A stretch of 64,000 bases of DNA from Dehalococcoidia bacterium (GTDB taxonomy: Bacteria; Chloroflexota; Dehalococcoidia; E44-bin15). Position 1 is the first letter of the stretch, and every line of letters starts with the position of its first letter. Positions 1 through 64,000 of this stretch are shown here, one piece after another. The notes under the pieces are model-generated. The model was not told the DNA's origin. It ran no database searches and worked only from the letters and a program-made list of their open reading frames with translations. Where the stretch lies: positions 426,164 to 490,163 of the forward strand of contig JBAZMV010000001.1 in assembly GCA_041649635.1 (NCBI GenBank). Reading direction: 5' to 3'. A program made the translations under genes and the position numbers.

Positions 1-932
1 GCGGCATAATCTGCAACGTCAAAGAGATGTCCCCGGCCGAGCTCGAGCGCCTGAGCAGGGCCTATGCGCAGTGCGTCTGGAAATTCATCGGACCGGAGCA
101 GGACGTCCCAGCCCCCGATGTCTACACCACCCCGCAGATAATGGCCTGGATGATGGATGAGTATTCCAAGATAGTCGGCAAGAACCAGTTCGGCACCATC
201 ACCGGCAAGCCCCTTTGCATCAGCGGCTCCAAGGGGCGCGGCGACGCGACGGCCCGTGGAGGGATGTTCACACTTAAGGAGGCGGCCAAGGTCTGCAAGA
301 TCGATTTGAGCAAGGCTACCGTGGCCGTGCAGGGATACGGCAATGCCGGCTCCTTCGCCCACAGCCTGAGCCAGGAGCTTTTCGGCTGCAAGGTCGTCGC
401 CGTCAGCGACAGCAAGGGCGGCATCTTCAACGCCAAAGGGCTTGACCCGCAGGCCGTCAGCAAGCACAAGGCTAAGACGGGCTCGGTTGTCAATTTCCCG
501 GGCGCCAAGAATATCTCCAACGCTGAGCTACTGGAGCTTGAGGTCGACGTGCTGCTGCCGAGCGCGCTGGAAAATGTCATTACGGAGAAGAACGCCGGCA
601 ATCTCAAGGCGAAGATAATCGGAGAACTGGCCAACGGGCCGACAACGCCCGAGGCCGACGCCATCATCTACAAGAAAGGCATCCACGTAATACCCGATTT
701 CCTGTGCAACGCCGGCGGCGTGACCGTCTCTTACTTCGAGATGGTGCAGAACTTCTACATGTTCAGCTGGGATGAGGACGAAGTGCGCGAGAAGCTGGAG
801 AAGCGGATGATCAGCGCTTACAACTCGGTGCTGGCTACCTCCAAGAAATACAAGATAAACATGCGCCAGGCGGCCTATGTGGTTGCCGTAGAGCGCGTGG
901 TCGAGGCCATGAAGCTTCGCGGCTGGGTCTAA
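1..932 (+). CDS. gdh: Glu/Leu/Phe/Val dehydrogenase (glutamate dehydrogenase), 5'-truncated by window edge
   Basis: C-terminal ~300 aa of GDH family: NAD-binding [10 protein letters not shown] Rossmann motif and typical C-terminal helices. ORF open to position 1. Confidence 0.85.
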
Positions 933-965
933 GCCGTAAAATATATTCGATATCCAATACGAACC

Positions 966-1002
966 GTACGCCTGCCGTCAATGGCAGGCGTACTTTTTTA
1001 TG
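966..1002 (+). terminator. Rho-independent terminator after gdh
   Basis: Stem gtacgcctgcc / ggcaggcgtac (11 bp) with a 7-nt loop, followed by TTTTTTAT. Confidence 0.7.
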
Positions 1003-1114
1003 TTAGACGCTCGATGGGAAATGCTATGCTATAATACACGTGCGATTCAGTAGGGCGGGCTGTGCCCGCCCTACACCCATAATTCACATACCATTGATCG
1101 ATGAAGAGAACGAT

Positions 1115-1672
1115 ATGACGATTACACTGCCGGAAAATCTCCCCCGCATCGAGACCGAACGCCTGCTGCTCAGGCCGTTCGCGCTTGACGACGCGCCCGT
1201 AGTGCAGGAGCTCGCCGGCGATTACGACATAGCTGCCAATGTGAGAATGATACCGCACCCCTACCCGGACCATATGGCCGAGGACTGGATAGACTCGCAC
1301 CGGGACAAGCTGGAGCACGGCGAGATTCACCTGGCGATAACGCTGCGGGACGAGGGAACGCTAATAGGTTCAATAGGCCTTATAGTTAACCGCGACGACG
1401 AGAACGCGGAGCTGGGATACTGGATAGGCAAGCCCTACTGGAACAAAGGCTACTGCACCGAGGCGGCGCGGGCTTTAGTCAAATACGGATTCGGCAAGCT
1501 GAATCTGCACCGCATCCACTCTTTCTATATGACCAAGAATCCGGCTTCGGGGCGCGTCATGCAGAAGCTGGGGATGAAGTACGAGGGGACGCTGCGCAAG
1601 TGCATCAAGAAGTGGGATGTCTTTGAGGATGTGAACGTCTACTCGATACTGATAAGCGAGTACTCAGGTTGA
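1115..1672 (+). CDS. GNAT family N-acetyltransferase (RimJ/RimL-like)
   Basis: ERLLLRPF..DDAP, LGYWIGKPYWNKGY and GFGKLNLHRI motifs typical of ribosomal-protein acetyltransferase-like GNATs. Start moved to the ATG at 1115 (MTITLPEN) behind an aagaga SD. Confidence 0.75.
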   Translation: MTITLPENLPRIETERLLLRPFALDDAPVVQELAGDYDIAANVRMIPHPYPDHMAEDWIDSHRDKLEHGEIHLAITLRDEGTLIGSIGLIVNRDDENAELGYWIGKPYWNKGYCTEAARALVKYGFGKLNLHRIHSFYMTKNPASGRVMQKLGMKYEGTLRKCIKKWDVFEDVNVYSILISEYSG

Positions 1673-1675
1673 GAA

Positions 1676-2160
1676 TTATGTCAACCCCGTGCTCAAAGCT
1701 GTCATTGCGAGTCCTTCCCCGTTAGGAATATGCGGAAGGACGTGGCAATCTCACAGCTAATCAACCCCCTGCAATCCCCCAATACGTTGGTCCTCTGGTA
1801 GGGGCGACCCTTGTGGTCGCCCGCAGCGGGCAGGCACAAGACCTGCCCCTACATATAGGGGACACCCCTATAACCCCGTCATGAGACCCTGTCTCCTGTA
1901 CCTCTTTCTAAAACTACCCTCTCCCTTGAGGGGAGAGGGCTATGGTGAGAGCGTTGTTAGTTCCCTTCTCTTTGATAAAGAGAGGGACTCAAGGGTGAGT
2001 TCGTGCAAGTTCCCCCTCTTTTTAGAAGAGGGGGTAAGGGGGAGTTTATCTTTAAATTATCTTCCCTCTCCCTCTGCAGGGAGAGGGTCAGGGTGAGGGT
2101 CGTAATCCGTCATTCCGGTGAAAACTGGAATCCGGACAGGGCGAGGCGACCTCGCCCCTA
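1676..2160. repeat. Mosaic block of hairpin repeat modules (F,B,C,A,G,H,G,E,C)
   Basis: The same modules recur >10 times each elsewhere in the window in varying order and orientation. Confidence 0.85.
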
Positions 2161-5100
2161 CTTGCTCTTCTTTCTCCCGCCGCTCTTCTTCCCCGCGCTC
2201 TTCCTGGCCACGGTCTTCTTCTTAACGACGCGCTTCTTCTTCGCGGGAAACACTTTGGATACGGCCGCCGCTATCGACTCGCGGCTGAACGGCTTGGCTA
2301 TAACGCCGTCCACCAGTTTCTTCTTTTCCTCATCGAGATCTATGACCCAGCCCGTTATCAGCAACACGGGCACTTCAGGTTTTATCTTCTTAATGGCTCG
2401 GGCCACATCCCAGCCCGACATTTCAGGCATACCGAGGTCGGTAATTACTATGTCGTATTTGCCGTCCTTGAAAGCCTTGATCGCCTCGACTCCTCTGGTG
2501 AAATCCTTGACCCAGTGGCCGAAGTACTCCAGCGTCAGCCCCAGCGCCTTGAGCACCTCGGGCTCGTCATCGACCGTGAGTATGCTGGCTGGTTTGACCG
2601 CGACAGCCTTGCTCTTCCTGGCCTGCTTCCTAACTTCCTCCACGGCCAGGGGCAGCCTGATGTAGAACGTCGTCCCCCTGCCCACCTCGCTGTCGAACTT
2701 TATCATGCCGTTATGCCTTGAGATTATGCCGTAGGTAACGCTCAGCCCGAGCCCCGAACCCTTGGAGGCCTTGGTGGTAAAGAACGGCTGGAATACCTTG
2801 CTCTTCACCTTTTCAGGTATTCCGACCCCTGTATCCTTTATAATTATCTGAACCCACTCTTCTTCCTGCTCGCTCTTAACGGTGAGCTTGCCGCCTGTAG
2901 GCATGGCGTCCAGGGCATTGAACAGTATGTTCAGGAGCGCCTCACGAAGCTCGGCGGCATCGCCTGATACACGTCCCACAGTACCAAGTTCGTGCGTAAC
3001 CTTGATAGCGATCCCCTTGGTCTGTTCCAGCTCCACCCTGCGGGATTCCACCATCTTGAGGACGCCCTCCGCCACCTCGTTAACGTCAAGCGGCTCGAAG
3101 GGATGCTCCACGCGTATCCGCGCGAAGTCCTGCAGGCGCTTCACCGTCTTGGCCGCGTCGAGGGCCGCCTGCTCTATTATCTGGATGCCCTTCTTCACTT
3201 TATCATCCTTGACGTCATCAATGACGAGCTGCGTGCGCCCCAGTATGACCGCCAGCATATTGTTGAAATCATGCGCTATCCCGCTGGCCATCTCGCCCAT
3301 AGCCCGCAGCTTCTCCGACTGCACCATGCGCTCATGCGCCGTCTTGAGCTCTTCATAGGCGCGCTCCAGTTCCACTTCCGCCTTCTTATGCTCCGTGGTC
3401 TCCATGAAGCTGGCCAGGACGGCGCGCCTTCCCTTATACCTGACGGGCGTGACCCTCTCCATGACCCATATCTGACGGCCGTCCTTCCTCAACGCCCTGA
3501 ACTCATAAGGCTGAACGGATGCCCCCTGGATATTATCTACAGCCTTAGTTCTCACCGTATCCCTGTCATCCGGGTGGACAAAGTCTATCGCCTCCTGTCC
3601 CAAGAGCTCCTCGCTGCTATAACCTACAATCTCTTCGAACATGGGGTTCACGTAGATGAACCTTTTATTCTGCAGCAGATATATACCCATGGCGGCGTTA
3701 TCCAGCATGGATCGCGACAGCTCCTCGCTCTCCCTGAGCGCCTCCTCCGCCTTCTTGCGCTCCGTGATATCCTGCCCCTGGGCGATGATAGCCATAGGGG
3801 TCTTGCCGTCCTCGGCGTATATCGGCGATATGTTCCACAGCACCGTCCTGACACCCCCGTCGAGGTTTGCGATGGGTATCTCCACCACCTCCCACCTGGC
3901 GCCCCTCATCGCCGTCCTGATAAAGCTCATGGACCTTTCCCGCGTACCCTTGGGGAACAGTATCTCAAGGTCTTTGCCGATTACGGACTTGGCCTTCATG
4001 CCCGTGAGCCGCTCAAAGGCGCGATTGAACCTTGTGATGCGGAAATCCGGGGTCCAGACAACCATGGGCACGTTGGCGTGCTCGATGAGGTTCTCCATGT
4101 AGTCGCGGGTCTCCCTGAGCTTCTCCTCGGCCTTCTTGCGCTCAGTGATATCCGTATGCACGCCCACAAGCCCGATGACCTTGCCCTTTTCATCCTTTAT
4201 CGCGTCCGCGCGCTCAAGTACGATGAACCTGCGCCCGCTCTTAGATACCATCTCCACCTCCCCGAACCACGAACCTCCACCCATTATCGTATCGAACACC
4301 TTGCGGGCCACATGTTTATTTGCAAAAGCGGCCGGGCCTCCGCCCGCGGCCTCAAGCTCCTCCGGGGTGTACTCGAACAGCTCGGTGAAAGCCCTGTTGT
4401 GATAGAAGTGGTGCCCCTGCGCATCGGATATGCCGATGGCATCGCTTGATCCTTCAACCGCCTTATTGATGCGAAGCAGGGTTTCCTCCACCTTCTTGCG
4501 TTCGGTGATGTCGGTTATGATTCCCATAATCGCCTTCTCACCGACGTAACTTATTAGCTTGGTGCTAAGAATCGTATCAAGCCTCCGTCCGTCCTTAGTG
4601 ATGAGCGCATATTCGTAAGGATCGACATCCCGTCCTTGCATATGGGCCTGGAACTTCTCCTTTATCAGATCACGATATTCCGGCGCCGTTAAGGAATTAA
4701 AGTCGAAAGCTGGAGAGTAAAATTCCTCACTGGTATAGCCCATCATCTCCTCACAGCGGCGGTTGGCATAGACCACGTGCCCCTTCACGTTGATGAATAT
4801 CATATTGGGAGACTGTTCAGCCAGGTTCCGGAATTTCTCCTCGCTCTCCCTCAGCGCTTCCTCCGCTTCTTTGGCAGCGGTCACCTCTATAAGGGAAATC
4901 AATGCCGCCGGCTTCCCCTCATATTCGTACGACGTAGTAGAACCAGCTACCCATATCACACGGCCATTCACCGTCCTGGCCTTTATAACGGCTAGTTCCT
5001 TCCTTTCGGGATCGGCCATGGATTGAGCGAACTGCTGGAGCACCCAGTCCATATCTTCCGGCAGAACATGCTCCTTGATAGCATCAACGCCGACCATTTC

Positions 5101-8100
5101 ATCCGGCGACTTGAACTCGAACATCCTTGCCATGGAATGATTGGCCAGCACTATCCTGCCGGTCTCCGCATCCACCACCTCCATGCCCAGCAGCGTATGC
5201 TCGAAGAGGTCTCTGTACTTGATTTCGCTCTCACGCAGCGCCTCCTCCGCCCTCTTGCGCTCGGTGATATCCGACATGATGCCGGTTACTCCTACCGTTT
5301 GACCGTCACTCAGCGTCGCCTTGCTCGCGGTACGGACCCAACGCACACTGCCATCCTTGAACCTAGTCCTGAACTCGGCGGGCTCAAAACTCCCGCCTAG
5401 TGTTTTCTCAAAGCTGGCCATCAAGTCTGGCAGGTCCTCCGGCAATATAAAGTCAACAAATGACTTGCCAACTATATCGCTGGGGCAGTAGCCGGACAGG
5501 CGTTCGATAGCCGGACTGACATAGGCAAAGTTGCCTTGCGCGTCAAGGGAGAAAATCAGGTCAGCGGAACCCTCCACCAGTATCCTGTACTTCTCTTCAC
5601 TATCCCGCAGCGCATCCTCAGCCTTCTTGCGTTCGCTGATGTCGCGACTGGCGATAATAAAACGCGAGGCGTTTCCAGAAGCATCAAGCAGTGCCCTGGC
5701 GGAGGCTTCTCCCCAAACATAGTGTCCATCGGCATGGCGGAAACGGTACTGATAACTGGCCTCTCCCTTTTCCTGTATCCCATCCAGAGAAGCTATCACG
5801 CTGTTCACATCCTCCGGGCAAAGGAAATCGAAAACAGGCTTTCCTACCAAATCTTCCGTTCTATATCCCAGTATTTTCTGATGAGATGGGCTTGCGTATA
5901 TAATGATTCCCTTCTCATTGACCAGAGATACCGCATCGAGCATATTCTCCGTGATCTCGCGGAACCTTTCTTCGCTCTCCCGCAACGCATCATCCGCCTG
6001 TTTGCGCATCAGCGCCACGCCTATGCTGGCGGCGATGCCCTCGAAGAAGCGTATCATCTCCGGGGTGAAACAGCCCTTGCGTCGATCGTTGAGCTGCAGC
6101 AGGCCAACGATCTCATTGCCGCTGCGGATGGGCATGAGCGCCACGGACTGGAAGCCGGCGTGGATGCAGCGGTTGCGCGGATGGTGCCGCGGGTCCTGCT
6201 CAAGCGGAACGTCGAGTAAAGCCGGCGAATCATTTGTCCAGGCGCTGCCGCCCGGTGTGAAGAGCGGATTGGATGGATCGGTCTTCCCGGACAGCACCAG
6301 GCCGCAGGTGCACTCCAGGCTCACATTGCCGTCCTTGTCGCGGCATATCCCGCCATGCGAGTCGCGGACGACAATCGTATTTTCAGTGAGCAGGAAATCC
6401 TCGGAGAATCCGTTCTGGACAAAGTACGGGAAGTCCTCGTCCTTTTTCAATCGAATTCCAACAGCGTAGAATCCCGTCTCCCGCTTGATGGCGGTAAGGA
6501 TGCGGTTGATGGCATCAGGCAGCGCCAACGGCTCATTAAGGATACCCAGTATCTCAGCGGCCAGCTTCTGATGAGCTTCCGCCTGCCTGCGTTCGATTAA
6601 ATCCCTCGCTACAACCACAATGCCGACCGGCTTGCCATTCGCGTCCAACATCAGGCTGCCCGAGGACTCAAGCGGCACTCTGCGCCCGCTCCTTGTAACT
6701 ATATTGTACCGGGCTACAGCCGGCTGTCCGCTTGTAATCAGTTCCTGCAGCGCCGCGGCAACCACCTCCCTATCTTCAGGAGCAACAGGTTCCAGCGCAC
6801 TTACGCCAATCTCATCTGTTTCAAAAAGCTTTCGTGCCGACTCGTTCAAATTTCTGACATTGCCTTCCATGTCAAGGATCAGGACAGGATCAAGCGTTGC
6901 CATAAACGCGTTGGAGAGTTCGATGATCCGGGATTCCGCCTTCTTACGTTCGGTGATATCGCGGAGTATGGCCATCATGCCCGTGGGTTTCCCGGTCTCA
7001 CCACGTATGAACGATACCATCATTTCGACAACGACTATGGAACCGTTTTTGTGGATCATCTCCAGTTCCAGGGTTTGCCCCAATCCGCTCTCCGGGTGGC
7101 GTTTTTCACGTTCCAACCCGGCCAGGAAGTACTTGGCAGCCTTCTCCATTGAGTCGGACGTCATTCTACCTTCCATGGTGCCTTCCAGCGCTTCTTCCAC
7201 GGAGTAGCCCAGCACGCGGTTGACGGACGGGCTGAAATAAACAGGTTTGGCATTCATATCCATGAGCATTATGACGTCAGAAGCGTTTTCGGCCAGCAGG
7301 CGGTACTTCTCCTCGCTCTCGCGCAGCGCCTCCTCAATCCGCTTGCGCTCGGTAATATCACGGTGCGTAACGATCAGCCCTATCGGATTTCCATTGGCGT
7401 CCTGCATCACTGTAGTATCGGTGTCAGCCAGATATTCACTGCCGTCCTTTCGCAGCAGAGTGAGCTCTATCGGCACACCCAGACCTGAGGCTAAATTATT
7501 AGACAGAGCCTGAGCCGCCCTGTCGCGATCCTTTTCACTGATAAAGTCAAATCCGTTTCTCCCGATGACTTCTTCTTTGCGGTCAAATCCGGTCAATTTC
7601 AACAATTCTGCATTAACATCAATGATTTTCCCTGACACATCGGTTACCGTGATACCAACGCCAACGGTCTGGAATAATATGCGCAGCTTCTCCTCGCTCT
7701 CCTGCAGCGCCTTATCCATGCGCTTGCGCTCGGTAACGTCTCTGGTAATGGCAATAACGGCGGGCCTGCCCTCATACTGAATAAGCTTCGTCGAGTTCTC
7801 CATCTCCTTGACCGAGCCGTCCTTGCACAGCATCCTGGTCTCAAAAATCTCGGGAACTTCTTTGCCTTCGGCACGCAGGCGGAATCTCTCTTCTAATACA
7901 GGGGCGAAGTCCGGCGGCACCAGATCGAACGTTGACATTGCAGTCAATTCTTCAACGGTATAACCGGACATCTCAGACATGCGTTTATTGACGAACTTTA
8001 GGGCCTGGTCCTGGATAATGCTGACGCCATCCGTCGCGTTCTCAACAAGGGTCGAGTATTTCTCCTCGCTCTCCCGCAGCGTTTCTTCCATGCGCTTGCG

Positions 8101-10095
8101 GTTGGTGATATCCGTATTAAACCCATGCCAGATTACACTGCCGTCAGCCAATTTCTCCGGCGTAGACTGGCCTAGCAACCATCTCACGGGCTTCCCGGGA
8201 ACCTGCACCCGGTATTCACACTGCCAGAGAGTCATATGTTCGGCTGAATACTCTATCGATTCCACTAACCTGCCGAGGTCCTCGGGCAAGACCACCCTGG
8301 TTACCGGAGAGAAATCATCGCGCACATCTTCCGGAGAGCATCCTAGAATATCCTTTATAGAATCCGTAGAAAAGGGAGCGCAGTACGTTCCATCAGGCCT
8401 TCTCAAGAACTGATAGATCATTCCGGGGACGTTATAAGCTAGTTTCTTGAATAGCCGGTCGCTTTCCCGCAGCGCCTCCTCCGCCCGCTTGCGCTCGTTG
8501 ATATCGCGCGAGACAGCGTATAGGCCGGTGATTTTCCCCTGCTCATCCCTGTTAGCACTGACCACGTGCTCCAGCCACACCGTGGAGCCGTTCTTGTGAT
8601 AGTACTCGGCTTCTATCGTTATAGTCCTATCGGGATCCACACCCTCCTTCCCATCCCGTTCCATCTCGGCTGTAAATACATTCATGATATGCTCGTAGGA
8701 CTGTGGTGTTACCGCTTCGTGATTTGTTATACCGACACGTTCCTCCGGTGTGAATCCGAGAACTTTAAATACGGACGGGCTGGTATAGGTAGGGCGGAAA
8801 TCAAGTCCCATGGTCCATACAATATCGTTCATCCTCTCCGTGAGGATACGATATTTCTCCTCGCCCTGGTGCAACGCCTCCTCCGCCCGCTTGCGTTCCG
8901 TTATATCACGCAGGTTCACAACTATGCCGCCGACAGCGGGATCATCGAGGAAACTTGTGGCGCTTACCTCAAAAGAATGCCACGAGCCGTCTTTATGACG
9001 CGCACGTACTTCGGAACGGCCCACAACATCTGATTCGATTCTTTTCATTCCATCGATCAGCGCATGCATATCATCCGGATGTATCGGATCAAAAACAACC
9101 TGCCCTATACGTTCCCCTTCGCTGTACCCCAGCAGGCGCGAGCAGCTAGGGCTTTCGTAAAGGATTTTCCCTCTGCTGTCCAGCACCATGATTCCGTCGG
9201 AGCTGTTTTCAATCAGCGACCGGAAGTACCTCTCCTTTTCCGTAAGCGCTTCCTCCATGCGCTTGCGCTCGGTGATGTCGACGTTTAACTCGGAGACCAG
9301 CCACTCGCCGTCGGCGCTCTGGAAAGGTATTGTATGCACTTCGACAATGCGGTTGTTCTCGCGCGGCAGCACATGCTCGGCCACGCCTGTCTGGTGAGTA
9401 CGGAAAGTATCGGGGATGGCGCAATCCCGGCATGCTTCCTTTTGCCCCCTGAAATACTCGTAGCATTTCCGGCCCGCGGGATCGCCATAGACCTTCTGCC
9501 ATTCCGGATCTACATAGCGCAGGTTGAACTCGCTATCGATTACATCGATATTGGTTTTACTCAAACCTATGATTTCTTCGAACCATTCATTTACTTTCTT
9601 GAGTTCTCCCTGCGCCTGCTTGAGCTTGGTGACGTCATGAAAATTTACAACGATGCCGCCGATAGCGGGCTCCTCAAGATGATTACGCGCTTCCGAATCC
9701 AGGGTATGCCAGGTGCCGTCGGGGTACAGCGCCCGTATCTGCATCCGCACGATCGTTTTGGGGTTCTTGATTATTTCAGTGAAATTCTTCCCTATCACAG
9801 GGATATCATCGGGGTGAATATTCTTGAACAAGTCCTGCCCCAGCACGCCCTCCGCCTTAAAACCCCACACCTTCTCGAAGTTCGGGCTGATATAGGTGAC
9901 GTTGCCCTGGCTCCCCAGTACGACGGTAACGTCCGATGCGGACTCGACCAGGGTGCGGAACCGTTCCTCGCTGCGCCGCAGCACCTCATCTATCTTCACG
10001 CGCTCAGCCGCAACAGCTTCAAGCTCGGCCGTCCGCCGGCGCAAACGATCCAGTTCGTCGATGAGCTGTCCCTGATCCCTGTTCTGATCATCCAT
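2158..10095 (-). CDS. Giant hybrid sensor histidine kinase/response regulator (2645 aa) with ~16 PAS/PAC modules and one GAF
   Basis: PAS modules are separated by a recurring coiled-coil linker ITERK(R/K)AEEALRESEEKYR. Has a GAF with a Cys-rich segment, HisKA H-box AHDFNNMLAVI, HATPase_c (DTGVGIP, GSGLGLS), a C-terminal REC (VDDEPEV...ITDLGMPEMSG) and a Lys-rich tail. Confidence 0.9.
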   Translation of the reverse strand: MDDQNRDQGQLIDELDRLRRRTAELEAVAAERVKIDEVLRRSEERFRTLVESASDVTVVLGSQGNVTYISPNFEKVWGFKAEGVLGQDLFKNIHPDDIPVIGKNFTEIIKNPKTIVRMQIRALYPDGTWHTLDSEARNHLEEPAIGGIVVNFHDVTKLKQAQGELKKVNEWFEEIIGLSKTNIDVIDSEFNLRYVDPEWQKVYGDPAGRKCYEYFRGQKEACRDCAIPDTFRTHQTGVAEHVLPRENNRIVEVHTIPFQSADGEWLVSELNVDITERKRMEEALTEKERYFRSLIENSSDGIMVLDSRGKILYESPSCSRLLGYSEGERIGQVVFDPIHPDDMHALIDGMKRIESDVVGRSEVRARHKDGSWHSFEVSATSFLDDPAVGGIVVNLRDITERKRAEEALHQGEEKYRILTERMNDIVWTMGLDFRPTYTSPSVFKVLGFTPEERVGITNHEAVTPQSYEHIMNVFTAEMERDGKEGVDPDRTITIEAEYYHKNGSTVWLEHVVSANRDEQGKITGLYAVSRDINERKRAEEALRESDRLFKKLAYNVPGMIYQFLRRPDGTYCAPFSTDSIKDILGCSPEDVRDDFSPVTRVVLPEDLGRLVESIEYSAEHMTLWQCEYRVQVPGKPVRWLLGQSTPEKLADGSVIWHGFNTDITNRKRMEETLRESEEKYSTLVENATDGVSIIQDQALKFVNKRMSEMSGYTVEELTAMSTFDLVPPDFAPVLEERFRLRAEGKEVPEIFETRMLCKDGSVKEMENSTKLIQYEGRPAVIAITRDVTERKRMDKALQESEEKLRILFQTVGVGITVTDVSGKIIDVNAELLKLTGFDRKEEVIGRNGFDFISEKDRDRAAQALSNNLASGLGVPIELTLLRKDGSEYLADTDTTVMQDANGNPIGLIVTHRDITERKRIEEALRESEEKYRLLAENASDVIMLMDMNAKPVYFSPSVNRVLGYSVEEALEGTMEGRMTSDSMEKAAKYFLAGLEREKRHPESGLGQTLELEMIHKNGSIVVVEMMVSFIRGETGKPTGMMAILRDITERKKAESRIIELSNAFMATLDPVLILDMEGNVRNLNESARKLFETDEIGVSALEPVAPEDREVVAAALQELITSGQPAVARYNIVTRSGRRVPLESSGSLMLDANGKPVGIVVVARDLIERRQAEAHQKLAAEILGILNEPLALPDAINRILTAIKRETGFYAVGIRLKKDEDFPYFVQNGFSEDFLLTENTIVVRDSHGGICRDKDGNVSLECTCGLVLSGKTDPSNPLFTPGGSAWTNDSPALLDVPLEQDPRHHPRNRCIHAGFQSVALMPIRSGNEIVGLLQLNDRRKGCFTPEMIRFFEGIAASIGVALMRKQADDALRESEERFREITENMLDAVSLVNEKGIIIYASPSHQKILGYRTEDLVGKPVFDFLCPEDVNSVIASLDGIQEKGEASYQYRFRHADGHYVWGEASARALLDASGNASRFIIASRDISERKKAEDALRDSEEKYRILVEGSADLIFSLDAQGNFAYVSPAIERLSGYCPSDIVGKSFVDFILPEDLPDLMASFEKTLGGSFEPAEFRTRFKDGSVRWVRTASKATLSDGQTVGVTGIMSDITERKRAEEALRESEIKYRDLFEHTLLGMEVVDAETGRIVLANHSMARMFEFKSPDEMVGVDAIKEHVLPEDMDWVLQQFAQSMADPERKELAVIKARTVNGRVIWVAGSTTSYEYEGKPAALISLIEVTAAKEAEEALRESEEKFRNLAEQSPNMIFINVKGHVVYANRRCEEMMGYTSEEFYSPAFDFNSLTAPEYRDLIKEKFQAHMQGRDVDPYEYALITKDGRRLDTILSTKLISYVGEKAIMGIITDITERKKVEETLLRINKAVEGSSDAIGISDAQGHHFYHNRAFTELFEYTPEELEAAGGGPAAFANKHVARKVFDTIMGGGSWFGEVEMVSKSGRRFIVLERADAIKDEKGKVIGLVGVHTDITERKKAEEKLRETRDYMENLIEHANVPMVVWTPDFRITRFNRAFERLTGMKAKSVIGKDLEILFPKGTRERSMSFIRTAMRGARWEVVEIPIANLDGGVRTVLWNISPIYAEDGKTPMAIIAQGQDITERKKAEEALRESEELSRSMLDNAAMGIYLLQNKRFIYVNPMFEEIVGYSSEELLGQEAIDFVHPDDRDTVRTKAVDNIQGASVQPYEFRALRKDGRQIWVMERVTPVRYKGRRAVLASFMETTEHKKAEVELERAYEELKTAHERMVQSEKLRAMGEMASGIAHDFNNMLAVILGRTQLVIDDVKDDKVKKGIQIIEQAALDAAKTVKRLQDFARIRVEHPFEPLDVNEVAEGVLKMVESRRVELEQTKGIAIKVTHELGTVGRVSGDAAELREALLNILFNALDAMPTGGKLTVKSEQEEEWVQIIIKDTGVGIPEKVKSKVFQPFFTTKASKGSGLGLSVTYGIISRHNGMIKFDSEVGRGTTFYIRLPLAVEEVRKQARKSKAVAVKPASILTVDDEPEVLKALGLTLEYFGHWVKDFTRGVEAIKAFKDGKYDIVITDLGMPEMSGWDVARAIKKIKPEVPVLLITGWVIDLDEEKKKLVDGVIAKPFSRESIAAAVSKVFPAKKKRVVKKKTVARKSAGKKSGGRKKSK

Positions 10096-10242
10096 GGCGC
10101 CAACCTCCGGGTTCGATCGTACAACTCGATGTGTAAACGTGCCTCGATTGCGAGGAAAAACGTATCTGAATGGGAGTGAAATTTACCACAATTCCCGAGT
10201 AAAGTCAATCTGTGGAAGATAGAAATGAGGCGTCGGGCAGGT

Positions 10243-12069
10243 TTAGAACGCGGATTCTGACAACGAGGCCACTTTGCCCTTCATGACGCCGGCGCGCTTG
10301 CGCAGGCGGATGGATTTGGGCGTGACCTCAACCAGCTCGTCATCGTTGATGAACGTGATGCAGTCCTCCAGGCTCATCTCCACCGGAGGCGTGAGCACGA
10401 CGTTCTCGTCGGAGCCGGCGGCGCGCATGTTGGTCATCTTCTTGGCCTTGCCGGGATTGACCACGAGGTCGTTGTCCCTGCTGTTCTCGCCGATTATCTG
10501 CCCGCTGTATACATTGACGCCAGGCCCGATGAAGAAGCGGCCCCTGTCCTGCAGGTGGTAAAGCGCGTAGGCTACCGTGGTGCAGGCCTCCTGCGCCACG
10601 ATGGCGCCGTTCCTGCGGTTCCTCATATCGCCGGCGAATTCCCCGTAATCGGAGAAGATGTAGTTCATCACGCCCATGCCCTTGGTGTCGGTCATGAACT
10701 CCGATTTGAAGCCGAGCAGGCCGCGCGTGGGTATCCTGAACACCAGGCGCGTCATGCCCTCGCCCTGCATCATCTCCAGCATGCGTCCCTTCCTGGCGCC
10801 CAGCTTCTCGATGACGGCGCCCATATACTGTTTATCGACGTCGATTATGAGCTCCTCGTAGGGCTCCAGCAGCTTCCCGCCCTCCATCCTCATAATGACC
10901 TGCGGCCTCGTTACCTGGAACTCGTAGCCCTCCCGGCGCATGCGCTCGATGAGGATGGACAGGTGCAGCTCGCCGCGACCGGAGACCTTGAAGCCGGGGA
11001 CGTCATCAAGCTCCTCGACGACAAGGGCCACATCGCTCAGCGTCTCGCGGAAGAGCCTGTCCTTGAGGTGGCGCGACGTAACGAACCGTCCCTCGCGGCC
11101 GGCGAAGGGCGAACTGTTGGGCACGAAGTTCATGGACAGCGTGGGCGGGTCTATAGCCACGGGCGGCAGCGGGCGCGGGTCCTCCGGGTCGGTGTAGGTC
11201 ACGCCGACCGTGACCTCCTCCATGCCGGCCACGGCCACGATCTCCCCAACGCCGGCCTCCTCGATGGGAACCTTCTGGTTGCCCACGAAGCGGTACAGCT
11301 TGGTGATACGTGTCGGGACCATGGAGCCGTCGCGGCGCGCCACCACGATATCCTTGTTGATATTCAGGCGGCCCCCAGTTATCTTGCCTATGCCCAGCCG
11401 GCCCAGATAGGGCGAGTAGTCGATGGAGCTGACGTGCATCTGAAGCGGCTCGTCCTCCGAGCCACCGGGCGGCGGTATGTGCGCGATTATCTTCTCGTAC
11501 AGGGGCTCCATGGAGCCCCCCTCCACCACCGGCTCATCCGAGGCGTAGCCGTCCCTTGCCGAGGCATAGACGACCGGGAAGTCCAATATCGCGTCCGGGG
11601 CGCCCAGCTTTACGAACAGGTCGAAGACCTGATTTATGCTCCAGTCCGGCCTGGCCGCGGACTTGTCTATCTTGTTTATGACCACGATGACCGGCATGTG
11701 CAGCGCCAGCGCCTTCTTGAGCACGAAGTACGTCTGCGGCATCGGCCCTTCCTGGGCGTCGACCAGCAGCAGCGCGCCGTCGGCCATCTCCAGCACGCGC
11801 TCCACCTGCCCGCCGAAGTCGGCGTGGCCCGGCGTGTCGATGATATTGACCCAGTAGCCTTTATAGGTGAACGATCCGTTCTTGGATGCTATGGTGATGC
11901 CGCGCTCCCGCTCCAGGTCGATGGAGTCCATGAGGCGCTCGGCCACGACCTGGTTCTCGCGGAAGGTGCCGCTCTGCCGGAACAGCTGATCGACCAGCGT
12001 CGTCTTGCCATGATCCACGTGCGCGATAATGGCGATGTTGCGGATATTCTCTTGTTTCAATAGTCCCAT
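10243..12069 (-). CDS. typA: Translational GTPase TypA/BipA
   Basis: [18 protein letters not shown]1 motif and EF-G-like domain order. ATG at 12069 ([15 protein letters not shown]) matches the BipA N-terminus. The ORF track extends to a GTG at 12102. Confidence 0.85.
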
Positions 12070-12109
12070 ATAAAAACTCGATCCGGCGGAAGATAGGGCC
12101 ACTCCCTTA

Positions 12110-13045
12110 TCCGAGGCGTACGTGCGGCTGTCGGCGGGTGATGCTGTGGCGGTATGCTCCGTTATTAAAAATAGCCCGGCTTCGCCGAGCGTCGGTTCAC
12201 GCTTACATTATACTACCAAATCGATTGTAAGGTAATTGCGGGTTTATGTCAAGAATATGATGGTGTCGGTCGATAGGAAACCGAACCCCCTGTCAGGCCC
12301 CTTTCTCAAAGCTGTCATTGCGAGTCCTTCCACGATAAAATTAGGCGGAAGGACGACGTGGCAATCTCGTAGCTGGTCAACCCCCTGTATCCCCCAATCA
12401 TGGGGGATGAAAAAAAAGATATAGGGGACACCCCTATAACCCCGTCAGGAGACTCTGTCTCCTGTACCTCTCTTAGCTAGCTAACCCCTCTCTCGGAGAG
12501 GTGCCTGGATTCGGATTGTAATATTAATAAACCCGTCTTGTAGGGGCGAGGTCATCTCGCCCTTCAGCCCCACCGTAGGGGCACGGCATGCCGTGCCCGT
12601 TGTGTTCCCCCTCTTTTTAGAAGAGGGGGTTAGGGGGTGTTAATTTAAAATTATTTCCCTCTCCCTGCGCAGGGAGAGGGTCAGGGTGAGGGTCGTACTC
12701 GTCATTCCGGCGAAGGCCGGAATCCGCGTAGGGGCGTATGGCCATACGCCCGTTATTTGGTGGGTTTCTGAACCCACCCTACATACGATCGTTGCGTAAG
12801 GGCTTGATTAATCAAGCCCTTACATCCCGGCCCCTATCGGCGAAAGAGACGACCTCGCCCCTACGCAAATCCCCCTTGCTCCCCCCTTTCATAAAGGGGG
12901 GAGATATATCTCGTTTATATGCTGTTGATGGTGTTCTTCACCTTCAACAATTAGAGGGTGTCCTTCTGCGGAAGGACTCCCGTTATTTGGTGGGTTTGCG
13001 AACCCACCCTACATACTACATACGATCGTTGCGTAGGGGCGAATC
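12110..13045. repeat. Mosaic repeat block (~0.9 kb; F,B,A,C,H,G,E,C,D,I,D,C modules)
   Basis: Contains no coding potential. ORF 12738..13076 in the six-frame track is a translation of D/C/I modules. Confidence 0.85.
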
Positions 13046-13072
13046 TTGTATTCGCCCTTCACGTTCCCCCTC

Positions 13073-13101
13073 TTGACAGAATGGCGGCTATGTGGTACTT
13101 T
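13073..13101 (+). promoter_or_regulatory. Sigma70-like promoter (TTGACA-17-TACTTT) for the first CAP-domain gene
   Basis: -35 TTGACA at 13073-78, 17-nt spacer, -10 TACTTT. The whole leader is duplicated upstream of the paralog at 13864. Confidence 0.4.
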
Positions 13102-13129
13102 ATCCAAATTTCCATTTGAGGGTAGGAAT

Positions 13130-13597
13130 ATGTCTATTATGAACTGGATAAACAAGTGGCGCCTGGCGAAACAGATAAACGATGTCAGGGCAAGCAACGG
13201 CCTGAACTCGCTGACGAGGGACAGGTCGCTGGATAACGTAGCCTGGCAGCACGCCATGTATATGGCCAATAACAACAGGCTGGGCTACGACGGCTTCGAG
13301 AATAGGGCCGCTATCATCAGGTGGCAGAGCAAGAGATCCGACAGGAAATGCGTGGGTGAAAACTGCGGCAAGCACACCGGCTCCTCGCTCGATGCAAACG
13401 TCATCCGGGCCACGATGGACGGCTGGATGAAGTCCGACAGCCACAGGAATGCCATTATGAATCCCGTTTATAACAAAACGGGGATAGCCGGCGTCGTCGA
13501 GCAGGGACACGTTTATGTAGTGCAGGTTTTCGCGGGCGAAGGCGTGAAGGCCAGGCGGCTCCCCGCGGTTTCAGCTACCCCCGCCTTCTCCGAGTAA
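13130..13597 (+). CDS. CAP/SCP/PR-1 (YkwD-like) domain protein, no signal peptide
   Basis: GYDGFENRA, VGENCG and DGWMKSDSHRNAIMNP motifs of the CAP superfamily. Start ATG at 13130 behind a gagggtagg SD. Confidence 0.75.
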   Translation: MSIMNWINKWRLAKQINDVRASNGLNSLTRDRSLDNVAWQHAMYMANNNRLGYDGFENRAAIIRWQSKRSDRKCVGENCGKHTGSSLDANVIRATMDGWMKSDSHRNAIMNPVYNKTGIAGVVEQGHVYVVQVFAGEGVKARRLPAVSATPAFSE

Positions 13598-13860
13598 TCA
13601 ACCCCCTGCTATTCCCCTATATGTTGGTTATTGCGTAGGGGCGAACCTATGTGTTCGCCCACAGCGGGCAGGCACAATCCTTCCATATGCCTTAATGTCA
13701 TGGAAGGATGCCCCTACGTTGGATGGGTAACCACAGGGGGTTACCCCTACGCGGTGGGTTTGCTGAATCAAACCCCTACGTTTCGTTATCGGGTTGCGGC
13801 GAATCGTGAGGGGCATCTCAGGGCTCAGGGCGGGGGAATTTTGATTTTGGTCGCTTTTTA
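13598..13860. repeat. Repeat block (B,C,J,D-like modules)
   Basis: gtaggggcgaacctatgtgttcgccc and ccttccatatgccttaatgtcatggaagg hairpins. Confidence 0.7.
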
Positions 13861-13863
13861 GTC

Positions 13864-13892
13864 TTGACTGCCCGGCAACTATGGAGTATATT
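13864..13892 (+). promoter_or_regulatory. Sigma70-like promoter (TTGACT-17-TATATT) for the second CAP-domain gene
   Basis: Well-spaced hexamers. Leader sequence tatggAGtaTAttatccCaatttGcat is near-identical to the leader at 13089. Confidence 0.5.
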
Positions 13893-13940
13893 ATCCCAAT
13901 TTGCATAGACGGAGCGTATGTGATCAAGAGGGACACAGCT

Positions 13941-14351
13941 ATGTTTTTTTTGAAATGGATCAACAAGTGGCGGCTGACGGAGGAGATCAACGACATCAGG
14001 CACAGGAACGGTTTGGAGCCGCTTTCAAGGATGAGGTTCCTTGATAAGATCGCCTGGCAGCATGCCAGGTATATGGCCAGGAACGATAAGCTGGGACATG
14101 ACGGTTTTCACGCCAGGTCCCTGTTGATAAGGGAGCAAAAGAAAACGATACCGAGTAAATACGTGGGTGAAAACTGCGGCAAATGCCCGGGCCGGTCCTT
14201 CAACAAAGAAGTTATCAGGGCTACCACGGACGGATGGATGAAGTCGGCCAGCCACAGGAAAGCGATCCTGAATCCGGAATACAATATGACAGGCGTAGGC
14301 TGTATCACAAATAAGGAATATGTTTATATCGTGCAGATTTTTGTTGGTTGA
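13941..14351 (+). CDS. CAP/SCP/PR-1 domain protein (paralog of 13130..13597)
   Basis: ~50% identical to the upstream paralog over its full length (WINKWRL...VGENCG...DGWMKS.SHR.AI.NP). ATG at 13941 behind an agaggga SD. Confidence 0.75.
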   Translation: MFFLKWINKWRLTEEINDIRHRNGLEPLSRMRFLDKIAWQHARYMARNDKLGHDGFHARSLLIREQKKTIPSKYVGENCGKCPGRSFNKEVIRATTDGWMKSASHRKAILNPEYNMTGVGCITNKEYVYIVQIFVG

Positions 14352-14940
14352 TGAGGCTCATAAGTAGTCAACCCCCTGCAATCCCCCTTGTCAAGGGGGA
14401 AACAATAACCGAACCCCCTATAGTCCCCCATACGTTGGGGGACAGATATTGTCCGGGGGACACCCCCGGTTCCCCCGGCCCCGATATATCGGGGCACCTC
14501 TTTCTTAAGGGCTGTCACTGAAATGATATAGGGGACACCCCTATAACCCCGTCAGATGGAGCGCTCTCTGTACTCCCCAGCTGTCATTGCGAGGAGTCCT
14601 TCTGTACACCCTAATTATGGAAGGACGACGTGGCAATCTCGTAGCTGTTCAACCCCCTGTTATCCCCCATACGTCGGTCATTATGCAGAGACGCAAAATA
14701 TTGCGTCTCTACGGGGGCGCCCCGCCGTTCGGTCGTCGCGTAGTGGCGAATCTTGTGTTCGCCTTTTACGTCCCTTTGTAGGGGCACGGCATGCCGTGCC
14801 CGTCGTGTTCCCCCTCTTTTTAGAAGAGGGGGTAAGGGGGAGTTAAATACCCTCTCTATTGACTTTGATATCCATAATCGCTAATCTAATCGCATTACAG
14901 AAGCCCGTTCAAATATCCATCAGGGGCAATCTTACTGAGG
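14352..14940. repeat. Mosaic repeat block (B,B',A,F,B,C,C',H)
   Basis: Modules as defined in the summary. Confidence 0.85.
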
Positions 14941-14950
14941 GGGTGCAGAC

Positions 14951-15553
14951 ATGTTTATCGCATCGGGTGTGCTGGGACTTATCATTCCACTGTTCGTCAT
15001 CGGCGTCATCCTCTATCTTGTTCTGAAGCGCCGCAACGACAGGGAGGGCGTTTCAGCTTATAAGGGCCTCCTCATGGTCTATTTCTACACTCTTATAGGA
15101 GCCAGCATCATTATCGCCGCTATAGGCGCGGGGTATCTCCTATCAGCCGCTTTCAGCTCGGCCTACAGCGACAGGTCGATCGTAAATGACCTCACAGCGG
15201 GCATCACGATGTTCTGTACCGGCACCATCATCTGCGTGCTGCATGTAGTAGGCAAGAAGGCCGTGGAGGCCAGAGAGGGAAAGACCACGCCGCTGCTGAG
15301 GCGGGTATATCTGTTCATCATGCTCGGCATCTTCAGCATGGGAGGCATCGTGTCTCTGCCGCTGGCGATATATGAAACCGCCCGCTACTATGTGAAAGAT
15401 GAAACTTCCTGGGGCGATCCGTCCGGAGCCATCGCGGCGGCGGTCGTTATCGTGCCGCTGTGGATATACTACCTGATGAGGGTCATGCGCGAGGCGCGCG
15501 CCGCGAGGAACGAAGAGGCGTCGTCGGATGATACGACCGGAGGAGTGACATAG
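14951..15553 (+). CDS. Hypothetical integral membrane protein (4 predicted TM helices)
   Basis: ATG behind a ctgagggggtg SD. Hydrophobic segments alternate with charged loops. No recognisable catalytic motif. Confidence 0.6.
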   Translation: MFIASGVLGLIIPLFVIGVILYLVLKRRNDREGVSAYKGLLMVYFYTLIGASIIIAAIGAGYLLSAAFSSAYSDRSIVNDLTAGITMFCTGTIICVLHVVGKKAVEAREGKTTPLLRRVYLFIMLGIFSMGGIVSLPLAIYETARYYVKDETSWGDPSGAIAAAVVIVPLWIYYLMRVMREARAARNEEASSDDTTGGVT

Positions 15554-16200
15554 TCAACCCCCTGCTATCCCTTTCTCAAAGCTGTCATTGCCACGTCCTT
15601 CCCCTTATGAATATGAGGAAGGACGTGGCAATCTCCTAGCTAGTCAACCCCCTGCTATCCCCCAATCTTGGGGGATGTAAAAAAGAGTTAGGGGACACCC
15701 CTATAACCCCGTCAGGAGAGGAATCTCCTGAATCTCTCTTCTCTTGGACTGTCATTCTGAGTCCTTGCGGAGAATGACGAAGAATCTCGGCTACGTGGTG
15801 GGTTTGCGAACCCACCCTACATGCGATCGTCGCGTAGGGGCGAATAATCATTCGCCCGTTCCGTTCGTAGGGGCATGGCGTGCCGTGCCCGTCGGATTCC
15901 CCCTCTTTTGAGAAGAGGGGGTAAGGGGGTGTTCAAAATTAATTTTCTTCCCTCTCCCTCCGCAGGGAGAGGGTCAGGGTGAGGGTATGCGCGACGCAGA
16001 TGGGATGTCGTTGGTCGATAATATACCGAACCCCCTATAGCCCCCCATACGTTTCCTTCCATAATAGGTGCTATTTAGAAGAATTCCGGATTGGAAGGGA
16101 ATATTTGAAGGTTAGGGGGACACCCCCGGTTCCCCCGGCAGAGGGAAGACCCTCTGCACACCCTCATTAACGCGCATAGACCCTCATATCATTATGCCCC
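15554..16200. repeat. Mosaic repeat block (B-half,F,B,A,F',D,C,C',H,G,B')
   Basis: Includes a 21-bp perfect direct repeat tagtcaaccccctgctatccc flanking an F module (15551-15571 and 15640-15660). Confidence 0.85.
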
Positions 16201-16260
16201 TGCTATGGGATTAGTACTAACGTAAGGGTAATAGATACATTAAAAAACTATATAAAAAGG

Positions 16261-16289
16261 TTGACAAATACACGCAGGAGTGCTATAAA
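16261..16289 (+). promoter_or_regulatory. Sigma70 promoter TTGACA-17-TATAAA
   Basis: -35 at 16261-66, -10 TATAAA at 16284-89. It sits ~200 nt upstream of the CDS, implying a long leader. Confidence 0.55.
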
Positions 16290-16337
16290 TGACTAATCCT
16301 ATCTTCGTACTATGCAAAGCTGAATATGGGATGCCTG

Positions 16338-16425
16338 GCCGATAAAGGTAAACCCCGGGCGATCGGGGGGCGCAAAGCTACAGGTCTCGAGGTTGAGAGA
16401 GACGGCTGAGCTGCCGAAACAGAGT
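16338..16425 (+). ncRNA. Candidate c-di-GMP-I (GEMM) riboswitch in the 5' leader
   Basis: GGTAAACC + P1 hairpin CCCCGG-GCGA-TCGGGG (GNRA loop) + GGCGCAAAGC, then a second hairpin gcuacagGUCUC..GAGACggcugagc. This matches the GGCAAACC...GNRA...GGACGCAAAGC hallmark of GEMM-I. Confidence 0.45.
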
Positions 16426-16490
16426 CGCGAAGGCCCTTAAACATCGAGAAGGCCCTGTGATTTCTGAAGGATCTTATTCAGGGGGTGTTC

Positions 16491-17270
16491 ATGAGCGCAC
16501 AGAGAAGACATTTTCACACAAGAGTCATCTCGGCTATAGTGATTCTTATTGCCATCACGCTCGTGATGATACCCGGCATAGAGGATGAAGGCGTGGTCTA
16601 CGGTTACGGCGGCGGAGGCGGTGGCGGCGGAGGCGGAGCCCCCACCAATCAGAACTGGGGCGTGTGCATCGACGGGAACTGCGACAGAGGCAACGTCAAT
16701 TTCTGGGGCACCACCCTCGATAATTTCTGGGCCGTATCTAATGACATATCGATATACATACCCAAATACACGGACATGAAGGGCCCAGAAAACTCACGCC
16801 TCACCGGGTTCAACGCATATGAAATAGACGATCCCCCCTCTCCCCCCTCGGGCTACCAGGTGCTCGCCGCCTTCGACTTCAACCCGGACGGCGCGACCTT
16901 CGACCCGGGCATCACGATAAACATCAAGTTCGACGAGGGCGACATCCCGGCGGGAAAGACCCCGGTCATCGCATATTACAACGAGACCAAAGGCGAGTGG
17001 GAGTTCATAGAGGGCACGATACAGGACGGGCAGGCGGTCTTCACCATCACCCACTGCTCCATCTACGGCCTGCTGGTTCAGGCGGCCCCGGCCCCCACGT
17101 CCACGCCGTCGGGCGGCACCCCGACCCCGGCCCCCACGGATGACGGAGGCGGACTCGGCATAGGCGCCATCATCGGCATCGTCATCGCGGCGCTGGTGGT
17201 TCTGGCCATCGTAGTCTACATATTCCTGGGCAAGAAATACGGCTGGAAGAAGACGGGCGGGTCGGCGTAG
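16491..17270 (+). CDS. Gly-rich cell-surface protein with N-terminal signal/anchor and C-terminal TM anchor
   Basis: ATG at 16491 behind an aggggg SD. Has a G12 run, a Thr/Pro-rich linker, then GLGIGAIIGIVIAALVVLAIVVYIFLGKKYGWKK, a hydrophobic segment plus basic tail. Confidence 0.65.
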   Translation: MSAQRRHFHTRVISAIVILIAITLVMIPGIEDEGVVYGYGGGGGGGGGGAPTNQNWGVCIDGNCDRGNVNFWGTTLDNFWAVSNDISIYIPKYTDMKGPENSRLTGFNAYEIDDPPSPPSGYQVLAAFDFNPDGATFDPGITINIKFDEGDIPAGKTPVIAYYNETKGEWEFIEGTIQDGQAVFTITHCSIYGLLVQAAPAPTSTPSGGTPTPAPTDDGGGLGIGAIIGIVIAALVVLAIVVYIFLGKKYGWKKTGGSA

Positions 17271-17321
17271 TAGAAATCGTATAAAAGGCTATCTATCGGC
17301 CGGTGTTACCGGGCTTGTATT

Positions 17322-18608
17322 ATGAGGATATCAGTTATCGGCAACGGCTATGTCGGACTGGCGACGGCCGTTGGGCTCGCCGGCGACGGGCACCGGGTGG
17401 TCTGCATAGATAACAACCCCGACAAGGTCCGAATCATCAATCAGGGCGCATCGCCCGTCTACGAAAAAGGCCTCAACGAACTTGTATCCTCGTGCGTCGC
17501 GAACGGGACGCTCCGCGCCTCCGGCGATTACGGCGACGTATCGGACACCGATATCACATTCCTCTGCGTCGGCACGTACTCCCCGTCATGCAACGGCACA
17601 GATTTCACGCAGATAGAGCGGGCCGCGGAAGACGTGGGCAAGGTATTATCGAAGAAGGACGGATACCACGTGGTCGCCGTCAAGAGCACGGTGGCACCCG
17701 GCACCACCGAGCGCGTCATAATCCCCGCCCTGGAGAAGTCCTCGGGCAAAAAGATCGGCGCGGACATCGGCGCGGCGGTCAACCCCGAATTCCTTGAGGA
17801 GGGCCGGGCCGTAGACTGCTTCCTCAACCCGTACCGCGTCATCATAGGGGAATACGACGCGAGGTCCGGCGACACCGTCGAGATTCTGTACCGCGATTTC
17901 AACGCGCCCATCATACGCACCACGCCGGCCGCGGCCGAGATGATAAAGTACGCCAGCAACGCCTTCCTCTCGGCCAAGATATCCTTCATCAACGAGATAG
18001 GCAACATCTGCGGCAGGCTGGGCATAGACGTGTACGACGTGGCCGGCGCCATGGGCCACGACCCGCGCATCGGCAGAAAATTCCTCAACGCGGGGGCGGG
18101 CTTCGGCGGCTCGTGCCTGCCCAAGGACATAGAGGAGCTCATCGACACGGCGGCAAAGGCCGGATACGACGCCGGCATGCTGAAATCGATACTGGAGCTG
18201 AACCGGCAACAGCCGCTGAAGATGGTCGAGGCGGCAGAGGCCGCCGTCGGCGATCTCAAGGGCAAGACCGTGGCCGTGCTGGGACTGTCCTTCAAGCCGG
18301 GCACGGACGACATGCGCGACGCCCCGTCGCTCAGGGTCATCGCCGCCCTGCTGGACAAGGGCGCGTCGGTGCGGGCCTACGACCCAGCGGCCGTCGAGAA
18401 CGCGCGCAAGGTCATCGAGGGGCAGGTCGAATACTGCGGCAGCGCGGCGCAGGCCATCGACAATGCGGACTGCGTGCTCATCGTTACGGAATGGGATGAG
18501 TTCAAGGCGGAATCGCTATATAACGGCAAGGTGGTGATCGACGGCAGGCGCGTGCTGGATCCGCGCCGGGCCAAAGGGCTCTGCGATTACCGCGGCATAT
18601 GCTGGTAG
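17322..18608 (+). CDS. ugd: UDP-glucose 6-dehydrogenase (nucleotide-sugar dehydrogenase family)
   Basis: N-terminal VIGNGYVGL Rossmann motif and catalytic GFGGSCLPKD, 428 aa. Confidence 0.85.
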   Translation: MRISVIGNGYVGLATAVGLAGDGHRVVCIDNNPDKVRIINQGASPVYEKGLNELVSSCVANGTLRASGDYGDVSDTDITFLCVGTYSPSCNGTDFTQIERAAEDVGKVLSKKDGYHVVAVKSTVAPGTTERVIIPALEKSSGKKIGADIGAAVNPEFLEEGRAVDCFLNPYRVIIGEYDARSGDTVEILYRDFNAPIIRTTPAAAEMIKYASNAFLSAKISFINEIGNICGRLGIDVYDVAGAMGHDPRIGRKFLNAGAGFGGSCLPKDIEELIDTAAKAGYDAGMLKSILELNRQQPLKMVEAAEAAVGDLKGKTVAVLGLSFKPGTDDMRDAPSLRVIAALLDKGASVRAYDPAAVENARKVIEGQVEYCGSAAQAIDNADCVLIVTEWDEFKAESLYNGKVVIDGRRVLDPRRAKGLCDYRGICW

Positions 18609-18611
18609 AAA

Positions 18612-19000
18612 ATGTCGCTGGGCGCTAGCTGACCGAACCCCCTGTAATCCCCCATACGTTGGGGGATTTTTTATTAATATAGGGGACACCCCTATAACCC
18701 CGGCAGGAGAGTATCTCCTGCATCTCTGTCCAGAACCGTCATTCCGGCGAAGGCCGGAATCCACGTAGGGGCGAATAATCATTCGCCCATTATTCGGTGG
18801 GTTTGCGAACCCACCCTACGTTCTACGTTCGGTCATCGTGTAGAGACGTCCTTCCGCGGAAGGACGTCTCTACGGGGGCGCCCCGCCGTTCGCCCCTACA
18901 CGCTACCCACTACATGCTATATATGGTAGAATCGTTTCATAATCGTACTTCAACAATTAACGTAGATTTCGGTGGGCACAGCCCAACCTACGCAACTACT
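18612..19000. repeat. Repeat block (B,A,E,C,D modules)
   Basis: The N-terminal extension of ORF 18797 in the six-frame track is a repeat translation. Confidence 0.8.
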
Positions 19001-19024
19001 GCTAGCATGGGGGGGAACCGCATC

Positions 19025-19978
19025 ATGGAAAGCATTCTCGTCACCGGCGGCGCCGGATTCATAGGAAGCCATCTCTGCGAACGCCTGCTGTCTCAGGGCT
19101 GGTTCGTGGTGTGCCTGGACAACTTCGATCCATACTACTCACCCGACGTTAAGAGGAAGAACATCGCCAAATCCCTCAAGAACAAGCGTTTCTACCTGGA
19201 CGAGTGCGATATCAGGGATAAGGAGAGGATGTCCGGACTGTTCTCCTCGCGCAAGTTCGACGCGGTGGTGCACCTGGCGGCGCGGGCCGGCGTCAGGCCG
19301 TCGATACAGGACCCGCACATCTACCAGGACGTCAACATCGGCGGGACGATAAACCTGCTGGAGCTGTGCCGCGAGTACGATGTGAAACGCTTCATCTTCG
19401 GCTCATCGTCATCGGTATACGGGGACAATTCGGACGTGCCGTTCAAGGAGAGCTCCCCGCTGATGAAGCCCGTCTCCCCCTACGCCGCCTCCAAGCAGGC
19501 CTGCGAGCTGTTCTGCTACACCTACCACCACCTCTACGATATCCGCATCGCCTGCCTGCGCTTCTTCACCGTCTACGGCCCGCGACAGAGGCCGGACATG
19601 GCGATTCATAAGTTCACCCGCCTCATAAGCGGCGGCAACCGCGTCGAGCTCTACGGCGACGGCTCATCGAAACGCGACTACACCTACATCGACGACATCA
19701 TCGACGGGGTGCAGGCGGCCGTCGACAAGAACCCGGCTTTCGAGATAATCAACCTGGGCGGCTCGCAAACGACGGAGCTGAGACAGCTTGTATCGCTCAT
19801 CGAGAAGAGCACGGGCAAGAAGGCCCGCACCATCAAGTCGCCGGATCAGCCGGGCGACGTGCCGGTGACGTACGCGGATGTGTCGAAGGCGAAGAAGCTG
19901 CTGGGCTACAAGCCCAGGGTCAAGGTCGAGGACGGCATCCCGCTGTTCGTGAAATGGTATAAGGTGCAGAAGCGGTAA
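19025..19978 (+). CDS. NAD-dependent epimerase/dehydratase (UDP-glucuronate 4-epimerase-like, GalE family)
   Basis: VTGGAGFIGSHL and YAASKQACE (YxxxK) motifs. Adjacent to ugd. ATG at 19025 behind a ggggg SD. Confidence 0.8.
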   Translation: MESILVTGGAGFIGSHLCERLLSQGWFVVCLDNFDPYYSPDVKRKNIAKSLKNKRFYLDECDIRDKERMSGLFSSRKFDAVVHLAARAGVRPSIQDPHIYQDVNIGGTINLLELCREYDVKRFIFGSSSSVYGDNSDVPFKESSPLMKPVSPYAASKQACELFCYTYHHLYDIRIACLRFFTVYGPRQRPDMAIHKFTRLISGGNRVELYGDGSSKRDYTYIDDIIDGVQAAVDKNPAFEIINLGGSQTTELRQLVSLIEKSTGKKARTIKSPDQPGDVPVTYADVSKAKKLLGYKPRVKVEDGIPLFVKWYKVQKR

Positions 19979-19984
19979 AAGGTC

Positions 19985-20560
19985 GTTGGGCGATAGCTAA
20001 TCAACCCCCTATTATCCCCCAATCATGGGGGATTTTTTTATTAATATAGGGGACACCCCTATAACCCCGTCAGGAGACGCCGTCTCCTGTACCTCTGTAT
20101 GAAGCTAACCTCTCCCTTGAAGGGAGAGGACTACGGTGAGGGTGATAATATGCCCCGCATCTGTCATTCTGAGTCCTTCCATGATAGAGCTATTTAGAAG
20201 GATGAAGAATCTCGTCAACGCGGTGGGTTTGCGAACCCACCCTACGGACCGTCATTCCGGTGAAAACCGGAATCCATATCGGGCGAGGCAACCTCGCCCC
20301 TACTGTCATTCTGAATCCTCCTGACGAACGATGAAGAATCTCGTCTATTCACCGTTCGGTCGTCGCGTAGGGGCGAATCCTGTATTCGCCCGTTATTCTA
20401 CGTATCGTCATTCCGGCGAAGGCCGGAATCCATGGCGGGCGAGGCAACCTCGCCCCTACATGTGATGACGCTACACGCTATATGTGGTAGAATCCTTTCA
20501 TAATCGTGCCGAGCCGCTTTTCAGCGGGTATGATGACGGGGTAAAATTGTTGTAGAGGTG
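19985..20560. repeat. Mosaic repeat block (B,A,G,F',D,E,C,F',C,E,C)
   Basis: Modules as defined in the summary. Confidence 0.85.
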
Positions 20561-20567
20561 CGGGAGA

Positions 20568-20837
20568 ATGAAGGAATACACGATAATATTGAAGAAATCC
20601 GGCGACCAGTACGTGTCGCTGTGCCTTGAGCTGACAGTTGTCGGATGCGGCGATACCAGAGGGGAAGCTATAGCCAGCGTAAAGGATGCCATCGAGTCGT
20701 ATGTCGATTGCATGGGGGATGAAGCGCCGATCGACCGGCCGATATCATTGCAACTGCTTCACGATTTCCTTTCCGAGGGCGAAGCGGATTCGGGTCCTGA
20801 AGGCGCGCCCCGCCTCAAGGTGCTGGCCTATGGCTAA
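20568..20837 (+). CDS. hicB: HicB-family antitoxin (UPF0150-like, short form)
   Basis: MKEYTIILKKSGDQYVSLCLEL..GCGDTRGEAIASVKDAIE matches the HicB N-terminal domain. Confidence 0.7.
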   Translation: MKEYTIILKKSGDQYVSLCLELTVVGCGDTRGEAIASVKDAIESYVDCMGDEAPIDRPISLQLLHDFLSEGEADSGPEGAPRLKVLAYG

Positions 20838-21075
20838 CAGGGGGAAGATCCCCTCGATGTCCAGCAAGAAGCTCATCAAACTGCTGGAGCAGTCCGGGGC
20901 CTCGTTCGACCGGCAGGGAAAAGGCGACCACGCCATTTATCGCAGGGAAGTAAAGGGCAAGGTTCTCAAAGCCCCCGTCCTGCAGGGAAAGAATAACCTG
21001 CCGCCGGAATACAGCCTGGTGGTTTTCAAGCAGCTCGGCCTGACCGACGAGGAGATATCCCGCCTGCTGAGGTAG
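20830..21075 (+). CDS. hicA: HicA-family mRNA interferase toxin
   Basis: SSKKLIKLLEQSGASFDRQGKGDHAIYRR matches the HicA/YcfA fold. Its ATG overlaps the hicB stop by 8 nt. Confidence 0.7.
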   Translation: MANRGKIPSMSSKKLIKLLEQSGASFDRQGKGDHAIYRREVKGKVLKAPVLQGKNNLPPEYSLVVFKQLGLTDEEISRLLR

Positions 21076-21084
21076 AAGAGGTCG

Positions 21085-21440
21085 TTGGGCGATAGCAGAC
21101 CGAACCCCCTGTAATCCCCCATACGTTGGGGGATTTTTTTATTAATATAGGGGACACCCCTATAACCCCGTCAGGAGACGCCGTCTCCTGTACCTCTATC
21201 TAGAACCGTCATTCCGGCGAAGGCCGGAATCCATATCGCGGGCGAGAAGACCTCGCCCCTACATGTGATGACGATACACGCTATATATGGTAGAATCCTT
21301 TAATCGATATGCTGTTGAAGGTGTTCTTCACCTTCAACAATCAACGCAGGATTTCGGCGAGGTGAAGAACACCACGCCGAGCAAAGAATATCCAAACCGG
21401 ACGCCCCGCGGCTGAGGGGTTGTGCAACACGAGCCGATGA
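21085..21440. repeat. Repeat block (B,A,E,C,I modules)
   Basis: Modules as defined in the summary. Confidence 0.8.
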
Positions 21441-21468
21441 TGTATAAATGTCTTCAAGGAACTCAGAT

Positions 21469-22404
21469 ATGAAACTTTCCATAGTAATCCCCACCTACAA
21501 CGAGGAGAAGAACGTGTCGCTGCTGCACGATGAGATAAGCGCGGCGCTCAAGAATATCGACGCCGGTTACGAGATCATCTTCGTCGATGACGGCTCAACG
21601 GACGGGACCTACAGCGCGTTGAAGGAGATGCGCGGGCGCGACGGCAGGGTCAAGATCGTCAAGTTCAAGAAGAACTTCGGCCAGTCGGCGGCCATGGCCG
21701 CGGGCTTCGAGCACGCAAAAGGCGGCATCGTGGTCACCATGGACGCGGACATGCAGAACGACCCGTCGGACATACCGCTGTTGCTCGTCGAACTGGAAAA
21801 AGGTTACGACGTCGTCTGCGGCTGGCGCAAGAAGCGCAAGGATTCCATATCGAAAAAGCTGTTCTCACGGTTTGCCAACCTGCTGCGCAGGAAACTTACC
21901 GGGGCCACGATACACGACTCCGGATGCAGCCTGCGCGCCTACAGGAAGGAGTGCCTCAAGTCGCTGGAGCTCTACGGCGAGATGCACCGCTACATTCCGG
22001 CCATGCTGTCATGGAAGGGCTACAGGATAGGCGAGGTGCGCACCAACCACAGGCCGCGCGCCCACGGCAGGACCAAGTACGGCTACCAAAGGCTTATCAA
22101 GGGCTTCCTCGATCTGATACTGATCCTGTTCTGGCAGAAGTACTCCATGCGCCCCATCCACCTGCTGGGCGGGTCCGGGATAGTGCTGGCTATCATCGGC
22201 GTGCTGCTCGGCCTCTACCTGGGCATAGAGAGGCTGGCCTTCGGCACTCCACTTGGCGACCGTCCTCTGTTCATGCTGGCGATACTGATGATAATCGTGG
22301 GCATCCAGTTCCTGGTCTTCGGCGTGCTGGCCGATATACTGGTGCGCATATACTACGGGCAGGGCGAGCGTAAATACTATACCGTCGAAGAGGTGCTGGA
22401 ATAA
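21469..22404 (+). CDS. GT2 polyprenyl-phosphate glycosyltransferase (GtrB/DPM1/ArnC-like)
   Basis: LSIVIPTYNEE, DDGSTD and DAD motifs, plus two C-terminal TM helices. Confidence 0.85.
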   Translation: MKLSIVIPTYNEEKNVSLLHDEISAALKNIDAGYEIIFVDDGSTDGTYSALKEMRGRDGRVKIVKFKKNFGQSAAMAAGFEHAKGGIVVTMDADMQNDPSDIPLLLVELEKGYDVVCGWRKKRKDSISKKLFSRFANLLRRKLTGATIHDSGCSLRAYRKECLKSLELYGEMHRYIPAMLSWKGYRIGEVRTNHRPRAHGRTKYGYQRLIKGFLDLILILFWQKYSMRPIHLLGGSGIVLAIIGVLLGLYLGIERLAFGTPLGDRPLFMLAILMIIVGIQFLVFGVLADILVRIYYGQGERKYYTVEEVLE

Positions 22405-22412
22405 AAGTCCTG

Positions 22413-23525
22413 ATGCTCAACTACGAGTATCCTCCTCTGGGCGGCGGGGCGGCCAACGCCTGCAAGTACATACTGGGCGAGCTGGCGCGGAAACAGATAG
22501 AAGTAGACCTGGTCACATCCGCGGCTAACGACAAATTCGAACAGGAGAAGATCGGCGATACGGTAACGCTGTACAAGCTGCCCGTAAACAAGAAGGACAT
22601 CCACTACTGGACGCAGAAGGAAATCCTGTCGTATACGCTTAAAGCGACTAAATTCATGCGGCGGCTGATGAAGGACAACCATTACGATGTGTGCCACGCC
22701 TTCTTCGGCATCCCGTGCGGCGCGATGGCTTACCTGTTCAAGAGACGTCTGTCTTATATCGTCTCCCTCAGGGGCTCGGACGTGCCCGGATTCAACAAGC
22801 GCTTCTCCGCCGAGTACGTTGTGCTGAAACCGATAATCAAAGAGGTGTGGAGAAGGTCCGCGTCGGTGGTAGCCAACAGCCAGGGCTTGAAGGAGCTGGC
22901 GCTGCGTTCAGACCCGAAGCGGAATATAGATATCATCTACAACGGCATAGACACGGCGCAGTTCATACCAGGCAGCGGCGGCGGGGATAAGGTAAAAATC
23001 CTCTGCGTGTCGCGGCTGATCGGACGCAAGGGCATCAGCCACCTGATAGAGAGCGCGCCCATCATCAAAGAGAAATACAATGGAAAATTTGAGATATCGA
23101 TAGTGGGCGAGGGCAACCTGGAGCAGGAGCTGCGCGCCCTGTCCGCGAGCCTGGGCGCGGACGACGTGGTTTCCTTTGCCGGGTACGTGGAGCATAGTAA
23201 ACTGCCGGAGATATACGCGGGCTCGGATATTTTCATACTGCCCTCCATGAACGAGGGCATGTCCAACACGGTGCTTGAGGCCATGGCCTGCGGCCTGCCC
23301 ATCATCACAACGGACACGGGCGGCACGCGGGAGCTGATAAAGGATAACGGCATAGTATTGAGCGAGGTTAGCGGCGCTGCCATAGCCGATGCGGTACTGC
23401 GCCTGATGACGGATGATAAGGCGCGGCGGGAGATGGGACGCAAGTCAAGGGAGTTAGCGGAGGGTTTGAGCTGGGAGAAGGTTGCGGAGAGCTATTTGAG
23501 GATGTATGAAACCATCAAACTTTAG
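22413..23525 (+). CDS. GT4 family glycosyltransferase
   Basis: EYPPLGGG N-terminal motif and EGMSNTVLEAMACGLPIITTDTGG (E-x7-E) C-terminal motif. Confidence 0.85.
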   Translation: MLNYEYPPLGGGAANACKYILGELARKQIEVDLVTSAANDKFEQEKIGDTVTLYKLPVNKKDIHYWTQKEILSYTLKATKFMRRLMKDNHYDVCHAFFGIPCGAMAYLFKRRLSYIVSLRGSDVPGFNKRFSAEYVVLKPIIKEVWRRSASVVANSQGLKELALRSDPKRNIDIIYNGIDTAQFIPGSGGGDKVKILCVSRLIGRKGISHLIESAPIIKEKYNGKFEISIVGEGNLEQELRALSASLGADDVVSFAGYVEHSKLPEIYAGSDIFILPSMNEGMSNTVLEAMACGLPIITTDTGGTRELIKDNGIVLSEVSGAAIADAVLRLMTDDKARREMGRKSRELAEGLSWEKVAESYLRMYETIKL

Positions 23526-23557
23526 TGAATATCCAATATTAAATATGACGGAATGGC

Positions 23558-24343
23558 GTGGTAATGCGGTTTCAGTTTGGTAAAAATTGGCAGTCTTTTT
23601 CCCGGAGCGCCCTGAATGAAGATAAGATAAATCAGGCGAGAAATGATTTTCTTGCACTCTTCTCAGACATTGACTTAAAGGGGAAGCGCTTCTTTGACAT
23701 AGGCTTTGGCCAGGGCCTCACTTTGCTGCTTGCCGGGGAGGCTGGAGCCAATGTTTACGGAATAGATATAGATGCGGATAACCTGTCCGCTCTGAGCGAA
23801 ACGAAGAAATTCTTTCCTGCCATCGAGATGCCTGATACGGAAGTTGTTTCAATACTGGATAACAATTTCATCGAGAGGCAGATCAAGTCCGGCGGATATG
23901 ATGTAGTGCATTCCTGGGGGGTGCTGCATCATACCGGCAATATGGAACAAGCTATCAAGAATGCGACTAAGCTGACGAAAGACCGGGGGTTCCTGATTAT
24001 ATCCATCTATAATAAACACTGGTCTTCCCCGCTCTGGCGCTGCATAAAGTGGACTTATAATAAGGCTCCCAATGTAATGCGGTGTGCGATGCTCAGGGCA
24101 TTGTATCCCATAGTCTACACGGCGAAGTGGTGTGTTACGCGGCGAAATCCGAAAAAGCATAAGCGCGGCATGGATTTCTGGCATAATCTGGTTGATTGGG
24201 TAGGAGGGTATCCTTACGAGTACGCAACGCCGCAGGCGGTACAGAAATCCGTTTGTGACCTGGGTTTCACAGTTGTGAAATACACTCCCGCGGCTGTTCC
24301 GACCGGCTGCAACGAGTTTGTATTTCAGAAGAAGGCTTCCTGA
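23558..24343 (+). CDS. Class I SAM-dependent methyltransferase
   Basis: FDIGFGQGL SAM-binding motif I, 261 aa. Confidence 0.7.
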   Translation: MVMRFQFGKNWQSFSRSALNEDKINQARNDFLALFSDIDLKGKRFFDIGFGQGLTLLLAGEAGANVYGIDIDADNLSALSETKKFFPAIEMPDTEVVSILDNNFIERQIKSGGYDVVHSWGVLHHTGNMEQAIKNATKLTKDRGFLIISIYNKHWSSPLWRCIKWTYNKAPNVMRCAMLRALYPIVYTAKWCVTRRNPKKHKRGMDFWHNLVDWVGGYPYEYATPQAVQKSVCDLGFTVVKYTPAAVPTGCNEFVFQKKAS

Positions 24344-26263
24344 ATGTGCGGGATATGCGGGCAGTTCATATTCAACGGCATAGCGCCGTCCGATATTGCT
24401 GCTACGAGCAACATGTGCTCGGTTCTGAAGCATCGCGGCCCGGATGACGAGGGTTTTTACAACGACGGCTTTATTTCGCTGGGTCATAGGCGACTGAGCA
24501 TCATAGATATAGAGGGCGGCCATCAGCCTATAAGCAATGAGGATGGAACGGTCTGGGTTATAACCAATGGCGAAATCTACAATTTTAAAGAGTTGCGAAA
24601 TGCTCTTGAGAAAAGCGGCCATGTTTTTTCCAGCAGGAGCGACAGCGAAGTTCTCGTTCACTTATATGAAGAGCAAGGACGCGCTTTGGTTAAAGAACTG
24701 CGGGGAATGTTCGCCTTCGCTATCTGGGATTCACGTAATAAGACTCTGCTTCTTGGAAGGGATAGATTAGGTAAGAAGCCTCTGTTCTATGCTTATAACC
24801 AAGAGCGTTTTCTGTTCGCATCAGAGCTCAAAGCTCTACTGCAAGAGCCAAGTATTAAACATGAAGTGAACTTAACTTCCCTGCACCACTTTCTGACGCT
24901 GCAATGGGTGCCCGGCCCCCAGACCATTATTCAGGGCGTTAACCAGCTACAGGCAGGCCATACTCTTGTCTGCTCCAACGGGCAGGTGAAAATAGAAAGA
25001 TACTGGGAACCGGAGTTCCTTCCCAAAAACAAGCTGTCAAAAGACGAAGCCCTGGAAGCCACGCAGTCATTGTTGGAAGAGGCGGTCAAGTTACGCCTGG
25101 TGAGCGATGTTCCCCTGGGAGCCTTCCTGAGCGGCGGGCTTGATTCTAGCTTGATCGTAGCCCTGATGGCGCGGGCAACGGATAAAAAGGTTAAGACCTT
25201 CTCCGTGGGGTTTACGGAAGAAGCCTTCAGCGAGTTAGAACATGCGCGTGCAGTTGCCAAATACTTTGATACCGAACACGAAGAGATATTTGTTAAGCCG
25301 GATATCATAGCATTGCTTCCCAAGCTCATATGGCATCTTGACCAACCTTTAGCCGACCCTGCCGCAATTCCAACATATTATCTATCGGAGTCTACAAGAA
25401 GGCATGTTACCGTAGCCCTCAATGGCGATGGCGGAGACGAAACCTTTGCAGGCTATCAGCGCTATTTTGCCGACGGTATAGCCGATGCTTATGCTGTTGT
25501 GCCTGCAGCAGTAAGAAATAAGCTCATTCTTCCTGTGTTGAGGAGGTTTACCGGCGTTTCGGATAAGCCCGTTGATACCGATGTTTGGGGTGCCGTAATA
25601 CGCATGCATCAGGCGGCTGATATTGCGCAGGAAGCCAGTATCATCAGGTGGGGTTCATATTTCAACTCCGACATGAAAGATGATATTTATAGTGATGAGC
25701 TGCGCAATACTCTGCGGAATACGGACTCCGTAGAACTGCTGCGTGAGACTTTCCGCCGCGCAGAAAATCATGCGGATAACAGGTTGGACAAGACACTGTA
25801 TGTTGATATGATGAACTATCTCCCCGACGACCTTCTGGTCAAGATTGACCGGATGTGCATGGCTAACTCATTAGAAGGGAGGTCGCCGTTTCTGGATCAA
25901 AAATTTGTGGAGTTTGCCTGCCGCATGCCAATAGAATTTAAGGATAAGAGAACGACTACAAAATACCTGCTGCGGGAACTGGCGAAAAAGATAATCCCTC
26001 AGGATATTGCCGCGCGGCGCAAGCACGGTTTCTCGGTTCCCATTGGAAGCTGGATCCGGTCGGAACTGAGAGATATGACATATGAAACATTGCTGAGCCC
26101 ACAGGCATTGAGCAGAGGCTATTTCAAGCAGCAAGCGCTTGAAAATCTTCTGGACGAACATTGTGCAAAAAAGGCTGACCATGGAAAGCGGATATGGGCA
26201 TTGCTTTGCCTGGAATTATGGCATCAAGTTGTTATAGATTATACAAAAATACCGATGAGTTAA
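24344..26263 (+). CDS. asnB: Asparagine synthase (glutamine-hydrolysing) family amidotransferase, glycan-cluster type
   Basis: N-terminal MCGI Cys nucleophile, SGGLDSS PP-loop motif, 639 aa. Confidence 0.85.
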   Translation: MCGICGQFIFNGIAPSDIAATSNMCSVLKHRGPDDEGFYNDGFISLGHRRLSIIDIEGGHQPISNEDGTVWVITNGEIYNFKELRNALEKSGHVFSSRSDSEVLVHLYEEQGRALVKELRGMFAFAIWDSRNKTLLLGRDRLGKKPLFYAYNQERFLFASELKALLQEPSIKHEVNLTSLHHFLTLQWVPGPQTIIQGVNQLQAGHTLVCSNGQVKIERYWEPEFLPKNKLSKDEALEATQSLLEEAVKLRLVSDVPLGAFLSGGLDSSLIVALMARATDKKVKTFSVGFTEEAFSELEHARAVAKYFDTEHEEIFVKPDIIALLPKLIWHLDQPLADPAAIPTYYLSESTRRHVTVALNGDGGDETFAGYQRYFADGIADAYAVVPAAVRNKLILPVLRRFTGVSDKPVDTDVWGAVIRMHQAADIAQEASIIRWGSYFNSDMKDDIYSDELRNTLRNTDSVELLRETFRRAENHADNRLDKTLYVDMMNYLPDDLLVKIDRMCMANSLEGRSPFLDQKFVEFACRMPIEFKDKRTTTKYLLRELAKKIIPQDIAARRKHGFSVPIGSWIRSELRDMTYETLLSPQALSRGYFKQQALENLLDEHCAKKADHGKRIWALLCLELWHQVVIDYTKIPMS

Positions 26264-26375
26264 CTAATCTAGAGGAGGTATAGGTATTAGTTCTCTTATA
26301 TCGCACTTAATTAAGCCTAAACGACATTCAAGAACAGGGAAAATAAATGTACTCCACGTAATAGATCATCTTGGA

Positions 26376-27491
26376 TTGGGCGGAGCACAGACACTGTTAT
26401 TGGATTTGTTAAAGGATTGGGACAGCGAAAAATACAGAGTATATGTCTGCGCTTTAAAGAAGCCAGGGGTATTGGATAAGCAAGCGAAAGCTCAGGGTTT
26501 AAACGTAAGTTATTTTGACAGACAGAAGTATGATCCCAGAAAGATTCTTGACCTGATCAGATTCATCAGGAAGAATAAGATTCAAATAGTTCACACGCAT
26601 CTGCTTGGCGCGGGCATTATTGGGCGGATTGCCGCAACTATTTGCCAAGTGCCAGTTGTGATTGTGCACGACCATAGCGGGTTCCCAATGTTGAGCAATA
26701 TCCCTACAGTATATTCGCGTCTTCTACGTATGATGGATAAACCACTGACGTATGTTACTGATAGAGTTATTGCAGTATCGTATTCAGTGAAAGAGCGGCG
26801 TATTAAAAGGGGATTACCAGATAAAAATAAGGTTGTTGTTATCCACAATGGTATAGATATAAATAAATTCAATAGTGATCTTTATGACAATGACAAAATC
26901 AGAGAGACTATGTCTATCGGTGCATCGGATGTAGTTATAGGGGCTGTTGGGCGTTTAAGTCCTGAGAAGGGGCTTGATTTTCTACTTGAGGCTGCGTCAA
27001 AGATTTATAGTAAATATACGGAAGCTAAGTTGGTCATAATTGGCGATGGGCCATGCAGAAATATGTTAGAGCAACAAACCATCGACCTGGGGATAAGTGA
27101 GAAGGTCATTTTCACCGGATTCAGAGATGATGTTCCCGAATTGTTATCGGCGATGGACATATTTGTTTCATCGTCGCTTTTTGAAGCGTTTCCGATGGTT
27201 ATACTAGAGGCAATGTCAATGTCCAAACCGGTGGTTGCTACAAATGTGGGGGGTATTCCAGAGATGATAATACCCGGTGTGACAGGTTTTATAGTGCCGC
27301 CAGGTGATTCAGAGGCTTTATATACAGCTATTATTCAATTGTTGGATGATCCGGACAGAAGGATAACGTTTGGTCAAAATGGGCGGCAACGTATTGAAGA
27401 GTTTTTTACAACGCAAGTCATAGTGAATAAACTAGTAGAGTTATATGATGAACTTGTAGGTTGTAAATTAAATAAGGCACATCTTGAATGA
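26376..27491 (+). CDS. GT4 family glycosyltransferase (true start probably upstream, non-canonical)
   Basis: GGAQ motif and EAFPMVILEAMSMSKPVVATNVGG. The conserved first beta-strand VLHVIDHLGLGGAQ lies in-frame upstream of the first TTG (26376). There is no ATG/GTG/TTG back to the in-frame stop at 26265. A GAGGAGG SD at 26272-78 sits 7 nt before an ATT at 26286. Confidence 0.7.
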   Translation: MGGAQTLLLDLLKDWDSEKYRVYVCALKKPGVLDKQAKAQGLNVSYFDRQKYDPRKILDLIRFIRKNKIQIVHTHLLGAGIIGRIAATICQVPVVIVHDHSGFPMLSNIPTVYSRLLRMMDKPLTYVTDRVIAVSYSVKERRIKRGLPDKNKVVVIHNGIDINKFNSDLYDNDKIRETMSIGASDVVIGAVGRLSPEKGLDFLLEAASKIYSKYTEAKLVIIGDGPCRNMLEQQTIDLGISEKVIFTGFRDDVPELLSAMDIFVSSSLFEAFPMVILEAMSMSKPVVATNVGGIPEMIIPGVTGFIVPPGDSEALYTAIIQLLDDPDRRITFGQNGRQRIEEFFTTQVIVNKLVELYDELVGCKLNKAHLE

Positions 27492-27506
27492 TGATGGAGA
27501 TCAAAT

Positions 27507-28730
27507 TTGAAAACTAATCTTCAAATAATTTCTAGGTTGCTATTAAATCTTCTGTTGTATAGTTTGTCTTATATAACTCCCAAAAATGAAGAATTGATAT
27601 TATTGGGGTCCGGCAAAGGGGGTTCCTTTAAAGGAAATCCGAAATATTTATATCTCTATGCCAATCGTGAAAGGGAGGTTAAGAACCGTTTCCAGTTTGT
27701 GTGGATTACTCAGAATAGAACCATACTTAAAAAACTCAAGGATGAGGGGTATCCAGTCGTTGATAAGTATAGTTTGAAAGGTTTTTGGACCATATTAAGG
27801 TCCAGTAATTTAGTTATAGAGCAATCCGCTAAAGATGTCAGCTATTTAGGTGTGCTTAACGGAAGGTTTAACATTATTCAAACTTGGCACGGAACCTTAT
27901 TTAAGAAAGTTGCTTTTGACGCCAAAAAAGTAGATCAAGAGAAAACATTGTTGACTCGAATATTCGATTATTTTCTTAATAAAGAATTTAATAATTACAT
28001 ATTCATTTGTTCTGCATCGGAGGAGACCTCTAGTAAGTTGATCCCAGCATTCAGAAATAATAATGTAGTGATTACCGGTTATCCGAGGAATGATATATTT
28101 TATTCCAATGAGATATCGTTTAACGATGTATTCAAAATCCTATCCCTAGGTTCTTATGAAAGGGTTGTAGTGTATGCTCCGACTTTTAGAGAAATCGCAA
28201 CATGTAAAGGCCCGTTTTCGGATACATTACTAGTTAGATTGAATAGTTTCCTAGCGGACAATAATTACATAATGCTGATTAAGAAACATCCTTTTGAAAA
28301 GGTATTGGTATCTATAACGGGATACTCTAATATCAAAGACGTGTCTAAAGAAGTTGATGATGTACAGGAACTATTAGCATATACGGACATTCTTATCACT
28401 GATTATTCAAGTGTTTATTTCGACTATTCGTTAACTGATAAACCAATTATCTATTACCCTTATGACTATAAAGGATATTTAAAGAACTGCCGGGAATTCT
28501 ATTATGACTATTATGAAGAGCAACCCGGGCCGTTCGCACACACTGAAGAGGAGCTATTAGTATTGCTTAAAGATATCAATGACTGGTTTAATGATGAAGG
28601 ATACAGAATTAAATATAGAAATTTTAAGAACAAATACAATCACTTTCAAGATGGTAATAGTTCTGAAAGGACTTATCAGATAATTATCGATCTTCTGAAT
28701 TCAAGAAAATCTGCAGGAAAGTTAGAGTAA
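27507..28730 (+). CDS. CDP-glycerol/CDP-alcohol poly(polyol-phosphate) phosphotransferase family (TagB/TagF-like)
   Basis: ILITDYSSVYFDY signature of the TagF family. TTG start behind a ggaga SD. Very AT-rich (~30% GC). Confidence 0.7.
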   Translation: MKTNLQIISRLLLNLLLYSLSYITPKNEELILLGSGKGGSFKGNPKYLYLYANREREVKNRFQFVWITQNRTILKKLKDEGYPVVDKYSLKGFWTILRSSNLVIEQSAKDVSYLGVLNGRFNIIQTWHGTLFKKVAFDAKKVDQEKTLLTRIFDYFLNKEFNNYIFICSASEETSSKLIPAFRNNNVVITGYPRNDIFYSNEISFNDVFKILSLGSYERVVVYAPTFREIATCKGPFSDTLLVRLNSFLADNNYIMLIKKHPFEKVLVSITGYSNIKDVSKEVDDVQELLAYTDILITDYSSVYFDYSLTDKPIIYYPYDYKGYLKNCREFYYDYYEEQPGPFAHTEEELLVLLKDINDWFNDEGYRIKYRNFKNKYNHFQDGNSSERTYQIIIDLLNSRKSAGKLE

Positions 28731-28735
28731 CGGCA

Positions 28736-29260
28736 ATGAGACAAAGAGTAATGGACTTATTGATGGCAACTAAGTTTTTAGAAGTTACTGAAATCAAAGC
28801 GTCACAACTAGCCTTTGAGGAGAGAGTACACCTGAACTGTTTTCACTGTATACGTTATGGTGTGAACTGGACCTGCCCTCCAAAAATTCCACAAGTAGAC
28901 TATCAAAAGCTCATTTGTGAATATGAAAACCTACTGTTAGTTTACTGCAAAATGCCGTTGACAGCCGATAAATTTGAAGTCGTTAGAAGGACGTCAACTA
29001 ACACTCTTCACCATGCTTTGCTTGCCGCCGAGAAGCTATTATGGGAATCAAACTATCCGCTGGCCATTTCTTTTATGGGGGGTTCATGTAAACTTTGCCC
29101 CGAAGGTTGTGATGAACTTGCCTGCCGGCATCCTGATAAAGCAAGAATTCCTCTGGAAGGAATCGGGGTAAACGTAGTAAAATCAGCTGAGAATGTTGGA
29201 TTAAATATTGTTTTCCCACCTGTGGATTACATGTTCCGGGTAGGATTACTAGGATGGTGA
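28736..29260 (+). CDS. Cys-rich hypothetical protein (putative metal-binding, possibly DUF2284-like)
   Basis: CFHC...C and CKLCPEGCDELAC clusters. AT-rich. Confidence 0.5.
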   Translation: MRQRVMDLLMATKFLEVTEIKASQLAFEERVHLNCFHCIRYGVNWTCPPKIPQVDYQKLICEYENLLLVYCKMPLTADKFEVVRRTSTNTLHHALLAAEKLLWESNYPLAISFMGGSCKLCPEGCDELACRHPDKARIPLEGIGVNVVKSAENVGLNIVFPPVDYMFRVGLLGW

Positions 29261-29263
29261 GAA

Positions 29264-29980
29264 ATGAAAGTGATTATCCTCGCTGCAGGTTTGGGAACAA
29301 GACTTAGACCACTGACCACAAATATACCCAAGTGCCTTTTTAAATTAAGTAAGGATCAGACTATCATTGGCAGAATGGTAAACATCATTAAGAAAATTTC
29401 AGATTCTCCTGTTTACGTTGTTACCGGTTTTATGCATGAAAAAATAGAGGGTCAACTGGCAGGCGTGGAATTTGTTCATAACCCTTTCTACCGTGTAACC
29501 AATAGTATCGTATCTCTTTGGTTTGCCCGTGAACATCTCGATGATGATGTGATCATCATTAATTCTGATATAGTCATACAAGCCCCAATATTCGAAGAGG
29601 TTTTGAAAATTGAACATCCCGCCGCAGTATTGATAGATTCATCCAAAGCGCGCACTGCAGATTACAAGGTAGCCACCTATAATGATAGGGTTATCATGAT
29701 GAGTAAAGAACTTACTGCTAATTCCGGTGAATACGTTGGTATCACCAAACTTTCCAGGGCAGCAGCAGGCAGTCTAAAACAAAAAATTGAAGAAATGGTT
29801 AAAAATGATCAGATAGACGAGTGGTACGAGAATGCATTGGTGAACATGATACTCGATGATGATTTTGACCTGAATTATGTTGACGTCTCGCATCTGCAGT
29901 GGGTTGAAATTGACACAGTAGATGATCTCTTAATGGCCAGAAAAATATGTGATATGGAAAGAAGTGGTAATGACGTTTAA
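29264..29980 (+). CDS. Sugar/alcohol-phosphate nucleotidyltransferase (LicC-like cytidylyltransferase family)
   Basis: MKVIILAAGLGTRLRPLT NTP-transferase signature. 238 aa, like LicC. Confidence 0.75.
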   Translation: MKVIILAAGLGTRLRPLTTNIPKCLFKLSKDQTIIGRMVNIIKKISDSPVYVVTGFMHEKIEGQLAGVEFVHNPFYRVTNSIVSLWFAREHLDDDVIIINSDIVIQAPIFEEVLKIEHPAAVLIDSSKARTADYKVATYNDRVIMMSKELTANSGEYVGITKLSRAAAGSLKQKIEEMVKNDQIDEWYENALVNMILDDDFDLNYVDVSHLQWVEIDTVDDLLMARKICDMERSGNDV

Positions 29981-30650
29981 TGTCGCCTTGGTCACAGGAG
30001 CTACCGGCGGAATAGGTAGCGCTATCAGTGAAGAATTAAGAACCAGCGGGTTTCGGCTCGCTCTTCTCAGTCGGAGCATTTCTTGTCATGAATCCGAGAG
30101 CATGCTGGCACAACGTTGTGATGTTACTAAGGTAGATGAAGTGGAAAAAGCCGTTACCGCTACTTTGAAAAAATTCGGCAACATTGATGTTGTAATCAAT
30201 TGTGCTGGCAGGAGTCATCTTGGTACAGTAGATGAACTCACAGAACAAGATATACAGGCTGTATACGACGTTAATGTCAAAGGAACAATCAATGTCTGTA
30301 AAGCGGTTTTACCATGTATGAAGAAACAGAAGTCAGGTTATATTATCAATATCGGGTCATTGCGCGGTATTGAATACGGCGTTGGTAAGTCTGCATATTC
30401 AATGAGTAAATCTGCTGTAATTGCTTTTTCCAATGTCTTAGCTATGGAAACCGCCGAGTACGGAATAAAAGTTACCGTGATTAATCCGGGCTTTGTCCAG
30501 ACCAGCCTGATAAGGCATAGGATAGCTGAAGAAAAACTCAGGGCTGAAGATCTTACTCAGCCTGGTGATATTGCCAAAGTCGTGTTGTTCCTTCTCGAAT
30601 TGTCTCCAGGCGCCAGTATTGTTGAGTTAAATATTGGGCGTTTATGGTAA
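29970..30650 (+). CDS. SDR family oxidoreductase
   Basis: TGATGGIGS and YSMSK (YxxxK) motifs. Overlaps the upstream gene by 11 nt. Confidence 0.8.
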   Translation: MTFNVALVTGATGGIGSAISEELRTSGFRLALLSRSISCHESESMLAQRCDVTKVDEVEKAVTATLKKFGNIDVVINCAGRSHLGTVDELTEQDIQAVYDVNVKGTINVCKAVLPCMKKQKSGYIINIGSLRGIEYGVGKSAYSMSKSAVIAFSNVLAMETAEYGIKVTVINPGFVQTSLIRHRIAEEKLRAEDLTQPGDIAKVVLFLLELSPGASIVELNIGRLW

Positions 30651-30741
30651 TGCGGTTTCAAAACATGAAAACTTAACCGCGCAGCTCACTGCAGACACAT
30701 ATTTTCAGCAAGAACTTATAGAGTTTCGCAAAGACGAATGA

Positions 30742-32028
30742 ATGATCAAACGCTTTTATGATTTAACCAAGTATAAGCTTGCAACGATTGTTTCCGCGAA
30801 ACTGATAAAGGAAACTGCTTGGAGCTTCTTGGCGCAAGGCTCTGCCTTTATTTTTTTCATAGGGCTCAATCTTTTTCTCGCCCGTTACCTTGGCCCGGAC
30901 CGCTTCGGTGAATGGTCTTTCTTCTTTTCCATCTTAAGCATAGTCCTTCTTGTTTCATATTTAGGCATTAACGCGTCAGCCCGCAAGTTTATCGCTCAGC
31001 ATAATGAGACGGCTGAATTGAAGGCTGTATTGCGCTCCTCGGTTAAACTGAGGGTCATCCTAAGCCTGGTTTTTGCCCTGGTTATGCTGTCTTTAAGCAA
31101 GCCTCTGGCCGTCTGGCTGGATCGCCCAAGCTTTGAGGTTTTGTTCTATGCCGCCGCCCCGCTAGTATTCTTTGCCAGCCTAGTTGAATATCTGAAAAAT
31201 GCTTTTCAAGGGCTGCACCGCCTGAAATATGACTTCTATATAAATCTGTCTGAATACGGACTCAAGCTTTTACTGGCTGTTTGCTTTTTGCTCATTCTTA
31301 ACGAGATTATTGGGTTGGTTTTCGCCTTTAACCTGGCTTTTATCGTTACAACGGTATTGGGTTTTTACTTTCTTTACCGCCATTTCTATAAGAACCGGCC
31401 GGATTCAGGGACTGATTACACCAGACAGCTATTGCAATACAGCCTGCCGCTGTTCGTTATCAGCATCGGCTTTCTAATTGCTACTGAAATAGATACTGTA
31501 ATGATAGGTATTCTAAGCACGGATTACGAGGTGGGTATATACGCGGTGGCCAAGCAGATAATCATCAAGCTGCCGCATATCGCCTTGGTGATATCGCTGG
31601 GCACCATGCCGCTGTTTGCCAAGTTGAATCAGGATAATAAAGAGTATCTGAAAGCACTGTTCTACCGGTTGTTGAAAATCAACACGGTGATATTTGGCTC
31701 GATCATTATATTAATACTAGCTGCGGGTTGGTATTTCATCCCTTTGATATTTGGCGCAGAATATAAGGACTCAGTCTTGCCCCTGGTTATACTGATACCA
31801 TATTTGATTATTTATTCTTATTCAATATTCCTGTCTTCCTTCCTCGACTACCGGGGCAAGGCTAGAAAAAGGGCCATTAACTTGATTATCGCGTTATTAC
31901 TAAACCTTGGACTGAATCTGGTTCTAATTCCAAGATACGGAGCAGTAGGTGCGGCAATTGCCACCTCTGTTTCCTATTTCCCGTATTTAGTGCTGAATTG
32001 GCTTGAAGTAAGAAAAAGCTTCCAATAG
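30742..32028 (+). CDS. Polysaccharide biosynthesis protein / Wzx-like flippase (MOP superfamily)
   Basis: 428 aa, ~12 predicted TM segments, and located within the glycan cluster. Confidence 0.7.
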   Translation: MIKRFYDLTKYKLATIVSAKLIKETAWSFLAQGSAFIFFIGLNLFLARYLGPDRFGEWSFFFSILSIVLLVSYLGINASARKFIAQHNETAELKAVLRSSVKLRVILSLVFALVMLSLSKPLAVWLDRPSFEVLFYAAAPLVFFASLVEYLKNAFQGLHRLKYDFYINLSEYGLKLLLAVCFLLILNEIIGLVFAFNLAFIVTTVLGFYFLYRHFYKNRPDSGTDYTRQLLQYSLPLFVISIGFLIATEIDTVMIGILSTDYEVGIYAVAKQIIIKLPHIALVISLGTMPLFAKLNQDNKEYLKALFYRLLKINTVIFGSIIILILAAGWYFIPLIFGAEYKDSVLPLVILIPYLIIYSYSIFLSSFLDYRGKARKRAINLIIALLLNLGLNLVLIPRYGAVGAAIATSVSYFPYLVLNWLEVRKSFQ

Positions 32029-32037
32029 CCCGCCATT

Positions 32038-34749
32038 TTATTCCCTTACTTCTACGATCCAAATACAATCATTTGGATTATTATTTATACATATTTTTTC
32101 GATGGGTTCATATGTATAATATTCAATTAGCGGAGTTTCCGCAGCAACTCTAGCATATAAATATCTTTCTCCTTCTTCATATGCTTTCACATGCTTTTCC
32201 CAAATAGGCTGTATATGTGAGGATAGTACTAAATACTCTATTTCAAGTTCCTCATTAAATGGGTTGTCACGTCCTCTCCAATAACTTGTGCCTATAAAAA
32301 ATCTATCAAAGCCCTCTACGTCAACCCAGACTACCATATTTTCTGCGTTATCCCAAGAATTGACGATTTGTGCTAGTTTGTACCCGCCCATTCCCCATGA
32401 ATAAGAAATTCGATAATCTTTAATGTTCAAATGATTGTTATATAAAAGAAAGTAAGGTGCTGCAAAAAATGTTGTGATAAGTGCTGCAGCTATCAATGCG
32501 GTAGTAACTATTTTCGTATGTTTAAAAACGTAAATAAAAAAAGTTGCTGATAATATTGAGTAAAGAGGATATAACATAATCTGGTATCTACATGAAGTCA
32601 CAAAACCACCTAAAGAAGAACCGACTATATATACAAACATTGTTAAAAAGATAATAGATATTAAGAACTTATCTTGGTTGGTGATATTTATATTTAAACG
32701 TTTCTTTAAAGGTAATATCAAAGCCCAAAAACATATTCCGAAAAGTATTGGAAATGTCATGGTGAAGGCTGTCATGTAAGATGATGTGAATAAATCTTTG
32801 TAGAAAGACACCTCACCCCTTGCAGATTCGTAAAAAATGTAATGGTTAAAATCAAAAAGTGCGTTGTTAAGAAATATATTAGCCATTAATACAATAAGAG
32901 CTATTAATGTAAGTGAGCTAAAAACGTATATTACCACAGTGGGAATATCGAATTTGCTTTTTAAATACTTAGTAATACGGCCTCGAAGAGCTATCAATTC
33001 GATGAATATTAACAGCAGTATAAGTAGGAAATACTTCAGACCTGGTGTTAGAATTCCTGCACCAATAGTTCCTTTGATAATCCGGGATGGTTCTACCCAT
33101 GTTGCTGGAAATAGAATTGTATAAATAATAATGGAAATTACGTACAGTGCCAAGATATGCAGACAACGTGAAAAGAATTGTTCACGGGTAGTATTTCTTG
33201 AGAGATATTCTAGATAGATGCTAAGGAAAAAGATGACATAGAAAATGGCGGCAAAGTATTTGCATATCAACGCAAGGCCCAAGAACACTCCTGAATATAT
33301 AATGTATCTCAATTTATTTGTTTTAAGATAGAGAAAGAATGTGATGAACGATAAAAATGAGACGCTCCAGAGAGTAGCGTCCGGATTAACAATCTGGCTA
33401 ATTCCAATAAGGATAGGATTGAGCGCAACAAGCCCTGTTACTAATAGAGCATGGTTTTTCCGCAGTAATTTTTTAAGGAAATGGTATATAAGAAATAGCA
33501 TGAGGAAATTAAATATGACAATTGGTAACCGCCAATAAAATAAATAATTTTCATATATTAAAGGGTCTGCTTTATATTCCTCATGATCCATAAAAAAGTT
33601 GACAGTGCCAGCGAGAAGAGACGGCAGCACGCCAGGTTTATCATTGATATACGTGCCTTCCCAGTCACCGGAGGCGAGTGAATCATAGAGTTGCGGCACC
33701 CTGGTATCTACCCATTTTGGCTCGTCAACTGTCATAAATTGACCAAGGTGGTGTGTTCCGAAACCAAGAAAGAGAAAGCAGCAGAGTAGAAGTGCTGCGC
33801 TATACCACCACCCCTCTTTATACATCCACCTAATGAACCACCTAAAAATTGGGACCCTGTTAATCCGAGGGAACCGCGTACCAAAAGATCTCTTCCTCTC
33901 CGCTTCTTCCGCTCCTTCCTCCTCTATTTTAACTGTGACTTTCAGCTTCTGCCGGTTCATCCAGAAGAACATGATACCAAAGATAACGGTGGCCACTATA
34001 AGACCGGTTCGGCTGCCCTCCAGTGATGTCAGGTCAAAAATAGCTTGCAGAGCCAGAACCAATAGAAGTACTAAGAACAGAGCCATCGTCGCCACCCGCG
34101 CAACCCTTCCAACCCATCGCCTCTTCCCATGTCCCGCCATCGTCTCCGCGGGCGCGACGTCGGGGGTTGAGAGGCCCGCGGCCGCTCGTTCCGCCCTTAT
34201 CACCGAGGCCAGCGTGCGGGGGGCGGGTCTGCTGGGTTTCGATCTGCCTGTCCTCAGCCGGGACCTGTACAGCATGACCATCACGGCTATAATAGCTATC
34301 AACTCCGCGGCTATGGTGCTGATGATCAGGGCGTTGAGGTTTATGTGGTATGAGACGCTGCCCTCCCAGAATGTTTCCACCGCAACCAGCGTCAGCAGGA
34401 TGATGGGAAATATCAGCAGCAGCGCCAGAGCGGCGCGGCTCACCGTCCTCACCGTCTCGCTCTGGCCGGACTGCCATTCCGCGAACCGCTCCCTCAGCCC
34501 GCTCAGGCTTATCCCGCGCGCGCGCAGGTAGCGCCCCAGATATTTATTGAGGATGACAGCGACTATCAGGAAGGCCAGGACGATGGCAAGAACTACCAGC
34601 ACGCTGATGTTCATGAGGTTGCCCACGCTGTCGTCCCAGATATACTCGATGAGGATGAGCAATATGGAAACGGCCAGCAGCGAGATGCCGGCGCCCTTGA
34701 GGGAGATGTATTGGTCTATCTTTTTGATCAGGGATTTAATGGTTTCCAT
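32038..34749 (-). CDS. GT-C fold membrane glycosyltransferase (GT39/ArnT/PMT-like) with a ~290-aa GC-rich N-terminal membrane extension; compositionally chimeric
   Basis: VDEPKW acidic DE motif in the first extracytoplasmic loop after TM1 of the GT-C core, multiple TM helices, and a C-terminal soluble domain. GC drops from ~65% (34.7-33.9 kb) to ~30% (33.7-32.0 kb) inside one ORF. Confidence 0.7.
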   Translation of the reverse strand: METIKSLIKKIDQYISLKGAGISLLAVSILLILIEYIWDDSVGNLMNISVLVVLAIVLAFLIVAVILNKYLGRYLRARGISLSGLRERFAEWQSGQSETVRTVSRAALALLLIFPIILLTLVAVETFWEGSVSYHINLNALIISTIAAELIAIIAVMVMLYRSRLRTGRSKPSRPAPRTLASVIRAERAAAGLSTPDVAPAETMAGHGKRRWVGRVARVATMALFLVLLLVLALQAIFDLTSLEGSRTGLIVATVIFGIMFFWMNRQKLKVTVKIEEEGAEEAERKRSFGTRFPRINRVPIFRWFIRWMYKEGWWYSAALLLCCFLFLGFGTHHLGQFMTVDEPKWVDTRVPQLYDSLASGDWEGTYINDKPGVLPSLLAGTVNFFMDHEEYKADPLIYENYLFYWRLPIVIFNFLMLFLIYHFLKKLLRKNHALLVTGLVALNPILIGISQIVNPDATLWSVSFLSFITFFLYLKTNKLRYIIYSGVFLGLALICKYFAAIFYVIFFLSIYLEYLSRNTTREQFFSRCLHILALYVISIIIYTILFPATWVEPSRIIKGTIGAGILTPGLKYFLLILLLIFIELIALRGRITKYLKSKFDIPTVVIYVFSSLTLIALIVLMANIFLNNALFDFNHYIFYESARGEVSFYKDLFTSSYMTAFTMTFPILFGICFWALILPLKKRLNINITNQDKFLISIIFLTMFVYIVGSSLGGFVTSCRYQIMLYPLYSILSATFFIYVFKHTKIVTTALIAAALITTFFAAPYFLLYNNHLNIKDYRISYSWGMGGYKLAQIVNSWDNAENMVVWVDVEGFDRFFIGTSYWRGRDNPFNEELEIEYLVLSSHIQPIWEKHVKAYEEGERYLYARVAAETPLIEYYTYEPIEKICINNNPNDCIWIVEVRE

Positions 34750-35395
34750 ATGTTTAGATGAGTGTAATAGTGTGGGTAAATATTATCAACCCCCTGGAAT
34801 CCCCCTTGAAAGGGGGAAACAACATCCGAACCCCCTGTAGTCCCCCATACGTTGGGGGACGTTTTAATTAATATAGGGGACACCCCTATAACCCCGTCAG
34901 GAGACCCTGTCTCCTGTACCTCTGTTTCAGCCTGTCATTGCGAGAAGTCCTTCTAGATATCTTTATTCTGGAAGGACGCCGCGGCAATCTCAACTATAAT
35001 CAACCCCCTGTATCCCCCAATCTTGGGGGACGTAAAAAAAGAGCTGGGGGACACCCCCAGTTCCCCCGGAAGGAGCTTCTCCTTCACCTCTTTCCTTTGC
35101 AACACAGGGGACACCCCTATAACCCCGTTCCTTCCGCGGAAGGATACCTCTGTTTCAGACTGTCATTCTGAATCCTTGCCTGGAATGATGAAGAATCTCG
35201 ACGAGATCCTTCGGCGCTACCTCAGGATGACATGCTGCGAAATAATTAATCCCTACGTGGTGGGTTAAACAAACCCACCCTACAACTACGAACCGTCATT
35301 CCGGCCCCGTATCGCCGTACGGGGTAAACTCCGGCCGGAATCCATATCGGGCGAACGCCGTTCGCCCCTACTACACGCTACACGCTACCCGCTAC
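34750..35395. repeat. Mosaic repeat block (B,B',A,F,B,A',A,F',D,E)
   Basis: Modules as defined in the summary. Confidence 0.85.
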
Positions 35396-37669
35396 TCATT
35401 TCCACACCGGCGGGATCTCCAGCTCGATAACGATGGAATCCACAGGGATGGTCTTGTCCGCATCGGCAGCCAGGTCCAGGTGCGGCACCATCAGGCAGAA
35501 GCTCAGCGTGTCATCGACGATAGACAGGTCCTCCGTCTTCCATCTGGCCCGCGCCGTCGTCCAGCCGTCGTAGCTGTCGGTCACATAGTAGCCGTCGTAG
35601 TTCACGACGATGTAATCCACGTACTCCTTGAAATCCGAGACGTAGGTCTCAAGGCCGGCCACCTCGCAGCGCCTGGGCAGGAAGAAGGAGTCCGGCGTGA
35701 AGGACATGTAGCCGTTGAACTCCAGCGTCAGGTTCTGCCTGGCCGTCACTATCATGTACGAGCCCGGCGCGAGGTTCACCGCGAAGGGCTTATCCATCTC
35801 ATCGATGTAGAGCCCGGCATAGAAGCCGTCCCCGATCACGGCCGCCTGCTGAATGCCGCTTGCGTCATCGCAGGAGAACTCCGCCCGCTGCAGCGACAGG
35901 CCCTGCGTGTACAGCGCCAGCGCGTCGGCCGGTGCGCCCGCGTTGGAGGTGTAGCCCGTGTCCGCCGGGGCGGGGGTGATGCTGTCGTCCAGCACCAGCT
36001 TGCCCTGATTGATGCTTATTTGCCTTATCAGGAGGTCTTCACCCGTCATCTCTATGCGATATGCCCCCGTCGACAGATTGGAGGCCGTAAGCGACGCACC
36101 CTGCATCGGGCCCGGTTCGCCGCCCGCCGAGGCGTCGCCGTCGTCCGCTATCGAGGCGTTGGCCGTTAGATCGCCGGCGAGGTCGTAGATTTCGATGCTC
36201 AATGCGTCCGCGCCCTCGTCCTGATTCAAATCCTGTTTCGTCACGCTCAGCTCAAGGACGCCGTTATCGACGAATGTCCAGAAGGTGTGGCTTCCCTTTA
36301 ATGAAATATTTATGTCAAGCCAGCCCTTGCCCTCCTCTACGGTGTTGAAGGACGGGATGAAGAGAGATTCCTCCGTTAGCGAGATGAGGGCCCCGGTGGC
36401 TTCCAACGCAACATCGCCCAAGCTCGACCTCAGGCGGTAGAGTCCCGGCTCCAGAGCGCCGGACGTGTACCACGTTCCCGACTCGTTGACGTACGTCTCC
36501 AGCCTCATCTCATCGCCCCAGACGGTGACGTACTGCGGCACCTGCTCCCCGGGCGAGGAGAACCTTATCTCGCCGGGGGCCGCCAGGTACAGCCAGGCCT
36601 CGGCCGCGGCCGTGTTCCCGCCTTCGTAGCTGTAGCCCGCCAGGTACAGTCCGTCCGCGGCTATCGCTTTGCCCTGGTTATAGGCGATGTTCGTGATTAT
36701 GAAATCGATCTCCTCACCCTGCGGCGCGACGGCGAGGCGGTAGACGCCCCTGTCGCTCTGCTCCATGTTTATATGGCAGCGCTGTTTCTGTCCCAGCATC
36801 TTGCTGTCCGTGAAATTAAAATCGTCGAATATAACCTCGCTCACGGCAAGGGTCCCGTCCGGCGCGTAGAGCGACACGTTAATGTTATCCAGCCCCGCGA
36901 TGCGGTTCAGGTCGCGCTTCTCCACCGTCAGCTCGAATTCTCCGCCGTTGGAGTACAGGTAGAATTCCTGCGCGCCCAGCAGCGCGGCGCCGCCGTCCAG
37001 GGGGGCGTACGCGGCGCGGGGATCCGGCAGCAGCGCGGAGAGCCCGGCCCCGGCATCGTAATCGCCGAACTGCGTATTGACGTACTCCTGCAGCGTCACC
37101 ACCTGGTTTATGTCCAGCGACGGGTCGCCGCTGGCTATCAGCGAGCCCAGCGGCGGGTTGCCCAGGGGGTCCATGACCGTGGACAGGGGCGGGGGGTTCT
37201 CCGTGTCGGTGGCGTAGACCATCATCGAGCCGTTCTGCGTCACCAGCGGCAGATCGACGAGCTGGCCGTAGAACGGAACGTATGCGTACCTCAGGCTGTA
37301 GCCTTCTTCACACTGCGCGCCGATGACGAAGATGCCGTCCTCCGGGAAGTTGTCCGCGAACCTGACGGCCACCGCGACCTCGTCCGCCTGCGATAATCTC
37401 GGATCGGTGAGCTCGAAATAGACCGTGTCACCCGTTATCTCGCGATAGGTCACGCTGCCGTTGGACATCGCCTCCGAGAAGCCGGACGCGTTCCCCGAGA
37501 GGCGCGCCTTGCCGCTCAAATCGTTGCCGCCGACATCGATCCTGTGTTCGGGCGAGCCGCCCAGGGGCAGGAAGTTGATGTAGAGGATGATGAGCACGAC
37601 CGCAAGCGGCGCCAGCCAGAGGAGCCTGACGTACTTCTTCTTTGACGACGGTCTGCTCTCTTCGCTCAT
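35396..37669 (-). CDS. Large secreted/membrane-anchored hypothetical protein (757 aa)
   Basis: N-terminal KKKYVRLLWLAPLAVVLIIL signal anchor, then a long Gly/Asp/Tyr-rich, apparently beta-rich ectodomain. Translationally coupled (4-nt overlap) to the upstream GT-C gene. Confidence 0.6.
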   Translation of the reverse strand: MSEESRPSSKKKYVRLLWLAPLAVVLIILYINFLPLGGSPEHRIDVGGNDLSGKARLSGNASGFSEAMSNGSVTYREITGDTVYFELTDPRLSQADEVAVAVRFADNFPEDGIFVIGAQCEEGYSLRYAYVPFYGQLVDLPLVTQNGSMMVYATDTENPPPLSTVMDPLGNPPLGSLIASGDPSLDINQVVTLQEYVNTQFGDYDAGAGLSALLPDPRAAYAPLDGGAALLGAQEFYLYSNGGEFELTVEKRDLNRIAGLDNINVSLYAPDGTLAVSEVIFDDFNFTDSKMLGQKQRCHINMEQSDRGVYRLAVAPQGEEIDFIITNIAYNQGKAIAADGLYLAGYSYEGGNTAAAEAWLYLAAPGEIRFSSPGEQVPQYVTVWGDEMRLETYVNESGTWYTSGALEPGLYRLRSSLGDVALEATGALISLTEESLFIPSFNTVEEGKGWLDINISLKGSHTFWTFVDNGVLELSVTKQDLNQDEGADALSIEIYDLAGDLTANASIADDGDASAGGEPGPMQGASLTASNLSTGAYRIEMTGEDLLIRQISINQGKLVLDDSITPAPADTGYTSNAGAPADALALYTQGLSLQRAEFSCDDASGIQQAAVIGDGFYAGLYIDEMDKPFAVNLAPGSYMIVTARQNLTLEFNGYMSFTPDSFFLPRRCEVAGLETYVSDFKEYVDYIVVNYDGYYVTDSYDGWTTARARWKTEDLSIVDDTLSFCLMVPHLDLAADADKTIPVDSIVIELEIPPVWK

Positions 37670-39231
37670 TCGCTATCGATGACCTCTGCCGGGGCGCTCG
37701 CGTTGGGCCAGCCGTAGACCAGCACCGTGCCGGCGGCCATGGCGCGCGAGCCCTCCTCGTAATAGGCCAGGTTCTGCTCGATGTAGCGCACCGTCTCCTG
37801 CGGCAGCCTGTAGGCCGCCAGCTTGTCCATCACCAGCCAGCCGGACGGCGAGGCGTTTATGACCGCCTCCAGCTCTATAACGTCCTGTATGCAGGAGATG
37901 TTGGCATAACGGTCGCGGCCGTCTATGCAGTATTTGCCGTGGGTGCCCGCTATATCGAAGTCCAGCCAGTAATCCGGCTCCCGCTCCAGGTAGAATAATC
38001 CCACCGAGGGCCACGTGTCGATGATGACGTCCCCTTCCCGCGCGTTATCGTTGACGAAATTATAGGCCAGCTTGAAATCCGGCTGCGGCGCGGTCATGTC
38101 CAGCCAGTGCTCGCTCTGCGGCAGGAAGTTGAAGCCCGCGCCCGGCAGCGAGAGCCCGATGATCACGACGCAGAGCGCGGGGCCGAGCCACCTGTTCAAC
38201 TGCTCCGCCCCGCCCGATCCTTTCAGGCGTTTCTTCAGCGCACGCGCCAGTATGTTGCCGACATACGTGACGGTATAGGCGAAGTAGATGATGAGCACGG
38301 GCATGAAGAGGTAGAGGTAGCGCATGGACAGCAGTTTCACCTGGAAGCAGAAGAAATAGAACGGGACGGCCAGCGCCAGCAGCAGGAGCAGGGAGGTTTT
38401 CCATTCCCTCTTGAACATAACGATGATCCCTGCGGCGCCCATGTAGAGTATGACGGGCAGGAACTCCGCCAGGTAATTGGTGTACTCGGTGAAGTAGTTC
38501 ATCTTGAAGCCCCACGCTCCGGAGAACACGTGGAAGACCGCCTGCGCCACTATCAGCGTTATGGCGGCGAACAGGATAAAGGCGATGGTCTGCTTGCTCT
38601 TGAGGAATTCCCTGTTCGCGTATCTGCGTATGTTCCTGATGTTGGCCAGCAGAAGCCAGGCCAGGAACACCAGCACAACCGAGGCGCCGGAGGTATGGCT
38701 CAGCACGGCGCATATCGTCGAGACGACGGTCAGTATAAGCAGCTTATTGCTTCGTTTCTGCGTATAGAGATAGAAGAGATAGAGCGACAGGATATAGAAG
38801 AACTGCAATTGCTGATACATGCGCGCCTGACGCGACCAGGCTATCTCCAGGGCCAGGAACGTGACGATGAATGCCGCGATGAGCGCCGTCCTCGTCCCGC
38901 CTATCCTCCGCGCGAAGAAGAAGACCAGCGGTATGGTCAGCGTGCCGAATATCACGGAGGGCAGGCGCGCCGCCAGCTCGGTCTCGCCGAACATGCCCAT
39001 GGAGGCGGCTATGAAGCTCGTATTCAGCAGTCCGTGCGTGTAGAACCAGCCGGAGGGCAGCACGGGCGCGCCTTTATCCAGCATGGCCAGCGCCGCCTGT
39101 ATGCTGTAGCCTTCGTCGTACCACAGCGACTGGCTGCCCAGGTCGTACATCCTGAGCGCAAAGCCGAACACGGTGAGGAATATGAGGACTAAAATGCACG
39201 GGTCTATTCTGGATAATCTCGCGCTAATCAC
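37666..39231 (-). CDS. GT-C fold glycosyltransferase family 39 (ArnT/PMT-like, PMT_2)
   Basis: LWYDEGYS DE motif after TM1, Arg-rich cytoplasmic loops, ~12 TM helices, 521 aa. Confidence 0.75.
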   Translation of the reverse strand: MISARLSRIDPCILVLIFLTVFGFALRMYDLGSQSLWYDEGYSIQAALAMLDKGAPVLPSGWFYTHGLLNTSFIAASMGMFGETELAARLPSVIFGTLTIPLVFFFARRIGGTRTALIAAFIVTFLALEIAWSRQARMYQQLQFFYILSLYLFYLYTQKRSNKLLILTVVSTICAVLSHTSGASVVLVFLAWLLLANIRNIRRYANREFLKSKQTIAFILFAAITLIVAQAVFHVFSGAWGFKMNYFTEYTNYLAEFLPVILYMGAAGIIVMFKREWKTSLLLLLALAVPFYFFCFQVKLLSMRYLYLFMPVLIIYFAYTVTYVGNILARALKKRLKGSGGAEQLNRWLGPALCVVIIGLSLPGAGFNFLPQSEHWLDMTAPQPDFKLAYNFVNDNAREGDVIIDTWPSVGLFYLEREPDYWLDFDIAGTHGKYCIDGRDRYANISCIQDVIELEAVINASPSGWLVMDKLAAYRLPQETVRYIEQNLAYYEEGSRAMAAGTVLVYGWPNASAPAEVIDSE

Positions 39232-39234
39232 TTA

Positions 39235-40210
39235 TATCTAATTCCTTGTCGACAATCCTTTTGCCGGGTTTTAAACTCACCCTTCCTTCCATATACCGAG
39301 ATGTCATGGAAGGATTCCCTCTCTTTCGTAAAGAGAGGGATGCTTTATATGCTGTTGAAGGTGTTCTTCTCCTTCAACAATTAATTGGGCGAGACAACCT
39401 CGCCCCTACACGCTACCCTCTATGCGCCACCCGTTTTTTTATGGTAGAATCCTGTCATGTTCAAACTGAAATCGTCCCGCGTGCGTGAAGTGGCGGACAC
39501 CACCTTTATCCTTCTGGTCATAGCCCTCACATTCATCCTTTTACTGGGCAGATTCGCCGATGTCAGGCAGTACGTTAGCCTGGACTACTTATTGGCTATT
39601 ATACTTCTAATAGGAGTTTTTTCAATCCTGCTGCGTTCGGAATAACGCAAAACCCGCATGAACTCACCCTCAGGTCCCTCTCTTTCGCAAAGAGAGGGGA
39701 CGAGCTATATCTCCCCCCTTTGGTAAAGGGGGATCGAGGGGGATTTACGTAGGGTGGGTTCAGAAACCCACCAAATAACGCTCGTATGGCCATACGCCCC
39801 TACGCGCCGACCGAATGTAGGGGTTTGATTCATCAAACCCGCGGCCCCCTCCATGGATTCCGGTTTTCACCGGAATGACGAAACGTAGGGTGGGTTTGCG
39901 AACCCACCACGTTGACGAGATTCTTCATCATTCCTAACAAGGATTCAGAATGACAGTCCAAGAGAAGAGAGATTCAGGAGATTCCTCTCCTGACGGGGTT
40001 ATAGGGGTGTCCCCTATCTCTTTTTTTACATCCCCCAAGATTGGGGGATAGCAGGGGGTTGACTAGCAATTGAGATTGCCACGTCGTCCTTCCGAACTGC
40101 GGAGGGACTCCTCGCAATGACAGCCTTGAGAAAGGATGTCCCGTAGGGGCAATTCATGAATTGCCCCTACACGATGACCGAAACGTATGGGGGATTCCAG
40201 GGGGCACAGA
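39235..40210. repeat. Mosaic repeat block (~1 kb; J,I,C,D,C,E,D,F',A,B,F,C' in both orientations)
   Basis: Six-frame ORFs 39246..39488 and 39599..39793 are repeat translations. Confidence 0.85.
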
Positions 40211-40212
40211 TA

Positions 40213-41163
40213 TTATACCCTCTCCCTCCAGTAGTTCAGCAGGTCCTCCATCGTCTTCTCAAAGGGAATCTTTGGCTTCCAGCCGGTCTGTTTTTTAAAC
40301 TTGGAGTAATCGCCCTGGAGCAGCTCCACATCCGAGGGCCTGATGCGATCAGGGTCCTGTTTGACCTTTATCTTTTTCTTGGTCATGGACAGCAACAGGT
40401 CCAGCATCTCGCTTATCTTCACGGCGTTGCCGGAGCAGATGTTGTAAACCTCTCCCGGTTCGCACTTCTCCACCGCCAGCAGGTAGGCGCGGACCATGTC
40501 CCTGACATCGGTGAAGTCCCTCCTGGACTCAAGGTTGCCCACGTACATCACGGGCTCCTTGCCCTTCTCTATCTCGGCTATCTGCTTGGCGAAGGCGGAG
40601 GTCACGAAAACCTCTCCCCTGCGGGGGCCGGTGTGATTGAAGCCGCGCGTGACAATCGTTTTTAATCCATATGACTTGTTGTACTGGTATGCCAGCTTAT
40701 CCGCCGCCACCTTGGACACGCCGTACGTGGAGAGCGGGCGCAGGGGATTGTCTTCCTTTATAGGCACCTCGTCCGGATACACCATGCCGTATTCCTCCGA
40801 GCTTCCCGCCACCTGTATCACGGGATCGATGCCGGCCCTCCTCACCGCCTCGAACAGGTTTATCGTGCCGACCACGTTGGTCTCTATGGTGTCGGCCGGG
40901 GCCAGCCAGCTCATGGCCACAAAGGACTGCGCCGCCAGGTGGAAGATGTAGTCCGGCTTGATATCCTTTATCACGTTATCAAGAGAATGACCGTCCCTGA
41001 TATCGGCGTTGACCAGGTGCAGGTCGCCCTTGATGTTCTTTATGTTTTCGCGCTTGCTGCGCCAGCGGTCCGTGCCGTGGACCTCAATGCCCTTGCCCAG
41101 CAGGTGCTCCGCGAGGTGGCTCCCGGCGAAGCCGGTGATGCCTGTGATCAAAGCTTTTTTCAT
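40213..41163 (-). CDS. GDP-6-deoxy-D-mannose reductase (Rmd)-like / GDP-mannose 4,6-dehydratase family
   Basis: GITGFAGSHL, YGVSKVAADKLAYQY, and FNHTGPRRGEVFVTSAFAKQIAEIEKG...VGNLESRRDFTDVRD typical of Rmd/Gmd. Confidence 0.75.
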   Translation of the reverse strand: MKKALITGITGFAGSHLAEHLLGKGIEVHGTDRWRSKRENIKNIKGDLHLVNADIRDGHSLDNVIKDIKPDYIFHLAAQSFVAMSWLAPADTIETNVVGTINLFEAVRRAGIDPVIQVAGSSEEYGMVYPDEVPIKEDNPLRPLSTYGVSKVAADKLAYQYNKSYGLKTIVTRGFNHTGPRRGEVFVTSAFAKQIAEIEKGKEPVMYVGNLESRRDFTDVRDMVRAYLLAVEKCEPGEVYNICSGNAVKISEMLDLLLSMTKKKIKVKQDPDRIRPSDVELLQGDYSKFKKQTGWKPKIPFEKTMEDLLNYWRERV

Positions 41164-41269
41164 CTGTCACCTCTTCGTTCTATCGTTAAAAGCAATCCAG
41201 GCGTTTGCCTGTTTATTGCTTAGTTTAATATAACAGCTTCATTTATACAATGCGAAAGTTTGTCTCTGT

Positions 41270-41600
41270 CTGCAAGCCGCGGCATATTATGCGAATATCG
41301 AGTGTAGGGGCGTATGGCCATACGCCCCTACGTGGATTCCGGCATCCGCCGGAATGACGAAACGTAGGGGTTTGATTCATCAAACCCGCAGTCGGCTGCG
41401 CCCACCCCCTGGTTCCAATTGTTGAAGGTGAAGAACACCATCAACAGCATATAAGGACTCGCAATGACAGCTGCGAGAGACAGGGGAGTCCAGAGGGTTC
41501 TCCCTCTGACGGGGGTTTGGGGGTGTCCCCCATTCTTTTTTTTACATCCCCCAAGACTGGGGGATTGCAGGGGGTTGACAACATTTCATTTATTGAAATA
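41270..41600. repeat. Repeat block (C,E,D-like,I,F,A,B reversed)
   Basis: Modules as defined in the summary. Confidence 0.8.
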
Positions 41601-41604
41601 ATCC

Positions 41605-42366
41605 CTACCCCTGCGCCTGATCGTCCGCGCGTTTGTTTTTTCTCCGCCGCCCCAGCCATATAAGCACACCGCCCGCGATGATCAAAGTAACGCCCACCGC
41701 CACCAGCAGCCAGCCCCACCAGGCTATCCCCCCCAGCCATAATTGCACGGCTTCCATCTCGCTCCAGCCGATGTAGGTCAAATAGCATCCCACGAATGTT
41801 TTAGGCAAACGTCCGGCCAGCGTAGCCAGGAGGTACTTCCAGAAAGGGAACCTGAGAGCCCCCGCAACCAGTCCGACGATATCGAAAGGGAGCGGCGTCA
41901 GGGCAAAGATAAAAACGGTCAGGCTCCCGTGGCGTCTCATCCAAACCTCGGCTCTCTGGTACCATACGGATCGCTGCTTGCTGATGATGACCCGGCCGGC
42001 GTATCCTACCGCATATCCCGTGAACTCGCCGAGGGCGCTGCCCACGCTGGAGGCCAGGGCTATCACAGCCCAGTTGGTTGCCGGGCTCACCACGAGAGCG
42101 CCGATGATTACGAATGCGAAAACAGGGAAAAATATCGTGGTGCTGGCGATGAACGACACCAGGAAAGCCCCCAGCGCTCCGTATTCCGTGAAGCCCTCCA
42201 GGTAGCTGGACGCCCGAAAGATGGCATAGCCCATGCCTAGAGTGGCTATGACCAGCAACGCCACGATAGACCACTGCTGCCCCCGGCTCAGCTTATCGAT
42301 CTTCTCGGAGGAGCGACGGACCAGGTCGGCGGTGCGGTTAATCAACCCTTGATACAGTTTCGACAA
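41605..42366 (-). CDS. DedA/TVP38/VTT-domain family membrane protein
   Basis: FALTPLPFDIVGLVAGALRFPFWKYLLATLAGRLPKTF, the VTT-domain consensus. 253 aa. Confidence 0.75.
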   Translation of the reverse strand: MSKLYQGLINRTADLVRRSSEKIDKLSRGQQWSIVALLVIATLGMGYAIFRASSYLEGFTEYGALGAFLVSFIASTTIFFPVFAFVIIGALVVSPATNWAVIALASSVGSALGEFTGYAVGYAGRVIISKQRSVWYQRAEVWMRRHGSLTVFIFALTPLPFDIVGLVAGALRFPFWKYLLATLAGRLPKTFVGCYLTYIGWSEMEAVQLWLGGIAWWGWLLVAVGVTLIIAGGVLIWLGRRRKNKRADDQAQG

Positions 42367-43279
42367 GGTAAGTCTCCAGCCCCAATTCCTTTAACGAACG
42401 ATGTATTTTCCCCGCCCGCGCGCGGTCGCGCATAAGGGCGAACAGCGTCGGCCCCGCCCCCGCCAGATGCGCCTCGTCTGCGCCCGCTTCATCGAATTTA
42501 TTCCGATACCATTCCATGCCCTCGTACATCTCGCAGGCCACGAAATCGAATGTGTTATATCCCTGAAAAAGAGGTACAGGATTATTCCTGACGGGGGCTT
42601 GGGGGTGTCCCCCAATTTTTTTAATTCCCCCATGATTGGGGGATACAGGGGGTTGATGTCCCTCAACCGCAGACTCGATAAATGCCTCCGTCTTTCTAGC
42701 ATAATCGCCCTTGCTATAGTGAGACGGCCTCAGCGCGCCGTACATGGCCTTCGTCTTCGATACCGGAACCGTAACCGACGGTTTCAGCAGAACGACGTAC
42801 GACAGCGGCAGCGGCGGCAAAGGCGTGACGCGCTCCCCGCGGCCCTCGGCCAGAGCCGTGCCGCCCCGGATGAAATAAGGGACATCGGAGCCCAGAGTCG
42901 CCGCCATCTCGACCAGTTCTTCAGTCGAGAGGTTGAGCTTCCACAACCTGTTCAAAGCGACAAGCGCCGCGCCCGCGTCGCTCGAGCCTCCCCCCAACCC
43001 GGCGGCGACCGGTATGCCCTTCTTCAAAATAATCTTCGCGCCGCCTTTGTACCCCGATTCCTTCTTCAGCAGCCTCGCGGCCTTGAGCGCCAGGTTATCG
43101 GACGGGCGAAGTTCGACATTATCGCAATCGATAGAAAGCGACGGAGCGGCCTCGAACTGAATGGTGTCCTTCAGATCGATCTCCTGCAATATGGAAACAA
43201 TATCGTGATAGCCGTCCTCGCGGCGGCCCAGCACCTCGAACGTGATATTTATCTTGGCGTATGCGTATGCCGTTATCAT
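42338..43279 (-). CDS. ispE: 4-diphosphocytidyl-2-C-methyl-D-erythritol kinase carrying an in-frame 99-nt repeat (A+B module) insertion
   Basis: GHMP kinase motifs KINITF, PVAAGLGGGSSDAGAALVALN and AGAGPTLFAL. ATG at 43279 overlaps the rsmA stop (ATGA). Codons ~219-251 (plus 42563-42661) are a repeat copy read in-frame. Confidence 0.8.
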   Translation of the reverse strand: MITAYAYAKINITFEVLGRREDGYHDIVSILQEIDLKDTIQFEAAPSLSIDCDNVELRPSDNLALKAARLLKKESGYKGGAKIILKKGIPVAAGLGGGSSDAGAALVALNRLWKLNLSTEELVEMAATLGSDVPYFIRGGTALAEGRGERVTPLPPLPLSYVVLLKPSVTVPVSKTKAMYGALRPSHYSKGDYARKTEAFIESAVEGHQPPVSPNHGGIKKIGGHPQAPVRNNPVPLFQGYNTFDFVACEMYEGMEWYRNKFDEAGADEAHLAGAGPTLFALMRDRARAGKIHRSLKELGLETYLVETVSRVD

Positions 43280-44109
43280 CTCTTCTTCGAAAACACCCGA
43301 TAGAGCTCGGCCCACTCCGCGATGCTCAATGTCTCCGCCCGGCGCTTCGGGTCTATGCCCGCGCCGTCGAGGATATCGCCCGCCTCGTTCGGCGCTATGC
43401 GAAGCCCGTGCGACAGCGAGTTGCGCAGCTGCTTGCGCGGCGTTGAGAAGCCGCCGCGAACCACGTTGAAGAATGCGGCCTCGTCATCCACCTTGACCGG
43501 CGGGTCGCGGTAAACATCTATGTGCACGATGGCGGAATCGACCTTGGGCTGCGGGTAGAAGCTGCGCGGCGGTATGATTTTCACGATCGCAGGCTTGCCG
43601 TATAGCTGCACCCCCACGCTGAGCAGGCTCATATCTCCCGGCTTGGCCGCTATCGACTGCCCGACCTCCTTCTGCACCACGGCGACGATCACTGTCGGCT
43701 TGCGGCCCGCTTCCAGGAAACGGCGCAGCACCGCCGAGGCGATGTTGTAAGGCAGAGCGCCGACGACTTTGTAATCTCGATCTGACGGCACCAGCGATTC
43801 CGGAGCGCAATCCAGTATGTCCGCCTCGATGATCTCAACATTATTCGAATCCGCGAACTTCTCCCTCAGCGCCGCGGCCATCGTCCTGTCCAGTTCGACC
43901 GCGACAACACGGCCGGCTTCTTTTGCCAGTTCCTGCGTAAGCACACCGAGCCCGGGCCCGACCTCAACGACGTAATCATCGGGCGTAAGCTTTGCAGCCG
44001 CGACGATTCTATCCAGAGCATGCTTATCGACAAGGAAGTTCTGCCCCAGCCCCTTCCTGGCGCGGGTATCCAGCCGCCGCAGTTCCCTTTTCGTCTCGCT
44101 TAGAAGCAT
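43276..44109 (-). CDS. rsmA: 16S rRNA (adenine1518/1519-N6)-dimethyltransferase RsmA/KsgA
   Basis: GQNFLVD and VVEVGPGLG motifs, 277 aa, in the conserved ksgA-ispE arrangement. Confidence 0.9.
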   Translation of the reverse strand: MLLSETKRELRRLDTRARKGLGQNFLVDKHALDRIVAAAKLTPDDYVVEVGPGLGVLTQELAKEAGRVVAVELDRTMAAALREKFADSNNVEIIEADILDCAPESLVPSDRDYKVVGALPYNIASAVLRRFLEAGRKPTVIVAVVQKEVGQSIAAKPGDMSLLSVGVQLYGKPAIVKIIPPRSFYPQPKVDSAIVHIDVYRDPPVKVDDEAAFFNVVRGGFSTPRKQLRNSLSHGLRIAPNEAGDILDGAGIDPKRRAETLSIAEWAELYRVFSKKR

Positions 44110-44114
44110 ATCGA

Positions 44115-45105
44115 CTCTTTAACTAATCCCTGACTCAGGAATCCCCTGGCACTCACCTTTCGAAACGTCGTTCTTCAGAATCGGGAAGTGCAGAGGGCTC
44201 TCCCTCTGCCGGGGTTTCAGGGGTGTCCCCTGTCTCTCTATTTTATGTCCCCCATGATTGGGGGATACAGGGGGTTGATATATCATTTTCAACTCAACCC
44301 ATAAATAAAAAAGGCCGTGCACCCGCCGTCGATCTTACCCCGCGGATCGCCCCTGCCGTTCAGCTCAAACCAGGCAACCCTGCGGCACCCAGAAACCGCT
44401 ATTTACCGCTGCTTCCTTCCGGACCTGACGGGGTTCATAGCATTCTGCCGCGCAGGACCCAATCATCAACACCTCCCTACAGAGACAACTGCCGACAGGA
44501 TTAAGACCTTGGACGGGAATTCAGCCCCGCTATAGCGGATTTCGGGTACAGGGCACCGCTGGCTCCCCGCCTAGCACGACCAAACCTGATACTATCTTAC
44601 CGATATTTCGTTGTCAAGCTTATCGAACTCACCCCGGCCCTCTCTCGCATGAGAAAGAGGTGAAGGAGAAGCTCCTTCCGGGGTAGTACAGGGGTGTCCC
44701 CTGTTTATTTAAATTCCCCCAAGACTGGGGGATAACAGGGGGTTGATGAGATTGCCGCGTCGTCCTTCCGTAGTCAGAGTGTATGGAAGGACTCCTCGCA
44801 ATGACAGTCAGAAATAGATACGTAGGGTGGGTTCGCAAACCCACCGCGTAGGGGTAACCCCCCGTGGTTACCCTCCCAAAGGGCAGGGCAAGCCCTGCCC
44901 CTACGTTTATTCCGGCCTTCGCCGGAATGACGGCTTCGGAAAGAGGTGCCCCGATAAATCGGGGCCGGGGGAACCGGGGGTGTCCCCCGGATTATTCTAT
45001 GTCCCCCAACGTATGGGGGACTACCAGGGGGTTCGGTTATTGTTTCCCCCTTAAAAAGGGGGATTCCAGGGGGTTGACACCTCTTATCTCATTCCTATAT
45101 GTTGT
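44115..45105. repeat. Mosaic repeat block (~1 kb; A,B reversed; A,B,F,D,E,A',B,B')
   Basis: The N-terminal 83 codons of six-frame ORF 44864..45991 are a repeat translation. Confidence 0.85.
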
Positions 45106-45112
45106 TATCGCC

Positions 45113-45991
45113 ATGACCAAACCTACAGAAATCGCTGAAGGTATTTACCGCATAGAGACGCCTCTCAAGGTAATGCAGTTCCAGCCGACGGCGTTTTTAA
45201 TAAAAGATGCCGGAGTGTTAATCGAGCCCGGCCCCGCGATATGCATCCCTTCCCTGCATCGAGCGCTGGAGCATCTCGGCATCAAGAAACTCGACTACAT
45301 CATACCGACCCACGTACATATGGATCACGCCGGCGGCACGGGAACGCTGGCTAGACTCTATCCCGAAGCGACAGTGCTGGTACACCCTCGCGGCCTCAAA
45401 CACGCCGTCGACCCGTCGCGCCTCATCGACAGCGTCAAGATGGTATGGGGCGAGAGGTTCGAGGATAACTTCGGGCCCATAGTATCGGTTCCCGAATCTC
45501 AGATAAAAACTGTCGCTGACGGCGAGGTGATAAACGCGGGTGACAGGGACCTGGAGTTCATCTACACGCCGGGTCACGCGCCGCACCATATCGCCATATT
45601 TGATCACAAGCTGAAGGGGCTGTTCTGCGGCGAGGCGCTGGGCATGCCGGGCTATCAACTGCCGACCGCCGCGCCGATGAGCTTTGACCTGGCCGGCTAC
45701 CTGTCGACGATCGAGAAACTGCAGCACAGCGACCTTGGCATCGAGACGCTGATATACTCGCACGGCGGCATCGAGCGTAATCCGGCTGACTGCATGAGCA
45801 GGGCTGTGGAGAACGCGCTCGCGTTTCGAGACATAGTCATGAAGGCGATGGAGCAGGGAAAGAGCCGCGCTGAAACCGGCAAGGCGTTAGGCTCATACAT
45901 ACAAAGCAAATACGACAGCAATATTGAGTCGGACTTGCAGGGTTTCGAGACCATCGCCACCGGATATATAACGTACTTCGAGAAGAAGTGA
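45113..45991 (+). CDS. MBL-fold metallo-hydrolase
   Basis: IPTHVHMDHAGG (HxHxDH) motif. Start at the ATG at 45113 (MTKPTEIAEG), downstream of the repeats. Confidence 0.8.
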   Translation: MTKPTEIAEGIYRIETPLKVMQFQPTAFLIKDAGVLIEPGPAICIPSLHRALEHLGIKKLDYIIPTHVHMDHAGGTGTLARLYPEATVLVHPRGLKHAVDPSRLIDSVKMVWGERFEDNFGPIVSVPESQIKTVADGEVINAGDRDLEFIYTPGHAPHHIAIFDHKLKGLFCGEALGMPGYQLPTAAPMSFDLAGYLSTIEKLQHSDLGIETLIYSHGGIERNPADCMSRAVENALAFRDIVMKAMEQGKSRAETGKALGSYIQSKYDSNIESDLQGFETIATGYITYFEKK

Positions 45992-46785
45992 ACTCGCCCT
46001 TCCTTCCATGATATTGAGGTATATCTCCCCCCTTTATGAAAGGGGGATCAGGGGGATTTACGTAGGGCGGGTTTCCAACCCGCCGCGTAGGGAGACGTAT
46101 TCGTATGGTGGGTTCACAAACCCACCATGTTGACGAGATTCTTCATCGTTCCCAGCAAGGATTCAGAATGACAGCCTTGAGAAAGGGGAGTCCAGAGGGA
46201 GCACCCTCTGACGGGGTTATAGGGGTGTCCCCTATATCTTTTTTTTCATCCCCCAAGATTGGGGGATACAGGGGGTTGATGATAGTTGAGATTGCCACGT
46301 CGTCTTTCCGAACTGCTGAAGTACTCCTCGCAATGACAGTCCAAGAGAACAGAGGTTCAGTTTGTAGGGCGGGTTTCCAACCCGCCGAATAACGGGCGAA
46401 TGATTATTCGCCCCTACGTGGATTCCGGCCTTCGCCGGAATGACGGGTACGACCCTCACCCTGACCCTCTCCCTGCAGAGGGAGAGGGAAATAATTTTTA
46501 AATTAACACCCCCTAACCCCCTCTTCTCAAAAGAGGGGGAAGAGGCTCCGCCTCGGGGTTTTACCGACACTAAAGATTATGGTTTATTCACGCTCACTTT
46601 AGTCCTCTCCCCTCAAGGTAGAGGTTAGCTTCTCACAGAGGTACAGGAGACCCTGTCTCCTGACGGGGTTATAGGGGTGTCCCCTATCTATTTTTTTATA
46701 TCCCCCATGACTGGGGGATTCCAGGGGGTTGAACCTAACCTACCGGACGGTTGCCTAATTCTCAATCTCCATATAAAATAGTAAA
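45992..46785. repeat. Mosaic repeat block (J,D,D,F',A,B,F,D,C,E,G,H,A,B mostly reversed)
   Basis: Modules as defined in the summary. Confidence 0.85.
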
Positions 46786-46788
46786 ACC

Positions 46789-47661
46789 ATGTCCCGGAAA
46801 ATACGCAAGGCAGTGATACCCGCCGCGGGCTGGGGAACCAGGTTCCTTCCGGCCACTAAAGCAGTTCCAAAGGAGCTTCTCCCGCTGTACGACAAGCCCA
46901 TCATCCAGCACACGGTGGAGGAGGCGATAGCCTCCGGCATCGAGGAGATAATAATCATCACCTCCCCCGGCAAATCCTCCCTGGAAGACCACTTCGCCCC
47001 GCACAGGAAGCTGGAGTCCGCCCTGAAGAAGAAGGGCGACACCGAACTGCTGGAGAAGGTGCAGCGAACCTCAAGGCTCGCCGATATACGCTTCGTTCCC
47101 CAGAACAATCCCAGGGGGCTGGGACACGCCGTGCTCATGGCGGCGAAGGAGGTTGGCGACGAGCCCTTCGCCGTCTTCCTGCCTGACGACCTCTTCGGCG
47201 CCGATCCGACCGTGATAAAACAGATGTCGAAGGTGTATAAGAAATACGGGGGAAGCGTGCTGGCCCTGCTGAAAGTCGCGCCTGAGGATATCAGCCGATA
47301 CGGCATCGTCAAGCCGGAGGAAGTGGCAAAGCGCACATACCGCATACTCGATACCGTTGAGAAGCCGGAGACTGAGAAGGCACCATCGCGGCTGGCCATC
47401 ATGGGACGATACATCCTCACGCCTGAGATATTCGACGCGCTGCGGGCCACAAAGCCGGGCAAGGGCGGTGAGATACAGCTGACCGACGGTTTGGCTATTT
47501 TGCGGAAGAAGCAGAACTTATACGGCTATGAATTCGAAGGAACCTACTACGACGCGGGCAAACCGATGGGACTGCTTAAAACATCGATCGCCTGGGGACT
47601 GAAACAGCCCGGAATCGGTTTGGAACTGCGTGAATACCTCTATAAGCTCCTGTCGGGCTAG
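46789..47661 (+). CDS. galU: UTP--glucose-1-phosphate uridylyltransferase
   Basis: [23 protein letters not shown] signature, 290 aa. Confidence 0.9.
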
Positions 47662-49484
47662 ATCCTGAGCACCTCGACGAAGGCCTCCGGCGGTATCTCC
47701 ACCCTGCCCACCATCTTCATCTTCCTCTTGCCCTCGGCCTGCTTCGCCAGCAGCTTGCGCTTGCGTGTGATATCGCCGCCGTAGCACTTGGCGATGACGT
47801 CCTTGCGATACGGCTTGATCGTCTCCCTGACGATGACCTTGCTGCCGATGGCCGCCTGTATCGCCACCTCGAAATTCTGGCGCGGTATGAGCTTCCGCAG
47901 CTTCGTCACCAGATCGCGTCCCTGCCTGTAAGCCCGCTCCCGCGGCACGATGAGGGAGAAGGCATCAACCGGCTGGCTGTTGATCAGTATCTCAAGCTTC
48001 ACCAGCTCGGCCGGCAGATAGGCCGCGAAGGCATAGTCCATCGAGGCGTAGCCCTGCGTGCGCGACTTCAGGTGATCGTAAAAGTCGATGATGAGCTCGG
48101 AGAGAGGGACGTCGTATTTCAGCATAACGCGCAGTGCGCCGCCCGTTTCGCGCGATTGCACGTCCTCTTTGAGGAAATACTCCATGCCGCGATAATCGCC
48201 GCGCCGCTCCCGCAGCAGCTCCATCACGCTGCCGATGTACTTGGCCGGTATGATAATATCCACCGAGACCCACGGCTCCCTCAGTTCAGCTATCTCGGCG
48301 GGCGGCGGCAGCAGGGAGGGGTTGGCCAGAGAAAGCTCCTCGCCCCCGGTGGTGGTGACCTGATAAGCTACGCTGGGGGCGGTGGCCACCAGCTCCAGGT
48401 CATATTCCCGCTCCAGCCTCTCCTTGACGATATCCATGTGAAGCAGCCCAAGGAACCCGCAGCGGAATCCAAAGCCCAGAGCGGCGCTGCTCTCCGCCTC
48501 GAACACGAGGGACGCGTCGTTAAGGCTCAGCTTATCCAGGCTCTCGCGCAGTGCGGCATAGTCGTCGGTATTTATAGGATAGATGCCGGCGAAAACCATG
48601 GGCTGGGCCGGGCGGTAGCCCGGCAGCGGCGTATCCGCGCCTTCCTCCGCCGTAGTAACCGTATCTCCCACATGGCACTCGGCGACGGTCTTCAGCCCGG
48701 TGGCTATATAGCCGACCTCTCCGGTGTTCAGCCTGTTTACAGGCGTCATCCCCGGCTTGAAAACCCCCAGCTCGACCGGCTCCACTTCCTTACCGTTAGC
48801 CATCAGCCGCAGCTTGGCGTCTTTCGCCACAGCGCCGTCCATCACGCGCACATAGGCCACCACCCCTTTATATGAATCGTACTTGGAATCGAAGATAAGG
48901 GCGCGCAGCGGCTTCCTCGAATCGCCGCTCGGCGCAGGAATCCTCTTAACGATGGCCTCCAGGATATCCTTAGCCCCGGCGCCCGTCTTGGCCGAAGCCA
49001 TGATGATCTCGTCAGCGAAAAAGCCTATAACGTTTTGAATCTCCTCGGACACCTTCTCCGGCTCGGCATTAAACAGATCGATCTTGTTGACAACCGGTAT
49101 CAGCGTCAGCCTGTTCTCCTGAGCGATGTGCACGTTGGCCAGCGTCTGCGCCTGTATCCCCTGCGTCGCATCGACGACCAGCACCGCCCCCTCGCATGCC
49201 GCCAGGCTGCGCGACACCTCGTAGCTGAAATCCACGTGCCCCGGCGTATCGATAAGGTTAAGCTGATAATCAAGGCCGTCCGATGCCTTGTAATTCATGC
49301 AAACCGCTTTCAGCTTGATGGTGATGCCGCGCTCCCGCTCCAGGTCCATCTGATCGAGAAGCTGCTCGCGCATCTCCCGCAGGCTGACGGTGAACGTCTC
49401 CTCGAGAAGACGGTCGGCCAGCGTGGACTTGCCGTGATCTATGTGAGCGATGATGCAGAAGTTTCTTATGCGAGCCTGTTCCAT
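47658..49484 (-). CDS. lepA: Elongation factor 4 (LepA)
   Basis: [23 protein letters not shown]-domain, 608 aa. Convergent 4-nt overlap with galU. Confidence 0.9.
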
Positions 49485-49598
49485 AGCTGAATCCTAACAT
49501 AAGGGACTATTAATCTCAAGCTCATCAAATATAAAAAAGGGGCCCTGTTTACCTACAGTGCCCCTCGCTTTGTTAAGTCGCAAAATTGACTTATGTTA

Positions 49599-50057
49599 TT
49601 ATTTCTCGTACTTACCGGCGCCCAGTATACCTACCACGCCGCCCAGTAATCCGAGGAACCCCCCGATGGCCGCCACCGGCGACATCAGCGGAACCACCGC
49701 CTCGGCCAACCCGGCTCCCTCAAGCGTAGGCCCGTCCACAAATCCCAGAATCGTATTAAGTATGATCCAGAATGAAACCAGCATAAGGATGTAAGATAGA
49801 TTTATCTTTGTTTTCTTGCCTCCGACGACCAGCGTAGCGCTGGCACAGAAGAAGCCTATCAACATCGGCCATAGATGCGCATGATTTATCATCACAACAG
49901 TTTGAGTGCTTCCGTCATCCAGATCAACTATCTTAGCTACAAAAGCGGTCATCATGACCATTATCAAACCTATCCACCCCAAGATTACACATATCAGCGC
50001 AGATAGTTTGGCCATTATCTTGTTCATAGTCTCGGGGCCGAGCATTGACTCTAACAC
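49599..50057 (-). CDS. Hypothetical 4-TM membrane protein (paralog A)
   Basis: 152 aa, behind an aggagga SD. ~75% identical to 50280..50738. Confidence 0.6.
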   Translation of the reverse strand: MLESMLGPETMNKIMAKLSALICVILGWIGLIMVMMTAFVAKIVDLDDGSTQTVVMINHAHLWPMLIGFFCASATLVVGGKKTKINLSYILMLVSFWIILNTILGFVDGPTLEGAGLAEAVVPLMSPVAAIGGFLGLLGGVVGILGAGKYEK

Positions 50058-50279
50058 GTTTCCTCCTTGAGATATTTATCCAATTTTATATTACATTATG
50101 CCTGATTGATGCTCGCTCGTCAATATGATGACCTATTGAAGTCACGAACAGCCTCAACGCGAAAACCCTGTCGCCGTTTTCTCCCCGCGCAACCATCCAG
50201 CAAAAGAGGCACATAAAAAGAGAGCCTCGCACAGGAACGTGTAAGGCTCTCTTGATTTTAAGGAAAAACCGGCTAAGAA

Positions 50280-50738
50280 TCAGCTGGCGTATTTGCCGGC
50301 GCCCATTATCCCGACAACGCCGCCAAGTATACCAAGGAAACCGCCTATGGCCGCCACCGGCGACATCAGCGGAACCACGGCCTCGGCCAGGCCCGCGCCC
50401 GCCAGCGTCGGCCCCGCTACGAAATTCATGATTGAATTCAGCATAACCCAGAAAGAAACAACGAACAGGATATAGGAAAGATTTATCTTTGTCTTCTTGC
50501 CTCCGGCCACCAGAGCGGCGCCGGCGCAGAAGAAGCCTATTAACATCGGCCACAAATGCGCATGATTGATCATCACAACAGTTTTCATACTCCCGTCATC
50601 CAGATCGACAGTCTTTGCGACAAACGCGGTCATCATGACCATTATCAAACCGATCCATGCCACGATCACACATATAAGCGCCGCCAGCTTGGCCATTATT
50701 TTCTTCATGACATCGGGGCCGAGCATTGACTCTAACAT
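50280..50738 (-). CDS. Hypothetical 4-TM membrane protein (paralog B)
   Basis: 152 aa, identical N-terminus MLESMLGP, behind an aggagga SD. Tandem duplicate. Confidence 0.6.
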   Translation of the reverse strand: MLESMLGPDVMKKIMAKLAALICVIVAWIGLIMVMMTAFVAKTVDLDDGSMKTVVMINHAHLWPMLIGFFCAGAALVAGGKKTKINLSYILFVVSFWVMLNSIMNFVAGPTLAGAGLAEAVVPLMSPVAAIGGFLGILGGVVGIMGAGKYAS

Positions 50739-50988
50739 TCTATTCCTCCTTTAGCCGATCCTTTTTCTAAAATAACATTATTTTCTCTAATTTCACCTTC
50801 AGGCCAATGACCTGACTCCCTGTCGGCATAGCGCCTCCTCGTTACTTCTGCTCTATTGTTGGTGAATGCTAACACAAGACAAGGATAATTTCAACCTTTT
50901 TCTTACGATTTTATATCAACTTGTATCAAACAACCGTGCCGGCTAAAATCCCTGAGCCGTGAAGGATGCGGAAATAAGCGCCTTTTAA

Positions 50989-51073
50989 TGGTGGGGAAGG
51001 AGGGACTCGAACCCTCAAGCCTTGCGGCACATGATCCTAAGTCATGCTCGTCTGCCAATTCCGACACTCCCCC
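50989..51073 (-). tRNA. tRNA-Leu (anticodon TAG)
   Basis: Revcomp GGGGGAGTGTCGG...CATGACTTAGGATCATG...GGGTTCGAGTCCCTCCTTCCCCACCA. 7-bp acceptor stem, long variable arm, anticodon loop CTTAGGA, encoded CCA. Confidence 0.85.
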
Positions 51074-51216
51074 GAAAGTAAATTACTACGCAGTCGATTC
51101 CTTAACGCATGGGCGGCACCATTACAGGGATGGAACAAAGTATCGACCTAAGTTCGGTTAAAAAACATTATCAGAGTACGGGCGGCCTGTCAACACGAAC
51201 CGAACCATAAAGCTGT

Positions 51217-51435
51217 TCACCCCTGTCTCCGCGGCCGGAAGAAGAACCACCTGGCGAGAACGGCCATGATAGCAGCGCTGGAGATCACGCCGAATATGAG
51301 GAGAAAGATCAATACCGGCACTATGAGCACGCTAACCCACAGCGGACACGTCACCCACCACCAGCTCCAGTCTATGACATGGGTTAGCTTCAAGATTAGA
51401 AAAATTATGAAAACAGTAAACAATGTTCCGCCCAT
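51217..51435 (-). CDS. Small hypothetical membrane protein (72 aa, 2 TM)
   Basis: Hydrophobic W-rich segments. ORF only. Confidence 0.4.
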   Translation of the reverse strand: MGGTLFTVFIIFLILKLTHVIDWSWWWVTCPLWVSVLIVPVLIFLLIFGVISSAAIMAVLARWFFFRPRRQG

Positions 51436-51462
51436 ATTAACCTCCCCCCGCCGTAAACTATG

Positions 51463-52062
51463 CTACCGCCCCGCCTTCGCCAGCCACTTCGTTGAGTTAT
51501 CGAAACTTACGGCGGCCTCGTTGAAATCGGCCATCCCCTCGTTCAGGCAGGTGCTGTCGCCGGTCTCAACCCACCTGATATAGGAGCGGCAACCATCCAT
51601 GTAGGACTCTATACCCTTTAGCACGCTCTTCCTGGATTCCTTATACTCTTCTCTCGATGGCTCCGGTATCTCCTCCATAGCCTGGAGCAGTATAGGAAGG
51701 CGTCTGCTCGCTTCATTCAAGGCATCCAGCATCTCCGAGTCGCCGCCGCCCGCGGCCTTGCTCACCCTGCTCATGACGGGTGCGGCCTGGCTCCGTATAC
51801 ATTCGAAAGTGGCCAGCCACTGCACATCGGATGGCATCCCGTCCATCATCTTCTTCAGCCTGGCGCTGTCCTTCTCCGACACTACGTTCCGTGATTCCGT
51901 TTTTCCCTTGCACTCGGGATAACGAACGCAGACATGAAACTCCCTGCCGGCATTCGCGCCTTTTTTAGCCGTACGCAGAGTTGTCGCGGCTCCGCACAGC
52001 GGGCATTTGACCTCATCCTTCATCGAATATCCTCGCACGTCTTGGATAGCCTTTGTAATCAT
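51463..52062 (-). CDS. Hypothetical protein with N-terminal topoisomerase-type C4 zinc ribbon
   Basis: CPLCGA...GREFHVCVRYPECKG resembles zf-C4_Topoisom. The C-terminal ~130 aa are helical with no known motif. Confidence 0.55.
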   Translation of the reverse strand: MITKAIQDVRGYSMKDEVKCPLCGAATTLRTAKKGANAGREFHVCVRYPECKGKTESRNVVSEKDSARLKKMMDGMPSDVQWLATFECIRSQAAPVMSRVSKAAGGGDSEMLDALNEASRRLPILLQAMEEIPEPSREEYKESRKSVLKGIESYMDGCRSYIRWVETGDSTCLNEGMADFNEAAVSFDNSTKWLAKAGR

Positions 52063-52377
52063 AATATCATTTGGCCCGACAGAGCAACTGCAAGTTCGGA
52101 GACCGACGAAAAAGAGGTGCCCCGATATATCGGGGCCGGGGGAACCGGGGATGTACCGTAGGGGCGCCGCTTGCTGCGCCCTTCTTGTCGGGCAGGGCTT
52201 GCCCTGCCCCTACCCGATGACCAACGTATGGGGGATACAGGGGGTTGATTGGGACTTTTTCAGCAGTCTGGTTCGGCGATATGCCTGCACCGTATTGGAA
52301 TAATCGCTATTCCCGGCATCTCGATACAGGATTCAATATCACTCCTCCGCCGAATATGAGATGGTATAATAGTCTCT

Positions 52378-52563
52378 ATGCAAATAGGCGATATCGTAAT
52401 AATAGGAAACGAACGGCGCTATGCCTACAAGGTCATGGCGATAGTCGACACAGGATTTGGCACGATAGTCAAATACAAAGCGGAAGACCCTACTGTCAGG
52501 CCGCAAGAAATCACGCGGGAGCTGCCTGCCAAGAAAAAACCAAAGAAGAAAAAGGGTAAATGA
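52378..52563 (+). CDS. Small basic protein (61 aa), probably leaderless mRNA
   Basis: Extended -10 TGgTATAAT at 52362-70, 7 nt before the ATG. Beta-strand-like DIVIIG..YKVMAIVD core with a KKKPKKKKGK tail. Confidence 0.35.
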   Translation: MQIGDIVIIGNERRYAYKVMAIVDTGFGTIVKYKAEDPTVRPQEITRELPAKKKPKKKKGK

Positions 52564-52612
52564 GAAAAATATTCCGAGGACTACGCAAACAGGCAAGCTG
52601 CCAAGAATATGC

Positions 52613-53338
52613 TTAATCCAGCAACTCGAAGCTATTCAGCATAGCATTGAAGGTACTTTCCATAGTATCCCAGCATTCGGGTTCACAGGAAAATGTGATC
52701 AGCCAACCTGTATCCCCTTTAACCAGCACGCACTGCAGCATCTGACTAGTAGCCCCCCCAATAACAACCGTATATATCATCTGCTTGGCTGGCATGCCAT
52801 CTATTGTTATCTCCTCTTCAGAGAGAATGTCATAATCTCCAAAGGCTTCCAGACCGATTTTGCTAGCCTCATAGAAAGTCTGCAAACTCAAGCCGCTTGC
52901 GTCCATTTCTGCCACGATAACCATAGCGCCGCTGCCCGAACACGCCGAAATAGAATAATAGGCAGTCCCTTCTTCTACCAATCCAGCCGGAGTCTCCTCC
53001 CAACCTTCAGGGAGAGTTATAGAAAAGCCTTTCTCCGACATCGAGGACATTCCTGTTTCTACAAAAAAGGCAGTAACTGACTTGTCTGAATTCATTGTTA
53101 TCGTAACCAGACCGTTATCCCCGCTTGCCGCTCCTTCCCAATGGTCGAACTCCCAACCCGACGCCGGTTTGGCCAGCAAAATACATGATTTACCCTCCAG
53201 ATAATCCCCGCTAACAGGCATGACGCTGCCCTGGCCATTAACGGAAGTAGATAAATGATATGTAGGCGTAGCACAAGCGATAGATGATAACAGCAATGTA
53301 CTCAGTAATAACACTCCACCGATTTTAACCAATCTCAT
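52613..53338 (-). CDS. Hypothetical lipoprotein (241 aa)
   Basis: Signal peptide with LSSIAC lipobox. Confidence 0.6.
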   Translation of the reverse strand: MRLVKIGGVLLLSTLLLSSIACATPTYHLSTSVNGQGSVMPVSGDYLEGKSCILLAKPASGWEFDHWEGAASGDNGLVTITMNSDKSVTAFFVETGMSSMSEKGFSITLPEGWEETPAGLVEEGTAYYSISACSGSGAMVIVAEMDASGLSLQTFYEASKIGLEAFGDYDILSEEEITIDGMPAKQMIYTVVIGGATSQMLQCVLVKGDTGWLITFSCEPECWDTMESTFNAMLNSFELLD

Positions 53339-53504
53339 GCTACCCTCCTACTGAAAACCCATTTCGGGTTAAATACCGACTAATAAGATAGTAACACTTT
53401 AATGTAGTAAGAAACTAGTGTCAAGCACAAATGAGTCTATTGAGCCTAGCAGGTTAACATAGATAATAGAAGTAAGATTTAGAGATGATTAGCTGCAAAA
53501 ACGT

Positions 53505-53580
<76 letters not shown>

Positions 53581-53584
53581 ATAT

Positions 53585-53613
53585 TTCAAAGTTAAAGGCG
53601 GGGTATCCCCGCC
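53585..53613 (-). terminator. Possible intrinsic terminator downstream of the tautomerase gene
   Basis: Minus-strand GGCGGGG-AUAC-CCCGCC hairpin followed by UUUAACUUU. Confidence 0.35.
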
Positions 53614-53769
53614 GCTTGGCACCGAGATGCTATTTTATAACATATCAGGACGATTGAGCAAGTATTACAGCTAGCGCCGCTGGCAGGGTCGACAATATTG
53701 GTCAACCCCCTGCACCTCCCCAAAATCTCAGCCACCATGTAGGGGCAATTCATGAATTGCCCCTACACA

Positions 53770-53955
53770 TCACGCATCGGAAGCGAGCTTGCCGCCGATA
53801 GCCCAGTTCTCTTTGGCCACGTCCTCAAATACGACTGTAGTGGCCTCCGGCGGCGACTTGACGATTTTCACGATCGCATCCGTTATCGCCTTGGCCAACT
53901 CCGCCTTCTGCTTCCGGGTCCTGCCGGGCCACATCTCAACTCTAACGATTGGCAT
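53770..53955 (-). CDS. 4-oxalocrotonate tautomerase family protein
   Basis: MPIVRVEMWPGRTRKQKAELAKAITDAI, the N-terminal Pro-1 tautomerase fold. 61 aa from the ATG at 53955. Confidence 0.75.
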   Translation of the reverse strand: MPIVRVEMWPGRTRKQKAELAKAITDAIVKIVKSPPEATTVVFEDVAKENWAIGGKLASDA

Positions 53956-54021
53956 TTCACAACCTCCTGTTGCTAACATCGCATTGACATAGTATAGTAA
54001 AATCACTCTGAGTTGAATATT

Positions 54022-54180
54022 ATGAACTTCTGGGACAAGCTGAAATTAAAATTCAAGAAGGCCGCAGGCCGTAACATTTTCCTTTGCGACAGCTGCAAAT
54101 GGGACTGGCGCAGCACATGTCACCGCCCCGAGCGCCCCAACGCCGTGAAATGCCCCGACTACGAGAAGCGCGGCACGTAA
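54022..54180 (+). CDS. Small Cys4 zinc-ribbon protein (52 aa), absent from the ORF track
   Basis: MNFWDKLKLKFKKAAGRNIFLCDSCKWDW...CHRP...VKCPDYEKRGT. CxxC...C...C spacing. Sits between divergent genes. Confidence 0.3.
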   Translation: MNFWDKLKLKFKKAAGRNIFLCDSCKWDWRSTCHRPERPNAVKCPDYEKRGT

Positions 54181-54903
54181 TCACAGGCCGTCGCTCAATC
54201 TCAGCGACAGGTACTCCGGCAGTCCGGCCTCCCTCATCTTCTCCTGCACCGCGGCTATATCGTAAGGTACGCGGTAGCTGTAGATAACCCGCTCGGCATC
54301 GTCATAGATAGCATAGCTTGCTCTGGGATCGCCGTCGCGGGGCTGGCCCACCCCGCCGGGGTTTACGATCATCCGCCCGCCCAGCTGCAACACCGGAAGC
54401 AGCGATTCCTTACGGCAAATCCCCTCGCAGTACGAAAAGACAGCCGGCACATGAGTGTGCCCTATAAGGCAATGCGCCGTGCCGACGCTTAGCAGGTTGT
54501 CCTCCGCGCTCACGACGGAGAAGATATATTCATAGAGGGGATCGAGCGGACTGCCATGCGCCAGGGTGAAATCGCCGCGGACTAATGTTAACGGAAGATT
54601 CTGCAAGTATTGCTTATCCGACTGATTCAACTGAATGGCCGTCCACTCGCAAGCCGCCGCCGCATCCGGATTGAAATCCGCAGTGTCTATCTTACCGGCG
54701 GCGGCCCAGTCATGGTTGCCCGCCACACAGATATGAGGATGCTCTCTGATAATATCCAGGCAGGTCGAGGGCTCGGGACCATAGCCGACCATGTCGCCCA
54801 GGCACCACAGTTCATCGACCCCTCCCCTTTCGTCGATGTCCCGCAGCACCGCCCGGAAGGCATCCAGATTGCCGTGAATATCGGCAAGTATCGCGTAACG
54901 CAT
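54181..54903 (-). CDS. Metallophosphoesterase (calcineurin-like, YfcE-like)
   Basis: ADIHGN, GDMVGYG and GNHD motifs. Confidence 0.85.
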   Translation of the reverse strand: MRYAILADIHGNLDAFRAVLRDIDERGGVDELWCLGDMVGYGPEPSTCLDIIREHPHICVAGNHDWAAAGKIDTADFNPDAAAACEWTAIQLNQSDKQYLQNLPLTLVRGDFTLAHGSPLDPLYEYIFSVVSAEDNLLSVGTAHCLIGHTHVPAVFSYCEGICRKESLLPVLQLGGRMIVNPGGVGQPRDGDPRASYAIYDDAERVIYSYRVPYDIAAVQEKMREAGLPEYLSLRLSDGL

Positions 54904-54969
54904 AGCAGGATTACTATAGCAAGTTTCAGCAACGTTCGCTAGATAACGGCTGGGAAAGCGGGTATAATC

Positions 54970-55968
54970 TTGATTATGAAAATATCGGAACTGGGTGAAT
55001 TTAAGCTCATCGAACTGATATCAAAGACCGTCGGGAAGACCGGCGGCGGGCGGCTGCTCATGGGCATCGGCGACGATGCGGCGTGCTGGAAGGCCAAAGG
55101 GCTGCAGATGGCAACGACGGACACCCTTATCGAGGGCGTACACTTCGATCTCCGGAACATCACCTGGACGGAGCTGGGCCGGAAGGCGATGGCGGTCAAC
55201 CTGAGCGATATCGCCGCCATGGGCGGGCGTCCCCTTTACGCTTTAATATCGATAGGCGTCCCCGCCGACACCGACGCGGAAAACGTTGTCGAACTTTACA
55301 GGGGCATGCTCGATCTCGCTAAGAAGTTCAAAGTGCGCATCGTCGGCGGCGACACCGTTGCTTCGCCGATGATAGCGATAACGATTACACTCATCGGCGA
55401 AACTAAAAACAAGACTAAGCCACTCAGGCGTTCCGCGGCAAAGCCCGGTGATATGATCGCGGTAACAGGCACCGTGGGCGCCTCCGCGGGCGGTCTGGCG
55501 ATGATACACAGGGGACTTTCTCTGGACAAGAAGGCCGCCGCGGCCTTGCTAGAGGCGCATATCAGACCCACGCCCCGACCCAGGGAGGGACTGATACTGG
55601 CGAAGAACGGCGTCAGGGCCGCGATAGACGTCAGCGACGGTCTGCTGGGCGACCTGGAAAAGCTATGCTTCGCCAGCGGTGTCGGCGCCAGGCTTAACAG
55701 CCACCGCATCCCGATCCATCCCGCTGTACTCAAGTCGTTCGGCAACGAGGCCCTTACCCTGGCCCTGACCGGCGGCGAGGATTACGAGCTGATATTCACC
55801 GCATCGCAGAAGATAATGGATAAGTGCAAACGCGATGTCCCCTGCGCGGTAACCGTGATCGGCAAGATAGTTAAAGGCAGGGGTGTGAAGGTCCTTGACG
55901 AAGACGGGAACGAGTTCTCCTGGGGTTATTCGGGGTGGGACCATTTCATGAAGGGAACGCGTTTGTGA
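54970..55968 (+). CDS. thiL: Thiamine-monophosphate kinase
   Basis: AIR synthase-related fold: LLMGIGDDAA, ATTDTLIEGVHF and GGEDYELIFT motifs. Confidence 0.85.
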   Translation: MIMKISELGEFKLIELISKTVGKTGGGRLLMGIGDDAACWKAKGLQMATTDTLIEGVHFDLRNITWTELGRKAMAVNLSDIAAMGGRPLYALISIGVPADTDAENVVELYRGMLDLAKKFKVRIVGGDTVASPMIAITITLIGETKNKTKPLRRSAAKPGDMIAVTGTVGASAGGLAMIHRGLSLDKKAAAALLEAHIRPTPRPREGLILAKNGVRAAIDVSDGLLGDLEKLCFASGVGARLNSHRIPIHPAVLKSFGNEALTLALTGGEDYELIFTASQKIMDKCKRDVPCAVTVIGKIVKGRGVKVLDEDGNEFSWGYSGWDHFMKGTRL

Positions 55969-56426
55969 AGTTCACCAGCCGCAGCCCGGAGGAAACGCAG
56001 CGCCTCGGCAGAGAACTGGGGCGCGCGGCGCGGTCCGGGGATGTGATATTGCTTGTCGGAAATCTTGGCGCGGGCAAGACCTGCCTTACTCAGGGCATCG
56101 CCTGGGGGCTGGATATCGACGGATACGCCAGGAGTCCTTCCTTCGTAGTAGTGAACGAATATAAAGGCCGACTACCGATGTACCACATCGACCTGTACAG
56201 GCTCGACAACATCGCTGAGATTGCCGACATCGGCCTGGACGATTACCTGTACGGACGAGGATTGTGCGTGGTGGAATGGGCCGATAAAGCCATCGACCTC
56301 CTGCCGCCGCAGAACCTGCTTATCGAAATCGATATGATTGGCGATAACGAGCGCAACCTCGCTCTAATGTCGCACGGGGAGCGTTACAAAGCAATGCTTG
56401 CCGATATCAAAAAGAGGTTCAGCTAG
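55965..56426 (+). CDS. tsaE: tRNA t6A37 biosynthesis ATPase TsaE (YjeE)
   Basis: LVGNLGAGKT P-loop. GTG at 55965 overlaps the thiL stop (GTGA). The ORF track's alternative ATG is at 55935. Confidence 0.8.
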   Translation: MKFTSRSPEETQRLGRELGRAARSGDVILLVGNLGAGKTCLTQGIAWGLDIDGYARSPSFVVVNEYKGRLPMYHIDLYRLDNIAEIADIGLDDYLYGRGLCVVEWADKAIDLLPPQNLLIEIDMIGDNERNLALMSHGERYKAMLADIKKRFS

Positions 56427-57121
56427 TGGAACTGGCGATAGACACCGCAACCGATACCGCCTCCGTAACCGTATCGCGCGAAGGCAGGCCGATAGCTGAG
56501 ATAAGCTGGCTCGCGGGCCAGAACCATACGGTCAACCTGATGCCTAACGCATTGCGCTTATTCGAGCTCATAGGCGAAGAATTAAATAAGATCGACGCGG
56601 TATTTATATCGCTGGGGCCGGGCAGCTACAACGGCCTTCGCGCCGGGCTCAGCGCGGCCAAGGGATTGGCGCTGTCGCTCGACATTAAGCTCGTCGGTAT
56701 CGGCACGCTGGAGATCGAGGCTTATCCCCACGCCGACACCGGCCTGCCGGTATGCGTGATACAGAACGCCGGGCGCGGCGAGATAGCCTCGGCCGCATTT
56801 CGTACAGGCGACGACGGATGGCAAAAAACGGTCGATGAAAATATAACGACCCTCGATGCGCTGTGCAAAACCATCGGCGAGAAAACGATTATATGCGGAC
56901 AATTTTTCGCATTCCCCAAGAATCAACCGGACCCGGCGGACTTCATAGCCGAACGCCTCGGCGAGCTGGCCGTTATACGCGAAACCAATTTGCGACGCGC
57001 CGGATTCCTTGCCGAACTGGGCTGGAAACGATTGGAACGCGGCGGGGTCGATGACATAGCAACACTGCAACCTTTATACTTGAGACGACCGTCTATAACT
57101 AAACCGAGAGAGAAAAAATGA
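56426..57121 (+). CDS. tsaB: tRNA t6A37 biosynthesis protein TsaB (YeaZ)
   Basis: ELAIDTATDTASV and ISLGPGSYNGLRAGLSAAKGLA motifs. GTG start overlaps the tsaE stop. Confidence 0.85.
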   Translation: MELAIDTATDTASVTVSREGRPIAEISWLAGQNHTVNLMPNALRLFELIGEELNKIDAVFISLGPGSYNGLRAGLSAAKGLALSLDIKLVGIGTLEIEAYPHADTGLPVCVIQNAGRGEIASAAFRTGDDGWQKTVDENITTLDALCKTIGEKTIICGQFFAFPKNQPDPADFIAERLGELAVIRETNLRRAGFLAELGWKRLERGGVDDIATLQPLYLRRPSITKPREKK

Positions 57122-57546
57122 GCATCTGGAAAAAGGCTTCTCCGCAAGACCTCAAGGAGCTTCCGCTGTGTTTTGCCTGCGGCAAGGATAACGCCATCGG
57201 GCTGCGCTTGAAGTTCCGTCAGGAAGGAGATAAAGCGGTGGCGGAATTCCAACCGAACGGGATGCATCAGGGCTGGCCCCAGGTCATGCACGGCGGTCTT
57301 ACATGCACCTTGCTGGATGAAGCGATAGGCTACGCGGTGACATACAGCGGATTCTATGTAGTGACCGCCAAACTGGAAGTACACTACAGGAAACCGGCCC
57401 CTGTGGACCGGCGGCTGCTCATCAGCGCATGGGTCAAATCCCACAGCAAGCGCACCGTTGAAGGCTCGGGCGAAATAAGGCTGGAGGACGGCACGCTCAT
57501 CGCCGAGGGAACTGCAACGATGCATATTATCTACAATACAGATTAA
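57118..57546 (+). CDS. PaaI-like hotdog-fold thioesterase (paralog 1)
   Basis: PLCFACGKDNAIGL and HGG..CTLLDEA motifs. ATGA overlap with tsaB. Confidence 0.75.
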   Translation: MSIWKKASPQDLKELPLCFACGKDNAIGLRLKFRQEGDKAVAEFQPNGMHQGWPQVMHGGLTCTLLDEAIGYAVTYSGFYVVTAKLEVHYRKPAPVDRRLLISAWVKSHSKRTVEGSGEIRLEDGTLIAEGTATMHIIYNTD

Positions 57547-57614
57547 AACGTGTCCAGTTAGAAGAGTATATCGCATATTCGATCGGCGACAACACAACCG
57601 AGGGAGAGAAGAAG

Positions 57615-58037
57615 ATGAGTATCTGGGAAGAAATCGCGGCGCAGGATGTTAAGGAGACTCCGTTATGCTTCGCCTGCGGCAAGGATAATCCCTTTGGACT
57701 GAAACTCAAGTTCCACAACGAGGACGGCAAGGCGATAGCGGAGTTCGTGCCGGGCAAGAACTACCAGGGATGGCCAAACGTGGCGCACGCCGGCATCACG
57801 TGCACTATGCTCGATGAAGCGATAGGCTACGCCGCGCACTACGAAGGAATATATATTGTGACGACCAAGCTGAATATGAGGCTGATCAAGCCCACCATGA
57901 TAGGCCGGAAGTTCATTATATGCGGCGAAGCCAGACGGGTAAACGAAAAGAAAGCGGAAGGTTACAGCACTATTAAGATGGAGGACGGCACGCTGATAGC
58001 GGATGCCAAGGCCGAGATGCATATCATCATGACATGA
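57615..58037 (+). CDS. PaaI-like hotdog-fold thioesterase (paralog 2)
   Basis: ~55% identical to paralog 1. Own SD gagggagag. Confidence 0.75.
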   Translation: MSIWEEIAAQDVKETPLCFACGKDNPFGLKLKFHNEDGKAIAEFVPGKNYQGWPNVAHAGITCTMLDEAIGYAAHYEGIYIVTTKLNMRLIKPTMIGRKFIICGEARRVNEKKAEGYSTIKMEDGTLIADAKAEMHIIMT

Positions 58038-58039
58038 TT

Positions 58040-58635
58040 AGAGCACGAACTCCCCCTAACCCTCTCTTTAATAAAGAGGGGGAAGTCCTTCCATGGAAGG
58101 ACAGGGGTGTCTCGTATTCCGTAGGGGCATCCTTCCATATGCCTTAATGTCATGGAAGGATTGTGCCTGCCCTCTGTGGGCGACCACGAGGGTCGCCCCT
58201 ACGCGATGACCAACGTATCGGGGATTCAAGGGGTTGAATATCGACTAGATTGCCGCGTCGTCCTTCCATATACCGTGATATCATGAAAGGACTCCTCGCA
58301 ATGACAGGCAGTAACAGGGGAGTATAGAGGGATCGCCCTCTGACGGGGTTTTAGGGGTGTCCCCTATCTTTTTTAACGTCCCCCAAGATTGGGGGACAAC
58401 AGGGGGTTGATTCCAACGAGATTCTTCATCCTTCCAGAGAATCTTATTATGGAAGGATTCAGAATGACAGGTTAAAATTAAAAGAGGTACAGGAGAAATT
58501 CTCCTGATGGGGGAACTGGGGGTGTCCCCCAGATTTATTAATGTCCCCCAACGTATGGGGGACTACTAGGGGGTTCGGTTATCGTTTCCCCCTTCAAGGG
58601 GGACCGCAGGGGGTCCCAACTAAACTAGAGGCGAC
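58040..58635. repeat. Mosaic repeat block (H,J,C-like,B,F,A,B,J,A',B,B')
   Basis: Separates thioesterase paralogs 2 and 3. Confidence 0.85.
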
Positions 58636-58637
58636 AA

Positions 58638-59063
58638 ATGACAAAACAGCAAAAACGCTCATTAAAAGACTTCGAAAACTTCACAAACTGCTGGGGCTGC
58701 GGCGTGGACAATCCCATCGGCCTCAGGCTCAAATTCAAACGTGACGGCGACGTTGCCAGGGCCGAGTTCACGCCCGGCGAGGACCACCAGGGCTGGCCCG
58801 GCTACATCCACGGCGGCATCATCAGCGGCCTGCTCGACGAGGCCGTGGCCTATCCCGCCTACTACAGCGGCTACTACTGCGTCACGGCCAAGATGGAGAC
58901 CCGCTTCAAGAAATCCGCCGCCCCCAGCCAGCGCCTTATGATTACCGCCCGTACCACCGGGGTGCGGGATAAGACGCTTGAAGCCGAAGCCGAGATAAAG
59001 CTTGACGACGGAACGCTCATAGCGCATGCTAAAGCGACGATGTTCATAATGGAGAAAGCATAG
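58638..59063 (+). CDS. PaaI-like hotdog-fold thioesterase (paralog 3)
   Basis: NCWGCGVDNPIGL and HGGIISGLLDEA motifs. Higher GC codon usage than paralogs 1 and 2. Confidence 0.75.
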   Translation: MTKQQKRSLKDFENFTNCWGCGVDNPIGLRLKFKRDGDVARAEFTPGEDHQGWPGYIHGGIISGLLDEAVAYPAYYSGYYCVTAKMETRFKKSAAPSQRLMITARTTGVRDKTLEAEAEIKLDDGTLIAHAKATMFIMEKA

Positions 59064-59074
59064 AGAGGAACAAG

Positions 59075-59509
59075 ATGATTCAACGCACTTTGATATTATG
59101 TAAACCTGATGCCATCGAGCGCAGGCTCGGGGGAGAGATACTCGCCCGACTGGAAAAGGCCGGGCTCAAGATCGTGGCCATGAAGATGCTGTGGATGGAC
59201 GAAGCGCTGGCAAAGCGACATTATGCCGTCCATGCGGATAAGCCCTTCTTTAACGACCTGCTTAAATTCATAACATCCGACCCGATAATCGCCGCCGTCT
59301 TCGAGGGCGAGAACGCCATAGAGGTGGCGCGCAACACTATGGGCAAGACCGATCCGGCCAAGGCCGACAAAGGAACGATCAGAGCCGACCTGGGAGAGAG
59401 CATCGAGCGCAACATGGTCCACGGCTCCGATTCGCCGGAGAATGCCGAGATAGAGATAAAGAACTTCTTCAAGCCCGAGGAGATTCTAAAATATACTACT
59501 CGATCCTGA
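59075..59509 (+). CDS. ndk: Nucleoside diphosphate kinase
   Basis: ERTLILCKPDAIER-like N-terminus and NMVHGSDS active-site His motif. Confidence 0.9.
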   Translation: MIQRTLILCKPDAIERRLGGEILARLEKAGLKIVAMKMLWMDEALAKRHYAVHADKPFFNDLLKFITSDPIIAAVFEGENAIEVARNTMGKTDPAKADKGTIRADLGESIERNMVHGSDSPENAEIEIKNFFKPEEILKYTTRS

Positions 59510-59804
59510 CCAGGGATTTGGCCTTGGACCAGAGCTTGTCCAGCTTGTAGTATTTCCGCTCATCGGCGCCGAAGATGTGGACGATAACGTCGCCGTAGTC
59601 CATGAGCAGCCAGCCGGATTCGACATCGCCTTCTTTATGCTTCAGTTTGGGCCCTTTTTTATGAAACGTTTTGTCGATCTCCTCGGCTATGGCCGACGTC
59701 TGGCGCTGGGAGGCCCCGCTGCATATCACAAAGTAATCGGCGAACGAGCACAACTCCCGCACATCCAGCAGAACGATATCCTCCGCCTGCTTGTCCGAGG
59801 CCAC
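59496..59804 (-). CDS. rsfS: Ribosomal silencing factor RsfS (Iojap); true start probably the CTG at 59840
   Basis: DIVLLDV..CSFADYFVICSG and GDVIVHIF...YKLDKLW motifs. The track's GTG start (59804) truncates helix 1. An in-frame CTG at 59838-40 follows a stop directly and is preceded by AAGGAG with a 7-nt spacer. Confidence 0.8.
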   Translation of the reverse strand: MASDKQAEDIVLLDVRELCSFADYFVICSGASQRQTSAIAEEIDKTFHKKGPKLKHKEGDVESGWLLMDYGDVIVHIFGADERKYYKLDKLWSKAKSLVRIE

Positions 59805-59844
59805 CTCAACTATCTTGCGTGCTGTCTTTTCGCCGTTCAGTTAT

Positions 59845-60095
59845 AGACTCCTTATAAATCGATACTCCAATTATAGCATGTCCTCAACGACCGTCATTGC
59901 GAGCGAAGCGAAGCAATCTCCTATTGCGCCGTGTCACAAAACGACGAGATTGCCACGTCGTCCTTCTGCACACCTCAACCAGAAGAAGGGCTCCTCGCAA
60001 TGACAATAAAAGTTACTACACAAACAACGACAGTTGCTTCCCTTATCCGGTTTTGTTAGACTTCCCCAAAGCCCATATTTTCGCGCCGACGGCCG
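59845..60095. repeat. Repeat block (F-family long hairpin)
   Basis: gtcattgcgagcgaagcgaagcaatctc...gagattgccacgtcgtccttc...ctcctcgcaatgaca. Accounts for the spurious N-terminal 68 codons of ORF 59897. Confidence 0.75.
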
Positions 60096-60100
60096 AAAAG

Positions 60101-60757
60101 ATGAAAACGAAACCTAGCGGCTCAAACCATCGCCCCAGCTTCGCCGAAGAGCAGGCGCTGGTAAAGTGCGGATGTCGCCTCATCGCCGGCATCGACGAGG
60201 TGGGGCGCGGCCCGCTGGCGGGGCCGGTCATGGCCGCCGCCGTCATACTGCCCCTCGGCCTGGATACCGAATGGCTGCACCTGATCAACGACAGCAAGCA
60301 GCTCACGGCAGAGACCCGCGAGCAACTCTTACCTCTGATTCTCGAATCCGCTATAGCCGTCGGCATCGGAGAGATGTCATCGGAGGCCATCGACGAATAC
60401 GGCATTGTCAGAGCTACTAAGATGGCTATGAAAAAGGCGATCGCAAATCTCGATACCAAGCCCGACGCTCTGCTCATCGACTTCGTGCGGCTCACCGAAG
60501 TCAACCTGCCCCAGCGCTGCATCCCCAAGGGCGACTGCATATCGTTGTCGATAGCGTGCGCCTCCATAATCGCCAAGGTCACGCGCGACCGCCTTATGGT
60601 CGAGTTCGACAAAACCTATCCCGGCTACGGCTTCGCCGAGCACAAAGGCTACGCGACCAAGGAACATCTGGAGAGCATCGGTCGGCTGGGCGCCTGCCCC
60701 ATTCACAGGATGTGTTTCTCGCCGTTCAGGCCGGAGATGGATTTAGGAAAGATTTGA
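60101..60757 (+). CDS. rnhB: Ribonuclease HII
   Basis: IAGIDEVGRGPLAGPV and DSKQLT motifs. ATG at 60101. Confidence 0.85.
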   Translation: MKTKPSGSNHRPSFAEEQALVKCGCRLIAGIDEVGRGPLAGPVMAAAVILPLGLDTEWLHLINDSKQLTAETREQLLPLILESAIAVGIGEMSSEAIDEYGIVRATKMAMKKAIANLDTKPDALLIDFVRLTEVNLPQRCIPKGDCISLSIACASIIAKVTRDRLMVEFDKTYPGYGFAEHKGYATKEHLESIGRLGACPIHRMCFSPFRPEMDLGKI

Positions 60758-60759
60758 TC

Positions 60760-61080
60760 GACGATTGTTTTCGATGTAGGGGCGCAGTCTTCGCGCCCTT
60801 TGTTTTGGGCATCTTTCCATATACCAGAATATCATGGAAGGACCTGCCCCAACACGATCGTTTCCAAATGTAGGGGCACAGCATGCTGTGCCCCTACGGA
60901 ATACATCATCGACCGACGACGTAGGAGCGAATAGCCATTCGTCCTCCATGGATTCCGGTTTTCACCGGAATGACGGTTACAGAGAGAGGTGCCCCGATAA
61001 ATCGGGGCCGGGGTTTTAGGGGTGTCCCCTATCTTTATTAAAAATCCCCCAAGATTGGGGGACATAGGGGGTGGTGACTA
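60760..61080. repeat. Repeat block (J,C',E,A',A,B)
   Basis: Modules as defined in the summary. Confidence 0.8.
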
Positions 61081-61082
61081 CC

Positions 61083-61817
61083 TTACTTGGAGATCCTCTC
61101 GATGAATTTCTTGATCTCAGCGAAATACCCCTCGCCGCCCACGATGTAGTTATCGTTATGCATCGCCCCCGCGATGGCGCAGAACTTCTTTGGCTCGTTG
61201 GCTGCTTTAAACAGAGTATAACCCGATTCGAAGGGCACGACATCGTCATGATCGCCGTGCAGCATCAGCAACGGAGCTTTTACACGCTTTATCTTAGAAT
61301 ACGAATCATACTTCACTGAAAAAGCCTTCGGCGGCATCTCAAAAATATCGACGAGCGAAGTGAACGTGGCCTCCAGAATGAGACCCATAATCCTGTTCCT
61401 GCAGGCCAGATCGACGGCGATGGCCCCACCCAGCGACTGTCCAAAGATGATAATCCTATCCTCCTCGACATCCGGGCGCGAGCGCAGGTAGTCCAGGGCC
61501 CCATGCGCATCGCGATATGTCCCGTCCTCGGTGGGCCGCCCCTGGCTCCTGCCGTAGCCGCGGTAGTCGAAGATGAATATATTGACATCGAGCCTGTCGT
61601 GAAGCAGCTTCAATTGGTCCAGACGGTCGCCTATGTTGCCGGCGTTTCCGTGGCACCACAGCAATGTCTCGCGGCGGCTGCCGGGCACGAACCATCCGTG
61701 AAGTGTTAAAGCATCGGCCATTCTAAATGTAATATCCTCGAACTCCAGGCCCAGGTCGCCGGGCTGGCCCAGGAGTTCTTTCTCGGGATAGAAAATAGTG
61801 TCTTCCACCTGCATCAA
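61083..61817 (-). CDS. Alpha/beta hydrolase (prolyl oligopeptidase/DLH-like S9 family)
   Basis: HGNAGN, GYGRSQG and FGQSLGGA nucleophile-elbow motifs. Confidence 0.75.
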   Translation of the reverse strand: MMQVEDTIFYPEKELLGQPGDLGLEFEDITFRMADALTLHGWFVPGSRRETLLWCHGNAGNIGDRLDQLKLLHDRLDVNIFIFDYRGYGRSQGRPTEDGTYRDAHGALDYLRSRPDVEEDRIIIFGQSLGGAIAVDLACRNRIMGLILEATFTSLVDIFEMPPKAFSVKYDSYSKIKRVKAPLLMLHGDHDDVVPFESGYTLFKAANEPKKFCAIAGAMHNDNYIVGGEGYFAEIKKFIERISK

Positions 61818-61818
61818 A

Positions 61819-62697
61819 TCACCTCATTATCGCTACAAAGCTGTTTAACGGTACGCCCATGGAATCGGCAACAGGTTTGCACTTGGCCATGGAGCAGTGA
61901 AACACCTTGCCGGTCGGTGGCAACTCGGTAAGCCCCTCCCAGTGCCCCATCCCCTTGGCTATCACCAGGTCAGCGGCGGCGAACTCGCTCCTGAATTCTT
62001 GCGACGCCGCCTCGAACAAGACACCGGGAGCGTCGAGTCCCGTGGTTATTACGCGGCCAAGCCGCCCATCGAGGCCGGCGCGGCGCAGATCATCGATGGT
62101 GGCGTCGTTCTGGACAGGCGATCCCTTGACAACATATGTGACAGACACGAACTGCCTGAGCCATTTCACCAGCGGCAGGTCGAAAAATACTTCACCCGTG
62201 TTATCGGCGAGGAACATTAATGTTCTGGCCCCCTTCAGCCTTCGCTCGAAATCGGACGAATCATCAACTGCGAATGTTATCGGCGACTCGATGTCCTTCT
62301 TCACCTGCTCAAGGTCGCGGAAGAAATCTATGGCGTTGCCCGCCAGCGCCAGCGACAGATAAGACTTGAAATCGTTCGATGACGGAGCCCCAACCTGAGC
62401 GACAAGTGTACGGGAAAGCTCCATCTCCCGCTCCTTCATAGGAAGATATGGATCAGGATTTCCGGTGATATCCCGGACGACGCGGTGAATCCTGGTGGCG
62501 ACATCTATGGTCAGACAGTCAATGGAGAAGTGCTTGTCGAGCACTACCGTACCCGCCTCGATAGCCTCAGACCGTAAGGCGTGATCAGTCGTTGCATAAC
62601 TCGCCGCTTGACTCAGCAGCCGCGCCAGGCAGTCATAACATTCCGCTACAGCTTTCACTTTTTTATTATACGATAATATTGCCTGCGAGCAACACAA
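61819..62697 (-). CDS. DUF89/ARMT1-like damage-control phosphatase family protein
   Basis: N-terminal CxxC, then LADNTGE and KGMGHWE-type motifs. 292 aa. Confidence 0.5.
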   Translation of the reverse strand: MCCSQAILSYNKKVKAVAECYDCLARLLSQAASYATTDHALRSEAIEAGTVVLDKHFSIDCLTIDVATRIHRVVRDITGNPDPYLPMKEREMELSRTLVAQVGAPSSNDFKSYLSLALAGNAIDFFRDLEQVKKDIESPITFAVDDSSDFERRLKGARTLMFLADNTGEVFFDLPLVKWLRQFVSVTYVVKGSPVQNDATIDDLRRAGLDGRLGRVITTGLDAPGVLFEAASQEFRSEFAAADLVIAKGMGHWEGLTELPPTGKVFHCSMAKCKPVADSMGVPLNSFVAIMR

Positions 62698-62699
62698 AG

Positions 62700-63085
<386 letters not shown>

Positions 63086-63090
63086 AGATT

Positions 63091-63462
63091 ATGAATCGCA
63101 GAGAAACAGGCGCCATCGCGGAGAACATCGCCACAGACTATCTGTTAAAACGCGGCTACAAGATACGCGAGCGCAACTACCGCACCAGGGCCGGCGAGAT
63201 AGACATCATCGCATGGAAGGACGGTGCGCTCGTCTTTATAGAGGTGCGCGCCAAGACGGGCAAGTCGTTCGGCAGTGCTGAAGAGTCGATAACAGAGAGA
63301 AAGAAGAAGCGCCTCGTCGCACTGGCCGAGGCCTACCTGAGCGACACCGGCGAGCAGCCGGAGGCTTGCCGCATCGACTTAATAGCTATAGACCTGAACG
63401 CGAAAGGCGAGCTGCTGAGATTGAATCTTATCGAGAACGCCACGGGTTGGGCGACGACTTAA
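63091..63462 (+). CDS. yraN: YraN family (UPF0102) predicted endonuclease
   Basis: RGYKIRERNYRTRAGEIDIIA..VFIEVRA motif, 123 aa. Confidence 0.8.
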   Translation: MNRRETGAIAENIATDYLLKRGYKIRERNYRTRAGEIDIIAWKDGALVFIEVRAKTGKSFGSAEESITERKKKRLVALAEAYLSDTGEQPEACRIDLIAIDLNAKGELLRLNLIENATGWATT

Positions 63463-63557
63463 AGGTATTAACTGCCTTCACACTTAACCATAACCCTATT
63501 ACTATTTACCATATTGAGTCGATGTGCTAAAATTAACCCTCGGGAATTGAGTGTGTT

Positions 63558-63989
63558 ATGCCCGTTTACGAATATTTATGTAAAGATTGCAACCGCCGCG
63601 TCAGCATACTTTTGCGGAAGTTAGATACTAAACCCAAGTGCCCTATCTGCAAAGGAGAGAGGCTTGAACGCCGTTTCTCGCGTTTCGCCGTTCGCGGAAC
63701 CTACAAGGACATCTACGAAGACATCCTCGGCGACAACCAGCTTACCAGCGGCATGCTGAACAATGATCCCCGCGCCATGGCCGATTGGAACAAGCGCATG
63801 ATGCGCGGCATGGAAACCGGCCACGAGCCCACCGAGTACGACGAGCATCTTGAACGCATGGAAAAGGGCGAATGGCCCATGATACCCGGCGTAACCGCCC
63901 CCCGAACTCCTCCTCCCGATAAGTTGGAAGCAATGAAGGAAAAAGCCGAGAGGAAGAAGAAGGACAAGAAAGTCAAAGAGGACGATTAG
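63558..63989 (+). CDS. FmdB-family regulatory zinc-ribbon protein with acidic/basic C-terminal tail
   Basis: MPVYEYLCKDC...CPICKG N-terminal CxxC-x17-CxxC, 143 aa. Confidence 0.7.
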   Translation: MPVYEYLCKDCNRRVSILLRKLDTKPKCPICKGERLERRFSRFAVRGTYKDIYEDILGDNQLTSGMLNNDPRAMADWNKRMMRGMETGHEPTEYDEHLERMEKGEWPMIPGVTAPRTPPPDKLEAMKEKAERKKKDKKVKEDD

Positions 63990-64000
63990 GGAATATGCCC

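Follow-up and report, generated by a model that had tools for sequence, protein, structure and literature searches.

The gene and its product

The DNA analysed here, a 64-kb stretch referred to throughout as the window, carries on its minus strand a single ORF that opens with ATG, contains no internal stop (0) and encodes a 2,645-aa hybrid sensor histidine kinase, as an earlier note on the window had read it. The features of the locus, in the direction of transcription, are as follows.

10180..10208 (-): promoter-like site TTGACT-17-TAAATT with TG before the -10; sigma-70-like, extended -10
10104..10108 (-): Shine-Dalgarno sequence GGAGG, 8 nt ahead of the ATG, read directly
2158..10095 (-): CDS of the 2,645-aa hybrid sensor histidine kinase, identical to NCBI MFA5054946.1
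10015..10095 (-): N-terminal charged segment, likely helical, before PAS1 (aa 1-27)
6604..10014 (-): PAS1-PAS9, nine modules with a helical linker before each (aa 28-1164)
9280..9639 (-): PAS2, divergent PAS_4-type module (aa 153-272), cysteines C211, C222 and C225
6013..6603 (-): GAF domain (aa 1165-1361), cysteines C1251, C1262, C1264, C1310 and C1342
3388..6012 (-): PAS10-PAS16 (aa 1362-2236)
3360..9637 (-): linker-coding repeat DITERKRAEEALRESE..., sixteen copies of 44-62 nt, starting at 3360, 3729, 4110, 4470, 4845, 5229, 5601, 5976, 6918, 7317, 7698, 8070, 8463, 8865, 9237 and 9594
3112..3300 (-): HisKA dimerisation/phospho-acceptor domain (aa 2266-2328), H-box SGIAHDFNN with His2275
2644..2964 (-): HATPase_c (aa 2378-2484), N2393 (N box), G1 DTGVG 2421-2425, F box FQPFFTTK, G2 GSGLG 2446-2450
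2260..2583 (-): receiver domain (aa 2505-2612), D2509/D2510, phospho-acceptor D2553, T2581, K2601
2161..2241 (-): Lys/Arg-rich tail KKKRVVKKKTVARKSAGKKSGGRKKSK (aa 2619-2645), 15 K/R, no acidic residues, net +15

The same 2,645-aa protein is recorded in NCBI (under the name "PAS domain S-box protein"), JGI/IMG and ENA, on contigs of 95 kb up to 780 kb; these identical records, which may stem from one sample, argue against a frameshift or local assembly error, and the interruption of the frame that the earlier note had allowed for was not found. The promoter-like site sits within a 118-nt upstream stretch that is kept in a related locus, L010, and the upstream genes of the two loci differ. The kinase gene is flanked by genes for TypA/BipA, a GNAT acetyltransferase and glutamate dehydrogenase (GDH). 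The earlier note had advised a look for cognate response regulators nearby; phmmer searches of the 64-kb window with the kinase's own domains as queries detected no further receiver, kinase, PAS or GAF ORF, and no partner regulator. A signal peptide or membrane segment was found nowhere in the protein (top 19-residue Kyte-Doolittle mean, 1.27).

Sixteen PAS modules and one GAF domain are joined head to tail by linkers and followed by HisKA-HATPase_c, a receiver and a disordered polybasic tail. Cutting at the repeated linker (DITERKRAEEALRESEEKYR in the protein) gives 16 modules of 119-134 aa, of which 15 clear Pfam PAS-family gathering scores in isolation. The remaining one, PAS2, scores 24.0 bits against PAS_4 (cut-off 23.1) with its C-terminal helix included (aa 153-289), the absence of any Pfam match at 1e-3 for the segment trimmed to aa 153-272 being a boundary effect that is gone with the longer one. 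Its AlphaFold model (pLDDT 93) shows the order strand-strand-helices-three strands, with N- and C-terminal helices, and Foldseek ranks LOV/PAS structures highest (probability 1.00, TM about 0.6). Since 15 modules pass the gathering scores and PAS2 both exceeds its cut-off and is PAS-folded, the PAS domain count is exactly 16. A weak NCBIfam YtvA-family match led us to consider PAS7 as a LOV domain; this was rejected, the flavin-binding Cys motif being missing (the segment reads GRNGFDFI).

Elsewhere in the protein, the isolated GAF segment matches Pfam GAF_2 (40.5 bits, gathering score 28.6) and GAF (38.1 bits, gathering score 22.4), the profile being matched in its C-terminal half only, and a PDB sequence search with it gave chance matches alone. 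HisKA scores 31.0-31.1 bits (cut-off 26.9), and H2275 is invariant in 10 relatives; HATPase_c (87-90 bits) has its N, G1, F and G2 boxes, and Response_reg (69-71 bits) its acidic pair, phospho-acceptor Asp, Thr and Lys, so that the catalytic motifs of transmitter and receiver form a complete set. In a model of the C-terminal region, a DHp hairpin, a catalytic domain and a (beta/alpha)5 receiver are seen. The inventory first proposed (about 16 PAS, one GAF, HisKA/HATPase, receiver and Lys-rich tail) is borne out, as is the size of the protein, and a count of far fewer PAS units did not emerge.

The tail, of 27 residues, is predicted to be disordered (pLDDT 31-43 in the model) and is coded partly by a 15-nt tandem repeat at 2164-2221. 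It had been called unusual; it is real but not peculiar, for 12 of the 13 nearest receiver relatives carry a polybasic tail, which is a conserved trait of the clade and not an oddity of a single protein. A literature search for Lys-rich tails on receiver domains found nothing relevant.

The cysteines C211, C222 and C225 of PAS2 are invariant across 153 homologous segments. A word-indexed protein search gave one match, and an exhaustive search of representatives, used instead, showed the subfamily to be widespread and well conserved (1,718 cluster representatives). In the PDB, a sequence search with PAS2 gave chance matches alone, with no chain matched by sequence. Ten three-cysteine-PAS representatives were scanned for an OrpR-like context: a sigma-54 activator domain was absent from all of them, and they proved to carry PAS, GAF, kinase or receiver domains or to be short PAS-only sequences. 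We offer PAS2, as a lead only, as a candidate metal or iron-sulfur redox input.

The linker repeat and the relatives of the array

The sixteen linker copies in the DNA lie 357-402 nt apart, with a single 942-nt gap over the GAF domain, and over 44 nt they are 61-91% identical to the reference copy. In the protein, the linkers of ~20 aa share a mean identity of 49%, and similarity between modules is confined to them. Eleven of the 16 module boundaries open with D-[IV]-T (the rest with DIN, DIS, DLI, EVT and KKA), positions 2, 12, 19 and 22-23 are repeatedly hydrophobic (an amphipathic pattern over ~20 residues), and the PAS2 model has helices on both flanks. The linker contains the PAS DIT motif and, after it, a helical connector; this motif is reported to be widespread and to couple a PAS domain to the helix after it (PMC3183031), and it is attributed, by citation within that source, to Moglich et al. 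The linker equals the consensus of the 120 best-scoring homologues (DITERKRAEEALRESEEKLR), among whose named members are Dehalococcoidia, Smithella, Methanoregula and Ignavibacteriae, and because of this its conservation reflects functional constraint and not recency.

A whole-protein search of genome contigs returned distant multi-PAS genes of other phyla alone, and related loci were found via protein-encoding contigs. Among the 120 best homologues, 33 have at least 16 PAS modules, with a maximum of 25 modules and of 4,595 aa; giant multi-PAS proteins are common in Dehalococcoidia, and to call the present one among the largest signalling proteins of bacteria was an overstatement. Flanking genes are held in common with some relatives (TypA upstream in L013; GNAT and GDH downstream in L011/L012). 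Across the relatives with a shared flanking gene, PAS14-15-16, kinase, receiver and Lys tail are conserved, as is a PAS9-GAF block, and PAS14-16 are the modules kept in all three nearest relatives; among the remaining PAS cassettes, module maps of P0001, P0002 and P0003 show insertion, deletion, replacement or permutation.

The ends of blastn homology blocks fall within a 60-nt linker segment in 19 of 25 cases and within 15 nt in 24 of 25, the linkers making up 16% of the region, and none of 20,000 randomly placed sets matched the observed overlap; since BLAST blocks tend to extend into conserved linkers, these breakpoints are exact only to the cassette boundary. A three-way alignment shows the single linker of L010 shifting from the PAS3/4 linker of the window to its PAS4/5 linker across roughly 35 bases that are shared, the PAS4 cassette having been gained or lost exactly and in frame. 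Surviving joints would also cluster at linkers through selection for products that stay in frame and fold, without a special recombination mechanism. All the compared sequences are metagenome assemblies, and L010 and L013 might conceivably be strain or paralogue chimeras.

Origin of the array

The sixteenfold linker, its period of ~372 nt and an identity of up to 91% among its 44-nt DNA copies lend themselves to a recent tandem amplification of one PAS-plus-linker cassette within the gene, as the earlier note proposed; somewhat closer pairs also exist (PAS4/PAS8, 38%, the maximum; PAS1/PAS3, about 37%), and P0002 carries two adjacent PAS6-type modules, 91% and 61% identical to PAS6 of the window, because of which tandem duplication may occur in the kinase family. 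The same linker does end each module, as stated; the step from it to recency fails, the linker being the consensus of homologues. Comparing the modules with each other, which was to have dated the duplications, gave a mean pairwise identity of 19% between PAS cores, with adjacent cores (19.5%) no closer than other pairs. At core positions with the same amino acid, codon identity is 38% vs 40% expected from codon usage, and because this is random expectation no trace of recent common ancestry remains in the cores. Moreover, Tandem Repeats Finder did not find an array of ~372 nt, and each core is matched more closely, at about 50-100% identity, in another multi-PAS protein, which often has a different output domain. 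Considering these results together, we regard recent amplification as extremely improbable; the modules of the array are old, distinct PAS subtypes.

A longer ancestral array trimmed by lineage-specific linker-to-linker deletions, without cassettes gained from or exchanged with other genes, would suit the PAS4 difference from L010, a clean linker-to-linker indel, and relatives with up to 25 modules are known. Such loss alone is nevertheless unlikely: one slot holds unrelated cassettes, PAS7 in the window and a PAS6-like copy in P0002; PAS10-11 of the window correspond to a single unrelated module in P0002; the order of PAS6 and PAS8 is reversed in P0003, which also bears a dCache-HAMP N-terminus; and PAS10 and PAS11 have relatives at 67-69% in proteins with HD-type output domains. 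Because cassettes have been replaced and permuted, gain or exchange is required besides loss. Since the window and all its relatives are metagenome-assembled, and since block identities against L010 range from 88 to 96%, one might suspect that the long ORF or the mosaic pattern arose as an assembly artefact across the repeated linkers. This, too, we consider very improbable, given that the repeats, of just 44-62 nt and with no more than 91% identity, are shorter and less alike than those that usually cause mis-joins, that frame, composition and strand skew are uniform over the 7.9 kb, that the identical protein stands in several databases on contigs of different length, and that the architecture of P0003 was found again, on a second contig, in a second sample.

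We therefore favour, with a probability of about 0.8, the reading that the gene is intact, apparently monocistronic and of Dehalococcoidia, that its product is a soluble cytoplasmic hybrid sensor kinase, and that the array consists of shuffled old cassettes and not of recent duplicates. PAS cassettes would have been swapped among relatives, with joints at the conserved linker-coding segments. Codon sharing in the linkers is 55-66% vs 40-43% expected in four related genes, with the cores at expectation; the test was kept to these genes, the loci fetched from other phyla having too few canonical linkers. It is a tentative and rather doubtful further suggestion that the linker DNA does not merely follow from constraint on the protein but serves as in-frame recombination sites by which giant kinases of Dehalococcoidia rapidly re-assort PAS cassettes, and is kept alike for or by exchange, and that the clade-specific tail after the receiver is a possibly phosphorylation-controlled tether to DNA, RNA or anionic membrane.

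Proposed working and comparison with known systems

By analogy with FixL, YF1 and other PAS-linked kinases, the protein would be a parallel dimer, in which a ligand, cofactor or redox change in single PAS or GAF modules would pass through the helical connectors to the DHp helices and set the rate of His2275 autophosphorylation. His2275 would then hand the phosphoryl group on to Asp2553 in the fused receiver, and Asp2553 in turn would pass it to a phosphotransfer protein or regulator, which we place elsewhere in the genome because none was detected within the 64-kb window. Alternatively, the receiver might be an internal regulator or phosphate sink and not a relay step.

The protein itself adds little, given that anaerobes have giant multi-PAS kinases in abundance and that databases already contain this very sequence. 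Its usefulness is that of a clean worked example, in which relatives that share flanking genes let gain, loss, replacement and permutation of PAS cassettes be mapped to the base at linker-coding repeats, and natural DIT-linker joints show synthetic biology the sites for in-frame PAS swaps. In addition, it draws attention to two features present in many uncharacterised sensors, a three-cysteine PAS subtype, possibly a redox or metal sensor, and a polybasic tail; a tail tether to DNA, RNA or anionic membrane would, if true, give 'orphan' kinases an output of their own.

The nearest solved relatives of PAS16 and the kinase are YF1/FixL chimeras (4gcz, E = 2.5e-33) and ThkA (3a0r). PAS16, DHp and catalytic domain align full-length with 4gcz, and in FixL-type kinases, too, a helix after a DIT-like motif links PAS to DHp; unlike them, PAS16 has no identified haem- or flavin-binding signature, and fifteen more PAS domains, a GAF, a receiver and the tail are present here. 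The linkers resemble the S-helix (Anantharaman, Balaji and Aravind 2006, PMC1592074) as helical connectors at PAS-PAS, GAF-PAS and pre-kinase junctions, but they read DITERK... and fit a PAS DIT motif plus N-terminal cap helix; the 'ERT' signature is absent from all 16 linkers and from the PAS16-HisKA connector, and membership of that family was rejected on this ground. PAS2 recalls the iron-sulfur PAS domains of OrpR (Desulfovibrio vulgaris, PMC8359166) and NreB (PMC13478379) in its three invariant core cysteines, and OrpR, with C52/C61/C65 and an acidic D/E54 (PMC8359166), in the acidic residue two after the first Cys (C211-Y-E213); the two differ as C-x10-C-x2-C vs C-x8-C-x3-C, a comparison by spacing and not by sequence.

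Closest of all are the giants of Dehalococcoidia/Chloroflexota metagenome-assembled genomes (P0001, P0003, P0004 and others), recorded as 'PAS domain S-box protein', which share a kinase-receiver core at 53-90% identity, the Lys-rich tail and the linker consensus, and, in P0001 (TypA) and P0003 (GNAT, GDH), a flanking gene; they differ in the set and order of PAS cassettes, and P0003 is membrane-anchored via dCache-HAMP. A literature search for PAS kinases in Dehalococcoidia found nothing. The cassette mosaic is the domain-shuffling pattern known from lineage-specific kinase expansions such as those of Desulfovibrio, in which the PAS next to the kinase is kept, those upstream of it are shuffled and the kinases are orphans (Alm, Huang and Arkin 2006, PMC1630713). 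Common to those multi-PAS orphan kinases and the present family are this division between conserved and shuffled PAS domains, soluble and membrane-bound variants on one core, and the lack of an adjacent response regulator. In contrast to the few PAS domains found there, we find 16 and a GAF, in a Dehalococcoidia host, with a fused receiver and a polybasic tail, and with joints that can be placed in linker-coding DNA.

Domain architecture, gene and surroundings

The ORF at 2158–10095 (−) encodes a hybrid sensor histidine kinase of 2,645 residues, starting with ATG and running through 2,645 codons with zero internal stops. The identical sequence is recorded at NCBI (MFA5054946.1, titled ‘MAG: PAS domain S-box protein [Dehalococcoidia bacterium]’), with further records in JGI/IMG and ENA, and the contigs that carry it measure 95 kb and up to 780 kb; the kinase is an already deposited member of a known protein kind. 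A Pfam scan of the whole protein gave at most 14 PAS-family stretches per model, besides GAF, HisKA, HATPase_c and Response_reg. We defined modules by cutting the kinase at the repeated D-I-T-E-R-K motif and scanned each piece separately; scanned singly, 15 of the 16 (about 125 aa each) lay above PAS-family gathering scores. The sixteenth, PAS2 (counted from the N-terminus), scored 24.0 bits for PAS_4 (cut-off 23.1) with its C-terminal helix in the query, its AlphaFold model (pLDDT 93) has classical PAS topology with helices at the N- and C-terminus, and Foldseek returned LOV/PAS structures with probability 1.00. Considering these results with the 15 passing modules, the kinase therefore has exactly 16 PAS modules, and the inventory proposed in the earlier note is borne out, with one GAF, HisKA, HATPase_c, a receiver and a Lys-rich tail.

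Domains C-terminal to or between the PAS modules of the kinase
aa ~1165–1361, window 6013–6603 (−): GAF domain, one copy
aa 2266–2328: HisKA
aa 2378–2484: HATPase_c
aa 2505–2612: receiver
aa 2619–2645, window 2161–2241 (−): tail of 27 residues, 15 K/R, zero acidic

The catalytic motifs are complete (H2275; N2393; G1, F and G2 boxes; D2509/D2510; D2553; T2581; K2601). No hydrophobic segment was found in the kinase (highest 19-residue hydropathy mean 1.27), which is therefore cytoplasmic. Its size had been thought exceptional, a view the homologues do not support: counting with an HMM made from the 16 modules of the kinase, we found 16 or more PAS modules in 33 of the 120 best homologues, with a maximum of 25 (P0089, 3,899 aa) and a longest protein of 4,595 aa, and by this comparison the kinase is large but family-typical.

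A GGAGG in Shine–Dalgarno position lies 8 nt 5′ of the ATG, and a sigma-70-like site, TTGACT-17-TAAATT with TG ahead of the −10, lies at 10208–10180 (−). The 118 nt 5′ of the kinase (window 10096–10213, promoter-like site included) are about 94% identical to positions 9883–10000 of L010, a relative's locus; farther 5′ the genes are unlike (TypA in the window, an SMC_N/AAA gene in L010). Gene and promoter seem to move, or to be kept, as one unit. Searching the 64-kb window with the kinase's own domains as phmmer queries, we found no further ORF encoding a receiver, kinase, PAS or GAF domain, and no cognate response regulator of the sort that the earlier note had suggested seeking was detected there. 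It is an orphan kinase that has a promoter-like site of its own. Pfam scans of 30 other ORFs (mostly at least 150 aa) identified housekeeping genes and a large surface-glycan biosynthesis cluster, one 757-aa ORF of which (35396–37669, −) had zero Pfam matches. A few kb upstream of the kinase are two adjacent CAP-domain (cysteine-rich secretory protein family) ORFs and a DUF5671 ORF, and intergenic DNA of the window contains five dispersed copies (0 expected in shuffles) of a hairpin repeat whose core reads CCCTCTCCC-N5-6-GGGAGAGGG.

Other features of the window
13046–13597 (+), 13881–14351 (+) and 14951–15553 (+): two adjacent CAP-domain ORFs and a DUF5671 ORF
16485–45991: glycan cluster (including UDP-glucose dehydrogenase, several GT2 and GT4 transferases, asparagine synthase, CDP-glycerol glycerophosphotransferase, flippase-like protein, two PMT_2 proteins)
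1917–1939, 2064–2087, 12657–12680, 15950–15973 and 46465–46488: hairpin repeat copies, the last in opposite orientation
1798–1852: another GC-rich 27-nt inverted repeat

Most hairpin copies extend as TCAGGGTGAGGGTCGTA...CATTCCGG over about 60–70 nt; two fall between the stop codon of the kinase and the convergent GNAT gene, in a gap of 485 nt, adjoining the 27-nt inverted repeat. The element looks like a REP- or MITE-like one.

Divergent PAS cores and similar linkers

The earlier note also ascribed the 16 modules to recent tandem amplification, and this part of its interpretation does not hold. Pairwise identity in the 16-module alignment averages 24% overall; it is 49% over the 22 columns that come first (the linker, a repeated helical connector of about 20 residues beginning with the DIT motif) and 19% in the cores; the most similar cores (PAS4/PAS8) reach 38%, and adjacent modules, at 19.5% core identity, are not closer than others. 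Tandem Repeats Finder gave no array whose period approaches 372 nt, and a direct-repeat search found only a 44–62 nt linker-coding segment in 16 copies (61–91% identity to the reference copy), spread over 3360–9637 (−). Moreover, each core has a relative of at least about 50% identity in another multi-PAS protein, several of these proteins having an HD or GGDEF output domain instead of a kinase. At aligned positions with the same amino acid, codon sharing in the cores is that expected from the gene's codon usage (38% versus 40%); synonymous sites in the PAS cores keep no memory of common origin.

In the linkers, but not the cores, codon sharing at identical amino acids exceeds the expectation from codon usage, in the window gene as in three related genes.

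Same-codon use at identical amino acids, observed versus expected
Window, 16-module alignment: linker 58% vs 42%; core 38% vs 40%
L013 (locus of P0001), strict-motif method: linker 66% vs 41%; core 39% vs 40%
L010 (locus of P0002), strict-motif method: linker 55% vs 41%; core 38% vs 38%
L011 (locus of P0003), relaxed-motif method: linker 57% vs 40%; core 35% vs 35%

By module alignment the linker value is 61% versus 42.5% for the P0001 gene, and much weaker, 42% versus 37.5%, for the P0003 gene, so that in L011 the strength of the effect varies with the method used. Where a pair has many residues in common, sharing is strongest between the linkers flanking PAS7 and between those flanking PAS15. 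Any of three processes could produce the excess: recurrent exchange or gene conversion between linkers, nucleotide-level selection, or codon-context bias. The linker itself is not special to the window protein: following D-I-T, the consensus over the 120 best homologues is DITERKRAEEALRESEEKLR, and those of them that are named include Dehalococcoidia, Smithella, Methanoregula and Ignavibacteriae. Its hydrophobic positions recur in an amphipathic-helix pattern. The linker includes the ‘DIT’ motif, which is widespread in PAS domains and believed to connect the core functionally with the helix or coiled coil behind it (PMC3183031). It is without the ERT signature of the S-helix (PMC1592074).

Putative sensory inputs and the Lys-rich tail

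PAS2 belongs to a three-cysteine PAS_4 subtype that Pfam barely detects.
aa 153–272, window 9280–9639 (−): PAS2, C-x10-C-x2-C

Its relatives number 1,718 cluster representatives with a cut-off of E ≤ 1e-3, and 220 when E ≤ 1e-30 is required (typically 55–64% identical); ten representatives scanned have PAS, GAF, kinase or receiver domains. C211, C222 and C225 are invariant in 153 homologous segments, with E213 in 70–90%; the subtype is widespread and unusually well conserved. Three conserved cysteines and a nearby acidic residue hold a redox-sensitive [4Fe-4S] cluster in the OrpR PAS domain (PMC8359166), and NreB has a three-cysteine [2Fe-2S] site (PMC13478379). By analogy with these two, PAS2 may be a metal or Fe-S redox sensor, a lead only, since its cysteine spacing is different. 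The GAF domain, matched by Pfam GAF models only in its C-terminal half and with no solved structure related by sequence, has five cysteines, two of which (C1262, C1264) form a C-x-C pair. In the modules other than PAS2 and GAF we recognised no cofactor signature. PAS7 was considered as a LOV domain and ruled out, being without the LOV cysteine motif.

The poly-Lys C-terminus described from the sequence was confirmed. Among 31 homologues ending in a receiver, a Lys-rich tail is present in 12 of the 13 whose receivers are closest and in 0 of the 18 more distant (relatives concerned: P0001, P0003, P0004, P0006–P0013, P0016 and P0031). These tails have 13–67 residues with 8–18 K/R, varying in length and not conserved in sequence; in the window, a 15-nt tandem repeat (2164–2221) encodes part of the tail, which is predicted to be disordered (pLDDT 31–43, without secondary structure), and the remainder of the kinase is strongly acidic (net charge −69 overall). 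A disordered Lys-rich tail after the receiver is a trait of the whole clade, and since its composition is kept between relatives whose kinase–receiver regions are 53–57% identical, a function is suggested. Nucleic acid binding, anionic membrane binding or folding back on acidic linkers are speculative candidates.

Cassette mosaic among relatives

The top homologue matches are Dehalococcoidia MAG proteins. P0001 (2,767 aa, L013) shares an upstream TypA/BipA gene with the window; P0003 (2,096 aa, L011 and L012, from two samples) has a dCache-HAMP N-terminus and, again as in the window, GNAT acetyltransferase and glutamate dehydrogenase genes downstream; the partial P0002 (L010) has the 118-nt upstream region in common.

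Module maps (numbers are the window's PAS types)
Window: 1-2-3-4-5-6-7-8-9-GAF-10-11-12-13-14-15-16-kinase-receiver-tail
P0002: 1-2-3-[no 4]-5-6-6'-8-9-GAF-x-12-13-14-(contig end)
P0001: y-1'-?-6-z-8-w-9-GAF-u-v-t-10-12-s-14-15-16-kinase-receiver-tail
P0003: dCache-HAMP-a-1'-8-6-b-9-GAF-14-15-16-kinase-receiver-tail

Modules of the same type are 68–100% identical across proteins, except for more distant PAS1-like modules (46–51%); differing types within the window protein average 19%. The linkers make up 16% of the sensor-coding region. Of 25 ends of homologous DNA blocks, 19 fall inside a 60-nt linker segment and 24 no more than 15 nt from one, a placement matched by 0 of 20,000 random sets, although BLAST blocks run on into conserved linkers, selection alone would favour joints at domain borders, and all sequences compared are metagenome assemblies. 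At the PAS4 gap, three-way alignment resolves the single L010 linker into the window PAS3/4 linker on the left and the PAS4/5 linker on the right, the switch lying within about 35 shared bases. The difference at PAS4 is an exact in-frame cassette indel, of the kind made by recombination between linker repeats.

We regard the interest of the system as low to moderate; it lies in this base-level view of linker cassette shuffling, in a polybasic tail specific to the clade and in a PAS subtype with three cysteines. Lineage-specific kinase expansions are known to involve sensor-domain shuffling, conserved kinase-proximal PAS domains and orphan kinases (PMC1630713), and the window kinase and its relatives follow the same pattern, with shuffled sensors, kept proximal PAS modules and an orphan kinase.

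Follow-up and report, generated by a model that had tools for sequence, protein, structure and literature searches.

Known mosaic repeats and the arrays of the window

The NIMEs of Neisseria are composed of RS segments bounded by dRS3 repeats (ATTCCC-N8-GGGAAT), and the BOX elements of Streptococcus pneumoniae have the structure boxA-boxB(n)-boxC and are thought to move as a whole. The SDR of cyanobacteria, reportedly described by Elhai et al. in 2008, are said to be very small nested mobile repeats. The REP/BIME repeats of Enterobacteria and Pseudomonas are short G+C-rich intergenic hairpins, placed mostly at gene 3′ ends, that combine with linker motifs into mosaics varying between strains (PMC3733652, PMC2817692). 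GTAG repeats occur in Chloroflexi, REPs can supply TAG stop codons, REPs of Thermomicrobium roseum lie inside other small palindromes, and Neisseria has ‘large mosaic intergenic regions’ (PMC3733652).

Here we describe arrays of hairpin modules (B, C, D, F and others) in a 64,000-nt stretch of a Dehalococcoidia genome, hereafter the window, for which the closest known kinds are the REP/BIME mosaics and the Neisseria NIMEs. With REP/BIME the arrays share short G+C-rich intergenic hairpins mostly at gene 3′ ends, strain-variable mosaics of hairpins and linker motifs, and palindromes with a GTAG head (GTAGGGGCGA...TCGCCC and others), which are present in both orientations. Unlike REP/BIME, modules B, C, D and F have no GTAG/CGTC head (F starts GTCATTGC), GTAGGG heads in the same arrays being confined to separate g-type hairpins, and they are co-oriented in a fixed periodic order rather than alternating; we therefore regard the B-C-D-F arrays as mosaic repeats in kind but not as members of the BIME family. 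No RAYT was found among the 10 scanned ORFs of the window or in the gene calls of contig L001. In general description like NIMEs, the arrays consist of different short repeat modules that are parted by small hairpins and that recombination between arrays reshuffles, and the F″ modules (GTCATTCCGGCGAAGGCCGGAATCC) have an ATTCC...GGAAT form; sequences, phylum and grammar differ, and the link to phage integration and antigen genes belongs to NIMEs. BOX elements likewise have co-oriented modules whose internal number changes by recombination or slippage, a kind of change by which heads recur as direct repeats, but they comprise three modules, whereas the present arrays are open-ended, hold at least six module types and have heads abutting stop codons. 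The SDR, with tiny modules inside one another, are the model behind the original prediction for this DNA, in which F hairpins had inserted into B modules; unlike in that system, our flank census of F gives no insertion footprints.

Full-text literature searches, including searches with sequence strings, found no description of these modules, and Rfam 15 at the gathering threshold matched none of them in the window, returning only an SRP RNA, two tRNAs and a c-di-GMP-I-GGC riboswitch. The riboswitch aptamer (RF03167, 63.4 bits) lies at 16338-16419 (+), upstream of an ORF without a Pfam domain (16491..17270), and the same leader is kept in contigs L003, L006, L191 and L196. The SRP RNA gene (RF01854, 44315-44579, −) has B-C modules on both sides, at 44212-44279 and 44680-44749 (−), and the tRNAs are at 53508-53580 (−) and 50992-51073 (−). 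Other features of the window are an ORF at 2158-10095 (−) that encodes 2645 aa with ~20 tandem PAS domains and a DNA period of ~375 nt, a low-GC island at ~26000-34000 (36-43% versus ~55%) with glycosyltransferase and glycerophosphotransferase genes, and two 300-nt segments (49607-49906 and 50288-50587) that are 80% identical and lie in two adjacent 152-aa ORFs without a Pfam match.

Module grammar

Annotation of the window with simple patterns gave a fixed module order, namely B, a T- or A-rich linker, C, a tail, D, a linker, F or F′, an 8-nt spacer and the next B head. Module B, present in 32 copies in the window, consists of a head (AACCCCCTG..ATCCCCC) and a CCCCC-loop-GGGGG hairpin, C is GGGGACACCCC (AGGGGACACCCCT) with AACCCCGTC as the tail after it, and the linker before F or F′ ends in ...CCCCTTTCTCAAGGCT or a variant (...CCCCTTTCTCAAAGCT). 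Arrays open with one B module or two, placed at a stop codon or just past it, and the GTAG-headed REP-like hairpins come later. Within every array B, C, D and F share one orientation, and only the g (GTAG-type) hairpins occur in both. In a full cycle, one B head lies ~95 nt upstream of F and another 8 nt downstream, and a B head follows 10 of the 11 F copies in the window, with or without a B head upstream. The linker sequence TTTCTCAA(A/G)GCT is not peculiar to F, as it also joins D to the different hairpin F′, both in contig L174 (GGACACCCCTTTCTCAAAGCTGTCATTCTGA) and at ~46170 of the window.

The GTAG-headed hairpins at ~1776-1852, ~13612-13680 and ~14664-14715 of the window, and at ~820-900 of contig L005, are often inverted doublets (GTAGGGGCGA..TCGCCC-ACAGC-GGGCAGGCACAAG..GCCCCTAC). 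They stand in for the B 3′ arm and linker, with the breakpoint always right after ...CCCCCATACGTTGG, and GTAG hairpins in B are a better candidate for true nesting than F.

A 21-bp direct repeat around an F hairpin

The sequence TAGTCAACCCCCTGCTATCCC is found exactly on the + strand at 15551-15571 and 15641-15661 and again at 40045-40065 (−); allowing up to three mismatches it occurs 11 times in the window, compared with 0.00 expected from 100 shuffles. It is the head of module B. The original prediction of a perfect 21-bp direct repeat holds as to identity, with the second copy placed one position too early (15640-15660), and an F hairpin is indeed bracketed by the two copies, which are separated by 69 nt (15572-15640) holding a linker, the 50-nt F hairpin and a spacer.

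The first copy (15551..15571, +) begins within the DUF5671 gene (14951..15553, +), whose TAG stop codon at 15551-15553 forms its first 3 nt, and is a truncated B consisting of the head and the start of the 5′ arm, with the hairpin absent; it is orthologous to the sole B head of L003. It is followed by the 12-nt sequence TTTCTCAAAGCT (15572..15583, +), which is the usual D-to-F/F′ linker rather than a terminus of F, then by the F hairpin (GTCATTGCCACGTCCTTCC-loop-GGAAGGACGTGGCAATC, 15584..15633, +) and the 7-nt F-to-B spacer TCCTAGC (15634..15640, +), within a GGCAATCTC-N8-TCAACCCCCTG junction conserved in 10/11 window F copies. The second copy belongs to a complete B module (15641..15676, +) with its hairpin ATCCCCCAATCTTGGGGGAT at 15657-15676. 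Next on the + strand are an A-rich linker (15677-15689), the C palindrome AGGGGACACCCCT (15690-15702), the C tail ATAACCCCGTC (15703-15713) and the D hairpin (15714-15729); the whole of 15677-15729 is orthologous to L003 and near-identical to a paralogue at ~40040-39960 (−). The array continues at 15730..15929 (+) with a linker, an F′ hairpin (15751-15786), three GTAG-type REP-like hairpins (15795-15820, 15834-15857 and 15867-15890) and a module E (15897-15929).

Shorter, imperfect versions of the head-F-head arrangement exist in the window, as had been predicted. One (TGTCAACCCCGTG-CTCAAAGCT-F-B head, 1678..1795, +) lies just downstream of a GNAT acetyltransferase ORF (1040..1672) and has TCAACCCCGTGC (1680-1691) versus TCAACCCCCTGC (1761-1772) on its two sides; the other is a head-linker-F-B-C-D array (12279..12460, +) in which AACCCCCTGT occurs at 12284-12293 and 12379-12388. 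The paralogous linker-F-B-C-D array at 39960..40135 (−), which contains the third exact 21-mer, has no B head upstream of F. Among the 32 B heads of the window, 21-nt identity is seen in 4/496 pairs (0.8%), three of which come from the trio 15551/15641/40065; in the window's other arrays, several positions distinguish the B heads on either side of F.

The F hairpin at 15584-15633 is itself unusual. On folding, it has an uninterrupted 16-bp stem that is unique among the 11 F copies, with a dG of −18.6 versus −4.5 to −13.8 for the others. In this one copy of 11, GCGAG(GAG) in the 5′ arm is replaced by GCCACG, the exact complement of the 3′ arm. The rewritten arm looks like the footprint of an intrastrand template switch, similar to quasipalindrome correction, a form of template-switch mutagenesis reportedly described by Ripley and by Lovett and co-workers. 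A multi-base change that perfects the F stem fits one intrastrand templated event of this type; such an event accounts for the stem and by itself leaves the flanking 21-bp repeat unexplained. Template switching, which the original prediction had offered as one source of the repeat, thus has a footprint inside this F copy, and its part in the repeat itself is weighed below. The F copies of the three window head-linker-F-B loci are the most alike, at 85-89% identity.

Flank census of F copies

A metagenome scan for the F-to-B junction returned 61 stretches, of which roughly half were true elements belonging to related Dehalococcoidia. The census set comprised 37 non-redundant junctions, 10 in the window and 27 in other contigs, classified so as to keep the B head apart from the C tail (AACCCCGT). 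Upstream of F we found C-D-linker in 18 cases, unique or other sequence or another hairpin in 14, and a B head directly in 5. In the 18 copies with a full cycle, the distance to F is 93-98 nt from the end of the preceding B head and 46-52 nt from the end of C. The five repeats in the head-F cases measure ~8, 10, 10, 11 (17/19) and 21 nt, and in the case from L174 the downstream B head is 38 nt from F, not 8. The head-linker-F build recurs at two further loci of the window and, in other samples, in contigs L174 and L173, and arrays may also open with linker-F-B right after unique DNA (L148, L179, L129 and L136). In a GTDB scan with the F 3′ arm, the matches listed were mostly chance hits or F-type hairpins lacking B; among them, F-type hairpins are common across Chloroflexota, often without B.

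These flanks speak against F as an inserted element. A MITE-like element would show repeats at most copies, repeats of fixed length and target-derived sequence, and termini exclusive to the element, whereas the census places a head directly upstream of F in only 5/37. The predicted target-site duplication is not supported by a repeat that is always the B head, never a copy-specific target, and that varies from ~8 to 21 nt. Nor is there support for a discrete 68-bp element, its supposed termini being shared linkers and its 3′ spacer and head being present in 10/11 window copies regardless of what lies upstream.

Comparison with related strains

The window sequence at 7322-28608 is 100% identical to ENA ERZ27247363 contig k141_1204271 (L001/L194), which is probably the source of the window and so provides no independent confirmation of 15551-15661. 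No independent assembly covering 15551-15661 was found, and an exact match to the DUF5671 protein led only to the source contig. All the contigs compared were assembled from short metagenomic reads, and the paths that they take through repeats may be incorrect.

The closest strain is represented by L003, from another sample, in which the DUF5671 protein is 96% identical to that of the window and the flanks are 92-95% identical in DNA. It has the identical stop codon and head (TAGTCAACCCCCTGCTATCCCCC), one B head and no F; past the head, a truncated hairpin is followed by another whose loop is ATACGTT and by a T-rich linker, and the sequence then rejoins the window at C-D-linker-F′. A precise empty site would be the window minus exactly 90 bp (...GGAGTGACATAGTCAACCCCCTGCTATCCCCCAATCTTGGGGGATGTAAAAAAG...; GGAGTGACATAGTCAACCCCCTGCTATCCCCCAATCTTGGGGGATG), which L003 does not match because ~40 nt after its head are of a different hairpin and linker type. 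Set beside the empty site expected from nested insertion, L003 has F missing and a single head present but a stretch of another type behind that head. Further along, window 15821-16152 and L003 ~806-997 differ by replacement of a whole module block.

Contig L174 is syntenic with the window at lower identity (BipA 91%, DUF5671 67%). In the BipA-CAP intergenic region, both have a B head at the same position and the same F subfamily. A 75-nt block of B hairpin, T-rich linker, C and D lies between head and F in L174 only, whereas in the window (12279-12400) the head is fused to the linker; after F, a hairpin-linker-C segment is present in the window and absent in L174. Since L174 has a full cycle at the place of the copy at 12284, the left repeat there is the head of a preceding full cycle. 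This is essentially the outcome that the original prediction had itself named as evidence against insertion, with F and B in one ancestral unit. The reverse situation is found upstream of the DUF5671 promoter, where L174 has head-TTTCTCAAAGCT-F and the window (14365-14640) has a full B-B-C-...-D-linker-F; the junction of head and TTTCTCAAAGCT in L174 falls after ...TCCC, exactly as at 15571/15572. Given these reciprocal cases, the junction forms repeatedly, with two F subfamilies, at places where the other genome has a full cycle. A possible D remnant, ‘TCAGG’ at 12290, was considered and rejected, because alignment places it in the B head's variable portion.

Strains with 92-97% DNA identity in the genes beside an array differ by replacement of whole module blocks; for arrays away from the 15551 site, that identity is 95-97%. 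The 210 nt at window 18700-18909 correspond to 435 unrelated nt in L195 (2033-2467) between flanks that are 96% identical. Contigs L147 and L173 have flanks of 99.2% identity and differ in their array (L147 9226-9406, L173 3770-3845); the difference takes in the beginning of the array together with the ~10 initial codons of the neighboring gene on the minus strand, and because it is a replacement that includes an N-terminus and not a clean indel, it could not be used to polarize the event. Arrays downstream of distant DUF5671 orthologues (L004, L005, L006, L188, L189 and L191-L193) are unrelated or absent and therefore give no polarization of the 15551 event either. In L004 the DUF5671 orthologue is followed directly by an IS110-family transposase (1091-2044) instead of a module array. 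The downstream-gene contigs P0032, P0033 and P0049 run downstream only and end at the array, and they show another strain-level array polymorphism; contigs of related strains often break at arrays. The idea that the modules are mobile is thus borne out in the sense of rapid strain-level rearrangement but not in that of insertion into one another with target-site duplication.

Origin of the repeat

We consider the 21-bp repeat to be, probably, the heads of two successive B modules in a periodic, co-oriented array that lost the modules in between, and take recombination or slippage inside hypervariable mosaic arrays as the best reading, with somewhat better than even confidence. The first cycle at 15551 would have lost its interior (B hairpin, linker, C and D), and the C-run of the B head (CTATCCC) would have become fused to that of the D-to-F linker (GGAC(A/T)CCCC|TTTCTC); with that interior missing, the first head would run through the C-run into the linker and F would be left between two heads. 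The B head with its 5′ arm and the D 3′ arm with its linker are alike over ~15 nt (CCCCCTGCTATCCCC versus CCCTCTGGACTCCCC), a likeness that would favor slippage or short-homology recombination, here between ...CCCCCTGCTATCCCC of B and ...CCCTCTGGAC(A/T)CCCC of the D 3′ arm and linker, and we infer a deletion of this kind at 15551. Both heads could have become identical via tandem duplication of neighboring cycles or gene conversion; adjacent cycles within L147 are near-identical, suggesting that cycles duplicate in tandem, which can make neighboring heads identical. No transposase would take part. Set against a deletion, the heads agree at 21/21 positions though only 0.8% of B-head pairs do, and the closest strain has no F, which at face value is a gain in the window lineage; a two-cycle ancestor of the 15551 site was not found among the genomes compared. 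The 85-89% likeness of the three window F copies could also mean one composite copied thrice rather than three deletions.

The rarity of 21-nt head identity (4/496) keeps template switching alive as a reading, possible though unlikely, in which copy-choice synthesis produced a 90-bp gain with a perfect 21-bp repeat. Synthesis on an intact B at the stop codon would switch at the C-run to a paralogous array, copy linker, F and spacer, and switch back at the start of B-head homology, so that the resident head is copied a second time. The F-less orthologous site in L003, the templated correction of this F copy to a perfect palindrome, the two other head-linker-F-B copies as its closest relatives, and the paralogue at ~40 kb with an identical head and near-identical B-C-D all agree with it, but L003 is not the predicted empty site, its ATACGTT-loop hairpin and T-rich linker needing at least one further event, the orthologue of the copy at 12284 is a full cycle and not an empty B, and in L174 the same junction involves a different F subfamily, with 38 nt between F and the head that follows. 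More doubtful is a broader proposal, that a ~90-bp unit of linker, F, spacer and B head is added to B heads at stop codons by homology-guided copy-choice and forms, with the other modules, a self-propagating nested miniature family. If it were true, the hypervariable, terminator-like gene-end arrays of this Dehalococcoidia lineage would be the work of that family, which would spread without an element-encoded transposase and leave long repeats of the target module itself.

Classical transposition, with F as a miniature mobile element inserted in B and a 21-bp target duplication, appears very improbable. Its attraction is that the direct repeat abuts both sides of the 69-nt segment, that taking out this segment and one repeat leaves an intact B, and that F-type hairpins without B exist in many other Chloroflexota genomes. 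Bacterial target-site duplications are usually 2-14 bp, far below the 21 bp seen here, and the census shows no head directly upstream in 32/37 copies, repeats of 8-21 nt that are always the same sequence, ends that are shared linkers rather than termini, and the four arrays that open with linker-F-B after unique DNA; no transposase was found among the 10 window ORFs in a Pfam scan or in the gene calls of 7322-28608. An assembly artefact, in which a de Bruijn assembler mispathed near-identical modules into the head-F-head order, is suggested by the MEGAHIT-style name (k141) of the matching contig, the single assembly that covers the site and the tendency of related strains' contigs to break at arrays. 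We give it very little weight, since the repeat is far shorter than k and the build recurs at two window loci and in L174 and L173 from other samples; even the longest near-identical stretch shared with the paralogue (~125 nt, 2 differences) is below k=141, and both flanks are syntenic with L003. Loss of the interior of a cycle by recombination or slippage, our preferred reading, is in keeping with what is observed directly: the grammar and its spacing, the rarity of heads immediately upstream of F, the linker common to F and F′, the orthologous full cycle at 12284 and the strain-level polymorphism of the arrays.

Terminator-like signals and stop codons

Between 12 and 22 kb of the window, 27 terminator-like signals were counted, compared with 8.4±3.3 in shuffles. 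The B hairpin with a T-rich linker scores as an intrinsic terminator after three genes, at 18646, 20014 and 21113, and at 15657-15702 it is the C hairpin that has a T-run behind it, and this on the minus strand alone. Judging from sequence, the arrays probably act as terminator-like 3′ structures.

Two polarities of the B-linker-C segment exist: where the linker is T-rich, the B hairpin reads as a terminator on the gene strand (18646-18668, 20014-20033 and 21113-21135, +), and where it is A-rich, the C hairpin does so on the opposite strand (12420-12438 and 15689-15703, −). Heads overlap stop codons or start 1-3 nt after them at window 13595, 15551, 18609, 19979 and 21076, and heads likewise lie at stops in L174 (~2990), L195 (~1942) and L197 (~2374). 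A longer head, (A/G)ATGTCG(T/C)TGGnCGATAGC..CCGAACCCCCTG, recurs immediately after the stops of several genes in several genomes.

Implications

Where a periodic module supplies the repeat as its head, a long perfect direct repeat around a hairpin does not by itself speak for transposition. The arrays combine a fixed grammar, heads that abut or supply stop codons and terminator-like hairpins, and are apparently undescribed in the literature searched. They break short-read assemblies of Dehalococcoidia MAGs. Turnover of the arrays between strains outpaces point divergence in the flanking genes (3-5%), and the arrays could be used to mark strains and to study slippage and template-switch mutagenesis in a natural setting.

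Follow-up and report, generated by a model that had tools for sequence, protein, structure and literature searches.

Recognition of c-di-GMP by class I (GEMM-I) aptamers is described in terms of a few nucleotides, numbered here as in Vc2 of V. cholerae, the prototype of Rfam family RF01051. G20 contacts one guanine of the ligand, A47 stacks between both guanines and C92 forms a Watson-Crick pair with the second one (PMC4744006, PMC5888326), and a C44-G83 pair is universally conserved in GEMM-I (PMC4744006). A receptor is present in the second hairpin of GEMM RNAs only where the tetraloop is GAAA, and GEMM RNAs with an AAA linker and a GYRA loop that lack the receptor were described in 2007 (PMC1950547). 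Here we analysed a 64-kb stretch of DNA (64,000 nucleotides, hereafter the window) from uncultured Dehalococcoidia-type Chloroflexota. Our search of the literature for c-di-GMP riboswitches in Dehalococcoidia returned nothing specific. To our knowledge, little is known of surface biology or of second-messenger control in Dehalococcoidia-type Chloroflexota.

Judged from its sequence and from comparison with related loci, the leader RNA of a surface-protein gene in this window is very probably a c-di-GMP-sensing cis-regulator of that gene, of the canonical class I (GEMM-I). The riboswitch class is a well-known one that Rfam finds directly, and the element is of an already known type; what it adds is that it ties c-di-GMP signalling to a surface protein, conserved but uncharacterised, and to a glycan cluster of these uncultured bacteria. 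The promoter, the 5' part of the leader and the aptamer comprise the following features:

16261-16289, plus strand: sigma-70-type promoter, its boxes conserved in 12 of 12 orthologous leaders
16261-16266, plus strand: -35 box TTGACA, read in the sequence
16284-16289, plus strand: -10 box TATAAA, after a 17-nt spacer from the -35 box
16296-16332, plus strand: conserved 5' leader element, a candidate 5'-proximal stem-loop, from near-invariant columns of alignment A2
16338-16419, plus strand: c-di-GMP-I (GEMM-I) aptamer, from cmscan (model positions 1-80 of 80) and covariation
16340-16341 with 16415-16416, plus strand: P1, from the pair list of the model alignment
16348-16373, plus strand: first hairpin with its GCGA tetraloop, from the same pair list
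16347-16354, plus strand: GGUAAACC at the 5' side of the first hairpin, read in the sequence
16353-16358 with 16363-16368, plus strand: first-hairpin stem CCCCGG / UCGGGG, read in the sequence
16359-16362, plus strand: GCGA loop, read in the sequence
16369-16378, plus strand: GGCGCAAAGC linker, read in the sequence
16374-16376, plus strand: AAA linker joining the hairpins, from the model alignment
16376-16412, plus strand: second hairpin (16376-16388 pairing with 16399-16412), from the pair list

The initial annotation had described a good sigma70 promoter followed by a long leader. Both descriptions hold, the -35 box, the spacing and the -10 box (TATAA[AC]) being kept in every one of the 12 orthologous leaders. 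A consensus promoter scan did not list the promoter at 16261-16289, because it demands a T at the last -10 position, where the box here reads TATAAA. Transcription is predicted from the promoter to start near 16296, which would give a 5' leader of about 195 nt ahead of the ATG at 16491. Promoter, aptamer and ATG all lie on the plus strand, and the same order is found in all orthologous loci. The arms of the candidate stem-loop at the 5' end are AUCCUAU and AUAUGGGAU in the window and take the form CACUAU-N10-AUAGUG in most relatives; the stem-loop is seen in minimum-energy folds. The CUGAAUA of this element is complementary to a UAUUCAG located immediately 5' of the ribosome-binding site, and several orthologues show this long-range pairing in their folds.

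Using cmscan with all 4227 Rfam families on the whole window, we obtained a full-length match of clan CL00126 at 16338-16419 (plus strand; 63.4 bits, E = 1.3e-12), and the same match in the 321-nt leader alone has E = 6.4e-15. The identity predicted in the initial annotation, a GEMM-I aptamer to be found with RF01051 or RF01786, was thus borne out at the level of the clan, the score exceeding the gathering score of 59, and not at the level of the family: the top-scoring model is RF03167 (c-di-GMP-I-GGC) instead of RF01051 (gathering score 35), and c-di-GMP-II (RF01786) was not matched, either in the window at its gathering score or in the leader with E-values of up to 10 allowed. Two weaker matches of the clan are hidden under that of RF03167, and the standing of the window's aptamer with RF01051 is taken from its orthologues. 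The annotation had named an insignificant Rfam result or an incompatible covariance fold as grounds against the riboswitch; the match is significant and the covariance fold is compatible. All the strings it had quoted, CCCCGG-GCGA-UCGGGG included, are present where it placed them, and its second imperfect hairpin is the one listed above. The tetraloop GCGA is of the GYRA type, and no tetraloop receptor is present in the second hairpin, a short and regular one. Elsewhere in the window Rfam matches only two tRNAs and, on the minus strand at 44315-44579, a large SRP RNA.

About 22 orthologues of the 259-aa downstream product were found, with 53-98% identity, one of them named by NCBI as belonging to a Dehalococcoidia MAG. 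The aptamer stands upstream of the orthologous gene in eight of the eight related loci with enough upstream DNA, and relatives keep the gene order of leader, surface protein, UDP-glucose dehydrogenase, epimerase and glycosyltransferases. When 14 aptamers were aligned to the GEMM-I structure, 97.0% of the cells were paired, as against 31-45% with slid partners. Nine aptamer pairs changed on both sides in these 14 sequences, and none of 500 shuffles came as high; the sequences are related, so that the shuffle control overstates the significance, and the slid controls and RNAalifold concur with it. RNAalifold recovers both aptamer hairpins independently, and in leader L011 the alignment reads an extra C-G pair in P1 that arose through changes on both strands. 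A score only 4 bits over the RF03167 cut-off might suggest a chance resemblance, or a decayed and non-functional relic. Against this stand the E-value of 1e-12, compensatory changes kept across relatives whose downstream proteins share 53-85% identity, and the invariance of the pocket nucleotides, which leave that explanation a negligible probability. The proposed GEMM-I identity agrees with the full-length match above the gathering score, with the compensatory changes and with the canonical nucleotides at the ligand-contacting positions, which are these:

16347, plus strand: G, equivalent of Vc2 G20, from mapping to Vc2; G in 12 of 12 leaders
16374, plus strand: A, equivalent of Vc2 A47, from the model alignment; A in 12 of 12 leaders
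16414, plus strand: C, equivalent of Vc2 C92, from mapping to Vc2; the same in 12 of 12 leaders
16371 and 16405, plus strand: C and G, equivalents of the C44-G83 pair bridging the two hairpins; C-G in 14 of 14 sequences

The five key positions read G, A, C, C and G in all 12 orthologous leaders. The C44-G83 equivalent never varies in the 14 sequences, which is conservation and not covariation. The spacings from 20 to 47 (27 nt), from 44 to 47 (3 nt) and from 83 to 92 (9 nt) are identical to those of Vc2, and 27 nt is also the spacing in Vc1 (PMC4744006). Since G16347, A16374 and C16414 match the Vc2 residues and spacings, the pocket of the window's aptamer is, on this mapping, the canonical G-A-C and not G-G-C. 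Considering that the top-scoring model carries the name c-di-GMP-I-GGC, a true variant of that kind, with a changed pocket and possibly another ligand, has to be weighed, and its 63.4 bits against a gathering score of 59 speak for it. The letters GGC reportedly denote positions 20, 47 and 92 (Weinberg and colleagues, PNAS, 2017, are said to define them so), and the printed RF03167 consensus is consistent with that meaning. The variant is contradicted at its defining nucleotide: position 37 of the RF03167 model has a conserved G as consensus, opposite which the window has A16374, and A is found there throughout the 12 leaders.

The behaviour of the model itself argues in the same direction. A genome-wide pattern scan that allowed A or G at position 47 gave 128 matches in many phyla, and 127 of them have A. 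Among 20 A47 aptamers with a short second hairpin taken from other phyla (Solirubrobacterales, Planctomycetota, Chloroflexota, Omnitrophota and a deltaproteobacterial MAG, HK-STAS-MYXO-11), 17 scored best on RF03167, with up to 77 bits. Near-identical orthologous aptamers are reported as RF03167 at 59.7-67.7 bits, or as RF01051 at 53.5-54.2 bits once they fall below the RF03167 cut-off of 59. Because 17 of 20 A47 aptamers also score best there, the RF03167 label is not specific for A47G; by these scores, what the model recognises is the compact receptor-less architecture and not the substitution, and it appears to capture mainly canonical compact c-di-GMP-I aptamers. We regard a genuine GGC variant at this locus as extremely improbable. 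A best match to RF03167 is no sign of altered ligand specificity, the defining nucleotide must be read, and database labels of "GGC variant" may be widely misleading.

A second departure from the canonical ligand would be an aptamer of the GEMM-Ib type, sensing 3'3'-cGAMP or another cyclic dinucleotide. These RNAs share the GEMM-I fold and are matched by the same models (PMC7266159, PMC5888326). The position-20 equivalent speaks against it, being G16347 in the window and G in the 12 leaders, and makes this type very improbable. By contrast, the cGAMP-selective members are said, in work from 2015 attributed to Kellenberger and to Nelson, to carry an A at position 20.

Given a canonical aptamer, the region between it and the start codon was compared across the leaders as the putative expression platform:

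16420-16466, plus strand: expression-platform hairpin, from CAGAG to UUUCUG, by folding and comparison
16420-16424, plus strand: CAGAG, 5' base of the platform hairpin, read in the sequence
16431-16438 with 16449-16456, plus strand: platform upper stem, AGGCCCUU with AAGGCCCU, from the fold
16461-16466, plus strand: UUUCUG, 3' base of the platform hairpin, with an invariant C
16461-16485, plus strand: UUUCUG, conserved spacer GAAGGAUCUUAUUC and Shine-Dalgarno sequence, in invariant columns
16480-16485, plus strand: Shine-Dalgarno sequence AGGGGG, in invariant columns

Every leader has a common layout of CAGAG, hairpin, UUUCUG, spacer, AGGGGG, 5-9 nt and AUG or GUG, and the near-invariant spacer reads (G)GAUCUUAUUC. 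From CAGAG to UUUCUG, each of the 13 leaders can be folded into a single long hairpin (-12.7 to -23.4 kcal/mol), with 94.6% of its cells paired vs 33-57% in slid controls. Its upper stem is AGGCCUUU/AAAGGCCU across leaders and its lower stem is variable, two lower-stem pairs showing compensatory changes (UCGC:GUGA in the window, UUGC:GUAA in L006 and UUAU:AUAA in L146). UUUCUG, together with the window's CCCUG at 16453-16457, is complementary to CAGGGGG. RNAalifold pairs UUCUGGG with UUCAGGG, a pairing possible in 96.7% of the cells; these columns never vary and are of low complexity, and a slide by one column still pairs 81% of the cells. In the window, the 3' arm of the platform is the main predicted partner of the Shine-Dalgarno sequence. 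An extra C in each hairpin arm leaves a C·C mismatch there that weakens the platform hairpin, and it also creates CCCUG, a perfect complement to the CAGGG of the Shine-Dalgarno region. The modelled accessibility of the Shine-Dalgarno sequence in the window's leader is 0.16 in every state, so that it is predicted to be masked throughout.

Two other pairings were considered and discarded. In one, aptamer and hairpin would be linked by an extension of P1 (CCUG with the CAG of CAGAG); by the reading of alignment A2, L003 and L010 have mismatches in it, L009 and L022 have changes without compensation, and it is broken in the window's two closest relatives. Pairing of the 3' strand of the second hairpin (GGCUGAGC) with GCUCAGG upstream of the platform hairpin occurs in only some leaders.

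An intrinsic terminator is expected to be a stable G+C-rich hairpin directly before a run of four or more U (PMC1950547). The tail after the platform stem is UUUCUGAA, and in each of the 13 leaders four of the 8 nt that follow the stem are U; a terminator scan found no intrinsic terminator on the plus strand. By its sequence, the platform hairpin is not a convincing one. Selection of UUUCUG for pairing, and not as a U-tract, fits the observations that its C is invariant and that L010 has AUUCUG.

Folds of nascent transcripts that end before the 3' arm connect the platform to the aptamer. The main partner of the 5' arm (GGCCUUU) is, in 8 of 11 leaders, the AAAGGY of J1/2; this junction contains the base of the first hairpin as well as G20, and the pairing is incompatible with a bound aptamer. 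The duplex has an energy of about -14 kcal/mol in one clade; that of the window, with -4.8 kcal/mol, is weak. The junction of L011 carries a G-to-A change and its arm a matching C-to-U change, and no swapped partner does as well as the one from L011 itself. Forcing this anti-hairpin state in full leaders showed a trend: compared with the bound state, accessibility of the Shine-Dalgarno sequence was lower or unchanged in 10 of 11 leaders, with a clear reduction in five. In six leaders the partner of that sequence in the anti-hairpin state was the released 3' arm or UUUCUG. Equilibrium folding of the full leaders, free vs bound, gave no consistent change in the accessibility of the Shine-Dalgarno sequence, and the platform hairpin formed in both cases.

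Starting from the aptamer and the platform hairpin, both shown by comparison of the leader sequences, we infer a set of competition steps in which translation is controlled and c-di-GMP turns expression on. Without c-di-GMP, the unfixed AAAGGY junction would pair with the 5' arm of the platform, and the freed 3' arm and UUUCUG tail (CCCUG...UUUCUG in the window) would then pair with CAGGGGG and mask the Shine-Dalgarno sequence. Bound c-di-GMP would lock the junction in the pocket, the platform hairpin would close from CAGAG to UUUCUG, and the Shine-Dalgarno sequence would be released for more translation of the surface protein. We favour this direction, which accords with the conservation of the spacer, with a UUUCUG conserved in the manner of a paired element, with the CCCUG of the window and with the usual biology, since c-di-GMP commonly turns on adhesins and exopolysaccharide; it is held tentatively, at somewhat short of even chances.

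The same aptamer could instead work by attenuation, the platform being a weak intrinsic terminator and c-di-GMP turning the operon off: without ligand, J1/2 would hold the 5' arm and act as an antiterminator, and with c-di-GMP the polymerase would stop at UUUCU. The platform hairpin does lie directly after the aptamer as the most stable local structure, and the J1/2-to-arm pairing predicted in nascent transcripts of 8 of the 11 leaders would serve this mechanism as well. As the hairpin forms at equilibrium in either aptamer state, the J1/2 competitor could matter only kinetically, which suits termination. In addition, the contig of orthologue L006 carries a paralogous GEMM-I riboswitch in which a true U7 tract comes after a similar stem (AGCCUUUCU / AGAAGGGCU). 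Set against these points, the U-tract of the 13 leaders is merely UUUCU, or AUUCU in L010, and the terminator scan of the plus strand was empty, while pairing explains the conserved C and the complementary CAGAG better than U-richness does. A pure terminator would also leave unexplained the 25 nt between the hairpin and the Shine-Dalgarno sequence, which are almost invariant, and switching off an adhesin or glycan operon is the less common logic for c-di-GMP. We therefore consider attenuation rather unlikely, and the remaining probability falls to other mechanisms, such as Rho, RNases or a role of the conserved 5' element. Considering the similar stem and the true U7 tract of the paralogue, the platform may descend from a terminator that was converted to the translational control favoured here.

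The gene under this leader and those that follow it are:

16491-17270, plus strand: first regulated gene, 259 aa, described from an AlphaFold model and its sequence
17322-32028, plus strand: same-strand cell-surface glycan cluster, possibly co-regulated, from Pfam and conserved gene order
20568-21075: HicA/HicB-like pair inside the cluster

The signal peptide, Gly stretch and C-terminal membrane anchor that had been ascribed to the product correspond to an N-terminal hydrophobic helix, a Gly run and a C-terminal transmembrane helix with a basic tail. Pfam and NCBIfam gave nothing significant for the 259-aa protein. Its AlphaFold model (mean pLDDT 76.9, above 90 for residues ~55-197) comprises, in order, the N-terminal helix, the disordered Gly run, an all-beta domain, a disordered Pro/Thr-rich linker and the C-terminal transmembrane helix. 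The modelled all-beta domain is ZU5/GAIN-like, with Foldseek in agreement. His188 is invariant and Cys189 and Ser190 nearly so, the two most divergent orthologues having H-F-T, and the H-C-S motif is located in the turn joining the last two strands of the beta domain. GAIN (HL|T) and PIDD/Nup98 (HF|S) domains self-cleave at the turn between their last two strands, and the model suggests that the 259-aa protein may be a self-cleaving ZU5/GAIN-like surface protein. It would be a protein of a known kind, since bacterial ZU5-superfamily autopeptidases in surface proteins have already been described (PMC3482391).

Pfam assigns to the cluster a UDP-glucose 6-dehydrogenase, an NAD-dependent epimerase, GT2 and GT4 glycosyltransferases, a methyltransferase, an asparagine synthase and a further GT4, followed by a CDP-glycerol glycerophosphotransferase, a nucleotidyltransferase, a short-chain dehydrogenase and a Wzx-type flippase. 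An operon probably runs from the surface protein on into the glycan cluster. The HicA/HicB-like pair and repeat-filled gaps interrupt the block at 16491-32028, so that co-transcription over its whole length is a tentative assumption. PMT-family glycosyltransferases lie just past the block on the opposite strand. Among the 27 ORFs scanned in the window, none has a GGDEF, EAL or HD-GYP domain; a Diguanyl_cycl_sensor match in a multi-PAS kinase overlaps the PAS repeats and is not a cyclase domain.

Taken jointly, the locus could combine a three-partner relay platform derived from a terminator, running from J1/2 to the platform 5' arm, then to the 3' arm with UUUCUG and then to the Shine-Dalgarno sequence, with a self-cleaving surface protein that would be made together with its own glycosylation machinery under c-di-GMP. 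That all these parts hold at once is doubtful.

Compared with Vc2, the window's aptamer has the same P1 and two AAA-joined hairpins, with a loop of the GNRA family on the first, and its G20, A47 and C92 contacts, like its C44-G83 bridge, are spaced as they are there. In contrast to Vc2, its second hairpin is compact and lacks the 11-nt tetraloop receptor, and its loop is GCGA. As in other GEMM-I RNAs (RF01051), it occupies the 5' leader of a surface- or adhesion-related operon; its P1, unlike theirs, has merely 2-3 pairs in the Rfam register. The 3' part of the second hairpin and the terminator share sequence in many GEMM RNAs (PMC1950547), whereas the platform hairpin of the window has no nucleotides in common with the aptamer. 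With RF03167 it shares the compact architecture, the sequence of the second hairpin (GGUCU...AGAC.GCC..GCUGCC) and the highest covariance-model score, and differs in the nucleotide of the middle letter, for which the consensus has G and the window and all its orthologues have A.

A GEMM-I aptamer with conserved contacts also precedes a surface/adhesion protein in Vc1, upstream of gbpA of V. cholerae, the expression of which is reported to rise with c-di-GMP, an ON example (PMC4744006). Vc1 belongs to a different phylum, with an unrelated downstream gene and a different platform. The nearest comparison is the paralogue L016 (minus strand, 295-384, on the L006 contig), which resembles the window's element in promoter type, in its canonical A47 aptamer, in its RF03167 score and in a similar platform-stem sequence that follows the aptamer directly. 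It differs in having a true U7 terminator and in preceding a small MerR/excisionase-like HTH gene; in place of U7, the window's element has UUUCUG, the conserved spacer and the Shine-Dalgarno sequence. This compact platform allows termination-type and translation-type designs to be compared between paralogues of related genomes.

In the alignment of orthologous leaders (A2), the first ~40 nt of the riboswitch leader (window 16296-16332; alignment columns ~8-45) are near-invariant, a degree of conservation that exceeds the needs of a simple stem-loop. Most relatives carry at this 5' end a perfect inverted repeat, CACTAT-N10-ATAGTG, which could form a 5' stabilising hairpin or serve as an operator for a DNA-binding protein. 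The conserved element also contains CUGAAUA, complementary to the UAUUCAG that adjoins the Shine-Dalgarno sequence.

A second, paralogous GEMM-I riboswitch was found in L016, a locus on the same contig as the orthologue L006:

L016 about 470-200, minus strand: second GEMM-I riboswitch, aptamer at 384-295

Its promoter is of the same TTGACA type as that of the studied element, and it displays a textbook terminator, AGCCUUUCU-GUAUA-AGAAGGGCU followed by U7. Since this riboswitch precedes a gene for a small MerR/excisionase-like HTH protein, its position suggests that a transcription factor in this lineage is likewise under c-di-GMP control.

The following features lie around the studied riboswitch and elsewhere in the window:

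2158-10095, minus strand: hybrid histidine kinase, 2645 aa
10243-12102, minus strand: typA/bipA, adjoining the kinase gene
13046-13597 and 13881-14351: pair of CAP-superfamily paralogues (PF00188) in tandem, upstream of the riboswitch
14951-15553: DUF5671 membrane protein gene, after the CAP-superfamily pair
20568-21075: small HicB-like antitoxin ORF and HicA-toxin-family ORF (PF07927 for HicA in the identical locus L001)
44315-44579, minus strand: large (Bacillus-type) SRP RNA, 199 bits
50992-51073: tRNA gene
53508-53580, minus strand: tRNA gene

The kinase combines at least ten PAS domains with one GAF domain, HisKA/HATPase and a single receiver domain. The two CAP-superfamily genes are about 70% identical in DNA across blocks of 170-190 nt and, together with the DUF5671 gene, likewise adjoin the riboswitch locus in relatives. 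The HicA/HicB-like pair is inserted within the glycan cluster, between an epimerase and a GT2 gene, is flanked by the interspersed repeats described below, and is missing from the corresponding position in two relatives, L019 and the contig of P0011. An SRP RNA of this large type fits a Chloroflexota origin. Of the two tRNAs, one has a long variable arm.

Intergenic regions at 12200-16200, 18610-19000, 19980-20510 and 21075-21340 are dense with short interspersed repeats. These fall into 20 or more families, with lengths of 25-190 nt (for example ATATAGGGGACACCCCTATAACCCCGTCAGGAGA, CGTCATTCCGGCGAAGGCCGGAATCC and GGTGGGTTTGCGAACCCACCCTAC), in a modular arrangement, many of them forming hairpins, and they give rise to spurious 'MIIRPY...' ORFs. 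They may be REP- or MITE-like elements.

Position 47 (Vc2 numbering) is A in canonical aptamers and G in the consensus of RF03167, the c-di-GMP-I-GGC family. A genome-wide pattern scan returned G47 in only one of 128 matches, and that match (L128) has no aptamer-like appearance. RF03167 is the top Rfam model for six aptamers of the orthologous loci L003-L016 (five orthologues and the L016 paralogue). Among 20 canonical (A47) compact GEMM-I aptamers belonging to five other phyla (loci L028-L093), 17 likewise score best on it. Annotations carrying the c-di-GMP-I-GGC family name thus probably mislabel many ordinary c-di-GMP riboswitches.

Follow-up and report, generated by a model that had tools for sequence, protein, structure and literature searches.

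We propose that the interval from 22.45 to 34.1 kb of the DNA analysed here, a 64-kb window from a Dehalococcoidia bacterium, is quite probably the central, serotype-like variable part of a cell-surface glycan locus, and that this part has been replaced, with an exchange junction inside a gene. The gene in question (32038-34749, minus strand) encodes a 903-aa protein in which a xenologous GT-C body follows in frame on a native, clade-specific, two-hairpin membrane module, and the right-hand exchange junction lies inside this ORF, within a cytoplasmic linker. Taken as a whole, the locus illustrates the swapping of surface-glycan loci clearly, but in an essentially ordinary form.

The mosaic GT-C gene

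The GC3 of the 903-aa ORF is 0.80 over codons 1-205, 0.53 over codons 206-383 and 0.30 over codons 384-903, and in the best three-segment fit the steps fall at 34134 and 33600 of the window. A two-segment fit to third positions gives a log-likelihood ratio of 69.2, compared with a maximum of 8.3 among 500 permutations; the second-ranked ORF of the window reaches 18.4, and by this fit no other long ORF of the window has a comparable GC3 step. The second step, near 33600, is without a matching shift in family affinity, and the gene has three GC3 levels rather than two. Four independent markers converge on codons 205-222, namely GC3, the end of identity to the closest relative (L005), the homology breakpoints and a step in the AF2 model. 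Nucleotide identity to L005, at 80-100%, stops at ~34095; homology to the P0068 protein covers residues 1-211 and then stops; homology to the foreign family, the CPR/DPANN GT-C proteins, begins at residue ~219-250; and AF2 confidence (pLDDT) steps at residue 211. Together, the GC3 step, the end of L005 identity and the start of CPR/DPANN homology place the main recombination or fusion junction at ~34.10-34.13 kb (34095..34134, codons ~205-219), in an Arg/Pro-rich cytoplasmic linker directly before transmembrane hairpin 3.

The original prediction of a recombination or replacement junction within the ORF is borne out, as the gene is a true mosaic of a native module and a CPR/DPANN-family body, and the separate homology check that it called for found the N-terminal half to be clade-specific and the C-terminal half closest to CPR/DPANN. 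The details require revision: the main step is ~250 bp upstream of the 33.8-33.9 kb first suggested, and the high-GC stretch spans ~205-215 codons instead of ~290. Of the multi-TM N-terminal extension that had been described, hairpins 1-2 are native, but the third is part of the imported body.

The native module (residues 1-215; 34105..34749, minus strand; GC3 0.80) consists of two transmembrane hairpins and a basic linker, with an outer-loop motif of the form E-x-(I/F)-W-(D/E)-(D/G)-S-V. An exhaustive phmmer search of 1.84e9 proteins found it in only six cluster representatives. Among syntenic genes it is 50-90% conserved, and it is invariably located directly downstream of the conserved gene p757. 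The topology of the 903-aa protein agrees with the positive-inside rule and, since each hairpin contributes two more transmembrane helices, the fusion preserves the GT-C topology. A related one-hairpin module is present in deep relatives as a separate small gene that overlaps the GT-C gene, while in the clade of the window it is fused, from which we infer that the module may be a functional partner of whichever GT-C occupies the site.

This organization also raises the question of whether the 903-aa ORF yields the hairpin module and the GT-C as separate proteins, for example by internal initiation, such that in-frame continuity would be inconsequential. The two are indeed encoded by separate overlapping ORFs at loci L046-L050, L053 and L056/57, P0093, of 374 aa, is a hairpin protein on its own, and the window's ORF has Met residues at 203 and 223. 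We consider this very unlikely, however, as there is no stop over 903 codons, the fusion is retained in at least five alleles with different bodies (those of the window, L005, L006/L062, P0068 and P0092), hairpin 3 and a basic linker come with the imported body itself, and the CPR/DPANN homologues likewise bear N-terminal hairpins within a single polypeptide.

In the single fused polypeptide that we favor, the imported body (residues 216-903; 32038..34104, minus strand) comprises hairpin 3, a linker, a GT-C membrane domain with a VDEPKW loop, and a C-terminal soluble domain. The 903-aa protein matches Pfam PMT_2 (PF13231, 46.0 bits, cut-off 26.1) and PMT (PF02366, 31.0 bits, cut-off 22.7, residues 378-547). 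Residues 313-331 form a transmembrane helix, and the loop after it, the first on the extracytoplasmic side, carries the acidic motif V-D342-E343-P-K-W; across 69 homologues D342 does not vary and the conservation of E343 is 90% or higher. The AF2 model has pLDDT values of 82-98 over residues 211-903, and ranks 1-28 of the Foldseek-PDB search are all GT-C enzymes (STT3, AglB, DPY19, ALG9/12, ArnT, PglB, Pmt4, and AftA), with a probability of 1.0 and target-normalized TM-scores of 0.25-0.51, the best matches being STT3/AglB-type oligosaccharyltransferases. The profile matches and the predicted structure support the assignment of the body as a glycosyltransferase of the GT-C fold.

Judged by sequence, the nearest known relatives of the body are in low-GC CPR/DPANN genomes, which belong to ultra-small bacteria and archaea, and the best outside matches are only ~50% identical. 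The closest members (49-54% identity) are from Nanoarchaeia, Saccharibacteria, Woesearchaeota and other CPR/DPANN genomes with a GC content of 26-38%. Bit scores of the window's body are 559-678 against CPR/DPANN-family proteins, whereas those against the syntenic bodies, to which it is 24-35% identical, are 125 (L005), 37 (L006), and 51 (P0068). A scan of GTDB species genomes with two peptide patterns yielded 36 loci of the body family, with a local GC mostly of 0.26-0.47, and none of the 36 is from Chloroflexota, divergent members of which could escape the patterns. As to the donor lineage, the ~50% identity points to a CPR/DPANN affinity and no further.

The variable block and its genes

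The GC content is 0.414 inside positions 23530-33900 and 0.557 in the rest of the 64-kb window. The AT-rich block that was originally predicted is therefore confirmed, by 300-nt sliding windows and by GC3 per gene, against a background of ~56% GC rather than the ~60% assumed. In 300-nt windows the GC content is 0.45-0.53 at 23.5-26.2 kb, 0.32-0.44 at 26.3-29.3 kb, and 0.28-0.39 at 32.0-33.7 kb, and it is back to 0.60-0.62 by 34.0-34.6 kb, while GC3 is 0.76-0.87 in native genes and 0.34-0.57 in cassette genes. The low-GC part does begin near 23.5 kb, as had been proposed, but the variable region begins further to the left, at ~22.45 kb. The gene at this border, GT4a (22413..23525, plus strand; Pfam Glycos_transf_1/Glyco_transf_4; GC3 0.76), is only 29% identical at the amino acid level to the GT4 in the same position in L005, the nucleotide homology to L005 stops at ~22453, and GT4a belongs to the variable block despite its near-native GC. 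The cassettes of all of the relatives are also low in GC, and this could reflect a long-resident pool of low-GC cassettes instead of a recent import.

The remaining cassette genes are all on the plus strand, and the identities predicted for the GT4, the TagF-like and the Cys-rich proteins, as well as for the GT-C, hold up in Pfam. The compositional island starts with a SAM-dependent methyltransferase (23558..24343; Methyltransf_23/11/12; GC3 0.565), a homologue of which (42%) adjoins an AsnB homologue in a Nanoarchaeia locus (L009). It is followed by an AsnB-type glutamine amidotransferase (24344..26263; Asn_synthase and GATase_7; GC3 0.525), which at 531 bits exceeds the cut-off of TIGR01536 and probably amidates a sugar acid, and by a second glycosyltransferase, GT4b (26376..27491; Glycos_transf_1, 2.8e-47; GC3 0.39). 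The TagF/TarF-like CDP-alditol phosphotransferase (27507..28730; Glyphos_transf, 5.7e-73; GC3 0.34) matches PF04464 over its full length (246 bits, profile positions 2-366 of 367) and the TagF structure 3l7i at 1.5e-31, and it is below the equivalog cut-offs for TarF, TarL and TarB. Next are a Cys-rich, predicted metal-binding DUF2284 protein (28736..29260; DUF2284, 3.6e-31; GC3 0.37), a LicC-like cytidylyltransferase (29264..29980; NTP_transf_3; GC3 0.37) with LicC (1jyk, 1.4e-12) as its best PDB match, a short-chain dehydrogenase/reductase (SDR; 29949..30650; adh_short, 1.3e-50; GC3 0.39), and a Wzx/MOP-type flippase (30742..32028; Polysacc_synt, 3.6e-29, and Polysacc_synt_3, 3.6e-24; GC3 0.52). 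No Wzy and no initiating phosphoglycosyltransferase of the WbaP/WecA type was found by Pfam among the ORFs scanned at 16.5-41.2 kb.

From this gene content, the cassette probably makes a lipid-linked glycan with a phosphate substituent derived from a CDP-alcohol, for which the LicC-like cytidylyltransferase would supply the CDP-activated donor. Wzx would then flip the glycan, and the GT-C would pass it to an exoplasmic acceptor. The presence of Wzx and several cytoplasmic GTs suggests that the donor is an oligosaccharide and not a single sugar, and the GT-C may work on the exoplasmic face with a sugar donor linked to polyprenyl phosphate, for which the neighboring ArnC-like GT2 and Wzx are only circumstantial.

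Conserved flanks and diverse cassettes in relatives

The left constant flank consists of UGDH, an epimerase and GT2, and the right constant flank of GT-C521, p757 and the first ~205-215 codons of the 903-aa gene. GT2 (21448..22404, plus strand; Glycos_transf_2; GC3 0.82) resembles the polyprenyl-phosphate sugar transferases ArnC and PgfS; it aligns end to end with the NCBIfam model of ArnC and with PgfS at 212.7 and 177.7 bits, respectively, well short of the corresponding equivalog thresholds of 529 and 500. It has C-terminal transmembrane helices and is 94% identical in amino acids and 90.7% in nucleotides to L005 9775-10710. On the right, p757 (35396..37669, minus strand; GC3 0.85), of 757 aa, is without a Pfam match; AF2 and Foldseek predict that a transmembrane segment at its N-terminus anchors an ectodomain that is all beta and composed of multiple jelly rolls. 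GT-C521 (37666..39231, minus strand; PMT_2; GC3 0.84) is the other PMT_2 GT-C of the locus and is conserved, with amino acid identities of 77% in L008 and 72% in L006.

Four relatives share these flanks (GT2; GT-C521, p757 and the hairpin module) and differ in their cassettes. The identity of p757 is 86% in L008 and L005, which were treated as one genome based on their common sample and the repeats at their contig ends, 63% in L006 and L062, and 61% in the P0068 contig; the P0092 contig is also syntenic, and both P contigs were available as gene tables only, without DNA. With L005, nucleotide homology is confined to GT2 (91%) and the first 1 kb, at the 5′ end, of the GT-C gene; the interior of the block is non-homologous, and the p757 flank (L008) is 86% identical. 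The cassette gene sets themselves differ in L005, L006, and the P0092 contig, and the GC3 drop within the GT-C gene recurs in L005, L006 and L062, the three relatives with DNA. In the deep relatives, in which p757 is ~40% identical and, as in all of its homologues, upstream of the hairpin module, p757 is followed by a separate hairpin ORF and then by an overlapping GT-C of ~540 aa; these GT-C proteins are 49-81% identical to one another and have native GC3.

The synteny comparison thus agrees with the suggestion of a swapped, variable glycan module, as the flanks are the same, the cassettes are different and the bodies are only remotely similar. According to the original prediction, a shared architecture with a shared GC pattern in relatives would have counted against it; both are indeed present, but they do not contradict replacement because the relatives' bodies are non-orthologous, and their recurrence indicates that this site has been replaced repeatedly. 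The exchangeable block would extend from GT4a through the methyltransferase, AsnB-type, GT4b, TagF-like, DUF2284, LicC-like, SDR and Wzx genes to the catalytic body of the GT-C. The conserved coding sequence of the hairpin module may additionally act as a right homology arm in homologous recombination, in which case related strains could pass on whole cassettes together with the matching GT-C body. The first import of each type of body would have needed an illegitimate in-frame join, and phage or predator pressure is presumably behind the diversity of the cassettes.

Vertical descent without horizontal transfer, in which the AT-richness and divergence would be due to local mutational bias or to diversifying selection on glycan genes, is decidedly unlikely. 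It would fit the shared low GC of the relatives' cassettes, the sub-average GC reported for the glycan loci of other organisms (PMC5867893), and borders that are free of mobile-element genes and tRNA. It does not account for a body that scores ~600 bits at 49-54% identity against CPR/DPANN and 37-125 bits at 24-30% identity against the syntenic bodies when the flanks are 61-86% identical, for differences between cassettes in gene content and not in sequence alone, for the conserved GT-C of native composition at this site in deep relatives, or for nucleotide identity that breaks sharply with no gradual decay.

The abrupt change in composition would also fit a classical genomic island, inserted by a mobile element (integrase, transposase or phage) and landing in the GT-C gene by chance, but we regard this as very improbable. 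A 117-nt repeat does occur in direct orientation at 21100-21216 and 34826-34942, and the P0068 contig has a DUF559/Vsr-like endonuclease gene between p757 and the GT-C gene. These repeats, however, belong to a dispersed palindromic family present at 14 or more intergenic sites and are outside the exchange junctions; members are packed into the intergenic region upstream of the 903-aa gene (34750..35395), in the counterpart of which L008 and L005, the closest relative's contigs, break off. By Pfam, the cassette ORFs include neither an integrase nor a transposase or phage gene, the nearest tRNA genes are at 51 and 53.5 kb, and the junctions are within homologous coding sequence, as is typical of homologous replacement. 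Even less credible is a chimera of assembly or binning, in which low-GC CPR/DPANN reads were mis-joined into a Dehalococcoidia contig to create an artificial ORF, since, although the window is from a metagenome-assembled genome and the two assemblies with the locus are 100% identical and may share reads, two mis-joins would be required, both back to native DNA and one exactly in frame, the identical join came from two different assemblers, the fused architecture is also found in relatives from ERR7850084, JGI 3300037067, 3300063110, ERZ1426824, and ERZ1426843, and the relatives with DNA, which are from other samples, share the GC3 drop inside the gene.

Relation to known exchange systems

The replacement that we propose has counterparts in several systems. 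The O-antigen and capsule clusters of Enterobacteria are also low in GC. Such loci (e.g., Salmonella rfb) likewise have a divergent block of GT, sugar-modification and Wzx genes that is exchanged among relatives between conserved flanks, with junctions that can be within shared genes and divergence that increases toward the junction and the central block (PMC3715488), and no mobile-element machinery is involved. The present locus shares with Wzx-dependent loci of the O-antigen/capsule type a non-homologous centre, a low GC and Wzx, but differs in that no Wzy, Wzz or initiating phosphoglycosyltransferase is among the window ORFs annotated at 16.5-41.2 kb, and in that its junction splits one polypeptide into a constant membrane module and a GT-C catalytic body. 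The host is also different, as the window is from a Dehalococcoidia bacterium and, to our knowledge, members of this group are reported to be without peptidoglycan and LPS. As regards the hallmarks of an integrase-mediated island, Pfam shows no integrase or transposase among the cassette ORFs, no tRNA gene adjoins the borders, and the direct repeats nearby are those of the dispersed family, outside the junctions.

A conserved 5′ part with an exchanged 3′ part is also seen in phage tail-fibre and receptor-binding genes, which have a constant N-terminal anchor and a swapped C-terminal specificity domain. By analogy, the conserved part would be both adaptor and homology arm for within-gene recombination, although the protein classes are unrelated and the hairpin module is only a putative adaptor. 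In Haloferax, the agl (N-glycosylation) clusters are variable, with a GC under the genome average, and aglB has been replaced through horizontal transfer, with within-gene recombination (PMC5867893). The agl clusters therefore resemble the present locus as variable, low-GC glycosylation clusters adjoining a GT-C (the oligosaccharyltransferase AglB), but the 903-aa protein falls in Pfam PMT_2 and not STT3, and swapped bodies behind a constant N-terminal hairpin module are not described for them. The flanking ArnC/PgfS-like GT2 and the two PMT_2 GT-C proteins are reminiscent of three-component GT2/flippase/GT-C systems (GtrB/ArnC; GtrC, ArnT, PMT), from which the locus differs in that its GT2 is under the ArnC and PgfS equivalog cut-offs and the cassette has Wzx and several cytoplasmic GTs. 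GT2, GT4 and a GT-C of the body family co-occur in many loci of CPR and ‘Bdellovibrionales’.

Mosaic structure of the 903-aa GT-C gene

The 903-aa ORF (32038-34749, minus strand) is mosaic, with a junction of known position and an N-terminal module (residues 1 to ~215) that is restricted to one clade, and in the locus as a whole conserved flanks enclose a replaced interior. It is a real ORF and one gene. The locus is identical in the ENA megahit and Logan assemblies, with 100% identity across both composition borders, and in relatives from other samples, too, one long GT-C protein with an N-terminus of this kind is encoded.

The GC content of the window is 53.4% overall, with 41.4% within 23530-33900 and 55.7% outside, the latter being lower than the background of ~60% assumed in the original prediction. 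In 300-nt windows, GC falls from ~0.58 at 23.2-23.5 kb to 0.45-0.53 up to 26.2 kb, is 0.32-0.44 at 26.3-29.3 kb and 0.28-0.39 at 32.0-33.7 kb, and is back to 0.60-0.62 at 34.0-34.6 kb. Native and foreign genes are separated more sharply by GC3 than by total GC, as GC3 is 0.81-0.87 in the native genes for TypA, UGDH, the epimerase, GT2 (21448-22404), p757 (a 757-aa protein; 35396-37669, minus strand), the 521-aa GT-C (37666-39231, minus strand) and GMD, 0.76 in GT4a (22413-23525), 0.57 in the methyltransferase, 0.53 in AsnB, 0.52 in Wzx, and 0.34-0.39 in GT4b (26376-27491) and in the TagF-like, DUF2284, NTP-transferase and SDR genes. A low-GC cassette is found in every relative as well. Within the 903-aa ORF, the best three-segment fit to third positions gives a GC3 of 0.80 in codons 1-205, 0.53 in codons 206-383 and 0.30 in codons 384-903, and the steps lie at 34134 and 33600 in the window. 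This ORF has a two-segment log-likelihood ratio of 69.2, compared with a maximum of 8.3 in 500 permutations and 18.4 for the next ORF in the window, and the drop in composition is real and far beyond chance. The zone of intermediate GC3 (codons 206-383) is mirrored at the other edge of the block by the methyltransferase and AsnB. Elsewhere in the window, composition shifts mildly within a very long ORF of 2646 codons (2158-10095, minus strand; GC3 0.68), and the epimerase ORF as listed (18797-19978, plus strand) has a 5′ extension of ~77-99 codons with a GC3 of 0.60 vs 0.88, and its start is probably over-called, the true start likely lying near the Met before 'ESILVTGGAGFIG'.

The main junction is at ~34095-34134 rather than at 33.8-33.9 kb, where it had been placed originally, because four independent markers concur, namely GC3, nucleotide identity to the gene in L005 (a contig of the closest relative), BLASTP breakpoints and AF2 confidence. 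The GC3 falls at codon ~205 (34134). Identity to the L005 gene shifts in blocks, from 58-73% over codons 1-113 to 80-100% over codons 114-218 (34409-34095) and 56-71% from codon 219 to ~320, and is random beyond ~33800. In BLASTP, the homologue P0068 aligns to residues 1-211 only (47%), and many strong matches to the body (~50% identity) begin at residues 219-250. The AF2 model, built with 69 homologues, has a confidence step at residue 211, with pLDDT values of 37-57 before this residue and 82-98 from there to the end.

All of the first 28 PDB fold matches of this model are GT-C enzymes (STT3, AglB, DPY19, ALG9/12, ArnT, PglB, and Pmt4), whereas no PDB entry was matched by sequence when the body profile was used as query. 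As predicted from hydropathy and the positive-inside rule, the N-terminus of the protein is cytoplasmic and is followed by three transmembrane hairpins at residues 19-66, 106-159, and 219-264, with K/R-rich cytoplasmic linkers between them. GT-C transmembrane helix 1 is predicted at residues 313-331 and precedes an outer loop with V-D342-E343-P-K-W, in which D342 is invariant and E343 is conserved in at least 90% of homologues. Each hairpin contributes two extra helices and therefore leaves the GT-C topology unchanged. The junction site is the Arg/Pro-rich cytoplasmic linker immediately before hairpin 3, and hairpin 3 is part of the imported body. In homologues from CPR bacteria and DPANN archaea, comparable hairpins precede the acidic linker and 'KFP-I-KIP...W-YKEGW' motif that they share with this body.

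Separate histories of module and body

When the N- and C-terminal parts were searched separately, the gene proved chimeric as originally predicted, with a clade-restricted module and a CPR/DPANN-like body, and on sequence comparison the two halves differ in history. An exhaustive phmmer search of 1.84 billion cluster representatives with residues 1-215 returned only six proteins: the protein itself, P0042 (the L005 gene), P0068, P0092, P0093, which is a stand-alone three-hairpin protein of 374 aa, and a 101-aa fragment. For the GT-C body there are dozens of homologues, with identities of 35-54%. When one genome of each GTDB species was scanned with two peptide patterns, 36 loci with the body family were found, which include Nanoarchaeia (50% identity), Saccharibacteria (51%) and Woesearchaeota (53%, partial), together with Magasanikiibacteriota, Gracilibacteria and other Patescibacteria, Methanoperedenaceae, and MAGs labelled 'Bdellovibrionales', and none of the 36 is from the Chloroflexota. 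The GC content of the closest of these loci is 26-38%, and that of the window's body is ~33%. In the all-against-all comparison, the window's body scores 559-678 bits against CPR/DPANN-family proteins and 125, 37, and 51 bits against its positional counterparts in L005, L006 (a second relative), and P0068, respectively. By this measure CPR and DPANN genomes hold the closest known relatives of the imported part, a result relevant to the exchange of genes between ultra-small symbionts and the hosts they may have, and an identity of ~50% is not what a recent transfer from any sampled genome would leave. We found nothing specific in the literature on Dehalococcoidia glycan loci or on CPR/DPANN GT-C transfer.

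A transfer of the whole cassette together with the GT-C is unsupported by the gene content of the CPR/DPANN loci, because the matches are confined to a methyltransferase and AsnB in one locus, AsnB and Wzx in the Gracilibacteria locus L013, and a weak SDR match in L022; the fetched loci contain no homologues of TagF, DUF2284 or the cytidylyltransferase. The first of these is L009 (from the Nanoarchaeia MAG JBAZFK010000008.1), a DPANN locus whose GT-C body ranks among the closest. In it, homologues of the methyltransferase (42%) and of the AsnB-type amidotransferase (35%) are adjacent (L009 8539-11107), a hint that common ancestry with loci of this kind extends beyond the GT-C body. Nor is there support for a second donor family marked by the GC3 step at ~33.6 kb, as similarity to the CPR/DPANN family runs unbroken from residue ~241 to 903.

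Cassette replacement between conserved flanks

Four related arrangements were located via p757 homologues. These are L008 and L005, which we take as one genome (sample ERR7850084; p757 86% identical; both contigs end in repeat-rich spacer), L006 and L062 (p757 63% identical; L006 is a 1.2-Mb Dehalococcoidia MAG contig), the contig encoding P0068 (p757 61% identical; gene table only), and that encoding P0092 (gene table only). L006, L062, L008, and the P0068 contig reach the right side of the locus and contain a GT-C of ~520 aa, p757, and then a GT-C of ~800-900 aa with the conserved module, and the P0092 contig has only a partial ORF upstream of the GT-C gene. In all four arrangements a convergent cassette comes next, with GT2 at its end where the contig is long enough, and beyond GT2 the P0092 contig continues with the epimerase and UGDH. 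The cassette content is different in each relative, with methyltransferases, GT2s, and Wzx in L005, a CmcI-type methyltransferase, GT2s, Wzx, and GT4 in L006, and three GT4s, Wzx, an acetyltransferase, and a methyltransferase in the P0092 contig.

Nucleotide matches between L005 and the window are limited to GT2 (22415-21396, 90.7%), the first ~40 nt of GT4a, and the 5′ 1 kb of the GT-C gene, and the DNA between them is unrelated (~11.4 kb in the window, 8.7 kb in L005); GT4a and the positional GT4 of L005 are only 29% identical. These limits, together with the divergence of GT4a, place the exchanged block at ~22.45-34.1 kb, so that, as delimited by alignment, it is wider than the low-GC block. 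The drop in GC3 within the gene recurs in L005 (from 0.77-0.97 to 0.1-0.5), in L006 (from 0.67-0.83 to 0.2-0.5), and in L062. The same architecture and GC pattern in relatives might have been expected to argue against replacement, yet that reading stands because the bodies of the relatives are non-orthologous, and we take the recurrent pattern as the mark of replacement that has happened repeatedly at a single site. The original view of a swapped variable glycan module is hence correct in substance, given conserved flanks and a replaced interior in the relatives, with its scope and coordinates now refined.

The individual gene calls of that view are borne out by Pfam, with a SAM methyltransferase, an AsnB-type amidotransferase, GT4, a TagF-like Glyphos_transf protein, DUF2284, SDR, a Wzx-type flippase, and a PMT_2 GT-C, and the closest PDB relative of the NTP_transf_3 gene product is the phosphocholine cytidylyltransferase LicC. 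To the left of the cassette are an ArnC/PgfS-like GT2 and another GT4, and to the right are p757, which has no family, and a second PMT_2 GT-C of 521 aa. NCBIfam gave no equivalog-level name for the proteins of the locus except the generic AsnB model, and specific substrates are therefore not assignable; the source is named 'Dehalococcoidia bacterium' (MAG) at NCBI. The cassette product would be a lipid-linked glycan, to which the GT4s would add sugars and the methyltransferase and amidotransferase methyl and amide modifications, with the LicC-like enzyme and SDR making a CDP-activated donor, from which the TagF-like enzyme would transfer a phospho-alcohol substituent, before Wzx flips the glycan and the GT-C transfers it outside the membrane.

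Pfam, tRNA, and Rfam searches found no tRNA, integrase, transposase, or Rfam element at the borders of the block. A family of short palindromic repeats with units of 28-117 nt (e.g., AATATAGGGGACACCCCTATAACCCCGT) is dispersed through many intergenic spacers of the window (e.g., 20000-20514, 21099-21304, 34785-35371, 39436-39698, 44650-45083, 46131-46558, 58047-58614, and 62971-63078), is common to L006 and L008, and lies at the contig ends of relatives. One 117-nt unit occurs in direct orientation at 21100-21216 and 34826-34942, and we rejected these copies as island ends because the family is intergenic and genome-wide and their positions are outside the homology breakpoints. An ORF with a HicA toxin domain (20686-21075, plus strand) lies in the repeat-rich spacer separating the epimerase from GT2.

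We propose that the homology arms for cassette exchange among related strains would be the module coding sequence on one side and GT2 with the 5′ end of GT4 on the other, and that each body type, on first entry, would have required illegitimate joining, in frame, within the permissive cytoplasmic linker. In O-antigen loci, the shared genes beside the central block are described as mosaic, with divergence rising toward the junction (PMC3715488), and the near-identity island of the window (34409-34095) amid divergent DNA and the unusually divergent codons 1-113 fit this description. Apart from O-antigen loci, the closest biological analogue is the variable glycosylation cluster around the GT-C AglB of Haloferax, in which GC is below the genome average, aglB has been replaced through horizontal transfer, and the gene also shows internal recombination (PMC5867893). 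The window locus is a well-documented instance of a known evolutionary process, the flank-guided replacement of a surface-glycan locus, and its uncommon feature is an intragenic junction that keeps an orphan, clade-specific membrane module ahead of exchangeable GT-C bodies. Surface-glycan diversity is almost unexplored in uncultured subsurface and groundwater bacteria, and here a Dehalococcoidia lineage would diversify its envelope glycan by cassette replacement as pathogens and haloarchaea do, with one exchange point inside the GT-C gene such that the membrane module is constant and the catalytic body varies with the cassette. At least five bodies behind one module provide a natural 'domain-swap' series that can be used to probe the role of GT-C N-terminal hairpins.

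Probable ancestral state and proposed role of the hairpin module

The orphan module and p757 are singled out by this analysis as conserved partners. The p757 gene is directly upstream of the hairpin module in every relative examined, and in close relatives it lies between two GT-C genes. The protein is anchored by an N-terminal transmembrane segment, and its all-beta ectodomain consists of several jelly-roll domains (AF2 pLDDT 79.8). It has no Pfam or NCBIfam match, and its fold search gave domain-level jelly-roll/CBM-like matches only, with TM-scores of ~0.1 and no function assignable from fold. In deeper relatives (L046-L050, L053, and L056/57; p757 ~40% identical), the next gene after p757 is a separate ORF of 150-250 aa, which has one hairpin with the module's signature ('LL-ETIWEGSVS-YLNLNYLLIAV') and scores 28-41 bits against the module profile. 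This ORF runs 23-77 nt into the start of a separate gene for a GT-C of ~540 aa (e.g., 12796-13248 and 13220-14836 in L047), suggesting translational coupling of two proteins that are fused in the window's clade. PMT_2 was matched in four of the five deep-relative GT-Cs scanned. These enzymes are 49-81% identical to each other, score 35 bits or less against any fused body, to which they are unrelated, and have the GC3 of their neighbor genes.

A separate hairpin ORF beside a separate GT-C of native GC3 is probably the ancestral state, and in the window's clade the comparisons indicate that the module is fused to the GT-C and the GT-C part replaced by low-GC versions. Since the hairpin ORF stands on its own beside the GT-C in deep relatives, the module would be an independent unit working next to a GT-C, and from this and its constant position after p757 we infer that it is a functional partner or adaptor of the enzyme. 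It is an unlikely extension of this reading that a small Dehalococcoidia clade has, in the two-hairpin E-x-I-W-(D/E)-G-S-V module, an adaptor dedicated to docking, which tethers any following GT-C to conserved envelope machinery (p757 and the 521-aa GT-C), with the catalytic body a plug-in part obtainable with a glycan cassette from unrelated low-GC organisms. The sources of such bodies could include CPR bacteria and DPANN archaea living attached to such hosts. If the docking-adaptor reading were true, it would imply direct cross-domain flow of surface-glycan enzyme genes between episymbionts and hosts, and membrane glycosyltransferases would have a 'constant anchor, variable enzyme' design of general use.

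The P0068 contig (ENA ERZ1426824) has a gene for a DUF559/Vsr-like endonuclease in the spacer that separates p757 from the GT-C gene, where the window has repeats only. Elsewhere in the window, a variant of the c-di-GMP-I-GGC riboswitch (16338-16419, plus strand; RF03167, 63.4 bits vs a gathering score of 59) lies upstream of an ORF (16485-17270) whose product is a secreted, Gly-rich protein anchored C-terminally in the membrane. The bacterial large SRP RNA (RF01854, 199 bits) is at 44315-44579 on the minus strand, and tRNAs Leu-TAG and Lys-CTT are at 50989-51073 and 53505-53580, respectively.
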